A stretch of DNA of 64,000 bases, taken from Auanema rhodensis (taxonomy: Eukaryota; Animalia; Nematoda). This document shows positions 1-64,000 of this stretch, piece after piece. The notes under the pieces were generated by a model, which did not search any database, had not been told where the DNA came from, and was given only the letters and a program-made list of their open reading frames with translations. Numbering within the stretch: the first letter of the stretch is position 1; each line of letters starts with the position of its first letter. The stretch is taken from positions 9,486,001-9,550,000 of the forward strand of contig OZ059895.1 in assembly GCA_964057225.1 (NCBI GenBank). The letters are read 5' to 3'. The position numbers and the translations under genes were made by a program.

Positions 1-3000
1 TAAATAAAATAGATGGAGTGAAATTGCTCGGAAAATATAAATCAGTTTCATGTTTCAGTTTTTGAGCATCACAATATTGAAATTTGAATGTTTTTTAATG
101 ATTAAAATTTAAAAAATGAAATTATGAAATAATGGTAGAAATATAAAATTGTTTAAAATATGGAATTAAATAAAATAGATGGAGTGAAATTGCTTGGAAA
201 ATATAAATCAGTTTCATGTTTCAGTTTTTGAGCATCACAATATTGAAATTTGAATGTTTTTTAATGATTAAAAATTTAAAAAATGAAATTATGAAATAGT
301 GGTAGAAATATAAAATTGTTTAAAATATGGAATTAAATAAAATAGATGGAGTGAAATTGCTTGGAAAATATAAATCAGTTTCATGTTTCAATTTTTGAGC
401 ATCACAATATTGAAATTTAAATGTTTTTTAATGATTAAAAATTTAAAAAATGAAATTATGAAATAGTGGTAGAAATATAAAATTGTTTAAAATATGGAAT
501 TAAATAAAATAAATGGAGTGAAATTGCTTGGAAAATATAAATCAGTTTCATGTTTCAATTTTTGAGCATCACAATATTGAAATTTAAATGTTTTTTAATG
601 ATTAAAAATTTAAAAAATGAAATTATGAAATAGTGGTAGAAATATAAAATTGTTTAAAATATGGAATTAACTAAAATAGATGGAGTGAAATTGCTTGGAA
701 AATATAAATCAGTTCCATGTTTCAATTTTTGAGCATCACAATATTGAAATTTAAATGTTTTTTAATGATAAAAAATTTTAAAAATGAAATTATGAAATAG
801 TGGTAGAAATATAAAATTGTTTAAAATATGGAATTAAATAAAATAGATGGAGTGAAATTGCTTGGAAAATATAAATCAGTTTCATGTTTCAATTTTTGAG
901 CATCACAATATTGAAATTTAAATGTTTTTTAATGATTAAAAATTTAAAAAATGAAATTATGAAATAGTGGTAGAAATATAAAATTGTTTAAAATATGGAA
1001 TTAAATAAAATAGATGAAGTGAACTTGCTTGGAAAATATAAATCAGTTTCATGTTTCAATTTTTGAGCATCACAATATTGAAATTTAAATGTTTTTTAAT
1101 GATTAAAAATTTAAAAAATGAAATTATGAAATAGTGGTAGAAATATAAAATTGTTTAAAATATGGAATTAAATAAAATAGATGGAGTGAAATTGCTTGGA
1201 AAATATGAATCAGTTTCATGTTTCAATTTTTGAGCATCACAATATTGAAATTTAAATATTTTTTAATGATTAAAAATTTAAAAAATGAAATTATGAAATA
1301 GTGGTAGAAATATAAAATTGTTTAAAATATGGAATTAAATAAAATAGATGAAGTGAACTTGCTTGGAAAATATAAATCAGTTTCATGTTTCAATTTTTGA
1401 GCATCACAATATTGAAATTTAAATGTTTTTTAATGATTAAAAATTTAAAAAATGAAATTATGAAATAGTGGTAGAAATATAAAATTGTTTAAAATTTAAA
1501 TATTTTTTAATGATTAAAAATTTAAAAAATGAAATTATGAAATAGTGGTAGAAATATAAAATTGTTTAAAATATGGAATTAAATAAAATAGATGAAGTGA
1601 ACTTGCTTGGAAAATATAAATCAGTTTCATGTTTCAATTTTTGAGCATCACAATATTGAAATTTAAATGTTTTTTAATGATTAAAAATTTAAAAAATGAA
1701 ATTATGAAATAGTGGTAGAAATATAAAATTGTTTAAAATATGGAATTAAATAAAATAGATGAAGTGAACTTGCTTGGAAAATATAAATCAGTTTCATGTT
1801 TCAATTTTTGAGCATCACAATATTGAAATTTAAATGTTTTTTAATGATTAAAAATTTAAAAAATGAAATTATGAAATAGTGGTAGAAATATAAAATTGTT
1901 TAAAATATGGAATTAAATAAAATAGATGGAGTGAAATTGCTTGGAAAATATGAATCAGTTTCATGTTTCAATTTTTGAGCATCACAATATTGAAATTTAA
2001 ATATTTTTTAATGATTAAAAATTTAAAAAATGAAATTATGAAATAGTGGTAGAAATATAAAATTGTTTAAAATATGGAATTAAATAAAATAGATGAAGTG
2101 AACTTGCTTGGAAAATATAAATCAGTTTCATGTTTCAATTTTTGAGCATCACAATATTGAAATTTAAATGTTTTTTAATGATTAAAAATTTAAAAAATGA
2201 AATTATGAAATAGTGGTAGAAATATAAAATTGTTTAAAATTTAAATATTTTTTAATGATTAAAAATTTAAAAAATGAAATTATGAAATAGTGGTAGAAAT
2301 ATAAAATTGTTTAAAATATGGAATTAAATAAAATAGATGAAGTGAACTTGCTTGGAAAATATAAATCAGTTTCATGTTTCAATTTTTGAGCATCACAATA
2401 TTGAAATTTAAATGTTTTTTAATGATTAAAAATTTAAAAAATGAAATTATGAAATAGTGGTAGAAATATAAAATTGTTTAAAATATGGAATTAAATAAAA
2501 TAGATGAAGTGAACTTGCTTGGAAAATATAAATCAGTTTCATGTTTCAATTTTTGAGCATCACAATATTGAAATTTAAATGTTTTTTAATGATTAAAAAT
2601 TTTAAAAATGAAATTATGAAATAGTGGTAGAAATATAAAATTGTTTAAAATATGGAATTAAATAAAATAGATGGAGTGAAATTGCTTGGAAAATATAAAT
2701 CAGTTTCATGTTTCAATTTTTGAGCATCACAATATTGAAATTTAAATGTTTTTTAATGATTAAAAATTTAAAAAATGAAATTATGAAATAGTGGTAGAAA
2801 TATAAAATTGTTTAAAATATGGAATTAAATAAAATAAATGGAGTGAAATTGCTTGGAGAATATAAATCAGTTTCATGTTTCAGTTTTTGAGCATCACAAT
2901 ATTGAAATTTGAATGTTTTTTTAATGATTAAAAATTTAAAAAATGAATTTATGAAATAGTGGTAGAAATATAAAATTGTTTAAAATATGGAATTAAATAA

Positions 3001-6000
3001 AATAAATGGAGTGAAATTGCTTGGAAAATATAAATCAGTTTCATGTTTCAATTTTTGAGCATCACAATATTGAAATTTAAATGTTTTTTAATGATTAAAA
3101 ATTTAAAAAATGAAATTATGAAATAGTGGTAGAAATATAAAATTGTTTAAAATATGGAATTAAATAAAATAGATGGAGTGAAATTGCTTGGAAAATATAA
3201 ATCAGTTTCATGTTTCAGTTTTCAAGCATCACAATATTGAAATTTGAATGTTTTTTTAATGATTAAAAATTTAAAAAATGAAATTATGAAATAGTGGTAG
3301 AAATATAAAATTGTTTAAAATATGGAATTAAATAAAATAGATGGAGTGAAATTGCTTGGAAAATATAAATCAGTTTCATGTTTCAGTTTTTAAGCATCAC
3401 AATATTGAAATTTGAATGTTTTTTTAATGATTAAAAATTTAAAAAATGAAATTATGAAATAGTGGTAGAAATATAAAACTGTTTAAAATATGGAATTAAA
3501 TAAAATAAATGGAGTGAAATTGCTTGGAAAATATAAATCAGTTTCATGTTTCAGTTTTTGAGCATCACAATATTGAAATTTGAATGTTTTTTAATGATTA
3601 AAAATTTAAAAAATGAAATTATGAAATAGTGGTAGAAATATAAAATTGTTTAAAATATGGAATTAAATAAAATAGATGGAGTGAAATTGCTTGGAAAATA
3701 TAAATCAGTTTCATGTTTCAATTTTTGAGCATCACAATATTGAAATTTAAATGTTTTTTAATGATTAAAAATTTAAAAAATGAAATTATGAAATAGTGGT
3801 AGAAATATAAAATTGTTTAAAATATGGAATTAAATAAAATAAATGGAGTGAAATTGCTTGGAAAATATAAATCAGTTTCATGTTTCAATTTTTGAGCATC
3901 ACAATATTGAAATTTAAATGTTTTTTAATGATTAAAAATTTAAAAAATGAAATTATGAAATAGTGGTAGAAATATAAAATTGTTTAAAATATGGAATTAA
4001 CTAAAATAGATGGAGTGAAATTGCTTGGAAAATATAAATCAGTTCCATGTTTCAATTTTTGAGCATCACAATATTGAAATTTAAATGTTTTTTAATGATA
4101 AAAAATTTTAAAAATGAAATTATGAAATAGTGGTAGAAATATAAAATTGTTTAAAATATGGAATTAAATAAAATGAATGGAGTGAAATTGCTTGGAAAAT
4201 ATAAATCAGTTTCATGTTTCAATTTTTGAGCATCACAATATTGAAATTTAAATGTTTTTTAATGATTAAAAATTTAAAAAATGAAATTATGAAATAGTGG
4301 TAGAAATATAAAATTGTTTAAAATATGGAATTAAATAAAATAGATGAAGTGAACTTGCTTGGAAAATATAAATCAGTTTCATGTTTCAATTTTTGAGCAT
4401 CACAATATTGAAATTTAAATGTTTTTTAATGATTAAAAATTTAAAAAATGAAATTATGAAATAGTGGTAGAAATATAAAATTGTTTAAAATATGGAATTA
4501 AATAAAATAGATGGAGTGAAATTGCTTGGAAAATATGAATCAGTTTCATGTTTCAATTTTTGAGCATCACAATATTGAAATTTAAATATTTTTTAATGAT
4601 TAAAAATTTAAAAAATGAAATTATGAAATAGTGGTAGAAATATAAAATTGTTTAAAATATGGAATTAAATAAAATAGATGAAGTGAACTTGCTTGGAAAA
4701 TATAAATCAGTTTCATGTTTCAATTTTTGAGCATCACAATATTGAAATTTAAATGTTTTTTAATGATTAAAAATTTAAAAAATGAAATTATGAAATAGTG
4801 GTAGAAATATAAAATTGTTTAAAATATGGAATTAAATAAAATAGATGAAGTGAACTTGCTTGGAAAATATAAATCAGTTTCATGTTTCAATTTTTGAGCA
4901 TCACAATATTGAAATTTAAATGTTTTTTAATGATTAAAAATTTTAAAAATGAAATTATGAAATAGTGGTAGAAATATAAAATTGTTTAAAATATGGAATT
5001 AAATAAAATAGATGGAGTGAAATTGCTTGGAAAATATAAATCAGTTTCATGTTTCAATTTTTGAGCATCACAATATTAAAATTTAAATGTTTTTTAATGA
5101 TTAAAAATTTAAAAAATGAAATTATGAAATAGTGGTAGAAATATAAAATTGTTTAAAATATGGAATTAAATAAAATAAATGGAGTGAAATTGCTTGGAGA
5201 ATATAAATCAGTTTCATGTTTCAGTTTTTGAGCATCACAATATTGAAATTTGAATGTTTTTTTAATGATTAAAAATTTAAAAAATGAATTTATGAAATAG
5301 TGGTAGAAATATAAAATTGTTTAAAATATGGAATTAAATAAAATAAATGGAGTGAAATTGCTTGGAAAATATAAATCAGTTTCATGTTTCAATTTTTGAG
5401 CATCACAATATTGAAATTTAAATGTTTTTTAATGATTAAAAATTTAAAAAATGAAATTATGAAATAGTGGTAGAAATATAAAATAGTTTAAAATATGGAA
5501 TTAAATAAAATAGATGGAGTGAAATTGCTTGGAAAATATAAATCAGTTTCATGTTTCAGTTTTTAAGCATCACAATATTGAAATTTGAATGTTTTTTTAA
5601 TGATTAAAAATTTAAAAAATGAAATTATGAAATAGTGGTAGAAATATAAAATTGTTTAAAATATGGAATTAAATAAAATAGATGGAGTGAAATTGCTTGG
5701 AAAATATAAATCAGTTTCATGTTTCAGTTTTTAAGCATCACAATATTGAAATTTGAATGTTTTTTTAATGATTAAAAATTTAAAAAATGAAATTATGAAA
5801 TAGTGGTAGAAATATAAAACTGTTTAAAATATGGAATTAAATAAAATAAATGGAGTGAAATTGCTTGGAAAATATAAATCAGTTTCATGTTTCAGTTTTT
5901 GAGCATCACAATATTGAAATTTGAATGTTTTTTAATGATTAAAAATTTAAAAAATGAAATTATGAAATAGTGGTAGAAATATAAAATTGTTTAAAATATG

Positions 6001-7413
6001 GAATTAGATAAAATAGATGAAGTGAACTTGCTTGGAAAATATAAATCAGTTTCATGTTTCAGTTTTTGAGCATCACAATATTGAAATTTTAATGTTTTTT
6101 TAATGATTAAAAATTTAAAAAATGAAATTATGAAATAGTGGTAGAAATATAAAATTGTTTAAAATATGGAATTAGATAAAATAGATGAAGTGAACTTGCT
6201 TGGAAAATATAAATCAGTTTCATGTTTCAGTTTTTGAGCATCACAATATTGAAATTTTAATGTTTTTTTAATGATTAAAAATTTAAAAAATGAAATTATG
6301 AAATAGTGGTAGAAATATAAAATTGTTTAAAATATGGAATTAAATAAAATAAATGGAGTGAAATTGCTTGGAAAATGTAAATCAGTTTCATGTTTCAATT
6401 TTTGAGCATCACAATATTGAAATTTAAATGTTTTTTAATGATTAAAAATTTAAAAAATGAAATTATGAAATAGTGGTAGAAATATAAAATTGTTTAAAAT
6501 ATGGAATTAAATAAAATAGATGAAGTGAACTTGCTTGGAAAATATAAATCAGTTTCATGTTTCAATTTTTGAGCATCACAATATTGAAATTTAAATGTTT
6601 TTTAATGATTAAAAATTTAAAAAATGAAATTATGAAATAGTGGTAGAAATATAAAATTGTTTAAAATATGGAATTAAATAAAATAGATGGAGTGAAATTG
6701 CTTGGAAAATATAAATCAGTTTCATGTTTCAGTTTTTAAGCATCACAATATTGAAATTTGAATGTTTTTTTAATGATTAAAAATTTAAAAAATGAAATTA
6801 TGAAATAGTGGTAGAAATATAAAATTGTTTAAAATATGGAATTAAATAAAATAGATGGAGTGAAATTGCTTGGAAAATATAAATCAGTTCCATGTTTCAA
6901 TTTTTGAGCATCACAATATTGAAATTTAAATGTTTTTTAATGATTAAAAATTTAAAAAATGAAATTATGAAATAGTGGTAGAAATATAAAATTGTTTAAA
7001 ATATGGAATTAAATAAAATAGATGAAGTGAAATTGCTTGGAAAATATAAATCAGTTCCATGTTTCAATTTTTGAGCATCACAATATTGAAATTTAAATGT
7101 TTTTTAATGATTAAAAATTTAAAAAATGAAATTATGAAATAGTGGTAGAAATATAAAATTGTTTAAAATATGGAATTAAATAAAATAGATGGAGTGAAAT
7201 TGCTTGGAAAATATAAATCAGTTCCATGTTTCAATTTTTGAGCATCACAATATTGAAATTTAAATGTTTTTTAATGATTAAAAATTTTAAAAATGAAATT
7301 ATGAAATAGTGGTAGAAATATAAAATTGTTTAAAATATGGAATTAAATAAAATAGATGGAGTGAAATTGCTTGGAAAATATAAATCAGTTTCATGTTTCA
7401 ATTTTTGAGCATC
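1..7413. repeat. 167-bp AT-rich tandem satellite array, left flank (about 44 monomers; continues beyond window start)
   Basis: Monomer starts (taaataaaatagatgg...) recur at 167, 334, 501 and 668, giving a 167-bp period (168 bp when the T-tract has 7 T). The consensus has about 32 G+C per 167 bp (19% GC) and no CpG. No ORFs in the track. Confidence 0.99.
7409..7413 (+). repeat. Left target-site duplication (GCATC)
   Basis: ...ttttga GCATC|TGTGCT...; the same 5-mer follows the 3' LTR, and an uninterrupted monomer has only one copy. Confidence 0.93.
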
Positions 7414-7946
7414 TGTGCTGAAGCACTCTCATCCCGTGATAATAGTGTTCCTCCTTAGTTTAAGTTCAATTGTACTTCTTTATTGTCCTCTCTTTGTACT
7501 ATCCATTATCCTCAACTATCTAATCGATAATCCTGTAAGTTGTCACCAACGGCCGATTTGCCGATGAATCACCTATCGCCCTTTGCCATCTGATCCATTA
7601 GGCAAGATCTTAGGCGCGATAGCCGTCGCCCACTTGCAAGGGGGATGAATCACATAGGATTTAGACCCCTCCTCTCGCTTTCTACAATTAATACATTATC
7701 TATCACTTCCGGGGACCTAGTATATAAACCCGCAATAATTCTTCTAAATCATGTCTCAATATTATCCTGCCACCGCTATCATCTTCCCGTCAATTTATTT
7801 CTGTTTTACTCGTATTGTATTCGTATCACCGATAATAAACTCTTCTCTTGTACTCGCGACTATTGCCTATTACTTGGACTAATATTCCACTACCACTTAA
7901 CCACAAATGCCCGTTATTCGCTCTCCAACTAGAGGACAAAACGACA
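7414..7946 (+). repeat. 5' LTR, full length, 533 bp (TGT...ACA)
   Basis: Starts immediately after the TSD with TGT and ends ACGACA directly before the TGG of the PBS. 7564-7946 is repeated at 14754-15136. Confidence 0.95.
7721..7728 (+). promoter_or_regulatory. Putative TATA box in LTR U3 (TATATAAA; copy at 14911-14918)
   Basis: Canonical TATA motif about 110 bp upstream of the AATAAA, as expected for a U3-R-U5 layout. Confidence 0.6.
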
Positions 7947-9253
7947 TGGTGCATCAAGCCGAACAATGGAACAGCAGCTGCTCAATATTACTCGCTAAGC
8001 TCAAGGACAACGACGCAAGGAGGAAATCATATGCGGTACGTCAAGTTACTAATACCTCCAACAAAACCCAAAGCATGATTGACACCCGTGAAAGGGAGAT
8101 TTCAAACATCAATGGGGACATCCTCGCCATCAACAAACTGATGGACGAGATGAAACACATCCCAACCGACCTACGCCCCGAGGACCAAAGTCGGATCACG
8201 AAGAACGAAGAAACTCTGCGGAAACACATCTCTACCCTACTGTCATACAGTAACGACATACAAGAACAAGTGAACTACCTGAAGGGTCTCAACCACACTG
8301 AGAACAGCCCTGACCCAACACACACAGACAGTTCACAGCCCTCTGAGCACCACCTCATTGGAACTGCTGAACTCACACACGCCACACAACCTCGAAGCTG
8401 GGAAACATATCGATCACGGCCAACACTCAAACCTGTCGATATCCCACGCTTCGATGGCAACGTGAAAAGCTGGAAAAACTTTTGGTGCTTGTTCCACACA
8501 CTTATACACTCATCGAACATGCCCACCATAGAAAAGTTTAACTACCTTCGCCAGTCATTAACAGGAGAAGCAGCTTCACAAATAGCTTCATTCCCAACGG
8601 ATGAAGACTACTACTTCAGCGCAGTACATCACCTGCAGGATCTATATGATGATAACGACAACATCACACAACATCTCATGCTGGAATTTCTCCAGATACA
8701 AGCGAGAACATCCAACCAGCATGACCTCCTCTCCATGATGGACAAGATCGCAGGCATTTTTCGCCAAACTGAAGGAAACAGGAACGCCGAACTCAACTCC
8801 CTCGCTGTAGTTATCTTACACAAGAAACTACCAGGGAACCTTCTCCAAGAGATCTACAAATCATTCCCCTCGGAAAAAACACCTGACATCAGAGACTTAG
8901 TAGACATCACAAGGCGACATATCCGATGCCAAAACAAGGTGAAAATTTTCGCAGCAGATCGGTTCGAGAAACCAATCACACGAGTCTACAACTCACCACC
9001 AGGGAACACCTACAATTCCCAACGCAACAAACCAGAAGCTAAAAAACTAGCAAAAACATCCAGTTGCATCTTCTGCCAGAAACCTCACGCCCCATGGGAC
9101 TGTGACACAACAAAGTCGAGGAAGGAGCGTCTAACCATTCTCAACCAGGAAAAGAGATGCATCAACTGTCTCCGCAAAACACACAACACGGAGTCATGTC
9201 CAAGCAAACGAACATGCTCCAAATGCGGAGAAAAACACATCGACATCTTATGC
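7907..9253 (+). other. gag: Gag region: N-terminal coiled coil, DUF1759-type capsid domain (from about 8426) and three Cys-His zinc knuckles (9065-9253)
   Basis: LKPVDIPRFDGNVKSWKNFW...EKFNYLRQSLTGEAA; CIFCQKPHAPWDC, CINCLRKTHNTESC, CSKCGEKHIDILC. Confidence 0.9.
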
Positions 9254-12200
9254 GCTAATAAAAAGAAGACGACCAAAGTCAACTTAATTGAGAGCACACC
9301 CTACAATGACGAGGAAACCGAAGAACACACGGTTCAATTCTCCTCCCAGTTCTCTACCAATCAATTCAAAAGCGCCCTCCTTCCAATAGGAGAAATCAAG
9401 ATAATGACGAATGGAAAATTTTCCACAATCCCAGCCATCTTGGACTCTGGATCGGACACATCTTTCATCGAAGAAGAACTTGCCAAAGAACTTCAACTAC
9501 CCGTTATAGAATCTAAACGCGTAAAAATCAAGACTTTCGGCAACACAAAAAGCGTTGAACACCTCACAAAGGTGAAAGCAACAATCAAAGGAACAGTCTC
9601 CAACATCACTGCACACCTTTGGACAAAAAAGACCTTGACGGGTCCCATCAAAACAGTCCGAATTCCAAAATCAGACAACTCCACCTTCAAATTAAATCAA
9701 GGAACCTACGTCAATCCACGCATACTCATAGGCTCCGATTTAATGTGGCAAGCTCTGACAGCCATTATACCAATCTCTGACGACCACATACAAGTCAAGA
9801 CACAATTTGGAGACTTCATAACAGGAAAAGCAAGCGACCAACCATCCATCAACGCCTTCTCAGTTATAACTGGAAACACCTCTATCCCGATAGACACATG
9901 GAACAAAAACTTCATCGAGGAGCAGCAAGAATTTACGGGAACCGAACAAGAAGAAAAACAAGCACGAGACAAACTAGTATTGGAACAATTCCAATCCACC
10001 ATCCAAAAAAGAGACGATGGTTATTACGTCTCCTTCCCATGGAAAGACAACATCAATCTTCTCCCCGACAACAAATCACTTGCTCACAGACGCCTCATAA
10101 GTCTAGTCGTAAAATTATCTCAACAACCAGATTCACTAGCAGCATACGACAAAATCATTCAAGAACAACTAGACAATGGAATAATCGAACCAGCAGAAGA
10201 ACCATACCCTGACGCTCAAACGATACACTACATTGCTCATCAAGCAGTTCTGACCCCACAAAAGGAAACAACCAAACTAAGGATAGTATACGACGCTTCC
10301 GGACACTACCAGAACAGACCCAGTCTCAACGACGTCATCCATCAAGGACCACTAATCCTACCATCACTAGTAGGAATGATTTTACGCTTCCGCTGCGGGA
10401 AAATGGCACTGATAGCAGACGTAAAGAAAGCATTTCTTCAAATAAGACTCCACGAGTCAGAACGTGACGCTACAAGATTCTTTTGGCTGAGAGATATCTC
10501 CAAACCAATGAGCACCGAAAATACAAGAACCCTACGCTTCTGTAGAGTTCCCTTTGGAATCAATGTCTCGCCATTTCTCCTCGCAGCCACAATTCGTCAT
10601 CATCTGGAACAAAGAAGCAACGAAAACTTCCTAGCCCACCAAATTAAAGAGAACCTTTACGTGGACAACCTATTACTTGCCACAAACTCAGAAGAAGATC
10701 TCAAACTGGGATACCAAGAAACAAAGGACATATTCGCAGAAATGAACATGTCACTACAAGAATTCATAACGAACAGTCCGGACTTCAACAAAAACCTACT
10801 ACTAGAGGAGAAAAACACCTCATCAAAACCAAAAGTTCTTGGATTACCATGGGACACAGAAACGGACCAATGGATCATCCAAACCAAGCTTCCAGAAACA
10901 AAACTGACCAAACGTGGTATTACACAAGCCATTGCATCGATCTTTGACCCCATGGGTTTGATAAGTCCATGCCTACACCCACTACGACTCTTCCTACAGA
11001 ATCTATGGACAGAGAATTACGACTGGGACACTACGTTGCCTGAAGAACACCAAAAAACATGGCATACACTAGCCGAAAACTTCAACTTCAACAAAACTCA
11101 GCAACGAGCCCTACCAGAAGATCCGAATCAGCAGTACCACTTAGTTACCTGCACAGATTCTAGCGGATCAGCCCTAGGATTCTGCACATACCTCCTGGCA
11201 GCCACATCACGCATACCTACCTTGGTCTTCGCTAAATCCAAGCTACACTCAAAGAACTCCAACATCACCATCCCGAAAGCAGAAATATCAGCTCTCACAG
11301 TAGGTGTCACAAACACCAACAAAATCATCAAAGAAATGAAAGACAACATCAAAATCTTGTCTACAACATTTTTATCGGACTCAGAAATAACGTTAGCATG
11401 GATAAGACGAAAACCTGATCAGAAGACAACAGGGGTCTTAGTACAAAACAGAATCAAGGAAATCTACGACCACATCGACCAAATCGAAGATATGGATATC
11501 AAGACATACTTTGGTTACATCAACACCAAAGACAACCCAGCCGACATTGCCACAAGAGGTTGCACAACAGACGAGCTACTAAATCATTTCTGGTGGAATC
11601 CCAAAGCACAAATTGACAAAGCCATTAATGGTCCGCTCTTCTCATTACCTCAACCAGAAATCACAGTGAATACAGCTAGGACATCTGAAGAATACGAAGA
11701 ATCCTGGCTAGAACACTGCAACACATGGATCCAAGCACAAGAAAAATGGATCGCAGAGAATTATTCTCTGTTAGAGAAACGACTACCGACACATTACGAA
11801 GAAGCCGAACTGAACCTTCTCCATCTGCATCAACACAACCTACTCGTACGTCTTACAGCAGCACAACGAAACGACTTAAGACCACTGTTGAAAGATCATC
11901 TTTGGCACAGCCGCGGACGAATGCAGAATAGTGAACTAGATGAGAGTGCAAAACTTCCTATCATCGTCTTACCCAAAACAAGGACAGCCACCTTAATTAT
12001 CGAACACGTCCACAACCAATTTCACAAAAGCACGTCACACACCATGGCCGAAGTTCGACAGAAATTCTGGATACCACAACTTCGCTCACAAACCATCTCA
12101 GTCATACGAAGATGCGTAGAGTGCCAACGAATGAACAACCGACCATTCACGTACCCCCCCTCTGGCGACATACCCAGCAGAAGACTCAACCGAAGCCGAC

Positions 12201-14791
12201 CATTCCAACACATAGGCCTCGACTACTTCGGACCGCTGACGGTAAAGGACAAACCTCACAAAGTATGGGGTTGCATCTATACCTGCACAGTCACACGCCT
12301 ACTACACTTAGAAGTTATAGAAGACCTTACCACAAAAGCATTTCTTAACTGTCTAAGGAAGATATGGGCACGTAGAGGATATCCGGAAAGCATCACTTGC
12401 GATAACGCCACCACATTCGAACTAGGACAGAAAGTGGCGAACAGACTGTTCAGCATCGCCAACACGACACAAACAGGTGACAGCCATAAGATAAAATGGC
12501 ACAACATAACACCTTACGCCCCCTGGCAAGGAGGATTCTACGAACGCCTTATCCGATCAGTAAAAGACTCTCTTCACAAAACCATGAAGAACATACCAAC
12601 AAGCGAAGAACTGTCAATCACCTTAGCTGAATGTGAAGCAACACTCAACACTCGCCCACTCACATACATCGGATCCGACACAGGAACAGATGAAATAATC
12701 AGACCATGTGACTTTATTCACAAAGACTTGGACCTTAACATTTCATTCCACTCGGACGATGACGACGAAGAATACCTCGACAACCCTGCCTTACAAACAA
12801 GAGCAGACACAGAAAAAGCCATCCATTCCTCCAGACAACGCACAAACAAATTCTGGGAGTTATGGATCGAACTCTACCTCAAAGAGTTAAGAGAACACCA
12901 CAAGAACAACATCTCGGTGAAGAAAGCTGGTTCCAATCAACAGCCAAGAATCGACCAATACGTACTTATCAACGACAGTCCGATACCTCGGTACAAATGG
13001 CCGATTGGAAAAATCACACATATCTCACCAGACAAGAACGGACAGACCAGAGAAGTCACGCTTCTTTCAGAATCAGGCAGAGAACTCAAACGACCAGTGA
13101 ACCTTCTACATCCGCTGGAACTCTCAGACGACGACATTCCTGAAAGACTACGAAACACTAATCCTTCGAGAGATGTCCCACCAATAAGGCAGTCTAATCC
13201 AAGGAACGTACCTAGATTATGGTACGGAGAACAAAGAACAAACCTATTCACCTTTCTATCAATATTCTCAATACTTCTACCCATCATCTCTGCCACACCA
13301 ACAATATCTTGCAACTACCAAGGAGTTCAAATTCAAGGAATCTCGACAAACAATCAACAAGTATGCATCCACAACACATGCTATAACAACAGCCACGATG
13401 GAAACCTTATATTTCCCCCAGCGGACATCCTAACCAACTACGACGTAAGCTGGACCTTCCAACACAATTCCAGAATTCATCACATGATGATCACATGCCC
13501 AGCGGTACATTTCTGCTCCACTGTCACATGCACCTTCTGCACTGCTACACTTTTCAATCCATCTTGCTGGCCATGGACATCAATGCTACTTCTCACATTT
13601 CTTACATACATGCTCACAGCCTTATGCTACGGCATTCTATACACACCATGGGTCATAGGAAAACCAATCCGACTTTGGATACGATTATGCACCACCATCA
13701 TAATGACCATAATCAAGACGATCCGACACACACGTCAACCGAGGCCGCACAAATCAGCCATACCACTCCTAGCTCTGATGAGTTTGATACAAGTCACCTT
13801 CTCATGCCAAGAACTCGCGATCACATCCTCCGAACAGTCCACTTGCATCCAAGAGAAATGCCACATACAAACCACGCATAATCTCAACATCAGTCCATAC
13901 ACTCAAGAAGCCTGCCTCACATTATCAAACAATCAAGACAATATCTCTTTCTTGAGAATACAGTGGATCAAAACCAACTACAAGTGTGAGACTCGGTCCC
14001 TTTACTTCACAAGAGAATCAAAGACTCACGTACAAGACAGCAAAAGATGCCCACACACTGGATCATGCCAAGAAGAAAAATGCAGCAACATCACCCCAAA
14101 CTCAACTGTCAGCGAACTTCACATAGCTAACCAGTACCCAGGAACAACACACTGCACAGAATCCTGTGGTGGCATAGGATGCGGATGTTTTTACCCTTCA
14201 TCAGGATGTCTTTTCTACAGGACCTACCAGAAGCCGACTGATACCTCGATATATGAAGTATACGACTGCAACTCTTGGACACCTACAACGGACCTCAGCC
14301 TAACATACCGAAACGGATCAACCACCATCTCCAAAAACGTCACTCTATACTCTGACGTTCCGAAGCACATATATCCATTCACACTAACTATTACAAGTCT
14401 CTCACCGCCAGTCATACCTGCGATGCAATACAAATTCATCCGCAACCTTACAAGAACAGCTATATGGAATCAACAACCCATGCTCTCATGCCCGAGCAGA
14501 AGAGACGCTATAAACATGAACTGTAACGCCACACCCACCTGCGTTTGCACACCGGCAGAAGACCAGGTCAACTGCCAGTGCCACGAAACATCCATCACCT
14601 CAGCCTTTACCAACGTACAATCAGCTATTCCAATGCTAACACCCTCTTACATGATCATGAACGAGGAAAGAAACTTACGGATCAACATTAACAGCAACAT
14701 GTTAACTGTAATCCACATCAAAATCGACGGGGAATTCCACACTTCCTCATCTCATGAATCACCTATCGCCCTTTGCCATCTGATCCATTAG
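7907..14791 (+). CDS. gag-pol-env: Gag-Pol-Env polyprotein of a BEL/Pao retroelement (2294 aa); Env C-terminally truncated and fused to about 12 LTR-derived codons
   Basis: One stop-free ORF with all catalytic motifs recognisable: DSG, ADVKKAF/YVDN, DSS/SDS/NPAD, HHCC and D-D-E. True start is uncertain (ATGs at 7907, 7946, 8075 and later). Confidence 0.95.
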   Translation: MPVIRSPTRGQNDMVHQAEQWNSSCSILLAKLKDNDARRKSYAVRQVTNTSNKTQSMIDTREREISNINGDILAINKLMDEMKHIPTDLRPEDQSRITKNEETLRKHISTLLSYSNDIQEQVNYLKGLNHTENSPDPTHTDSSQPSEHHLIGTAELTHATQPRSWETYRSRPTLKPVDIPRFDGNVKSWKNFWCLFHTLIHSSNMPTIEKFNYLRQSLTGEAASQIASFPTDEDYYFSAVHHLQDLYDDNDNITQHLMLEFLQIQARTSNQHDLLSMMDKIAGIFRQTEGNRNAELNSLAVVILHKKLPGNLLQEIYKSFPSEKTPDIRDLVDITRRHIRCQNKVKIFAADRFEKPITRVYNSPPGNTYNSQRNKPEAKKLAKTSSCIFCQKPHAPWDCDTTKSRKERLTILNQEKRCINCLRKTHNTESCPSKRTCSKCGEKHIDILCANKKKTTKVNLIESTPYNDEETEEHTVQFSSQFSTNQFKSALLPIGEIKIMTNGKFSTIPAILDSGSDTSFIEEELAKELQLPVIESKRVKIKTFGNTKSVEHLTKVKATIKGTVSNITAHLWTKKTLTGPIKTVRIPKSDNSTFKLNQGTYVNPRILIGSDLMWQALTAIIPISDDHIQVKTQFGDFITGKASDQPSINAFSVITGNTSIPIDTWNKNFIEEQQEFTGTEQEEKQARDKLVLEQFQSTIQKRDDGYYVSFPWKDNINLLPDNKSLAHRRLISLVVKLSQQPDSLAAYDKIIQEQLDNGIIEPAEEPYPDAQTIHYIAHQAVLTPQKETTKLRIVYDASGHYQNRPSLNDVIHQGPLILPSLVGMILRFRCGKMALIADVKKAFLQIRLHESERDATRFFWLRDISKPMSTENTRTLRFCRVPFGINVSPFLLAATIRHHLEQRSNENFLAHQIKENLYVDNLLLATNSEEDLKLGYQETKDIFAEMNMSLQEFITNSPDFNKNLLLEEKNTSSKPKVLGLPWDTETDQWIIQTKLPETKLTKRGITQAIASIFDPMGLISPCLHPLRLFLQNLWTENYDWDTTLPEEHQKTWHTLAENFNFNKTQQRALPEDPNQQYHLVTCTDSSGSALGFCTYLLAATSRIPTLVFAKSKLHSKNSNITIPKAEISALTVGVTNTNKIIKEMKDNIKILSTTFLSDSEITLAWIRRKPDQKTTGVLVQNRIKEIYDHIDQIEDMDIKTYFGYINTKDNPADIATRGCTTDELLNHFWWNPKAQIDKAINGPLFSLPQPEITVNTARTSEEYEESWLEHCNTWIQAQEKWIAENYSLLEKRLPTHYEEAELNLLHLHQHNLLVRLTAAQRNDLRPLLKDHLWHSRGRMQNSELDESAKLPIIVLPKTRTATLIIEHVHNQFHKSTSHTMAEVRQKFWIPQLRSQTISVIRRCVECQRMNNRPFTYPPSGDIPSRRLNRSRPFQHIGLDYFGPLTVKDKPHKVWGCIYTCTVTRLLHLEVIEDLTTKAFLNCLRKIWARRGYPESITCDNATTFELGQKVANRLFSIANTTQTGDSHKIKWHNITPYAPWQGGFYERLIRSVKDSLHKTMKNIPTSEELSITLAECEATLNTRPLTYIGSDTGTDEIIRPCDFIHKDLDLNISFHSDDDDEEYLDNPALQTRADTEKAIHSSRQRTNKFWELWIELYLKELREHHKNNISVKKAGSNQQPRIDQYVLINDSPIPRYKWPIGKITHISPDKNGQTREVTLLSESGRELKRPVNLLHPLELSDDDIPERLRNTNPSRDVPPIRQSNPRNVPRLWYGEQRTNLFTFLSIFSILLPIISATPTISCNYQGVQIQGISTNNQQVCIHNTCYNNSHDGNLIFPPADILTNYDVSWTFQHNSRIHHMMITCPAVHFCSTVTCTFCTATLFNPSCWPWTSMLLLTFLTYMLTALCYGILYTPWVIGKPIRLWIRLCTTIIMTIIKTIRHTRQPRPHKSAIPLLALMSLIQVTFSCQELAITSSEQSTCIQEKCHIQTTHNLNISPYTQEACLTLSNNQDNISFLRIQWIKTNYKCETRSLYFTRESKTHVQDSKRCPHTGSCQEEKCSNITPNSTVSELHIANQYPGTTHCTESCGGIGCGCFYPSSGCLFYRTYQKPTDTSIYEVYDCNSWTPTTDLSLTYRNGSTTISKNVTLYSDVPKHIYPFTLTITSLSPPVIPAMQYKFIRNLTRTAIWNQQPMLSCPSRRDAINMNCNATPTCVCTPAEDQVNCQCHETSITSAFTNVQSAIPMLTPSYMIMNEERNLRININSNMLTVIHIKIDGEFHTSSSHESPIALCHLIH
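7947..7955 (+). promoter_or_regulatory. Primer binding site, tRNA-Gly(GCC)-like (TGGTGCATC)
   Basis: Begins with TGG immediately after the LTR. It is complementary to the 3' end (...GATGCACCA) typical of invertebrate tRNA-Gly(GCC); the match appears to weaken after 9 nt. Confidence 0.75.
9380..9830 (+). other. Aspartic protease domain (catalytic DSG at 9443-9451); boundaries approximate
   Basis: AILDSGSDTSFI ... PRILIGSD. Confidence 0.88.
10220..10800 (+). other. Reverse transcriptase domain (YVDN at 10658-10669); boundaries approximate
   Basis: TTKLRIVYDAS, ADVKKAFLQI, RVPFGINVSPFLL, NLYVDN. Confidence 0.93.
10830..11600 (+). other. RT connection / RNase H region (Pao 'Peptidase_A17'-type); boundaries approximate
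   Basis: KVLGLPWD, SIFDPMGLISP, CTDSS, TIPKAE, SDSEITLAWI, DNPADIATRG. Confidence 0.88.
11990..13130 (+). other. Integrase (HHCC zinc domain, DDE core with D12221, D12401 and E12542, C-terminal DUF5641-like domain); boundaries approximate
   Basis: HVHNQFH...CVEC; GLDYFGP; CDNATTF; WQGGFYERLI; FWELWIELYL...WPIGKI...RPVNLLHPLE. Confidence 0.92.
13241..13804 (+). other. env: Envelope part 1: internal signal peptide, short Cys-rich Gn-like ectodomain, TM segment and signal peptide for Gc
   Basis: Hydrophobic LFTFLSIFSILLPIISA|T; CPAVHFCSTVTCTFCTATLFNPSC resembles the phlebovirus Gn membrane-proximal Cys cluster; TM WTSMLLLTFLTYMLTALCYGILY; second signal AIPLLALMSLIQVTFS|C. Confidence 0.75.
13805..14753 (+). 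other. env: Envelope part 2: phlebovirus-like Gc class II fusion glycoprotein, domains I-II only (about 316 aa); fusion loop at 14165-14191
   Basis: Starts CQEL (cf. phlebovirus CSEL); EACL; KRCPHTGSC; CTESCGGIGCGCFYPSSGCLFYR (cf. phlebovirus [23 protein letters not shown]); many N-glycosylation sequons (NIS, NIT, NST, NGS, NVT, NLT, NAT). Confidence 0.9.
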
Positions 14792-15136
14792 GCAAGATCT
14801 TAGGCGCGATAGCCGTCGCCCACTTGCAAGGGGGATGAATCACATAGGATTTAGACCCCTCCTCTCGCTTTCTACAATTAATACATTATCTATCACTTCC
14901 GGGGACCTAGTATATAAACCCGCAATAATTCTTCTAAATCATGTCTCAATATTATCCTGCCACCGCTATCATCTTCCCGTCAATTTATTTCTGTTTTACT
15001 CGTATTGTATTCGTATCACCGATAATAAACTCTTCTCTTGTACTCGCGTCTATTGCCTATTACTTGGACTAATATTCCACTACCACTGAACCACAAATGC
15101 CCGTTATTCGCTCTCCAACTAGAGGACAAAACGACA
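14754..15136 (+). repeat. 3' LTR, 5'-truncated (383 bp; lacks the first 150 bp of U3)
   Basis: Identical to 7564-7946 except A7859/T15049 and T7898/G15088. No match to 7414-7563 and no polypurine tract upstream. Confidence 0.95.
15024..15029 (+). terminator. Putative polyadenylation signal AATAAA in the 3' LTR (copy at 7834-7839)
   Basis: AATAAA followed by pyrimidine-rich sequence, downstream of the TATA box. Confidence 0.6.
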
Positions 15137-15141
15137 GCATC
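15137..15141 (+). repeat. Right target-site duplication (GCATC)
   Basis: ...acgACA|GCATC acaatattg... Confidence 0.93.
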
Positions 15142-18100
15142 ACAATATTGAAATTTAAATGTTTTTTAATGATTAAAAATTTAAAAAATGAAATTATGAA
15201 ATAGTGGTAGAAATATAAAATTGTTTAAAATATGGAATTAAATAAAATAGATGAAGTGAACTTGCTTGGAAAATATAAATCAGTTTCATGTTTCAATTTT
15301 TGAGCATCACAATATTGAAATTTAAATGTTTTTTAATGATTAAAAATTTAAAAAATGAAATTATGAAATAGTGGTAAAAATATAAAATTGTTTAAAATAT
15401 GGAATTAAATAAAATAGATGGAGTGAAATTGCTTGGAAAATATAAATCAGTTTCATGTTTCAATTTTTGAGCATCACAATATTGAAATTTAAATGTTTTT
15501 TAATGATTAAAAATTTAAAAAATGAAATTATGAAATAGTGGTAGAAATATAAAATTGTTTAAAATATGGAATTAAATAAAATAGACGGAGTGAAATTGCT
15601 TGGAAAATATAAATCAGTTCCATGTTTCAATTTTTGAGCATCACAATATTGAAATTTAAATGTTTTTTAATGATTAAAAATTTAAAAAACGAAATTATGA
15701 AATAGTGGTAGAAATATAAAATTGTTTAAAATATGGAATTAAATAAAATAGATAGAGTGAAATTGCTTGGAAAATATACATCAGTTCCATGTTTCAATTT
15801 TTGAGCATCACAATTTTGAAATTTAAATGTTTTTTAATGATTAAAAATTTAAAAAACGAAATTATGAAATAGTGGTAGAAATATAAAATTGTTTAAATAT
15901 GGAATTAAATAAAATAGATGGAGTGAAATTGCTTGGAAAATATAAATCAGTTTCATGTTTCAGTTTTTAAGCATCACAATATTGAAATTTGAATGTTTTT
16001 TTAATGATTAAAAATTTAAAAAATGAAATTATGAAATAGTGGTAGAAATATAAAATTGTTTAAAATATGGAATTAAATAAAATAGATGAAGTGAACTTGT
16101 TTGGAAAATTTAAATCAGTTTCATGTTTCAATTTTTGAGCATCACAATATTGAAATTTAAATGTTTTTTAATGATTAAAAATTTAAAAAATGAAATTATG
16201 AAATAGTGGTAGAAATATAAAATTGTTTAAAATATGGAATTAAATAAAATAGATGAAGTGAACTTGCTTGGAAAATATAAATCAGTTTCATGTTTCAGTT
16301 TTTGAGCATCACAATATTGAAATTTAAATGTTTTTTAATGATTAAAAATTTAAAAAATGAAATTATGAAATAGTGGTAGAAATATAAAATTGTTTAAAAT
16401 ATGGAATTAAATAAAATAGATGGAGTGAACTTGCTTGGAAAATATAAATCAGTTTCATGTTTAAATTTTTGAGCATCACAATATTGAAATTTAAATGTTT
16501 TTTAATGATTAAAAATCTAAAAAATGAAATTATGAAATAGTGGTAGAAATATAAAATTGTTTAAAATATGGAATTGAATAAAATAGATGGAGTGAAATTG
16601 CTTGGAAAATATAAATCAGTTTCATGTTTCAGTTTTTGAGCATCACAATATTGAAATTTAAATGTTTTTTAATGATTAAAAATCTAAAAAATGAAATTAT
16701 GAAATAGTGGTAGAAATATAAAATTGTTTAAAATATGGAATTAAATAAAATAGATGAAGTTAACTTGCTTGGAAAATATAAATCAGTTTCATGTTTCAGT
16801 TTTTGAGCATCACAATATTGAAATTAGAATGTTTTTTTAATGATTAAAAATTCAAAAAATGAAATTATGAAATAGTGGTAGAAATATAAAATTGTTTAAA
16901 ATATGGAATTAAATAAAATAGATGGAGTGAAATTGCTTGGAAAATATAAATCAGTTTCATGTTTCAGTTTTTGAGCATCACAATATTGAAATTTAAATGT
17001 TTTTTAATGATTAAGAACTTAAAAAATGAAATTATGAAATAGTGGTAGAAATATAAAATTGTTTAAAATATGGAATTAAATAAAATAGATGAAGTGAACT
17101 TGCTTGGAAAATATAAATCTGTTTCATGTTTCAATTTTTGAGCATCACAATATTGAAATTTAAATGTTTTTTGATGATTAAAAATTTAAAAAATGAAATT
17201 ATGAAATAGTGGTAGAAATATAAAATTGTTTAAAATATGGAATTAAATAAAATAGATGGAGTGAAATTGCTTGGAAAATATAAATCAGTTTCATGTTTCA
17301 GTTTTTGAGCATCACAATATTGAAATTTAAATGTTTTTTAATGATTAAAAATTTAAAAAATGAAATTATGAAATAATGGTAGAAATATAAAATTGTTTAA
17401 AATATGGAATTAAATAAAATAGATGGAGTGAAATTGCTTGGAAAATATGAATCAGTTTCATGTTTCAGTTTTTGAGCATCACAATATTGAAATTTAAATG
17501 TTTTTTAATGATTAAAAATTTAAAAAATGAAATTATGAAATAGTGGTAGAAATATAAAATTGTTTAAAATATGGAATTAAATAAAATAGATGGAGTGAAA
17601 TTGCTTGGAAAATATAAATCAGTTTCATGTTTCAGTTTTTGAGCATCACAATATTGAAATTTAAATGTTTTTTAATGATTAAGAATTTAAAAAATGAAAT
17701 TATGAAATAGTGGTAGAAATATAAAACTGTTTAAAATATGGAATTAAATAAAATAGATGGAGTGAAATTGCTTGGAAAATATAAATCAGTTTCATGTTTC
17801 AATTTTTGAGCATCACAATATTGAAATTTAAATGTTTTTTAATGATTAAAAATTTAAAAAATGAAATTATGAAATAGTGGTAGAAATATAAAATTGTTTA
17901 AAATATGGAATTAAATAAAATAGATGAAGTGAACTTGCTTGGAAAATATAAATCTGTTTCATGTTTCAATTTTTGAGCATCACAATATTGAAATTTAAAT
18001 GTTTTTTGATGATTAAAAATTTAAAAAATGAAATTATGAAATAGTGGTAGAAATATAAAATTGTTTAAAATATGGAATTAAATAAAATAGATGGAGTGAA

Positions 18101-21100
18101 ATTGCTTGGAAAATATAAATCAGTTTCATGTTTCAGTTTTTGAGCATCACAATATTGAAATTTAAATGTTTTTTAATGATTAAAAATTTAAAAAATGAAA
18201 TTATGAAATAATGGTAGAAATATAAAATTGTTTAAAATATGGAATTAAATAAAATAGATGGAGTGAAATTGCTTGGAAAATATGAATCAGTTTCATGTTT
18301 CAGTTTTTGAGCATCACAATATTGAAATTTAAATGTTTTTTAATGATTAAAAATTTAAAAAATGAAATTATGAAATAGTGGTAGAAATATAAAATTGTTT
18401 AAAATATGGAATTAAATAAAATAGATGGAGTGAAATTGCTTGGAAAATATAAATCAGTTTCATGTTTCAGTTTTTGAGCATCACAATATTGAAATTTAAA
18501 TGTTTTTTAATGATTAAGAATTTAAAAAATGAAATTATGAAATAGTGGTAGAAATATAAAACTGTTTAAAATATGGAATTAAATAAAATAGATGGAGTGA
18601 AATTGCTTGGAAAATATAAATCAGTTTCATGTTTCAATTTTTGAGCATCACAATATTGAAATTTAAATGTTTTTTAATGATTAAAAATTTAAAAAATGAA
18701 ATTATGAAATAGTGGTAGAAATATAAAATTGTTTAAAATATGGAATTAAATAAAATAGATGGAGTGAACTTGCTTGGAAAATATAAATCAGTTTCATGTT
18801 TAAATTTTTGAGCATCACAATATTGAAATTTAAATGTTTTTTAATGATTAAAAATCTAAAAAATGAAATTATGAAATAGTGGTAGAAATATAAAATTGTT
18901 TAAAATATGGAATTAAATAAAATAGATGGAGTGAAATTGCTTGGAAAATATGAGTCAGTTTCATGTTTCAGTTTTTGAGCATCACAATATTGAAATTTGA
19001 ATGTTTTTTTAATGATTAAAAATTTAAAAAATGAAATTATGAAATAGTGGTAGAAATATAAAATTGTTCAAAATATGGAATTGAATAAAATAGATGAAGT
19101 TAACTTGCTTGGAAAATATAAATCAGTTTCATGTTTCAGTTTTTGAGCATCACAATATTAAAATTAGAATGTTTTTTTAATGATTAAAAATTCAAAAAAT
19201 GAAATTATGAAATAGTGGTAGAAATATAAAATTGTTTAAAATATGGAATTAAATAAAATAGATGGAGTGAAATTGCTTGGAAAATATAAATCAGTTTCAT
19301 GTTTCAGTTTTTGAGCATCACAATATTGAAATTTAAATGTTTTTTAATGATTAAAAATCTAAAAAATGAAATTATGAAATAGTGGTAGAAATATAAAATT
19401 GTTTAAAATATGGAATTAAATAAAATAGATGGAGTGAAATTGCTTGGAAAATATGAATCAGTTTCATGTTTCAGTTTTTGAGCATCACAATATTGAAATT
19501 TGAATGTTTTTTTAATGATTAAAAATTTAAAAAATGAAATTATGAAATAGTGGTAGAAATATAAAATTGTTTAAAATATGGAATTAAATAAAATAGATGG
19601 AGTGAAATTGCTTGGAAAATATAAATCAGTTTCATGTTTCAGTTTTTGAGCATCACAATATTGAAATTTAAATGTTTTTTAATGATTAAAAATCTAAAAA
19701 ATGAAATTATGAAATAGTGGTAGAAATATAAAATTGTTTAAAATATGGAATTAAATAAAATAGATGGAGTGAAATTGCTTGGAAAATATAAATCAGTTTC
19801 ATGTTTCAGTTTTTGAGCATCACAATATTGAAATTTAAATGTTTTTTAATGATTAAAAATTTAAGAAATGAAATTATGAAATAATGGTAGAAATATAAAA
19901 TTGTTTAAAATATGGAATTAAATAAAATAGATGGAGTGAAATTGCTTGGAAAATATGAATCAGTTTCATGTTTCAGTTTTTGAGCATCACAATATTGAAA
20001 TTTGAATGTTTTTTTAATGATTAAAAATTTAAAAAATGAAATTATGAAATAGTGGTAGAAATATAAAATTGTTTAAAATATGGAATTAAATAAAATAGAT
20101 GGAGTGAAATTGCTTGGAAAATATAAATCTGTTTCATGTTTCAGTTTTTGAGCATCACAATATTGAAATTTGAATGTTTTTTTAATGATTAAGAATTTAA
20201 AAAATGAAATTATGAAATAGTGGTAGAAATATAAAATTGTTTAAAATATGGAATTAAATAAAATAGATGAAGTGAACTTGCTTGGAAAATATAAATCTGT
20301 TTCATGTTTCAATTTTTGAGCATCACAATATTGAAATTTAAATGTTTTTTGATGATTAAAAATTTAAAAAATGAAATTATGAAATAGTGGTAGAAATATA
20401 AAATTGTTTAAAATATGGAATTAAATAAAATAGATGGAGTGAAATTGCTTGGAAAATATAAATCAGTTTCATGTTTCAGTTTTTGAGCATCACAATATTG
20501 AAATTTAAATGTTTTTTAATGATTAAAAATTTAAAAAATGAAATTATGAAATAATGGTAGAAATATAAAATTGTTTAAAATATGGAATTAAATAAAATAG
20601 ATGAAGTGAACTTGCTCGGAAAATATAAATCTGTTTCATGTTTCAATTTTTGAGCATCACAATATTGAAATTTAAATGTTTTTTGATGATTAAAAATTTA
20701 AAAAATGAAATTATGAAATAGTGGTAGAGATATAAAATTGTTTAAAATATGGAATTAAATAAAATAGATGGAGTGAAATTGCTTGGAAAATATAAATCAG
20801 TTTCATGTTTCAGTTTTTGAGCATCACAATATTGAAATTTAAATGTTTTTTAATGATTAAAAATTTAAAAAATGAAATTATGAAATAATGGTAGAAATAT
20901 AAAATTGTTTAAAATATGGAATTAAATAAAATAGATGGAGTGAAATTGCTTGGAAAATATAAATCAGTTTCATGTTTCAGTTTTTGAGCATCACAATATT
21001 GAAATTTAAATGTTTTTTAATGATTAAAAATTTAAAAAATGAAATTATGAAATAGTGGTAGAAATATAAAATTGTTTAAAATATGGAATTAAATAAAATA

Positions 21101-21899
21101 GATGGAGTGAAATTGCTTGGAAAATATAAATCAGATTCATGTTTCAGTTTTTAAGCATCACAATATTGAAATTTGAATGTTTTTTTAATGATTAAAAATT
21201 TAAAAAATGAAATTATGAAATAGTGGTAGAAATATAAAATTGTTTAAAATATGGAATTAAATAAAATAGATGGAGTGAAATTGCTTGGAAAATATAAATC
21301 AGTTTCATGTTTCAATTTTTGAGCATCACAATATTGAAATTTAAATGTTTTTTAATGATTAAAAATTTAAAAAATGAAATTATGAAATAGTGGTAGAAAT
21401 ATAAAATTGTTTAAAATATGGAATTAAATAAAATAGATGGAGTGAAATTGCTTGGAAAATATAAATCAGTTTCATGTTTCAATTTTTGAGCATCACAATA
21501 TTGAAATTTAAATGTTTTTTAATGATTAAAAATTTAAAAAATGAAATTATGAAATAGTGGTAGAAATATAAAATTGTTTAAAATATGGAATTAAATAAAT
21601 TAGATGGAGTGAAATTGCTTGGAAAATATAAATCAGTTTCATGTTTCAGTTCTTGAGCATCACAATATTGAAATTTAAATGTTTTTTAATGATTAAAAAT
21701 TTAAAAAATGAAATTATGAAATAGTGGTAGAAATATAAAATTGTTTAAAATATGGAATTAAATAAATTAGATGGAGTGAAATTGCTTGGAAAATATAAAT
21801 CAGTTTCATGTTTCAGTTCTTGAGCATCACAATATTGAAATTTAAATGTTTTTTAATGATTAAAAATTTAAAAAATGAAATTATGAAATAGTGGTAGAA

Positions 21900-24800
21900 A
21901 TATAAAATTGTTTGAAATATGGAATTAAATAAAATAGATGGAGTGAAATTGCTTGGAAAATATGAATCAGTTTCATGTTTCAGTTTTTGAGCATCACAAT
22001 ATTGAAATTTGAATGTTTTTTTAATGATTAAAAATTTAAAAAATGAAATTATGAAATAGTGGTAGAAATATAAAATTGTTTAAAATATGGAATTAAATAA
22101 AATAGATGGAGTGAAATTGCTTGGGAAATATAAATCAGTTCCATGTTTCAATTTTTGAGCATCACAATATTGAAATTTAAATGTTTTTTAATGATTAAAA
22201 ATTTAAAAAATGAAATTATGAAATAGTGGTAGAAATATAAAATTGTTTAAAAAATATGGAATTAAATAAAATAAATGGAGTGAAATTGCTTGTAAAATAT
22301 AAATCATTTTCATGTTTCAGTTTTTAAGCATCACAATATTGAAATTTGAATGTTTTTTTAATGATTAAAAATTTAAAAAATGAAATTATGAAATAGTGGT
22401 AGAAATATAAAATTGTTTAAAATATGGAATTAAATAAAATAGATGGAGTGAAATTGCTTGGGAAATATAAATCAGTTCCATGTTTCAATTTTTGTGCATC
22501 ACAATATTGAAATTTGAATGTTTTTTAATGATTAAAAATTTAAAAAATGAAATTATGAAATAGTGGTAGAAATATAAAATTGTTTAAAAAATATGGAATT
22601 AAATAAAATAGATGGAGTGAAATTGCTTGTAAAATATAAATCGGTTTCATGTTTCAATTTTTGAGCATCACAATATTGAAATTTGAATGTTTTTTAATGA
22701 TTAAAAATTTAAAAAATGAAATTATGAAATAGTGGTAGAAATATAAAATTGTTTAAAATATGGAATTAAATAAAATAGATGGAGTGAAATTGCTTGGGAA
22801 ATATAAATCAGTTCCATGTTTCAATTTTTGAGCATCACAATATTGAAATTTAAATGTTTTTTAATGATTAAAAATTTAAAAAATGAAATTATGAAATAGT
22901 GGTAGAAATATAAAATTGTTTAAAAAATATGGAATTAAATAAAATAGATGGAGTGAAATTGCTTGTAAAATATAAATCATTTTCGAATAAAATAGATGAA
23001 GTGAACTTGCTTGGAAAATATAAATCAGTTTCATGTTTTAGTTTTTGAGCATCACAATATTGAAATTTAAATGTTTTTTAATGATTAAAAATTTAAAAAA
23101 TGAAATTATGAAATAGTGGTAGAAATATAAAATTGTTTAAAATATGGAATTAAATAAAATAGATGGAGTGAAATTGCTTGGGAAATATAAATCAGTTCCA
23201 TGTTTCAATTTTTGAGCATCACAATATTGAAATTTGAATGTTTTTTAATGATTAAAAATTTAAAAAATGAAATTATGAAATAGTGGTAGAAATATAAAAT
23301 TGTTTAAAAAATATGGAATTAAATAAAATAGATGGAGTGAAATTGCTTGTAAAATATAAATCATTTTCGAATAAAATAGATGAAGTGAACTTGCTTGGAA
23401 AATATAAATCAGTTTCATGTTTTAGTTTTTGAGCATCACAATATTGAAATTTAAATGTTTTTTAATGATGAAAAATTTAAAAAATGAAATTATGAAATAG
23501 TGGTAGAAATATAAAATTGTTTAAAATATGGAATTAAATAAAATAGATGAAGTGAACTTGCTTGGAAAATATAAATCAGTTTCATGTTTCAGTTTTTGAG
23601 CATCACAATATTGAAATTTAAATATTTTTTAATGATTAAAAATTTAAAAAATGAAATTATGAAATAGTGGTAGAAATATAAAAATGTTTAAAATATGGAA
23701 TTAAATAAAATAGATGGAGTGAAATTGCTTGGAAAATATAAATCAGTTTCATGTTTCAGTTTTTGAGCATCACAATATTGAAATTTGAATGTTTTTTAAT
23801 GATTAAAAATTTAAAAAATGAATTTATGAAATAATGGTAGAAATATAAAATTGTTTAAAATATGGAATTAAATAAAATAGATGAAGTGAACTTGCTTGGA
23901 AAATATAAATCAGTTTCATGTTTCAGTTTTTGAGCATCACAATATTGAAATTTAAATGTTTTTTAATGATTAAAAATCTAAAAAACGAAATTATGAAATA
24001 GTGGTAGAAATATAAAATTGTTTAAAATATGGAATTGAATAAAATAGATGAAGTGAAATTGCTTGGAAAATATAAATTAGTTTCATGTTTTAGTTTTTGA
24101 GCATCACAATATTGAAATTTGAATGTTTTTTAATGATTAAAAATTTAAAAAATGAATTTATGAAATAATGGTAGAAATATAAAATTGTTTAAAATATGGA
24201 ATTAAATAAAATAGATGAAGTGAACTTGCTTGGAAAATATAAATCAGTTTCATGTTTTAGTTTTTGAGCATCACAATATTGAAATTTAAATATTTTTTAA
24301 AGATTAAAAATTTAAAAAATGAAATTATGAAATAGTGGTAGAAATATAAAATTGTTTAAAATATGGAATTAAATAAAATAGATGGAGTGAAATTGCTTGG
24401 GAAATATAAATCAGTTCCATGTTTCAATTTTTGAGCATCACAATATTGAAATTTGAATGTTTTTTAATGATTAAAAATTCAAAAAATGAAATTATGAAAT
24501 AGTGGTAGAAATATAAAATTGTTTAAAAAATATGGAATTAAATAAAATAGATGGAGTGAAATTGCTTGTAAAATATAAATCATTTTCGAATAAAATAGAT
24601 GAAGTGAACTTGCTTGGAAAATATAAATCAGTTTCATGTTTCAGTTTTTGAGCATCACAATATTGAAATTTAAATGTTTTTTAATGATTAAAAATTTAAA
24701 AAATGGAATTATGAAATAGTGGTAGAAATATAAAATTGTTTAAAATATGGAATTAAATAAAATAGATGGAGTGAAATTGCTTGGAAAATATAAATCAGTT

Positions 24801-27800
24801 TCATGTTTCAGTTTTTAAGCATCACAATATTGAAATTTGAATGTTTTTTTAATGATTAAAAATTTAAAAAATGAAATTATGAAATAGTGGTAGAAATATA
24901 AAATTGTTTAAAATATGGAATTAAATAAAATAGATGGAGTGAAATTGCTTGGAAAATATAAATCAGTTTCATGTTTCAATTTTTGAGCATCACAATATTG
25001 AAATTTAAATGTTTTTTAATGATTAAAAATTTAAAAAATGAAATTATGAAATAGTGGTAGAAATATAAAATTGTTTAAAAAATATGGAATTAAATAAAAT
25101 AGATGGAGTGAAATTGCTTGTAAAATATAAATCATTTTCGAATAAAATAGATGAAGTGAACTTGCTTGGAAAATATAAATCAGTTTCATGTTTTAGTTTT
25201 TGAGCATCACAATATTGAAATTTAAATGTTTTTTAATGATTAAAAATTTAAAAAATGAAATTATGAAATAGTGGTAGAAATATAAAATTGTTTAAAATAT
25301 GGAATTAAATAAAATAGATGGAGTGAAATTGCTTGGGAAATATAAATCAGTTCCATGTTTCAATTTTTGAGCATCACAATATTGAAATTTGAATGTTTTT
25401 TAATGATTAAAAATTTAAAAAATGAAATTATGAAATAGTGGTAGAAATATAAAATTGTTTAAAAAATATGGAATTAAATAAAATAGATGGAGTGAAATTG
25501 CTTGTAAAATATAAATCATTTTCGAATAAAATAGATGAAGTGAACTTGCTTGGAAAATATAAATCAGTTTCATGTTTTAGTTTTTGAGCATCACAATATT
25601 GAAATTTAAATGTTTTTTAATGATGAAAAATTTAAAAAATGAAATTATGAAATAGTGGTAGAAATATAAAATTGTTTAAAATATGGAATTAAATAAAATA
25701 GATGAAGTGAACTTGCTTGGAAAATATAAATCAGTTTCATGTTTCAGTTTTTGAGCATCACAATATTGAAATTTAAATATTTTTTAATGATTAAAAATTT
25801 AAAAAATGAAATTATGAAATAGTGGTAGAAATATAAAAATGTTTAAAATATGGAATTAAATAAAATAGATGGAGTGAAATTGCTTGGAAAATATAAATCA
25901 GTTTCATGTTTCAGTTTTTGAGCATCACAATATTGAAATTTGAATGTTTTTTAATGATTAAAAATTTAAAAAATGAATTTATGAAATAATGGTAGAAATA
26001 TAAAATTGTTTAAAATATGGAATTAAATAAAATAGATGAAGTGAACTTGCTTGGAAAATATAAATCAGTTTCATGTTTCAGTTTTTGAGCATCACAATAT
26101 TGAAATTTAAATGTTTTTTAATGATTAAAAATCTAAAAAACGAAATTATGAAATAGTGGTAGAAATATAAAATTGTTTAAAATATGGAATTGAATAAAAT
26201 AGATGAAGTGAAATTGCTTGGAAAATATAAATTAGTTTCATGTTTTAGTTTTTGAGCATCACAATATTGAAATTTGAATGTTTTTTAATGATTAAAAATT
26301 TAAAAAATGAATTTATGAAATAATGGTAGAAATATAAAATTGTTTAAAATATGGAATTAAATAAAATAGATGAAGTGAACTTGCTTGGAAAATATAAATC
26401 AGTTTCATGTTTTAGTTTTTGAGCATCACAATATTGAAATTTAAATATTTTTTAAAGATTAAAAATTTAAAAAATGAAATTATGAAATAGTGGTAGAAAT
26501 ATAAAATTGTTTAAAATATGGAATTAAATAAAATAGATGGAGTGAAATTGCTTGGGAAATATAAATCAGTTCCATGTTTCAATTTTTGAGCATCACAATA
26601 TTGAAATTTGAATGTTTTTTAATGATTAAAAATTCAAAAAATGAAATTATGAAATAGTGGTAGAAATATAAAATTGTTTAAAAAATATGGAATTAAATAA
26701 AATAGATGGAGTGAAATTGCTTGTAAAATATAAATCATTTTCGAATAAAATAGATGAAGTGAACTTGCTTGGAAAATATAAATCAGTTTCATGTTTCAGT
26801 TTTTGAGCATCACAATATTGAAATTTAAATGTTTTTTAATGATTAAAAATTTAAAAAATGGAATTATGAAATAGTGGTAGAAATATAAAATTGTTTAAAA
26901 TATGGAATTAAATAAAATAGATGGAGTGAAATTGCTTGGAAAATATAAATCAGTTTCATGTTTCAGTTTTTAAGCATCACAATATTGAAATTTGAATGTT
27001 TTTTTAATGATTAAAAATTTAAAAAATGAAATTATGAAATAGTGGTAGAAATATAAAATTGTTTAAAATATGGAATTAAATAAAATAGATGGAGTGAAAT
27101 TGCTTGGAAAATATAAATCAGTTTCATGTTTCAATTTTTGAGCATCACAATATTGAAATTTAAATGTTTTTTAATGATTAAAAATTTAAAAAATGAAATT
27201 ATGAAATAGTGGTAGAAATATAAAATTGTTTAAAATATGGAATTAAATAAATTAGATGGAGTGAAATTGCTTGGAAAATATAAATCAGTTTCATGTTTCA
27301 GTTCTTGAGCATCACAATATTGAAATTTAAATGTTTTTTAATGATTAAAAATTTAAAAAATGAAATTATGAAATAGTGGTAGAAATATAAAATTGTTTAA
27401 AATATGGAATTAAATAAAATAGATGGAGTGAAATTGCTTGGAAAATATGAATCAGTTTCATGTTTCAGTTTTTGAGCATCACAATATTGAAATTTGAATG
27501 TTTTTTTAATGATTAAAAATTTAAAAAATGAAATTATGAAATAGTGGTAGAAATATAAAATTGTTTAAAATATGGAATTAAATAAAATAGATGGAGTGAA
27601 ATTGCTTGGGAAATATAAATCAGTTCCATGTTTCAATTTTTGAGCATCACAATATTGAAATTTAAATGTTTTTTAATGATTAAAAATTTAAAAAATGAAA
27701 TTATGAAATAGTGGTAGAAATATAAAATTGTTTAAAAAATATGGAATTAAATAAAATAGATGGAGTGAAATTGCTTGTAAAATATAAATCATTTTCATGT

Positions 27801-30800
27801 TTCAGTTTTTAAGCATCACAATATTGAAATTTGAATGTTTTTTTAATGATTAAAAATTTAAAAAATGAAATTATGAAATAATGGTAGAAATATAAAATTG
27901 TTTAAAATATGGAATTAAATAAAATAGATGGAGTGAAATTGCTTGGGAAATATAAATCAGTTTCATGTTTTAGTTTTTGAGCATCACAATATTGAAATTT
28001 AAATATTTTTTAAAGATTAAAAATTTAAAAAATGAAATTATGAAATAGTGGTAGAAATATAAAATTGTTTAAAATATGGAATTAAATAAAATAGATGGAG
28101 TGAAATTGCTTGGGAAATATAAATCAGTTCCATGTTTCAATTTTTGAGCATCACAATATTGAAATTTGAATGTTTTTTAATGATTAAAAATTCAAAAAAT
28201 GAAATTATGAAATAGTGGTAGAAATATAAAATTGTTTAAAAAATATGGAATTAAATAAAATAGATGGAGTGAAATTGCTTGTAAAATATAAATCATTTTC
28301 GAATAAAATAGATGAAGTGAACTTGCTTGGAAAATATAAATCAGTTTCATGTTTCAGTTTTTGAGCATCACAATATTGAAATTTAAATGTTTTTTAATGA
28401 TTAAAAATTTAAAAAATGGAATTATGAAATAGTGGTAGAAATATAAAATTGTTTAAAATATGGAATTAAATAAAATAGATGGAGTGAAATTGCTTGGAAA
28501 ATATAAATCAGTTTCATGTTTCAGTTTTTAAGCATCACAATATTGAAATTTGAATGTTTTTTTAATGATTAAAAATTTAAAAAATGAAATTATGAAATAG
28601 TGGTAGAAATATAAAATTGTTTAAAATATGGAATTAAATAAAATAGATGGAGTGAAATTGCTTGGAAAATATAAATCAGTTTCATGTTTCAATTTTTGAG
28701 CATCACAATATTGAAATTTAAATGTTTTTTAATGATTAAAAATTTAAAAAATGAAATTATGAAATAGTGGTAGAAATATAAAATTGTTTAAAATATGGAA
28801 TTAAATAAATTAGATGGAGTGAAATTGCTTGGAAAATATAAATCAGTTTCATGTTTCAGTTCTTGAGCATCAAAATATTGAAATTTAAATGTTTTTTAAT
28901 GATTAAAAATTTAAAAAATGAAATTATGAAATAGTGGTAGAAATATAAAATTGTTTAAAATATGGAATTAAATAAAATAGATGGAGTGAAATTGCTTGGA
29001 AAATATGAATCAGTTTCATGTTTCAGTTTTTGAGCATCACAATATTGAAATTTGAATGTTTTTTTAATGATTAAAAATTTAAAAAATGAAATTATGAAAT
29101 AGTGGTAGAAATATAAAATTGTTTAAAATATGGAATTAAATAAAATAGATGGAGTGAAATTGCTTGGGAAATATAAATCAGTTCCATGTTTCAATTTTTG
29201 AGCATCACAATATTGAAATTTAAATGTTTTTTAATGATTAAAAATTTAAAAAATGAAATTATGAAATAGTGGTAGAAATATAAAATTGTTTAAAAAATAT
29301 GGAATTAAATAAAATAGATGGAGTGAAATTGCTTGTAAAATATAAATCATTTTCATGTTTCAGTTTTTAAGCATCACAATATTGAAATTTGAATGTTTTT
29401 TTAATGATTAAAAATTTAAAAAATGAAATTATGAAATAGTGGTAGAAATATAAAATTGTTTAAAATATGGAATTAAATAAAATAGATGGAGTGAAATTGC
29501 TTGGGAAATATAAATCAGTTCCATGTTTCAATTTTTGAGCATCACAATATTGAAATTTGAATGTTTTTTAATGATTAAAAATTTAAAAAATGAAATTATG
29601 AAATAGTGGTAGAAATATAAAATTGTTTAAAAAATATGGAATTAAATAAAATAGATGGAGTGAAATTGCTTGTAAAATATAAATCGGTTTCATGTTTCAA
29701 TTTTTGAGCATCACAATATTGAAATTTGAATGTTTTTTAATGATTAAAAATTTAAAAAATGAAATTATGAAATAGTGGTAGAAATATAAAATTGTTTAAA
29801 ATATGGAATTAAATAAAATAGATGGAGTGAAATTGCTTGGGAAATATAAATCAGTTCCATGTTTCAATTTTTGAGCATCATAATATTGAAATTTGAATGT
29901 TTTTTAATGATTAAAAATTTAAAAAATGAAATTATGAAATAGTGGTAGAAATATAAAATTGTTTAAAAAATATGGAATTAAATAAAATAGATGGAGTGAA
30001 ATTGCTTGTAAAATATAAATCATTTTCGAATAAAATAGATGAAGTGAACTTGCTTGGAAAATATAAATCAGTTTCATGTTTTAGTTTTTGAGCATCACAA
30101 TATTGAAATTTAAATGTTTTTTAATGATTAAAAATTTAAAAAATGAAATTATGAAATAGTGGTAGAAATATAAAATTGTTTAAAATATGGAATTAAATAA
30201 AATAGATGGAGTGAAATTGCTTGGGAAATATAAATCAGTTCCATGTTTCAATTTTTGAGCATCACAATATTGAAATTTGAATGTTTTTTAATGATTAAAA
30301 ATTTAAAAAATGAAATTATGAAATAGTGGTAGAAATATAAAATTGTTTAAAAAATATGGAATTAAATAAAATAGATGGAGTGAAATTGCTTGTAAAATAT
30401 AAATCATTTTCGAATAAAATAGATGAAGTGAACTTGCTTGGAAAATATAAATCAGTTTCATGTTTTAGTTTTTGAGCATCACAATATTGAAATTTAAATG
30501 TTTTTTAATGATGAAAAATTTAAAAAATGAAATTATGAAATAGTGGTAGAAATATAAAATTGTTTAAAATATGGAATTAAATAAAATAGATGAAGTGAAC
30601 TTGCTTGGAAAATATAAATCAGTTTCATGTTTCAGTTTTTGAGCATCACAATATTGAAATTTAAATATTTTTTAATGATTAAAAATTTAAAAAATGAAAT
30701 TATGAAATAGTGGTAGAAATATAAAAATGTTTAAAATATGGAATTAAATAAAATAGATGGAGTGAAATTGCTTGGAAAATATAAATCAGTTTCATGTTTC

Positions 30801-33800
30801 AGTTTTTGAGCATCACAATATTGAAATTTGAATGTTTTTTAATGATTAAAAATTTAAAAAATGAATTTATGAAATAATGGTAGAAATATAAAATTGTTTA
30901 AAATATGGAATTAAATAAAATAGATGAAGTGAACTTGCTTGGAAAATATAAATCAGTTTCATGTTTCAGTTTTTGAGCATCACAATATTGAAATTTAAAT
31001 GTTTTTTAATGATTAAAAATCTAAAAAACGAAATTATGAAATAGTGGTAGAAATATAAAATTGTTTAAAATATGGAATTGAATAAAATAGATGAAGTGAA
31101 ATTGCTTGGAAAATATAAATTAGTTTCATGTTTTAGTTTTTGAGCATCACAATATTGAAATTTGAATGTTTTTTAATGATTAAAAATTTAAAAAATGAAT
31201 TTATGAAATAATGGTAGAAATATAAAATTGTTTAAAATATGGAATTAAATAAAATAGATGAAGTGAACTTGCTTGGAAAATATAAATCAGTTTCATGTTT
31301 TAGTTTTTGAGCATCACAATATTGAAATTTAAATATTTTTTAAAGATTAAAAATTTAAAAAATGAAATTATGAAATAGTGGTAGAAATATAAAATTGTTT
31401 AAAATATGGAATTAAATAAAATAGATGGAGTGAAATTGCTTGGGAAATATAAATCAGTTCCATGTTTCAATTTTTGAGCATCACAATATTGAAATTTGAA
31501 TGTTTTTTAATGATTAAAAATTCAAAAAATGAAATTATGAAATAGTGGTAGAAATATAAAATTGTTTAAAAAATATGGAATTAAATAAAATAGATGGAGT
31601 GAAATTGCTTGTAAAATATAAATCATTTTCGAATAAAATAGATGAAGTGAACTTGCTTGGAAAATATAAATCAGTTTCATGTTTCAGTTTTTGAGCATCA
31701 CAATATTGAAATTTAAATGTTTTTTAATGATTAAAAATTTAAAAAATGGAATTATGAAATAGTGGTAGAAATATAAAATTGTTTAAAATATGGAATTAAA
31801 TAAAATAGATGGAGTGAAATTGCTTGGAAAATATAAATCAGTTTCATGTTTCAGTTTTTAAGCATCACAATATTGAAATTTGAATGTTTTTTTAATGATT
31901 AAAAATTTAAAAAATGAAATTATGAAATAGTGGTAGAAATATAAAATTGTTTAAAATATGGAATTAAATAAAATAGATGGAGTGAAATTGCTTGGAAAAT
32001 ATAAATCAGTTTCATGTTTCAATTTTTGAGCATCACAATATTGAAATTTAAATGTTTTTTAATGATTAAAAATTTAAAAAATGAAATTATGAAATAGTGG
32101 TAGAAATATAAAATTGTTTAAAATATGGAATTAAATAAATTAGATGGAGTGAAATTGCTTGGAAAATATAAATCAGTTTCATGTTTCAGTTCTTGAGCAT
32201 CACAATATTGAAATTTAAATGTTTTTTAATGATTAAAAATTTAAAAAATGAAATTATGAAATAGTGGTAGAAATATAAAATTGTTTAAAATATGGAATTA
32301 AATAAAATAGATGGAGTGAAATTGCTTGGAAAATATGAATCAGTTTCATGTTTCAGTTTTTGAGCATCACAATATTGAAATTTGAATGTTTTTTTAATGA
32401 TTAAAAATTTAAAAAATGAAATTATGAAATAGTGGTAGAAATATAAAATTGTTTAAAATATGGAATTAAATAAAATAGATGGAGTGAAATTGCTTGGGAA
32501 ATATAAATCAGTTCCATGTTTCAATTTTTGAGCATCACAATATTGAAATTTAAATGTTTTTTAATGATTAAAAATTTAAAAAATGAAATTATGAAATAGT
32601 GGTAGAAATATAAAAATGTTTAAAAAATATGGAATTAAATAAAATAGATGGAGTGAAATTGCTTGTAAAATATAAATCATTTTCATGTTTCAGTTTTTAA
32701 GCATCACAATATTGAAATTTGAATGTTTTTTTAATGATTAAAAATTTAAAAAATGAAATTATGAAATAATGGTAGAAATATAAAATTGTTTAAAATATGG
32801 AATTAAATAAAATAGATGGAGTGAAATTGCTTGGGAAATATAAATCAGTTTCATGTTTTAGTTTTTGAGCATCACAATATTGAAATTTAAATATTTTTTA
32901 AAGATTAAAAATTTAAAAAATGAAATTATGAAATAGTGGTAGAAATATAAAATTGTTTAAAATATGGAATTAAATAAAATAGATGGAGTGAAATTGCTTG
33001 GGAAATATAAATCAGTTCCATGTTTCAATTTTTGAGCATCACAATATTGAAATTTGAATGTTTTTTAATGATTAAAAATTCAAAAAATGAAATTATGAAA
33101 TAGTGGTAGAAATATAAAATTGTTTAAAAAATATGGAATTAAATAAAATAGATGGAGTGAAATTGCTTGTAAAATATAAATCATTTTCGAATAAAATAGA
33201 TGAAGTGAACTTGCTTGGAAAATATAAATCAGTTTCATGTTTCAGTTTTTGAGCATCACAATATTGAAATTTAAATGTTTTTTAATGATTAAAAATTTAA
33301 AAAATGGAATTATGAAATAGTGGTAGAAATATAAAATTGTTTAAAATATGGAATTAAATAAAATAGATGGAGTGAAATTGCTTGGAAAATATAAATCAGT
33401 TTCATGTTTCAGTTTTTAAGCATCACAATATTGAAATTTGAATGTTTTTTTAATGATTAAAAATTTAAAAAATGAAATTATGAAATAGTGGTAGAAATAT
33501 AAAATTGTTTAAAATATGGAATTAAATAAAATAGATGGAGTGAAATTGCTTGGAAAATATGAATCAGTTTCATGTTTCAGTTTTTGAGCATCACAATATT
33601 GAAATTTGAATGTTTTTTTAATGATTAAAAATTTAAAAAATGAAATTATGAAATAGTGGTAGAAATATAAAATTGTTTAAAATATGGAATTAAATAAAAT
33701 AGATGGAGTGAAATTGCTTGGGAAATATAAATCAGTTCCATGTTTCAATTTTTGAGCATCACAATATTGAAATTTAAATGTTTTTTAATGATTAAAAATT

Positions 33801-35950
33801 TAAAAAATGAAATTATGAAATAGTGGTAGAAATATAAAATTGTTTAAAAAATATGGAATTAAATAAAATAGATGGAGTGAAATTGCTTGTAAAATATAAA
33901 TCATTTTCATGTTTCAGTTTTTAAGCATCACAATATTGAAATTTGAATGTTTTTTTAATGATTAAAAATTTAAAAAATGAAATTATGAAATAGTGGTAGA
34001 AATATAAAATTGTTTAAAATATGGAATTAAATAAAATAGATGGAGTGAAATTGCTTGGGAAATATAAATCAGTTCCATGTTTCAATTTTTGAGCATCACA
34101 ATATTGAAATTTGAATGTTTTTTAATGATTAAAAATTTAAAAAATGAAATTATGAAATAGTGGTAGAAATATAAAATTGTTTAAAAAATATGGAATTAAA
34201 TAAAATAGATGGAGTGAAATTGCTTGTAAAATATAAATCGGTTTCATGTTTCAATTTTTGAGCATCACAATATTGAAATTTGAATGTTTTTTAATGATTA
34301 AAAATTTAAAAAATGAAATTATGAAATAGTGGTAGAAATATAAAATTGTTTAAAATATGGAATTAAATAAAATAGATGGAGTGAAATTGCTTGGGAAATA
34401 TAAATCAGTTCCATGTTTCAATTTTTGAGCATCATAATATTGAAATTTGAATGTTTTTTAATGATTAAAAATTTAAAAAATGAAATTATGAAATAGTGGT
34501 AGAAATATAAAATTGTTTAAAAAATATGGAATTAAATAAAATAGATGGAGTGAAATTGCTTGTAAAATATAAATCATTTTCGAATAAAATAGATGAAGTG
34601 AACTTGCTTGGAAAATATAAATCAGTTTCATGTTTTAGTTTTTGAGCATCACAATATTGAAATTTAAATGTTTTTTAATGATTAAAAATTTAAAAAATGA
34701 AATTATGAAATAGTGGTAGAAATATAAAATTGTTTAAAATATGGAATTAAATAAAATAGATGGAGTGAAATTGCTTGGGAAATATAAATCAGTTCCATGT
34801 TTCAATTTTTGAGCATCACAATATTGAAATTTGAATGTTTTTTAATGATTAAAAATTTAAAAAATGAAATTATGAAATAGTGGTAGAAATATAAAATTGT
34901 TTAAAAAATATGGAATTAAATAAAATAGATGGAGTGAAATTGCTTGTAAAATATAAATCATTTTCGAATAAAATAGATGAAGTGAACTTGCTTGGAAAAT
35001 ATAAATCAGTTTCATGTTTTAGTTTTTGAGCATCACAATATTGAAATTTAAATGTTTTTTAATGATGAAAAATTTAAAAAATGAAATTATGAAATAGTGG
35101 TAGAAATATAAAATTGTTTAAAATATGGAATTAAATAAAATAGATGAAGTGAACTTGCTTGGAAAATATAAATCAGTTTCATGTTTCAGTTTTTGAGCAT
35201 CACAATATTGAAATTTAAATATTTTTTAATGATTAAAAATTTAAAAAATGAAATTATGAAATAGTGGTAGAAATATAAAAATGTTTAAAATATGGAATTA
35301 AATAAAATAGATGGAGTGAAATTGCTTGGAAAATATAAATCAGTTTCATGTTTCAGTTTTTGAGCATCACAATATTGAAATTTGAATGTTTTTTAATGAT
35401 TAAAAATTTAAAAAATGAATTTATGAAATAATGGTAGAAATATAAAATTGTTTAAAATATGGAATTAAATAAAATAGATGAAGTGAACTTGCTTGGAAAA
35501 TATAAATCAGTTTCATGTTTCAGTTTTTGAGCATCACAATATTGAAATTTAAATGTTTTTTAATGATTAAAAATCTAAAAAACGAAATTATGAAATAGTG
35601 GTAGAAATATAAAATTGTTTAAAATATGGAATTGAATAAAATAGATGAAGTGAAATTGCTTGGAAAATATAAATTAGTTTCATGTTTTAGTTTTTGAGCA
35701 TCACAATATTGAAATTTGAATGTTTTTTAATGATTAAAAATTTAAAAAATGAATTTATGAAATAATGGTAGAAATATAAAATTGTTTAAAATATGGAATT
35801 AAATAAAATAGATGAAGTGAACTTGCTTGGAAAATATAAATCAGTTTCATGTTTTAGTTTTTGAGCATCACAATATTGAAATTTAAATATTTTTTAAAGA
35901 TTAAAAATTTAAAAAATGAAATTATGAAATAATGGTAGAAATATAAAATT
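21900..35950. repeat. Higher-order repeat domain A (2.2-4.9 kb blocks) marked by 48-bp truncated monomers and the gcttggGaaa / gcttgTaaaa / +2A variants
   Basis: TTTTCGAATA junctions recur with spacings 384,1219,552 | 384,1219,1558,1727 | 384,1219,1558,1393 | 384. Confidence 0.85.
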
Positions 35951-38499
35951 GTTTAAAATATGGAATTGAATAAAATAGATGAAGTGAACTTGCTTGGAAA
36001 ATATGAATCAGTTTCATGTTTTAGTTTTTGAGCATCACAATATTGAAATTTAAATGTTTTTTAATGATTAAAAATTTAAAAAATGAAATTATGAAATAGT
36101 GGTAGAAATATAAAATTGTTTAAAATATGGAATTGAATAAAATAGATGAAGTGAAATTGCTTGGAAAATATAAATTAGTTTCATGTTTCAGTTTTTTAGC
36201 ATCACAATATTGAAATTTGAATGTTTTTTAATGATTAAAAATTTAAAAAATGAATTTATGAAATAATGGTAGAAATATAAAATTGTTTAAAATATGGAAT
36301 TAAATAAAATAGATGAAGTGAACTTGCTTGGAAAATAAAATCAGTTTCATGTTTCAGTTTTTGAGCATCACAATATTGAAATTTAAATGTTTTTTAATGA
36401 TTAAAAATCTAAAAAACGAAATTATGAAATAGTGGTAGAAATATAAAATTGTTTAAAATATGGAATTAAATAAAATAGATGAAGTGAACTTGCTTGGAAA
36501 ATATAAATCAGTTTCATGTTTCAATTTTTGAGCATCACAATATTGAAATTTAAATGTTTTTTAATGATTAAAAATTTGAAAAATGAAATTATGAAATAGT
36601 GGTAGAAATATAAAATTGTTTAAAATATGGAATTAAATAAAATAGATGGAGTGAAATTGCTTGGAAAATATAAATCAGTTTCATGTTTCAATTTTTGAGC
36701 ATCACAATATTGAAATTTAAATGTTTTTTAATGATTAAAAATTTAAAAAATGAAATTATGAAATAGTGGTAGAAATATAAAATTGTTTAAAATATGGAAT
36801 TAAATAAAATAGATGAAGTGAACTTGCTTGGAAAATATAAATCAGTTTCATGTTTCAGTTTTTGAGCATCACAATATTGAAATTTAAATGTTTTTTAATG
36901 ATTAAAAATCTAAAAAACGAAATTATGAAATAGTGGTAGAAATATAAAATTGTTTAAAATATGGAATTAAATAAAATAGATGAAGTGAACTTGCTTGGAA
37001 AATATAAATCAGTTTCATGTTTCAATTTTTGAGCATCACAATATTGAAATTTAAATGTTTTTTAATGATTAAAAATTTGAAAAATGAAATTATGAAATAG
37101 TGGTAGAAATATAAAATTGTTAAAATATGGAATTAAATAAAATAGATGGAGTGAAATTGCTTGGAAAATATAAATCAGTTTCATGTTTCAATTTTTGAGC
37201 ATCACAATATTGAAATTTAAATGTTTTTTAATGATTGAAAATTTAAAAAATGAAATTATGAAATAGTGGTAGAAATATAAAATTGTTTAAAATATGGAAT
37301 TAAATAAAATAGATGGAGTGAACTTGCTTGGAAAATATAAATCAGTTTCATGTTTAAATTTTTGAGCATCACAATATTGAAATTTAAATGTTTTTTAATG
37401 ATTAAAAATCTAAAAAATGAAATTATGAAATAGTGGTAGAAATATAAAATTGTTTAAAATATGGAATTAAATAAAATAGATGGAGTGAAATTGCTTGGAA
37501 AATATGAATCAGTTTCATGTTTCAGTTTTTGAGCATCACAATATTGAAATTTGAATGTTTTTTTAATGATTAAAAATTTAAAAAATGAAATTATGAAATA
37601 GTGGTAGAAATATAAAATTGTTTAAAATATGGAATTGAATAAAATAGATGGAGTGAAATTGCTTGGAAAATATAAATCAGTTTCATGTTTCAGTTTTTGA
37701 GCATCACAATATTGAAATTTAAATGTTTTTTAATGATTAAAAATCTAAAAAATGAAATTATGAAATAGTGGTAGAAATATAAAATTGTTTAAAATATGGA
37801 ATTAAATAAAATAGATGGAGTGAAATTGCTTGGAAAATATGAATCAGTTTCATGTTTCAGTTTTTGAGCATCACAATATTGAAATTTAAATGTTTTTTAA
37901 TGATTAAAAATTTAAAAAATGAAATTATGAAATAATGGTAGAAATATAAAATTGTTTAAAATATGGAATTAAATAAAATAGATGGAGTGAAATTGCTTGG
38001 AAAATATAAATCAGTTTCATGTTTCAGTTTTTGAGCATCACAATATTGAAATTTAAATGTTTTTTAATGATTAAAAATTTAAAAAATGAAATTATGAAAT
38101 AGTGGTAGAAATATAAAATTGTTTAAAATATGGAATTAAATAAAATAGATGGAGTGAAATTGCTTGGAAAATATAAATCATTTTCGAATAAAATAGATGA
38201 AGTGAACTTGCTTGGAAAATATAAATCAGTTTCATGTTTTAGTTTTTGAGCATCACAATATTGAAATTTAAATGTTTTTTAATGATTAAAAATTTAAAAA
38301 ATGAAATTATGAAATAATGGTAGAAATATAAAATTGTTTAAAATATGGAATTAAATAAAATAGATGGAGTGAAATTGCTTGGAAAATATAAATCAGTTTC
38401 ATGTTTCAGTTTTTGAGCATCACAATATTGAAATTTAAATGTTTTTTAATGATTAAAAATTTAAAAAATGAAATTATGAAATAATGGTAGAAATATAAA

Positions 38500-41400
38500 A
38501 TTGTTTAAAATATGGAATTAAATAAAATAGATGGAGTGAAATTGCTTGGAAAATATAAATCAGTTTCATGTTTCAGTTTTTGAGCATCACAATATTGAAA
38601 TTTAAATGTTTTTTAATGATTAAAAATTTAAAAAATGAAATTATGAAATAATGGTAGAAATATAAAATTGTTTAAAATATGGAATTAAATAAAATAGATG
38701 GAGTGAAATTGCTTGGAAAATATAAATCAGTTTCATGTTTTAGTTTTTGAGCATCACAATATTGAAATTTAAATGTTTTTTAATGATTAAAAATTTGAAA
38801 AATGAAATTATGAAATAGTGGTAGAAATATAAAATTGTCTAAAATATGGAATTAAATAAAATAGATGGAGTGAAATTGCTTGGAAAATATAAATCAGTTT
38901 CATGTTTCAGTTTTTGAGCATCACAATATTGAAATTTAAATGTTTTTTAATGATTAAAAATTTAAAAAATGAAATTATGAAATAATGGTAGAAATATAAA
39001 ATTGTTTAAAATATGGAATTAAATAAAATAGATGGAGTGAAATTGCTTGGAAAATATAAATCAGTTTCATGTTTCAGTTTTTAAGCATCACAATATTGAA
39101 ATTTGAATGTTTTTTTAATGATTAAAAATTTAAAAAATGAAATTATGAAATAGTGGTAGAAATATAAAATTGTTTAAAATATGGAATTAAATAAAATAGA
39201 TGGAGTGAAATTGCTTGGGAAATATAAATCAGTTCCATGTTTCAATTTTTGAGCATCACAATATTGAAATTTAAATGTTTTTTAATGATTAAAAATTTAA
39301 AAAATGAAATTATGAAATAGTGGTAGAAAAATAAAATTGTTTAAAAAATATGGAATTAAATAAAATAGATGGAGTGAAATTGCTTGTTAAATATAAATCA
39401 TTTTCATGTTTCAGTTTTTAAGCATCACAATATTGAAATTTGAATGTTTTTTTAATGATTAAAAATTTAAAAAATGAAATTATGAAATAGTGGTAGAAAT
39501 ATAAAATTGTTTAAAATATGGAATTAAATAAAATAGATGGAGTGAAATTGCTTGGGAAATATAAATCAGTTCCATGTTTCAATTTTTGAGCATCACAATA
39601 TTGAAATTTAAATGTTTTTTAATGATTAAAAATTTAAAAAATGAAATTATGAAATAGTGGTAGAAATATAAAATTGTTTAAAAAATATGGAATTAAATAA
39701 AATAGATGGAGTGAAATTGCTTGTAAAATATAAATCATTTTCGAATAAAATAGATGAAGTGAACTTGCTTGGAAAATATAAATCAGTTTCATGTTTTAGT
39801 TTTTGAGCATCACAATATTGAAATTTAAATGTTTTTTAATGATTAAAAATTTAAAAAATGAAATTATGAAATAGTGGTAGAAATATAAAATTGTTTAAAA
39901 TATGGAATTAAATAAAATAGATGTAGTGAACTTGCTTGGAAAATATAAATCAGTTTCATGTTTCAGTTTTTGAGCATCACAATATTGAAATTTAAATGTT
40001 TTTTAATGATTAAAAATTTAAAAAATGAAATTATGAAATAGTGGTAGAAATATAAAAATGTTTAAAATATGGAATTAAATAAAATAGATGGAGTGAAATT
40101 GCTTGGAAAATATAAATCAGTTTCATGTTTCAGTTTTTGAGCATCACAATATTGAAGTTTGAATGTTTTTTAATGATTAAAAATTTAAAAAATGAAATTA
40201 TGAAATAATGGTAGAAATATAAAATTGTTTAAAATATGGAATTGAATAAAATAGATGAAGTGAACTTGCTTGGAAAATATGAATCAGTTTCATGTTTTAG
40301 TTTTTGAGCATCACAATATTGAAATTTAAATGTTTTTTAATGATTAAAAATTTAAAAAATGAAATTATGAAATAGTGGTAGAAATATAAAATTGTTTAAA
40401 ATATGGAATTGAATAAAATAGATGAAGTGAAATTGCTTGGAAAATATAAATCAGTTTCATGTTTCAGTTTTTGAGCATCACAATATTGAAATTTGAATGT
40501 TTTTTAATGATTAAAAATTTAAAAAATGAATTTATGAAATAATGGTAGAAATATAAAATTGTTTAAAATATGGAATTGAATAAAATAGATGAAGTGAACT
40601 TGCTTGGAAAATATAAATCAGTTTCATGTTTCAGTTTTTGAGCATCACAATATTGAAATTTAAATGTTTTTTAATGATTAAAAATTTAAAAAATGAAATT
40701 ATGAAATAGTGGTAGAAATATAAAATTGTTTAAAATATGGAATTGAATAAAATAGATGAAGTGAAATTGCTTGGAAAATATAAATCAGTTTCATGTTTCA
40801 GTTTTTGAGCATCACAATATTGAAATTTGAATGTTTTTTAATGATTAAAAATTTAAAAAATGAATTTATGAAATAATGGTAGAAATATAAAATTGTTTAA
40901 AATATGGAATTGAATAAAATAGATGAAGTGAACTTGCTTGGAAAATATAAATCAGTTTCATGTTTTAGTTTTTGAGCATCACAATATTGAAATTTAAATG
41001 TTTTTTAATGATTAAAAATTTAAAAAATGAAATTATGAAATAGTGGTAGAAATATAAAATTGTTTAAAATATGGAATTGAATAAAATAGATGAAGTGAAA
41101 TTGCTTGGAAAATATAAATCAGTTTCATGTTTCAGTTTTTGAGCATCACAATATTGAAATTTGAATGTTTTTTAATGATTAAAAATTTAAAAAATGAATT
41201 TATGAAATAATGGTAGAAATATAAAATTGTTTAAAATATGGAATTGAATAAAATAGATGAAGTGAACTTGCTTGGAAAATATAAATCAGTTTCATGTTTC
41301 AGTTTTTGAGCATCACAATATTGAAATTTAAATGTTTTTTAATGATTAAAAATTTAAAAAATGAAATTATGAAATAATGGTAGAAATATAAAATTGTTTA

Positions 41401-44400
41401 AAATATGGAATTAAATAAAATAGATGGAGTGAAATTGCTTGGAAAATATTAATCAGTTTCATGTTTCAGTTTTTGAGCATCACAATATTGAAATTTAAAT
41501 GTTTTTTAATGATTAAAAATTTAAAAAATGAAATTATGAAATAGTGGTAGAAATATAAAATTGTTTAAAAAATATGGAATTAAATAAAATAGATGGAGTG
41601 AAATTGCTTGTAAAATATAAATCATTTTCGAATAAAATAGATGAAGTGAACTTGCTTGGAAAATATAAATCAGTTTCATGTTTTAGTTTTTGAGCATCAC
41701 AATATTGAAATTTAAATGTTTTTTAATGATTAAAAATTTAAAAAATGAAATTATGAAATAGTGGTAGAAATATAAAATTGTTTAAAATATGGAATTAAAT
41801 AAAATAGATGTAGTGAACTTGCTTGGAAAATATAAATCAGTTTCATGTTTCAGTTTTTGAGCATCACAATATTGAAATTTAAATGTTTTTTAATGATTAA
41901 AAATTTAAAAAATGAAATTATGAAATAGTGGTAGAAATATAAAAATGTTTAAAATATGGAATTAAATAAAATAGATGGAGTGAAATTGCTTGGAAAATAT
42001 AAATCAGTTTCATGTTTCAGTTTTTGAGCATCACAATATTGAAGTTTGAATGTTTTTTAATGATTAAAAATTTAAAAAATGAAATTATGAAATAATGGTA
42101 GAAATATAAAATTGTTTAAAATATGGAATTGAATAAAATAGATGAAGTGAACTTGCTTGGAAAATATGAATCAGTTTCATGTTTTAGTTTTTGAGCATCA
42201 CAATATTGAAATTTAAATGTTTTTTAATGATTAAAAATTTAAAAAATGAAATTATGAAATAGTGGTAGAAATATAAAATTGTTTAAAATATGGAATTGAA
42301 TAAAATAGATGAAGTGAAATTGCTTGGAAAATATAAATCAGTTTCATGTTTCAGTTTTTGAGCATCACAATATTGAAATTTGAATGTTTTTTAATGATTA
42401 AAAATTTAAAAAATGAATTTATGAAATAATGGTAGAAATATAAAATTGTTTAAAATATGGAATTGAATAAAATAGATGAAGTGAACTTGCTTGGAAAATA
42501 TAAATCAGTTTCATGTTTCAGTTTTTGAGCATCACAATATTGAAATTTAAATGTTTTTTAATGATTAAAAATTTAAAAAATGAAATTATGAAATAGTGGT
42601 AGAAATATAAAATTGTTTAAAATATGGAATTGAATAAAATAGATGAAGTGAAATTGCTTGGAAAATATAAATCAGTTTCATGTTTCAGTTTTTGAGCATC
42701 ACAATATTGAAATTTGAATGTTTTTTAATGATTAAAAATTTAAAAAATGAATTTATGAAATAATGGTAGAAATATAAAATTGTTTAAAATATGGAATTGA
42801 ATAAAATAGATGAAGTGAACTTGCTTGGAAAATATAAATCAGTTTCATGTTTTAGTTTTTGAGCATCACAATATTGAAATTTAAATGTTTTTTAATGATT
42901 AAAAATTTAAAAAATGAAATTATGAAATAGTGGTAGAAATATAAAATTGTTTAAAATATGGAATTGAATAAAATAGATGAAGTGAAATTGCTTGGAAAAT
43001 ATAAATCAGTTTCATGTTTCAGTTTTTGAGCATCACAATATTGAAATTTGAATGTTTTTTAATGATTAAAAATTTAAAAAATGAATTTATGAAATAATGG
43101 TAGAAATATAAAATTGTTTAAAATATGGAATTGAATAAAATAGATGAAGTGAACTTGCTTGGAAAATATAAATCAGTTTCATGTTTCAGTTTTTGAGCAT
43201 CACAATATTGAAATTTAAATGTTTTTTAATGATTAAAAATTTAAAAAATGAAATTATGAAATAATGGTAGAAATATAAAATTGTTTAAAATATGGAATTA
43301 AATAAAATAGATGGAGTGAAATTGCTTGGAAAATATTAATCAGTTTCATGTTTCAGTTTTTGAGCATCACAATATTGAAATTTAAATGTTTTTTAATGAT
43401 TAAAAATTTAAAAAATGAAATTATGAAATAGTGGTAGAAATATAAAATTGTTTAAAATATGGAATTAAATAAAATAGATGGAGTGAAATTGCTTGGAAAA
43501 TATAAATCAGTTTCATGTTTCAGTTTTTAAGCATCACAATATTGAAATTTGAATGTTTTTTTAATGATTAAAAATTTAAAAAATGAAATTATGAAATAGT
43601 GGTAGAAATATAAAATTGTTTAAAATATGGAATTAAATAAAATAGATGAAGTGAACTTGCTTGGAAAATATGAATCAGTTTCATGTTTCAGTTTTTGAGC
43701 ATCACAATATTGAAATTTAAATGTTTTTTAATGATTAAAAATTTAAAAAATGAAATTATGAAATAATGGTAGAAATATAAAATTGTTTAAAATATGGAAT
43801 TAAATAAAATAGATGGAGTGAAATTGCTTGCAAAATATAAATCAGTTTCATGTTTCAGTTTTTGAGCATCACAATATTGAAATTTGAATGTTTTTTTAAT
43901 GATTAAAAATTTAAAAAATGAAATTATGAAATAGTGGTAGAAATATAAAATTGTTTAAAATATGGAATTAAATAAAATAGATGGAGTGAAATTGCTTGGA
44001 AAATATAAATCAGTTTCATGTTTTAGTTTTTGAGCATCACAATATTGAAATTTAAATGTTTTTTAATGATTAAAAATTTAAAAAATGAAATTATGAAATA
44101 GTGGTAGAAATATAAAATTGTTTAAAATATGGAATTGAATAAAATAGATGAAGTGAAATTGCTTGGAAAATATAAATCAGTTTCATGTTTCAGTTTTTGA
44201 GCATCACAATATTGAAATTTGAATGTTTTTTAATGATTAAAAATTTAAAAAATGAATTTATGAAATAATGGTAGAAATATAAAATTGTTTAAAATATGGA
44301 ATTGAATAAAATAGATGAAGTGAACTTGCTTGGAAAATATAAATCAGTTTCATGTTTCAGTTTTTGAGCATCACAATATTGAAATTTAAATGTTTTTTAA

Positions 44401-47400
44401 TGATTAAAAATTTAAAAAATGAAATTATGAAATAATGGTAGAAATATAAAATTGTTTAAAATATGGAATTAAATAAAATAGATGGAGTGAAATTGCTTGG
44501 AAAATATAAATCAGTTTCATGTTTCAGTTTTTAAGCATCACAATATTGAAATTTGAATGTTTTTTTAATGATTAAAAATTTAAAAAATGAAATTATGAAA
44601 TAGTGGTAGAAATATAAAATTGTTTGAAATATGGAATTAAATAAAATAGATGAAGTGAAATTGCTTGGAAAATATAAATCAGTTTCATGTTTCAGTTCTT
44701 GAGCATCACAATATTGAAATTTAAATGTTTTTTAATGATTAAAAATTTAAAAAATGAAATTATGAAATAGTGGTAGAAATATAAAATTGTTTAAAATATG
44801 GAATTGAATAAAATAGATGAAGTGAACTTGCTTGGAAAATATAAATCAGTTTCATGTTTCAGTTTTTGAGCATCACAATATTGAAATTTAAATGTTTTTT
44901 AATGATTAAAAATTTAAAAAATGAAATTATGAAATAATGGTAGAAATATAAAATTGTTTAAAATATGGAATTAAATAAAATAGATGGAGTGAAATTGCTT
45001 GGAAAATATAAATCAGTTTCATGTTTCAGTTTTTAAGCATCACAATATTGAAATTTGAATGTTTTTTTAATGATTAAAAATTTAAAAAATGAAATTATGA
45101 AATAGTGGTAGAAATATAAAATTGTTTGAAATATGGAATTAAATAAAATAGATGAAGTGAAATTGCTTGGAAAATATAAATCAGTTTCATGTTTCAGTTC
45201 TTGAGCATCACAATATTGAAATTTAAATGTTTTTTAATGATTAAAAATTTAAAAAATGAAATTATGAAATAGTGGTAGAAATATAAAACTGTTTAAAATA
45301 TGGAATTAAATAAAATAGATGGAGTGAAATTGCTTGGAAAATATGAATCAGTTTCATGTTTCAGTTTTTGAGCATCACAATATTGAAATTTAAATGTTTT
45401 TTAATGATTAAAAATTTAAAAAATGAAATTATGAAATAATGGTAGAAATATAAAATTGTTTAAAATATGGAATTAAATAAAATAGATGGAGTGAAATTGC
45501 TTGGAAAATATAAATCAGTTTCATGTTTCAGTTTTTAAGCATCACAATATTGAAATTTGAATGTTTTTTTAATGATTAAAAATTTAAAAAATGAAATTAT
45601 GAAATAATGGTAGAAATATAAAATTGTTTAAAATATGGAATTAAATAAAATAGATGGAGTGAAATTGCTTGGAAAATATAAATCAGTTTCATGTTTTAGT
45701 TTTTGAGCATCACAATATTGAAATTTAAATGTTTTTTAATGATTAAAAATTTGAAAAATGAAATTATGAAATAGTGGTAGAAATATAAAATTGTCTAAAA
45801 TATGGAATTAAATAAAATAGATGGAGTGAAATTGCTTGGAAAATATAAATCAGTTTCATGTTTCAGTTTTTGAGCATCACAATATTGAAATTTAAATGTT
45901 TTTTAATGATTAAAAATTTAAAAAATGAAATTATGAAATAATGGTAGAAATATAAAATTGTTTAAAATATGGAATTAAATAAAATAGATGGAGTGAAATT
46001 GCTTGGAAAATATAAATCAGTTTCATGTTTCAGTTTTTAAGCATCACAATATTGAAATTTGAATGTTTTTTTAATGATTAAAAATTTGAAAAATGAAATT
46101 ATGAAATAGTGGTAGAAATATAAAATTGTTTAAAATATGGAATTAAATAAAATAGATGGAGTGAAATTGCTTGGGAAATATAAATCAGTTCCATGTTTCA
46201 ATTTTTGAGCATCACAATATTGAAATTTAAATGTTTTTTAATGATTAAAAATTTAAAAAATGAAATTATGAAATAGTGGTAGAAAAATAAAATTGTTTAA
46301 AAAATATGGAATTAAATAAAATAGATGGAGTGAAATTGCTTGTTAAATATAAATCATTTTCATGTTTCAGTTTTTAAGCATCACAATATTGAAATTTGAA
46401 TGTTTTTTTAATGATTAAAAATTTAAAAAATGAAATTATGAAATAGTGGTAGAAATATAAAATTGTTTAAAATATGGAATTAAATAAAATAGATGGAGTG
46501 AAATTGCTTGGGAAATATAAATCAGTTCCATGTTTCAATTTTTGAGCATCACAATATTGAAATTTAAATGTTTTTTAATGATTAAAAATTTAAAAAATGA
46601 AATTATGAAATAGTGGTAGAAATATAAAATTGTTTAAAAAATATGGAATTAAATAAAATAGATGGAGTGAAATTGCTTGTAAAATATAAATCATTTTCGA
46701 ATAAAATAGATGAAGTGAACTTGCTTGGAAAATATAAATCAGTTTCATGTTTTAGTTTTTGAGCATCACAATATTGAAATTTAAATGTTTTTTAATGATT
46801 AAAAATTTAAAAAATGAAATTATGAAATAGTGGTAGAAATATAAAATTGTTTAAAATATGGAATTAAATAAAATAGATGTAGTGAACTTGCTTGGAAAAT
46901 ATAAATCAGTTTCATGTTTCAGTTTTTGAGCATCACAATATTGAAATTTAAATGTTTTTTAATGATTAAAAATTTAAAAAATGAAATTATGAAATAGTGG
47001 TAGAAATATAAAAATGTTTAAAATATGGAATTAAATAAAATAGATGGAGTGAAATTGCTTGGAAAATATAAATCAGTTTCATGTTTCAGTTTTTGAGCAT
47101 CACAATATTGAAGTTTGAATGTTTTTTAATGATTAAAAATTTAAAAAATGAAATTATGAAATAATGGTAGAAATATAAAATTGTTTAAAATATGGAATTG
47201 AATAAAATAGATGAAGTGAACTTGCTTGGAAAATATGAATCAGTTTCATGTTTTAGTTTTTGAGCATCACAATATTGAAATTTAAATGTTTTTTAATGAT
47301 TAAAAATTTAAAAAATGAAATTATGAAATAGTGGTAGAAATATAAAATTGTTTAAAATATGGAATTGAATAAAATAGATGAAGTGAAATTGCTTGGAAAA

Positions 47401-50400
47401 TATAAATCAGTTTCATGTTTCAGTTTTTGAGCATCACAATATTGAAATTTGAATGTTTTTTAATGATTAAAAATTTAAAAAATGAATTTATGAAATAATG
47501 GTAGAAATATAAAATTGTTTAAAATATGGAATTGAATAAAATAGATGAAGTGAACTTGCTTGGAAAATATAAATCAGTTTCATGTTTCAGTTTTTGAGCA
47601 TCACAATATTGAAATTTAAATGTTTTTTAATGATTAAAAATTTAAAAAATGAAATTATGAAATAGTGGTAGAAATATAAAATTGTTTAAAATATGGAATT
47701 GAATAAAATAGATGAAGTGAAATTGCTTGGAAAATATAAATCAGTTTCATGTTTCAGTTTTTGAGCATCACAATATTGAAATTTGAATGTTTTTTAATGA
47801 TTAAAAATTTAAAAAATGAATTTATGAAATAATGGTAGAAATATAAAATTGTTTAAAATATGGAATTGAATAAAATAGATGAAGTGAACTTGCTTGGAAA
47901 ATATAAATCAGTTTCATGTTTTAGTTTTTGAGCATCACAATATTGAAATTTAAATGTTTTTTAATGATTAAAAATTTAAAAAATGAAATTATGAAATAGT
48001 GGTAGAAATATAAAATTGTTTAAAATATGGAATTGAATAAAATAGATGAAGTGAAATTGCTTGGAAAATATAAATCAGTTTCATGTTTCAGTTTTTGAGC
48101 ATCACAATATTGAAATTTGAATGTTTTTTAATGATTAAAAATTTAAAAAATGAATTTATGAAATAATGGTAGAAATATAAAATTGTTTAAAATATGGAAT
48201 TGAATAAAATAGATGAAGTGAACTTGCTTGGAAAATATAAATCAGTTTCATGTTTCAGTTTTTGAGCATCACAATATTGAAATTTAAATGTTTTTTAATG
48301 ATTAAAAATTTAAAAAATGAAATTATGAAATAATGGTAGAAATATAAAATTGTTTAAAATATGGAATTAAATAAAATAGATGGAGTGAAATTGCTTGGAA
48401 AATATTAATCAGTTTCATGTTTCAGTTTTTGAGCATCACAATATTGAAATTTAAATGTTTTTTAATGATTAAAAATTTAAAAAATGAAATTATGAAATAG
48501 TGGTAGAAATATAAAATTGTTTAAAATATGGAATTAAATAAAATAGATGGAGTGAAATTGCTTGGAAAATATAAATCAGTTTCATGTTTCAGTTTTTAAG
48601 CATCACAATATTGAAATTTGAATGTTTTTTTAATGATTAAAAATTTAAAAAATGAAATTATGAAATAGTGGTAGAAATATAAAATTGTTTAAAATATGGA
48701 ATTAAATAAAATAGATGAAGTGAACTTGCTTGGAAAATATGAATCAGTTTCATGTTTCAGTTTTTGAGCATCACAATATTGAAATTTAAATGTTTTTTAA
48801 TGATTAAAAATTTAAAAAATGAAATTATGAAATAATGGTAGAAATATAAAATTGTTTAAAATATGGAATTAAATAAAATAGATGGAGTGAAATTGCTTGC
48901 AAAATATAAATCAGTTTCATGTTTCAGTTTTTGAGCATCACAATATTGAAATTTGAATGTTTTTTTAATGATTAAAAATTTAAAAAATGAAATTATGAAA
49001 TAGTGGTAGAAATATAAAATTGTTTAAAATATGGAATTAAATAAAATAGATGGAGTGAAATTGCTTGGAAAATATAAATCAGTTTCATGTTTTAGTTTTT
49101 GAGCATCACAATATTGAAATTTAAATGTTTTTTAATGATTAAAAATTTAAAAAATGAAATTATGAAATAGTGGTAGAAATATAAAATTGTTTAAAATATG
49201 GAATTGAATAAAATAGATGAAGTGAAATTGCTTGGAAAATATAAATCAGTTTCATGTTTCAGTTTTTGAGCATCACAATATTGAAATTTGAATGTTTTTT
49301 AATGATTAAAAATTTAAAAAATGAATTTATGAAATAATGGTAGAAATATAAAATTGTTTAAAATATGGAATTGAATAAAATAGATGAAGTGAACTTGCTT
49401 GGAAAATATAAATCAGTTTCATGTTTCAGTTTTTGAGCATCACAATATTGAAATTTAAATGTTTTTTAATGATTAAAAATTTAAAAAATGAAATTATGAA
49501 ATAATGGTAGAAATATAAAATTGTTTAAAATATGGAATTAAATAAAATAGATGGAGTGAAATTGCTTGGAAAATATAAATCAGTTTCATGTTTCAGTTTT
49601 TAAGCATCACAATATTGAAATTTGAATGTTTTTTTAATGATTAAAAATTTAAAAAATGAAATTATGAAATAGTGGTAGAAATATAAAATTGTTTGAAATA
49701 TGGAATTAAATAAAATAGATAAAGTGAAATTGCTTGGAAAATATAAATCAGTTTCATGTTTCAGTTCTTGAGCATCACAATATTGAAATTTAAATGTTTT
49801 TTAATGATTAAAAATTTAAAAAATGAAATTATGAAATAGTGGTAGAAATATAAAATTGTTTAAAATATGGAATTGAATAAAATAGATGAAGTGAACTTGC
49901 TTGGAAAATATAAATCAGTTTCATGTTTCAGTTTTTGAGCATCACAATATTGAAATTTAAATGTTTTTTAATGATTAAAAATTTAAAAAATGAAATTATG
50001 AAATAATGGTAGAAATATAAAATTGTTTAAAATATGGAATTAAATAAAATAGATGGAGTGAAATTGCTTGGAAAATATAAATCAGTTTCATGTTTCAGTT
50101 TTTAAGCATCACAATATTGAAATTTGAATGTTTTTTTAATGATTAAAAATTTAAAAAATGAAATTATGAAATAGTGGTAGAAATATAAAATTGTTTGAAA
50201 TATGGAATTAAATAAAATAGATGAAGTGAAATTGCTTGGAAAATATAAATCAGTTTCATGTTTCAGTTCTTGAGCATCACAATATTGAAATTTAAATGTT
50301 TTTTAATGATTAAAAATTTAAAAAATGAAATTATGAAATAGTGGTAGAAATATAAAACTGTTTAAAATATGGAATTAAATAAAATAGATGGAGTGAAATT

Positions 50401-53400
50401 GCTTGGAAAATATGAATCAGTTTCATGTTTCAGTTTTTGAGCATCACAATATTGAAATTTAAATGTTTTTTAATGATTAAAAATTTAAAAAATGAAATTA
50501 TGAAATAATGGTAGAAATATAAAATTGTTTAAAATATGGAATTAAATAAAATAGATGGAGTGAAATTGCTTGGAAAATATAAATCAGTTTCATGTTTCAG
50601 TTTTTAAGCATCACAATATTGAAATTTGAATGTTTTTTTAATGATTAAAAATTTAAAAAATGAAATTATGAAATAATGGTAGAAATATAAAATTGTTTAA
50701 AATATGGAATTAAATAAAATAGATGGAGTGAAATTGCTTGGAAAATATAAATCAGTTTCATGTTTTAGTTTTTGAGCATCACAATATTGAAATTTAAATG
50801 TTTTTTAATGATTAAAAATTTGAAAAATGAAATTATGAAATAGTGGTAGAAATATAAAATTGTCTAAAATATGGAATTAAATAAAATAGATGGAGTGAAA
50901 TTGCTTGGAAAATATAAATCAGTTTCATGTTTCAGTTTTTGAGCATCACAATATTGAAATTTAAATGTTTTTTAATGATTAAAAATTTAAAAAATGAAAT
51001 TATGAAATAATGGTAGAAATATAAAATTGTTTAAAATATGGAATTAAATAAAATAGATGGAGTGAAATTGCTTGTTAAATATAAATCATTTTCATGTTTC
51101 AGTTTTTAAGCATCACAATATTGAAATTTGAATGTTTTTTTAATGATTAAAAATTTAAAAAATGAAATTATGAAATAGTGGTAGAAATATAAAATTGTTT
51201 AAAATATGGAATTAAATAAAATAGATGGAGTGAAATTGCTTGGGAAATATAAATCAGTTCCATGTTTCAATTTTTGAGCATCACAATATTGAAATTTAAA
51301 TGTTTTTTAATGATTAAAAATTTAAAAAATGAAATTATGAAATAGTGGTAGAAATATAAAATTGTTTAAAAAATATGGAATTAAATAAAATAGATGGAGT
51401 GAAATTGCTTGTAAAATATAAATCATTTTCGAATAAAATAGATGAAGTGAACTTGCTTGGAAAATATAAATCAGTTTCATGTTTTAGTTTTTGAGCATCA
51501 CAATATTGAAATTTAAATGTTTTTTAATGATTAAAAATTTAAAAAATGAAATTATGAAATAGTGGTAGAAATATAAAATTGTTTAAAATATGGAATTAAA
51601 TAAAATAGATGTAGTGAACTTGCTTGGAAAATATAAATCAGTTTCATGTTTCAGTTTTTGAGCATCACAATATTGAAATTTAAATGTTTTTTAATGATTA
51701 AAAATTTAAAAAATGAAATTATGAAATAATGGTAGAAATATAAAATTGTTTAAAATATGGAATTAAATAAAATAGATGGAGTGAAATTGCTTGGAAAATA
51801 TAAATCAGTTTCATGTTTCAGTTTTTAAGCATCACAATATTGAAATTTAAATGTTTTTTAATGATTAAAAATTTAAAAAATGAAATTATGAAATAGTGGT
51901 AGAAATATAAAAATGTTTAAAATATGGAATTAAATAAAATAGATGGAGTGAAATTGCTTGGAAAATATAAATCAGTTTCATGTTTCAGTTTTTGAGCATC
52001 ACAATATTGAAGTTTGAATGTTTTTTAATGATTAAAAATTTAAAAAATGAAATTATGAAATAATGGTAGAAATATAAAATTGTTTAAAATATGGAATTGA
52101 ATAAAATAGATGAAGTGAACTTGCTTGGAAAATATGAATCAGTTTCATGTTTTAGTTTTTGAGCATCACAATATTGAAATTTAAATGTTTTTTAATGATT
52201 AAAAATTTAAAAAATGAAATTATGAAATAGTGGTAGAAATATAAAATTGTTTAAAATATGGAATTGAATAAAATAGATGAAGTGAAATTGCTTGGAAAAT
52301 ATAAATCAGTTTCATGTTTCAGTTTTTGAGCATCACAATATTGAAATTTGAATGTTTTTTAATGATTAAAAATTTAAAAAATGAATTTATGAAATAATGG
52401 TAGAAATATAAAATTGTTTAAAATATGGAATTGAATAAAATAGATGAAGTGAACTTGCTTGGAAAATATAAATCAGTTTCATGTTTCAGTTTTTGAGCAT
52501 CACAATATTGAAATTTAAATGTTTTTTAATGATTAAAAATTTAAAAAATGAAATTATGAAATAGTGGTAGAAATATAAAATTGTTTAAAATATGGAATTG
52601 AATAAAATAGATGAAGTGAAATTGCTTGGAAAATATAAATCAGTTTCATGTTTCAGTTTTTGAGCATCACAATATTGAAATTTGAATGTTTTTTAATGAT
52701 TAAAAATTTAAAAAATGAATTTATGAAATAATGGTAGAAATATAAAATTGTTTAAAATATGGAATTGAATAAAATAGATGAAGTGAACTTGCTTGGAAAA
52801 TATAAATCAGTTTCATGTTTTAGTTTTTGAGCATCACAATATTGAAATTTAAATGTTTTTTAATGATTAAAAATTTAAAAAATGAAATTATGAAATAGTG
52901 GTAGAAATATAAAATTGTTTAAAATATGGAATTGAATAAAATAGATGAAGTGAAATTGCTTGGAAAATATAAATCAGTTTCATGTTTCAGTTTTTGAGCA
53001 TCACAATATTGAAATTTGAATGTTTTTTAATGATTAAAAATTTAAAAAATGAATTTATGAAATAATGGTAGAAATATAAAATTGTTTAAAATATGGAATT
53101 GAATAAAATAGATGAAGTGAACTTGCTTGGAAAATATAAATCAGTTTCATGTTTCAGTTTTTGAGCATCACAATATTGAAATTTAAATGTTTTTTAATGA
53201 TTAAAAATTTAAAAAATGAAATTATGAAATAATGGTAGAAATATAAAATTGTTTAAAATATGGAATTAAATGAAATAGATGGAGTGAAATTGCTTGGAAA
53301 ATATTAATCAGTTTCATGTTTCAGTTTTTGAGCATCACAATATTGAAATTTAAATGTTTTTTAATGATTAAAAATTTAAAAAATGAAATTATGAAATAGT

Positions 53401-56400
53401 GGTAGAAATATAAAATTGTTTAAAATATGGAATTAAATAAAATAGATGGAGTGAAATTGCTTGGAAAATATAAATCAGTTTCATGTTTCAGTTTTTAAGC
53501 ATCACAATATTGAAATTTGAATGTTTTTTTAATGATTAAAAATTTAAAAAATGAAATTATGAAATAGTGGTAGAAATATAAAATTGTTTAAAATATGGAA
53601 TTAAATAAAATAGATGAAGTGAACTTGCTTGGAAAATATGAATCAGTTTCATGTTTCAGTTTTTGAGCATCACAATATTGAAATTTAAATGTTTTTTAAT
53701 GATTAAAAATTTAAAAAATGAAATTATGAAATAATGGTAGAAATATAAAATTGTTTAAAATATGGAATTAAATAAAATAGATGGAGTGAAATTGCTTGCA
53801 AAATATAAATCAGTTTCATGTTTCAGTTTTTGAGCATCACAATATTGAAATTTGAATGTTTTTTTAATGATTAAAAATTTAAAAAATGAAATTATGAAAT
53901 AGTGGTAGAAATATAAAATTGTTTAAAATATGGAATTAAATAAAATAGATGGAGTGAAATTGCTTGGAAAATATAAATCAGTTTCATGTTTTAGTTTTTG
54001 AGCATCACAATATTGAAATTTAAATGTTTTTTAATGATTAAAAATTTAAAAAATGAAATTATGAAATAGTGGTAGAAATATAAAATTGTTTAAAATATGG
54101 AATTGAATAAAATAGATGAAGTGAAATTGCTTGGAAAATATAAATCAGTTTCATGTTTCAGTTTTTGAGCATCACAATATTGAAATTTGAATGTTTTTTA
54201 ATGATTAAAAATTTAAAAAATGAATTTATGAAATAATGGTAGAAATATAAAATTGTTTAAAATATGGAATTGAATAAAATAGATGAAGTGAACTTGCTTG
54301 GAAAATATAAATCAGTTTCATGTTTCAGTTTTTGAGCATCACAATATTGAAATTTAAATGTTTTTTAATGATTAAAAATTTAAAAAATGAAATTATGAAA
54401 TAATGGTAGAAATATAAAATTGTTTAAAATATGGAATTAAATAAAATAGATGGAGTGAAATTGCTTGGAAAATATAAATCAGTTTCATGTTTCAGTTTTT
54501 AAGCATCACAATATTGAAATTTGAATGTTTTTTTAATGATTAAAAATTTAAAAAATGAAATTATGAAATAGTGGTAGAAATATAAAATTGTTTGAAATAT
54601 GGAATTAAATAAAATAGATGAAGTGAAATTGCTTGGAAAATATAAATCAGTTTCATGTTTCAGTTCTTGAGCATCACAATATTGAAATTTAAATGTTTTT
54701 TAATGATTAAAAATTTAAAAAATGAAATTATGAAATAGTGGTAGAAATATAAAACTGTTTAAAATATGGAATTAAATAAAATAGATGGAGTGAAATTGCT
54801 TGGAAAATATGAATCAGTTTCATATTTCAGTTTTTGAGCATCACAATATTGAAATTTAAATGTTTTTTAATGATTAAAAATTTAAAAAATGAAATTATGA
54901 AATAATGGTAGAAATATAAAATTGTTTAAAATATGGAATTAAATAAAATAGATGGAGTGAAATTGCTTGGAAAATATAAATCAGTTTCATGTTTCAGTTT
55001 TTAAGCATCACAATATTGAAATTTGAATGTTTTTTTAATGATTAAAAATTTAAAAAATGAAATTATGAAATAGTGGTAGAAATATAAAATTGTTTAAAAT
55101 ATGGAATTAAATAAAATAGATGGAGTGAAATTGCTTGGAAAATATAAATCAGTTTCATGTTTCAGTTTTTGAGCATCACAATATTGAAATTTAAATGTTT
55201 TTTAATGATTAAAAATTTAAAAAATGAAATTATGAAATAGTGGTAGAAATATAAAATTGTTTAAAATATGGAATTGAATAAAATAGATGAAGTGAAATTG
55301 CTTGGAAAATATAAATCAGTTTCATGTTTCAGTTTTTGAGCATCACAATATTGAAATTTGAATGTTTTTTAATGATTAAAAATTTAAAAAATGAATTTAT
55401 GAAATAATGGTAGAAATATAAAATTGTTTAAAATATGGAATTGAATAAAATAGATGAAGTGAACTTGCTTGGAAAATATAAATCAGTTTCATGTTTCAGT
55501 TTTTGAGCATCACAATATTGAAATTTAAATGTTTTTTAATGATTAAAAATTTAAAAAATGAAATTATGAAATAATGGTAGAAATATAAAATTGTTTAAAA
55601 TATGGAATTAAATAAAATAGATGGAGTGAAATTGCTTGGAAAATATAAATCAGTTTCATGTTTCAGTTTTTAAGCATCACAATATTGAAATTTGAATGTT
55701 TTTTTAATGATTAAAAATTTAAAAAATGAAATTATGAAATAGTGGTAGAAATATAAAATTGTTTTAAATATGGAATTAAATAAAATAGATGGAGTGAAAT
55801 TGCTTGGAAAATATAAATCAGTTTCATGTTTCAGTTCTTGAGCATCACAATATTGAAATTTAAATGTTTTTTAATGATTAAAAATTTAAAAAATGAAATT
55901 ATGAAATAGTGGTAGAAATATAAAACTGTTTAAAATATGGAATTAAATAAAATAGATGGAGTGAAATTGCTTGGAAAATATGAATCAGTTTCATGTTTCA
56001 GTTTTTGAGCATCACAATATTGAAATTTAAATGTTTTTTAATGATTAAAAATTTAAAAAATGAAATTATGAAATAATGGTAGAAATATAAAATTGTTTAA
56101 AATATGGAATTAAATAAAATAGATGGAGTGAAATTGCTTGGAAAATATAAATCAGTTTCATGTTTCAGTTTTTAAGCATCACAATATTGAAATTTAAATG
56201 TTTTTTAATGATTAAAAATTTAAAAAATGAAATTATGAAATAGTGGTAGAAATATAAAATTGTTTAAAATATGGAATTAAATAAAATAGATGGAGTGAAA
56301 TTGCTTGGAAAATATAAATCAGTTTCATGTTTCAGTTTTTAAGCATCACAATATTGAAATTTGAATGTTTTTTTAATGATTAAAAATTTAAAAAATGAAA

Positions 56401-59400
56401 TTATGAAATAGTGGTAGAAATATAAAATTGTTTAAAATATGGAATTAAATAAAATAGATGGAGTGAAATTGCTTGGAAAATATAAATCAGTTTCATGTTT
56501 CAGTTTTTAAGCATCACAATATTGAAATTTGAATGTTTTTTAATGATTAAAAATTTAAAAAATGAATTTATGAAATAATGGTAGAAATATAAAATTGTTT
56601 AAAATATGGAATTGAATAAAATAGATGAAGTGAACTTGCTTGGAAAATATAAATCAGTTTCATGTTTCAGTTTTTGAGCATCACAATATTGAAATTTAAA
56701 TGTTTTTTAATGATTAAAAATTTAAAAAATGAAATTATGAAATAGTGGTAGAAATATAAAATTGTTTAAAATATGGAATTGAATAAAATAGATGAAGTGA
56801 ACTTGCTTGGAAAATATAAATCAGTTTCATGTTTCAGTTTTTGAGCATCACAATATTGAAATTTAAATGTTTTTTAATGATTAAAAATTTAAAAAATGAA
56901 ATTATGAAATAATGGTAGAAATATAAAATTGTTTAAAATATGGAATTAAATAAAATAGATGGAGTGAAATTGCTTGGAAAATATAAATCAGTTTCATGTT
57001 TCAGTTTTTGAGCATCAGAATATTGAAATTTAAATGTTTTTTAATGATTAAAAATTTAAAAAATGAAATTATGAAATAGTGGTAGAAATATAAAACTGTT
57101 TAAAATATGGAATTAAATAAAATAGATGGAGTGAAATTGCTTGGAAAATATGAATCAGTTTCATGTTTCAGTTTTTGAGCATCACAATATTGAAATTTAA
57201 ATGTTTTTTAATGATTAAAAATTTAAAAAATGAAATTATGAAATAATGGTAGAAATATAAAATTGTTTAAAATATGGAATTAAATAAAATAGATGGAGTG
57301 AAATTGCTTGGAAAATATAAATCAGTTTCATGTTTCAGTTTTTAAGCATCACAATATTGAAATTTGAATGTTTTTTAATGATTAAAAATTTAAAAAATGA
57401 ATTTATGAAATAATGGTAGAAATATAAAATTGTTTAAAATATGGAATTGAATAAAATAGATGAAGTGAACTTGCTTGGAAAATATAAATCAGTTTCATGT
57501 TTCAGTTTTTGAGCATCACAATATTGAAATTTAAATGTTTTTTAATGATTAAAAATTTAAAAAATGAAATTATGAAATAGTGGTAGAAATATAAAATTGT
57601 TTAAAATATGGAATTGAATAAAATAGATGAAGTGAAATTGCTTGGAAAATATAAATCAGTTTCATGTTTCAGTTTTTGAGCATCACAATATTGAAATTTG
57701 AATGTTTTTTAATGATTAAAAATTTAAAAAATGAATTTATGAAATAATGGTAGAAATATAAAATTGTTTAAAATATGGAATTGAATAAAATAGATGAAGT
57801 GAACTTGCTTGGAAAATATAAATCAGTTTCATGTTTTAGTTTTTGAGCATCACAATATTGAAATTTAAATGTTTTTTAATGATTAAAAATTTAAAAAATG
57901 AAATTATGAAATAGTGGTAGAAATATAAAATTGTTTAAAATATGGAATTGAATAAAATAGATGAAGTGAAATTGCTTGGAAAATATAAATCAGTTTCATG
58001 TTTCAGTTTTTGAGCATCACAATATTGAAATTTGAATGTTTTTTAATGATTAAAAATTTAAAAAATGAATTTATGAAATAATGGTAGAAATATAAAATTG
58101 TTTAAAATATGGAATTGAATAAAATAGATGAAGTGAACTTGCTTGGAAAATATAAATCAGTTTCATGTTTCAGTTTTTGAGCATCACAATATTGAAATTT
58201 AAATGTTTTTTAATGATTAAAAATTTAAAAAATGAAATTATGAAATAATGGTAGAAATATAAAATTGTTTAAAATATGGAATTAAATAAAATAGATGGAG
58301 TGAAATTGCTTGGAAAATATTAATCAGTTTCATGTTTCAGTTTTTGAGCATCACAATATTGAAATTTAAATGTTTTTTAATGATTAAAAATTTAAAAAAT
58401 GAAATTATGAAATAGTGGTAGAAATATAAAATTGTTTAAAATATGGAATTAAATAAAATAGATGGAGTGAAATTGCTTGGAAAATATAAATCAGTTTCAT
58501 GTTTCAGTTTTTAAGCATCACAATATTGAAATTTGAATGTTTTTTTAATGATTAAAAATTTAAAAAATGAAATTATGAAATAGTGGTAGAAATATAAAAT
58601 TGTTTAAAATATGGAATTAAATAAAATAGATGAAGTGAACTTGCTTGGAAAATATGAATCAGTTTCATGTTTCAGTTTTTGAGCATCACAATATTGAAAT
58701 TTAAATGTTTTTTAATGATTAAAAATTTAAAAAATGAAATTATGAAATAATGGTAGAAATATAAAATTGTTTAAAATATGGAATTAAATAAAATAGATGG
58801 AGTGAAATTGCTTGCAAAATATAAATCAGTTTCATGTTTCAGTTTTTGAGCATCACAATATTGAAATTTGAATGTTTTTTTAATGATTAAAAATTTAAAA
58901 AATGAAATTATGAAATAGTGGTAGAAATATAAAATTGTTTAAAATATGGAATTAAATAAAATAGATGGAGTGAAATTGCTTGGAAAATATAAATCAGTTT
59001 CATGTTTTAGTTTTTGAGCATCACAATATTGAAATTTAAATGTTTTTTAATGATTAAAAATTTAAAAAATGAAATTATGAAATAGTGGTAGAAATATAAA
59101 ATTGTTTAAAATATGGAATTGAATAAAATAGATGAAGTGAAATTGCTTGGAAAATATAAATCAGTTTCATGTTTCAGTTTTTGAGCATCACAATATTGAA
59201 ATTTGAATGTTTTTTAATGATTAAAAATTTAAAAAATGAATTTATGAAATAATGGTAGAAATATAAAATTGTTTAAAATATGGAATTGAATAAAATAGAT
59301 GAAGTGAACTTGCTTGGAAAATATAAATCAGTTTCATGTTTCAGTTTTTGAGCATCACAATATTGAAATTTAAATGTTTTTTAATGATTAAAAATTTAAA

Positions 59401-62400
59401 AAATGAAATTATGAAATAATGGTAGAAATATAAAATTGTTTAAAATATGGAATTAAATAAAATAGATGGAGTGAAATTGCTTGGAAAATATAAATCAGTT
59501 TCATGTTTCAGTTTTTAAGCATCACAATATTGAAATTTGAATGTTTTTTTAATGATTAAAAATTTAAAAAATGAAATTATGAAATAGTGGTAGAAATATA
59601 AAATTGTTTGAAATATGGAATTAAATAAAATAGATGAAGTGAAATTGCTTGGAAAATATAAATCAGTTTCATGTTTCAGTTCTTGAGCATCACAATATTG
59701 AAATTTAAATGTTTTTTAATGATTAAAAATTTAAAAAATGAAATTATGAAATAGTGGTAGAAATATAAAATTGTTTAAAATATGGAATTGAATAAAATAG
59801 ATGAAGTGAACTTGCTTGGAAAATATAAATCAGTTTCATGTTTCAGTTTTTGAGCATCACAATATTGAAATTTAAATGTTTTTTAATGATTAAAAATTTA
59901 AAAAATGAAATTATGAAATAATGGTAGAAATATAAAATTGTTTAAAATATGGAATTAAATAAAATAGATGGAGTGAAATTGCTTGGAAAATATAAATCAG
60001 TTTCATGTTTCAGTTTTTAAGCATCACAATATTGAAATTTGAATGTTTTTTTAATGATTAAAAATTTAAAAAATGAAATTATGAAATAGTGGTAGAAATA
60101 TAAAATTGTTTGAAATATGGAATTAAATAAAATAGATGAAGTGAAATTGCTTGGAAAATATAAATCAGTTTCATGTTTCAGTTCTTGAGCATCACAATAT
60201 TGAAATTTAAATGTTTTTTAATGATTAAAAATTTAAAAAATGAAATTATGAAATAGTGGTAGAAATATAAAACTGTTTAAAATATGGAATTAAATAAAAT
60301 AGATGGAGTGAAATTGCTTGGAAAATATGAATCAGTTTCATGTTTCAGTTTTTGAGCATCACAATATTGAAATTTAAATGTTTTTTAATGATTAAAAATT
60401 TAAAAAATGAAATTATGAAATAATGGTAGAAATATAAAATTGTTTAAAATATGGAATTAAATAAAATAGATGGAGTGAAATTGCTTGGAAAATATAAATC
60501 AGTTTCATGTTTCAGTTTTTAAGCATCACAATATTGAAATTTGAATGTTTTTTTAATGATTAAAAATTTAAAAAATGAAATTATGAAATAATGGTAGAAA
60601 TATAAAATTGTTTAAAATATGGAATTAAATAAAATAGATGGAGTGAAATTGCTTGGAAAATATAAATCAGTTTCATGTTTTAGTTTTTGAGCATCACAAT
60701 ATTGAAATTTAAATGTTTTTTAATGATTAAAAATTTGAAAAATGAAATTATGAAATAGTGGTAGAAATATAAAATTGTCTAAAATATGGAATTAAATAAA
60801 ATAGATGGAGTGAAATTGCTTGGAAAATATAAATCAGTTTCATGTTTCAGTTTTTGAGCATCACAATATTGAAATTTAAATGTTTTTTAATGATTAAAAA
60901 TTTAAAAAATGAAATTATGAAATAATGGTAGAAATATAAAATTGTTTAAAATATGGAATTAAATAAAATAGATGGAGTGAAATTGCTTGTTAAATATAAA
61001 TCATTTTCATGTTTCAGTTTTTAAGCATCACAATATTGAAATTTGAATGTTTTTTTAATGATTAAAAATTTAAAAAATGAAATTATGAAATAGTGGTAGA
61101 AATATAAAATTGTTTAAAATATGGAATTAAATAAAATAGATGGAGTGAAATTGCTTGGGAAATATAAATCAGTTCCATGTTTCAATTTTTGAGCATCACA
61201 ATATTGAAATTTAAATGTTTTTTAATGATTAAAAATTTAAAAAATGAAATTATGAAATAGTGGTAGAAATATAAAATTGTTTAAAAAATATGGAATTAAA
61301 TAAAATAGATGGAGTGAAATTGCTTGTAAAATATAAATCATTTTCGAATAAAATAGATGAAGTGAACTTGCTTGGAAAATATAAATCAGTTTCATGTTTT
61401 AGTTTTTGAGCATCACAATATTGAAATTTAAATGTTTTTTAATGATTAAAAATTTAAAAAATGAAATTATGAAATAGTGGTAGAAATATAAAATTGTTTA
61501 AAATATGGAATTAAATAAAATAGATGTAGTGAACTTGCTTGGAAAATATAAATCAGTTTCATGTTTCAGTTTTTGAGCATCACAATATTGAAATTTAAAT
61601 GTTTTTTAATGATTAAAAATTTAAAAAATGAAATTATGAAATAATGGTAGAAATATAAAATTGTTTAAAATATGGAATTAAATAAAATAGATGGAGTGAA
61701 ATTGCTTGGAAAATATAAATCAGTTTCATGTTTCAGTTTTTAAGCATCACAATATTGAAATTTAAATGTTTTTTAATGATTAAAAATTTAAAAAATGAAA
61801 TTATGAAATAGTGGTAGAAATATAAAAATGTTTAAAATATGGAATTAAATAAAATAGATGGAGTGAAATTGCTTGGAAAATATAAATCAGTTTCATGTTT
61901 CAGTTTTTGAGCATCACAATATTGAAGTTTGAATGTTTTTTAATGATTAAAAATTTAAAAAATGAAATTATGAAATAATGGTAGAAATATAAAATTGTTT
62001 AAAATATGGAATTGAATAAAATAGATGAAGTGAACTTGCTTGGAAAATATGAATCAGTTTCATGTTTTAGTTTTTGAGCATCACAATATTGAAATTTAAA
62101 TGTTTTTTAATGATTAAAAATTTAAAAAATGAAATTATGAAATAGTGGTAGAAATATAAAATTGTTTAAAATATGGAATTGAATAAAATAGATGAAGTGA
62201 AATTGCTTGGAAAATATAAATCAGTTTCATGTTTCAGTTTTTGAGCATCACAATATTGAAATTTGAATGTTTTTTAATGATTAAAAATTTAAAAAATGAA
62301 TTTATGAAATAATGGTAGAAATATAAAATTGTTTAAAATATGGAATTGAATAAAATAGATGAAGTGAACTTGCTTGGAAAATATAAATCAGTTTCATGTT

Positions 62401-64000
62401 TCAGTTTTTGAGCATCACAATATTGAAATTTAAATGTTTTTTAATGATTAAAAATTTAAAAAATGAAATTATGAAATAGTGGTAGAAATATAAAATTGTT
62501 TAAAATATGGAATTGAATAAAATAGATGAAGTGAAATTGCTTGGAAAATATAAATCAGTTTCATGTTTCAGTTTTTGAGCATCACAATATTGAAATTTGA
62601 ATGTTTTTTAATGATTAAAAATTTAAAAAATGAATTTATGAAATAATGGTAGAAATATAAAATTGTTTAAAATATGGAATTGAATAAAATAGATGAAGTG
62701 AACTTGCTTGGAAAATATAAATCAGTTTCATGTTTTAGTTTTTGAGCATCACAATATTGAAATTTAAATGTTTTTTAATGATTAAAAATTTAAAAAATGA
62801 AATTATGAAATAGTGGTAGAAATATAAAATTGTTTAAAATATGGAATTGAATAAAATAGATGAAGTGAAATTGCTTGGAAAATATAAATCAGTTTCATGT
62901 TTCAGTTTTTGAGCATCACAATATTGAAATTTGAATGTTTTTTAATGATTAAAAATTTAAAAAATGAATTTATGAAATAATGGTAGAAATATAAAATTGT
63001 TTAAAATATGGAATTGAATAAAATAGATGAAGTGAACTTGCTTGGAAAATATAAATCAGTTTCATGTTTCAGTTTTTGAGCATCACAATATTGAAATTTA
63101 AATGTTTTTTAATGATTAAAAATTTAAAAAATGAAATTATGAAATAATGGTAGAAATATAAAATTGTTTAAAATATGGAATTAAATGAAATAGATGGAGT
63201 GAAATTGCTTGGAAAATATTAATCAGTTTCATGTTTCAGTTTTTGAGCATCACAATATTGAAATTTAAATGTTTTTTAATGATTAAAAATTTAAAAAATG
63301 AAATTATGAAATAGTGGTAGAAATATAAAATTGTTTAAAATATGGAATTAAATAAAATAGATGGAGTGAAATTGCTTGGAAAATATAAATCAGTTTCATG
63401 TTTCAGTTTTTAAGCATCACAATATTGAAATTTGAATGTTTTTTTAATGATTAAAAATTTAAAAAATGAAATTATGAAATAGTGGTAGAAATATAAAATT
63501 GTTTAAAATATGGAATTAAATAAAATAGATGAAGTGAACTTGCTTGGAAAATATGAATCAGTTTCATGTTTCAGTTTTTGAGCATCACAATATTGAAATT
63601 TAAATGTTTTTTAATGATTAAAAATTTAAAAAATGAAATTATGAAATAATGGTAGAAATATAAAATTGTTTAAAATATGGAATTAAATAAAATAGATGGA
63701 GTGAAATTGCTTGCAAAATATAAATCAGTTTCATGTTTCAGTTTTTGAGCATCACAATATTGAAATTTGAATGTTTTTTTAATGATTAAAAATTTAAAAA
63801 ATGAAATTATGAAATAGTGGTAGAAATATAAAATTGTTTAAAATATGGAATTAAATAAAATAGATGGAGTGAAATTGCTTGGAAAATATAAATCAGTTTC
63901 ATGTTTTAGTTTTTGAGCATCACAATATTGAAATTTAAATGTTTTTTAATGATTAAAAATTTAAAAAATGAAATTATGAAATAGTGGTAGAAATATAAAA
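38500..64000. repeat. Higher-order repeat domain B (about 5-kb, 30-monomer period, with a 9915-bp super-period)
   Basis: Rare variant gcttgCaaaa at 43831, 48900, 53799, 58815, 63714; aatatTaatc at 43337, 48406, 53305, 58321, 63220. Confidence 0.88.

Follow-up and report, generated by a model that had tools for sequence, protein, structure and literature searches.

Members of the Belpaoviridae have LTRs of 0.2-1.2 kb, a genome of 4.2-10 kb and a primer-binding site complementary to tRNA-Arg or tRNA-Gly; the function of the envelope for a belpaovirus is not known (ICTV profile, PMC8742986). According to the available text of PMC9094657, nine elements of Ancylostoma ceylanicum carry Gag, Pol and Env in a single frame, fusion activity of Gc has been shown, and Cer13 is the nearest RT neighbour of Atlas virus. 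Nematode belpaoviruses have three CCHC knuckles in Gag and the motif YVDN in RT (PMC9094657; 10.64898/2026.03.22.711591, available parts of both). The second of these sources defines an Atlas clade, by a phlebovirus Gn-Gc-like Env and by a capsid core >50% identical to Atlas CA at >70% coverage. Furthermore, satellite arrays of metazoans often contain Bel-Pao elements, and elements within arrays are younger (10.64898/2026.09.17.752431, available part).

Single-frame Gag-Pol-Env belpaoviruses and Bel-Pao elements in satellite arrays are thus already in print; the new part is a defective family member from Auanema. It is an LTR retrotransposon of the BEL/Pao group (Belpaoviridae) whose Gc is of the phlebovirus class II type; it interrupts once, at 7414-15136, the 167-nt satellite that makes up the window (the whole stretch of DNA analyzed, positions 1-64000). 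Coordinates of the features are given in Table 1.

Table 1. Features of the element and of the satellite around it (positions in the 64000-nt window)
Feature	Position	Strand	Basis and remarks
167-nt AT-rich satellite, left arm	1..7413	.	TRF period 167, 97-98% matches, GC ~19%; continues past window edge
Left target-site duplication GCATC	7409..7413	+	Begins exactly 167 nt past the preceding monomer anchor
Complete 5' LTR, 533 nt, TG...CA	7414..7946	+	Self-comparison of window; TATA box 7721, AATAAA 7834
Single Gag-Pol-Env frame, 2294 aa, stop-free	7907..14791	+	ORF call; first ATG in LTR, second in-frame ATG 7946
Likely primer-binding site	7947..7964	+	TGG immediately after 5' LTR; 24 nt behind 7957 absent in comparison with contigs of other copies
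Gag	8450..9253	+	Capsid region (DUF1759) at aa 182-315; CCHC knuckles at aa 387, 418 and 437
Pol	9398..13114	+	Protease LDSG aa 512, RT YVDN aa 918, RNase H/Peptidase_A17, integrase HHCC + D-D-E, DUF5641
Gn-like part	13238..13804	+	Hydropathy: short ectodomain between predicted signal segment and predicted membrane helix, followed by predicted Gc signal
Gc, domains I and II including fusion loop	13805..14753	+	PF07245, AF2 model, Foldseek; domain III, stem and membrane anchor missing
Deletion junction	14753..14754	+	Gc abuts LTR nt 151, 1-nt overlap; polypurine tract absent
3' LTR remnant, 383 nt	14754..15136	+	Equals nt 151-533 of 5' LTR, 2 mismatches; TATA box 14911, AATAAA 15024
167-nt satellite, right arm, 48.9 kb	15137..64000	.	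TRF and monomer comparison; exact higher-order duplications >=1.5 kb
Right target-site duplication GCATC	15137..15141	+	5 nt, same as left

Relation to known belpaoviruses

The original prediction had described an env-bearing nematode belpaovirus with one stop-free frame of 2294 aa running from Gag through integrase into the envelope. The frame was confirmed at 7907-14791, and Pfam, sequence matches, the RT tree and the predicted fold all agree with the assignment. A profile search of the ORF gave DUF1759, aspartic protease, RVT_1, Peptidase_A17, zinc finger and core of integrase, DUF5641 and Phlebovirus_G2, in this order; the acidic motifs of both RNase H and integrase are present in Pol. The Gag region produced no significant match to PDB sequences. 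The Belpaoviridae order of Pol (protease, RT, RNase H, integrase) and the BEL/Pao domains are present, and the sizes (5' LTR of 533 nt, 3' remnant of 383 nt, element of 7.7 kb) lie within the family ranges. The polypurine tract expected of the family was lost with a deletion described below; the window copy is a defective derivative of the Belpaoviridae, not a working member.

An RT-RNase H tree of 81 rows was built by a quick method, without bootstrap and without a non-BEL outgroup, after 43 of 123 matches were dropped (short matches, with distant ones thinned). Within a clade of 40 rows (SH-aLRT 99) the element occupies a long branch, in line with its assignment to BEL/Pao. The named rows of this clade are all nematode, and it contains 17 of the 18 G2-bearing rows of the tree.

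The closest relative found is an element of Auanema sp. JU1783 (P0001), with 52% identity over 1125 aa and 47% in Gc. At 52% it is a different family and, unlike the window copy, it kept domain III and the hydrophobic C-terminal segments. Other env matches had 26-36% identity in one search and 30-43% in another. The C. elegans Cer13-type BEL/Pao elements are similar in being nematode belpaoviruses with a phlebovirus-like Env; Cer13 is likened here by description, and the Caenorhabditis G2-bearing relatives form a separate subclade with 33-34% Gc identity to the element. A metagenome scan for relatives found none. The element thus adds one free-living-nematode family to the known group of env-bearing belpaoviruses.

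With Atlas virus and other A. ceylanicum belpaoviruses (PMC9094657, available text; structure 7A4A) the element shares the stop-free Gag-Pol-Env frame, YVDN, three CCHC knuckles, and Gn followed by Gc with hydrophobic segments in the same order. Atlas Gc is the top match of the element's Gc both by sequence (E 1e-28) and by fold. The differences are in completeness: according to the same text, Atlas has full LTRs that are 100% identical, a 498-aa Gc with anchor and a 421-aa Gn, in contrast to a headless 3' LTR, a 316-aa Gc remnant and a Gn of ~190 aa here. The polyprotein of the element does include a phlebovirus Gn-Gc-like Env. Its capsid, however, reached 33% at best at >=70% coverage in 99 matches to the proteins compared (Atlas CA itself was not among them). 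Judged by capsid similarity, the element probably does not belong to the Atlas clade in the sense of the available part of 10.64898/2026.03.22.711591.

Envelope region and deletion junction

A Gn/Gc cassette with two signal peptides had been predicted, and this was upheld in part. Phlebovirus_G2 (PF07245) matched aa 1967-2271 over its whole length (model positions 1-324 of 324, E 1.2e-83), and hydropathy gave hydrophobic segments at aa ~1778-1802 and ~1892-1912. The segment ahead of Gc (aa ~1950-1966), on the other hand, looks signal-like by eye but is below the hydropathy threshold applied, and Gc is incomplete. The Gn-like part matched the phenuivirus Gn stem weakly (6.6 bits); relatives covered 90-95% of the env query.

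The structure of aa 1967-2282 was predicted with AlphaFold (AF2; 41 sequences, pLDDT 89.9). As expected in the original prediction, the top Foldseek match was Atlas Gc (7A4A; E 1.4e-24, TMq 0.78, TMt 0.58), followed by the Gc of Rift Valley fever virus (RVFV); the model, though, spans ~325 of the 439 target residues of 7A4A, that is, domains I and II only. Of the parts of a working class II fusogen, these two domains and the Cys/Gly fusion loop are retained; domain III, stem and C-terminal anchor are lacking. There was no profile match to Phlebo_G2_C in the ORF and no hydrophobic anchor beyond aa 2000 by hydropathy. The last 12 codons (aa 2283-2294) are read-through into the LTR remnant.

Relatives continue for ~170-205 aa beyond the point equivalent to the break. 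Among 16 long relatives checked, 12 combined 8-9 Cys within the following 120 aa with a hydrophobic segment lying 126-136 aa past the break; the element has neither. Three of the remaining four are without such a hydrophobic segment, and one, a distant relative, has it at 198. Two relatives (P0001 and P0002) have weak Phlebo_G2_C matches just past the break-equivalent point, under the curated cut-off; P0007, P0020 and the element have no match to this profile.

Four relatives (P0001, P0005, P0010 and P0030) reach 400-690 aa past the break-equivalent point, compared with ~200 aa in most; Gc may be followed there by an additional domain or ORF.

We considered recurrent truncation at the domain I-III linker and rejected it: 10 of 59 relatives end near this linker, but end points occur evenly all along Gc.

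The prediction of near-identical LTRs holds for nt 151-533 (383 nt, two mismatches) and fails for the first 150 nt, which occur only once in the window and are missing from the 3' LTR. During reverse transcription, the template for the U3 head of a 5' LTR is the 3' end of the RNA. Given a full head in the 5' LTR next to a headless 3' LTR, the deletion therefore most likely came after integration. The 1-nt overlap at the junction suggests repair of a break by end joining, which we would favour over LTR-LTR recombination. No polypurine tract was found before 14754, where three of the 15 preceding nucleotides are purines; with the tract lost, plus-strand priming should fail. The 5' LTR and the 3' remnant diverge by 0.5% (95% range 0.06-1.9%). 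Both mismatches are sites at which the 5' LTR departs from contigs in all eight sequencing runs compared, which fits change after insertion.

The explanation that we hold to be probable is that a copy of a nematode BEL/Pao element with a phlebovirus-type env inserted by chance into the 167-nt satellite and later lost at least ~0.94 kb, from the interior of Gc to nt 150 of the 3' LTR; it is predicted to be unable to fuse or retrotranspose. That the frame stayed open across two deletions counts against this explanation. Class II fusion needs a fold-back between fusion loop and membrane anchor (PMC9094657, available text); with domain III and the anchor gone, this Gc would be unable to fold back and draw two membranes together. 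Thus the idea of a potentially infectious virus does not extend to the window copy, which lost domain III, stem, anchor and polypurine tract and, as far as its sequence can tell, is likely neither infectious nor able to copy itself. An open reading frame and high LTR identity do not imply an intact provirus. Both LTR copies retain promoter and poly(A) motifs, and predicted products that could still be made are Gag-Pol, Gn with its anchor and a Gc I-II fragment without one.

At the 5' end, the likely primer-binding site may be of tRNA-Gly type; Rfam and ARAGORN had no match over 7000-15500, with no element-encoded tRNA detected. There is no leader between the LTR and gag, as the first ATG lies within the LTR (ORF from 7907); the second in-frame ATG (7946) begins with the last nucleotide of the LTR and is completed by the start of the primer-binding site.

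Other copies in contigs of sequencing runs

The stretch, or a part of it, is contained in 11 of 14 sequencing runs (three studies), and contigs of eight of the 14 were compared. RNA data sets containing it were not among the runs listed, which carries no weight for expression. Contigs omit rare junctions and single-copy variants, and junction counts below are counts among the matches listed. In one comparison, contigs of three of four runs (X1, X2 and X4) diverge from the window at 14754 and extend for 790, 700 and 790 nt, respectively; contigs of X10 had no coverage there. Extension and 150-nt LTR head together put the sequence missing from the window copy at no less than 940 nt. In contigs of other copies the LTR head is preceded by a purine-rich end, and in seven of the eight runs listed contigs carry non-window sequence joined ahead of 7414. 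The whole element in one piece was not seen among the contig pieces listed.

The window's own junction (14753/14754) was not reproduced among the joints and loose ends listed in the eight runs. Such a result would be seen if the 1-kb gap were an assembly error in a repeat-flanked region, with the true copy intact, and repeats embedded in satellite are difficult to assemble. Yet the junction region is clean in every respect considered (an overlap of just 1 nt, TSD, satellite phase, open frame, zero N), single-copy variants get dropped by contigs, and other private differences indicate a distinct, slightly aged copy. Firstly, 24 nt behind 7957, present between 5-nt direct repeats in contigs of six of the eight runs, are absent from the window copy; secondly, this copy differs from X1, X2 and X4 jointly at no fewer than 14 coding places (7985-11767). 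We consider an assembly error very unlikely.

Seven of the 14 coding places are third-position differences (p 0.15 against one third), not distinct from neutral. This bears on another idea: one could speculate that the Gc I-II fragment, although it has no anchor, has been kept as a product, for instance as a soluble decoy or a dominant-negative restricting the family, as the break lies within the linker between domains I and III, the predicted fragment is well folded, its fusion loop is retained and its frame is open. Against this, the copy is single, with a junction unlisted in the contigs; homology ends are evenly spread among 80 relatives without a peak at the linker, and none of 23 long relatives ends there. 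We regard a kept product as extremely unlikely; later loss of Gc and LTR sequence by a once complete copy is still the reading preferred.

It had been predicted that the family was recently active. The contigs give the same picture: the family is polymorphic and is likely to be multi-copy and young or recently active. LTR variants coexist in X3 and X8. The ratio of LTR to internal contig depth was ~2 in X3 and X4, 1.5 in X7 and 1.0 in X5 (where one contig spans both), depth not being copy number; the ratio of satellite to element contig depth was highly variable among runs.

Several side observations were made in these contigs. Frame-breaking gaps occur in other copies: 4 nt of Gn (13494) are missing in X1, at full contig depth, and 83 nt of Pol (9842-9926) are skipped in X2 and X10. 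A variant LTR contig of X3 has, before 7414, a 23-nt stretch unlike the usual internal end; it may belong to a sister subfamily or to a short form with an internal deletion. In X1, X2 and X4, contigs that match only ~40 nt of Pol (10974-11013) and then diverge suggest that the host has another, more distant BEL/Pao family.

Satellite array and germline-restricted DNA

Satellite on both sides and a perfect target-site duplication had been predicted, and both were found: the array fills 1-7413 and 15137-64000 with no further interruption, and GCATC stands on either side of the element. The phase of the satellite is unbroken from left arm to right arm across the insertion, and monomers to the left and right of it are no more divergent than monomers within one side (4.8-5.5 differences). 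Duplication, phase and similarity of monomers identify a genuine insertion into a pre-existing array.

The further suggestion, that the family prefers satellite, has so far remained unsupported, weak as the evidence is since contigs omit rare junctions. There is one insertion in the 56-kb array, no LTR end joined to the 167-nt satellite among the contig rows listed in eight runs, and two clear LTR flanks (X4 behind 7946; X8 before 7412) without a match in the window at three mismatches. An argument from the chance of an insertion hitting a given 56 kb was discarded, because the window was picked for holding the element. The centrophilic LTR elements of satellite arrays (10.64898/2026.09.17.752431, available part) are alike in being young LTR elements inside an array; they differ in that the present element has no demonstrated repeated insertion or targeting domain. 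The chance insertion assumed in the preferred reading is a default rather than a result: a large gene-free array, perhaps of germline-restricted DNA, would be a big target with weak purging. Nematodes are holocentric, thus the array need not be centromeric.

The niche itself had been thought undescribed. This stands to the extent that env-bearing BEL/Pao elements are not singled out in the available parts of the two relevant sources; it does not stand for Bel-Pao elements in metazoan arrays (10.64898/2026.09.17.752431) or for TE-derived genes in eliminated Auanema DNA (10.64898/2026.08.27.747507). According to the available part of the latter, A. rhodense eliminates ~61% of its genome, mostly tandem arrays with units of 167-504 nt; of its 360 eliminated genes, half have TE domains. 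TE-derived genes are concentrated in this repeat-rich DNA, where the authors take selective surveillance to be weak. The 167-nt unit of the window equals the lower bound published there, which is a lead only.

The copy could be defective as described and the family could still be enriched in satellite or germline-restricted DNA, or even occur only there, by integrase preference or by purging elsewhere. The young insertion lies in an otherwise pure array of at least 56 kb; the best relative is from Auanema, a genus in which, as cited above, eliminated arrays have units from 167 nt. Among listed contigs, LTR flanks number one in X4 and none in X1, X2, X5 and X7, even where contigs reach 110-129 kb, and the X4 flank has a contig depth of 4.6 in comparison with 216-441 for the element. 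Such scarcity is expected of a family residing mostly in repeats or low-depth DNA, but assemblers also drop such junctions, and contig depth is not copy number. Besides the selection of the window and the two flanks in other DNA, the contigs of eight runs speak, weakly, against enrichment, with no LTR-satellite junction listed; no chromodomain was matched by Pfam in the ORF, and none of four published Auanema FISH repeat probes matched this satellite. We consider such enrichment unlikely, and chance insertion continues to be our preferred reading.

As the closest relative comes from Auanema, the array may be germline-restricted DNA. A stronger form, with the family almost wholly in germline-restricted repeat DNA discarded from the soma, seems decidedly unlikely to us; its consequences would be considerable. 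A soma-to-germline route of Env is known from Drosophila errantiviruses; an env-bearing endogenous virus without somatic copies would have an Env unable to serve such a route, and programmed DNA elimination would be a refuge for the family or a host defence. Were the family restricted to germline DNA that is eliminated, the role of Env for a belpaovirus could be tested directly in a laboratory nematode, and whether DNA elimination shelters or restrains mobile elements would become testable. Tas elements of Ascaris are reportedly subject to partial somatic elimination. A literature search, with subscription journals mostly outside its coverage, found no env-bearing BEL/Pao element confined to satellite or eliminated DNA.

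The right arm itself (15137-64000) has 109 distinct monomers out of 307, with exact duplications of at least 1.5 kb at offsets of ~1.9-15 kb, indicating recent higher-order expansion. Variant units of 215/217 nt and of 244 nt are repeated in the satellite of this arm.
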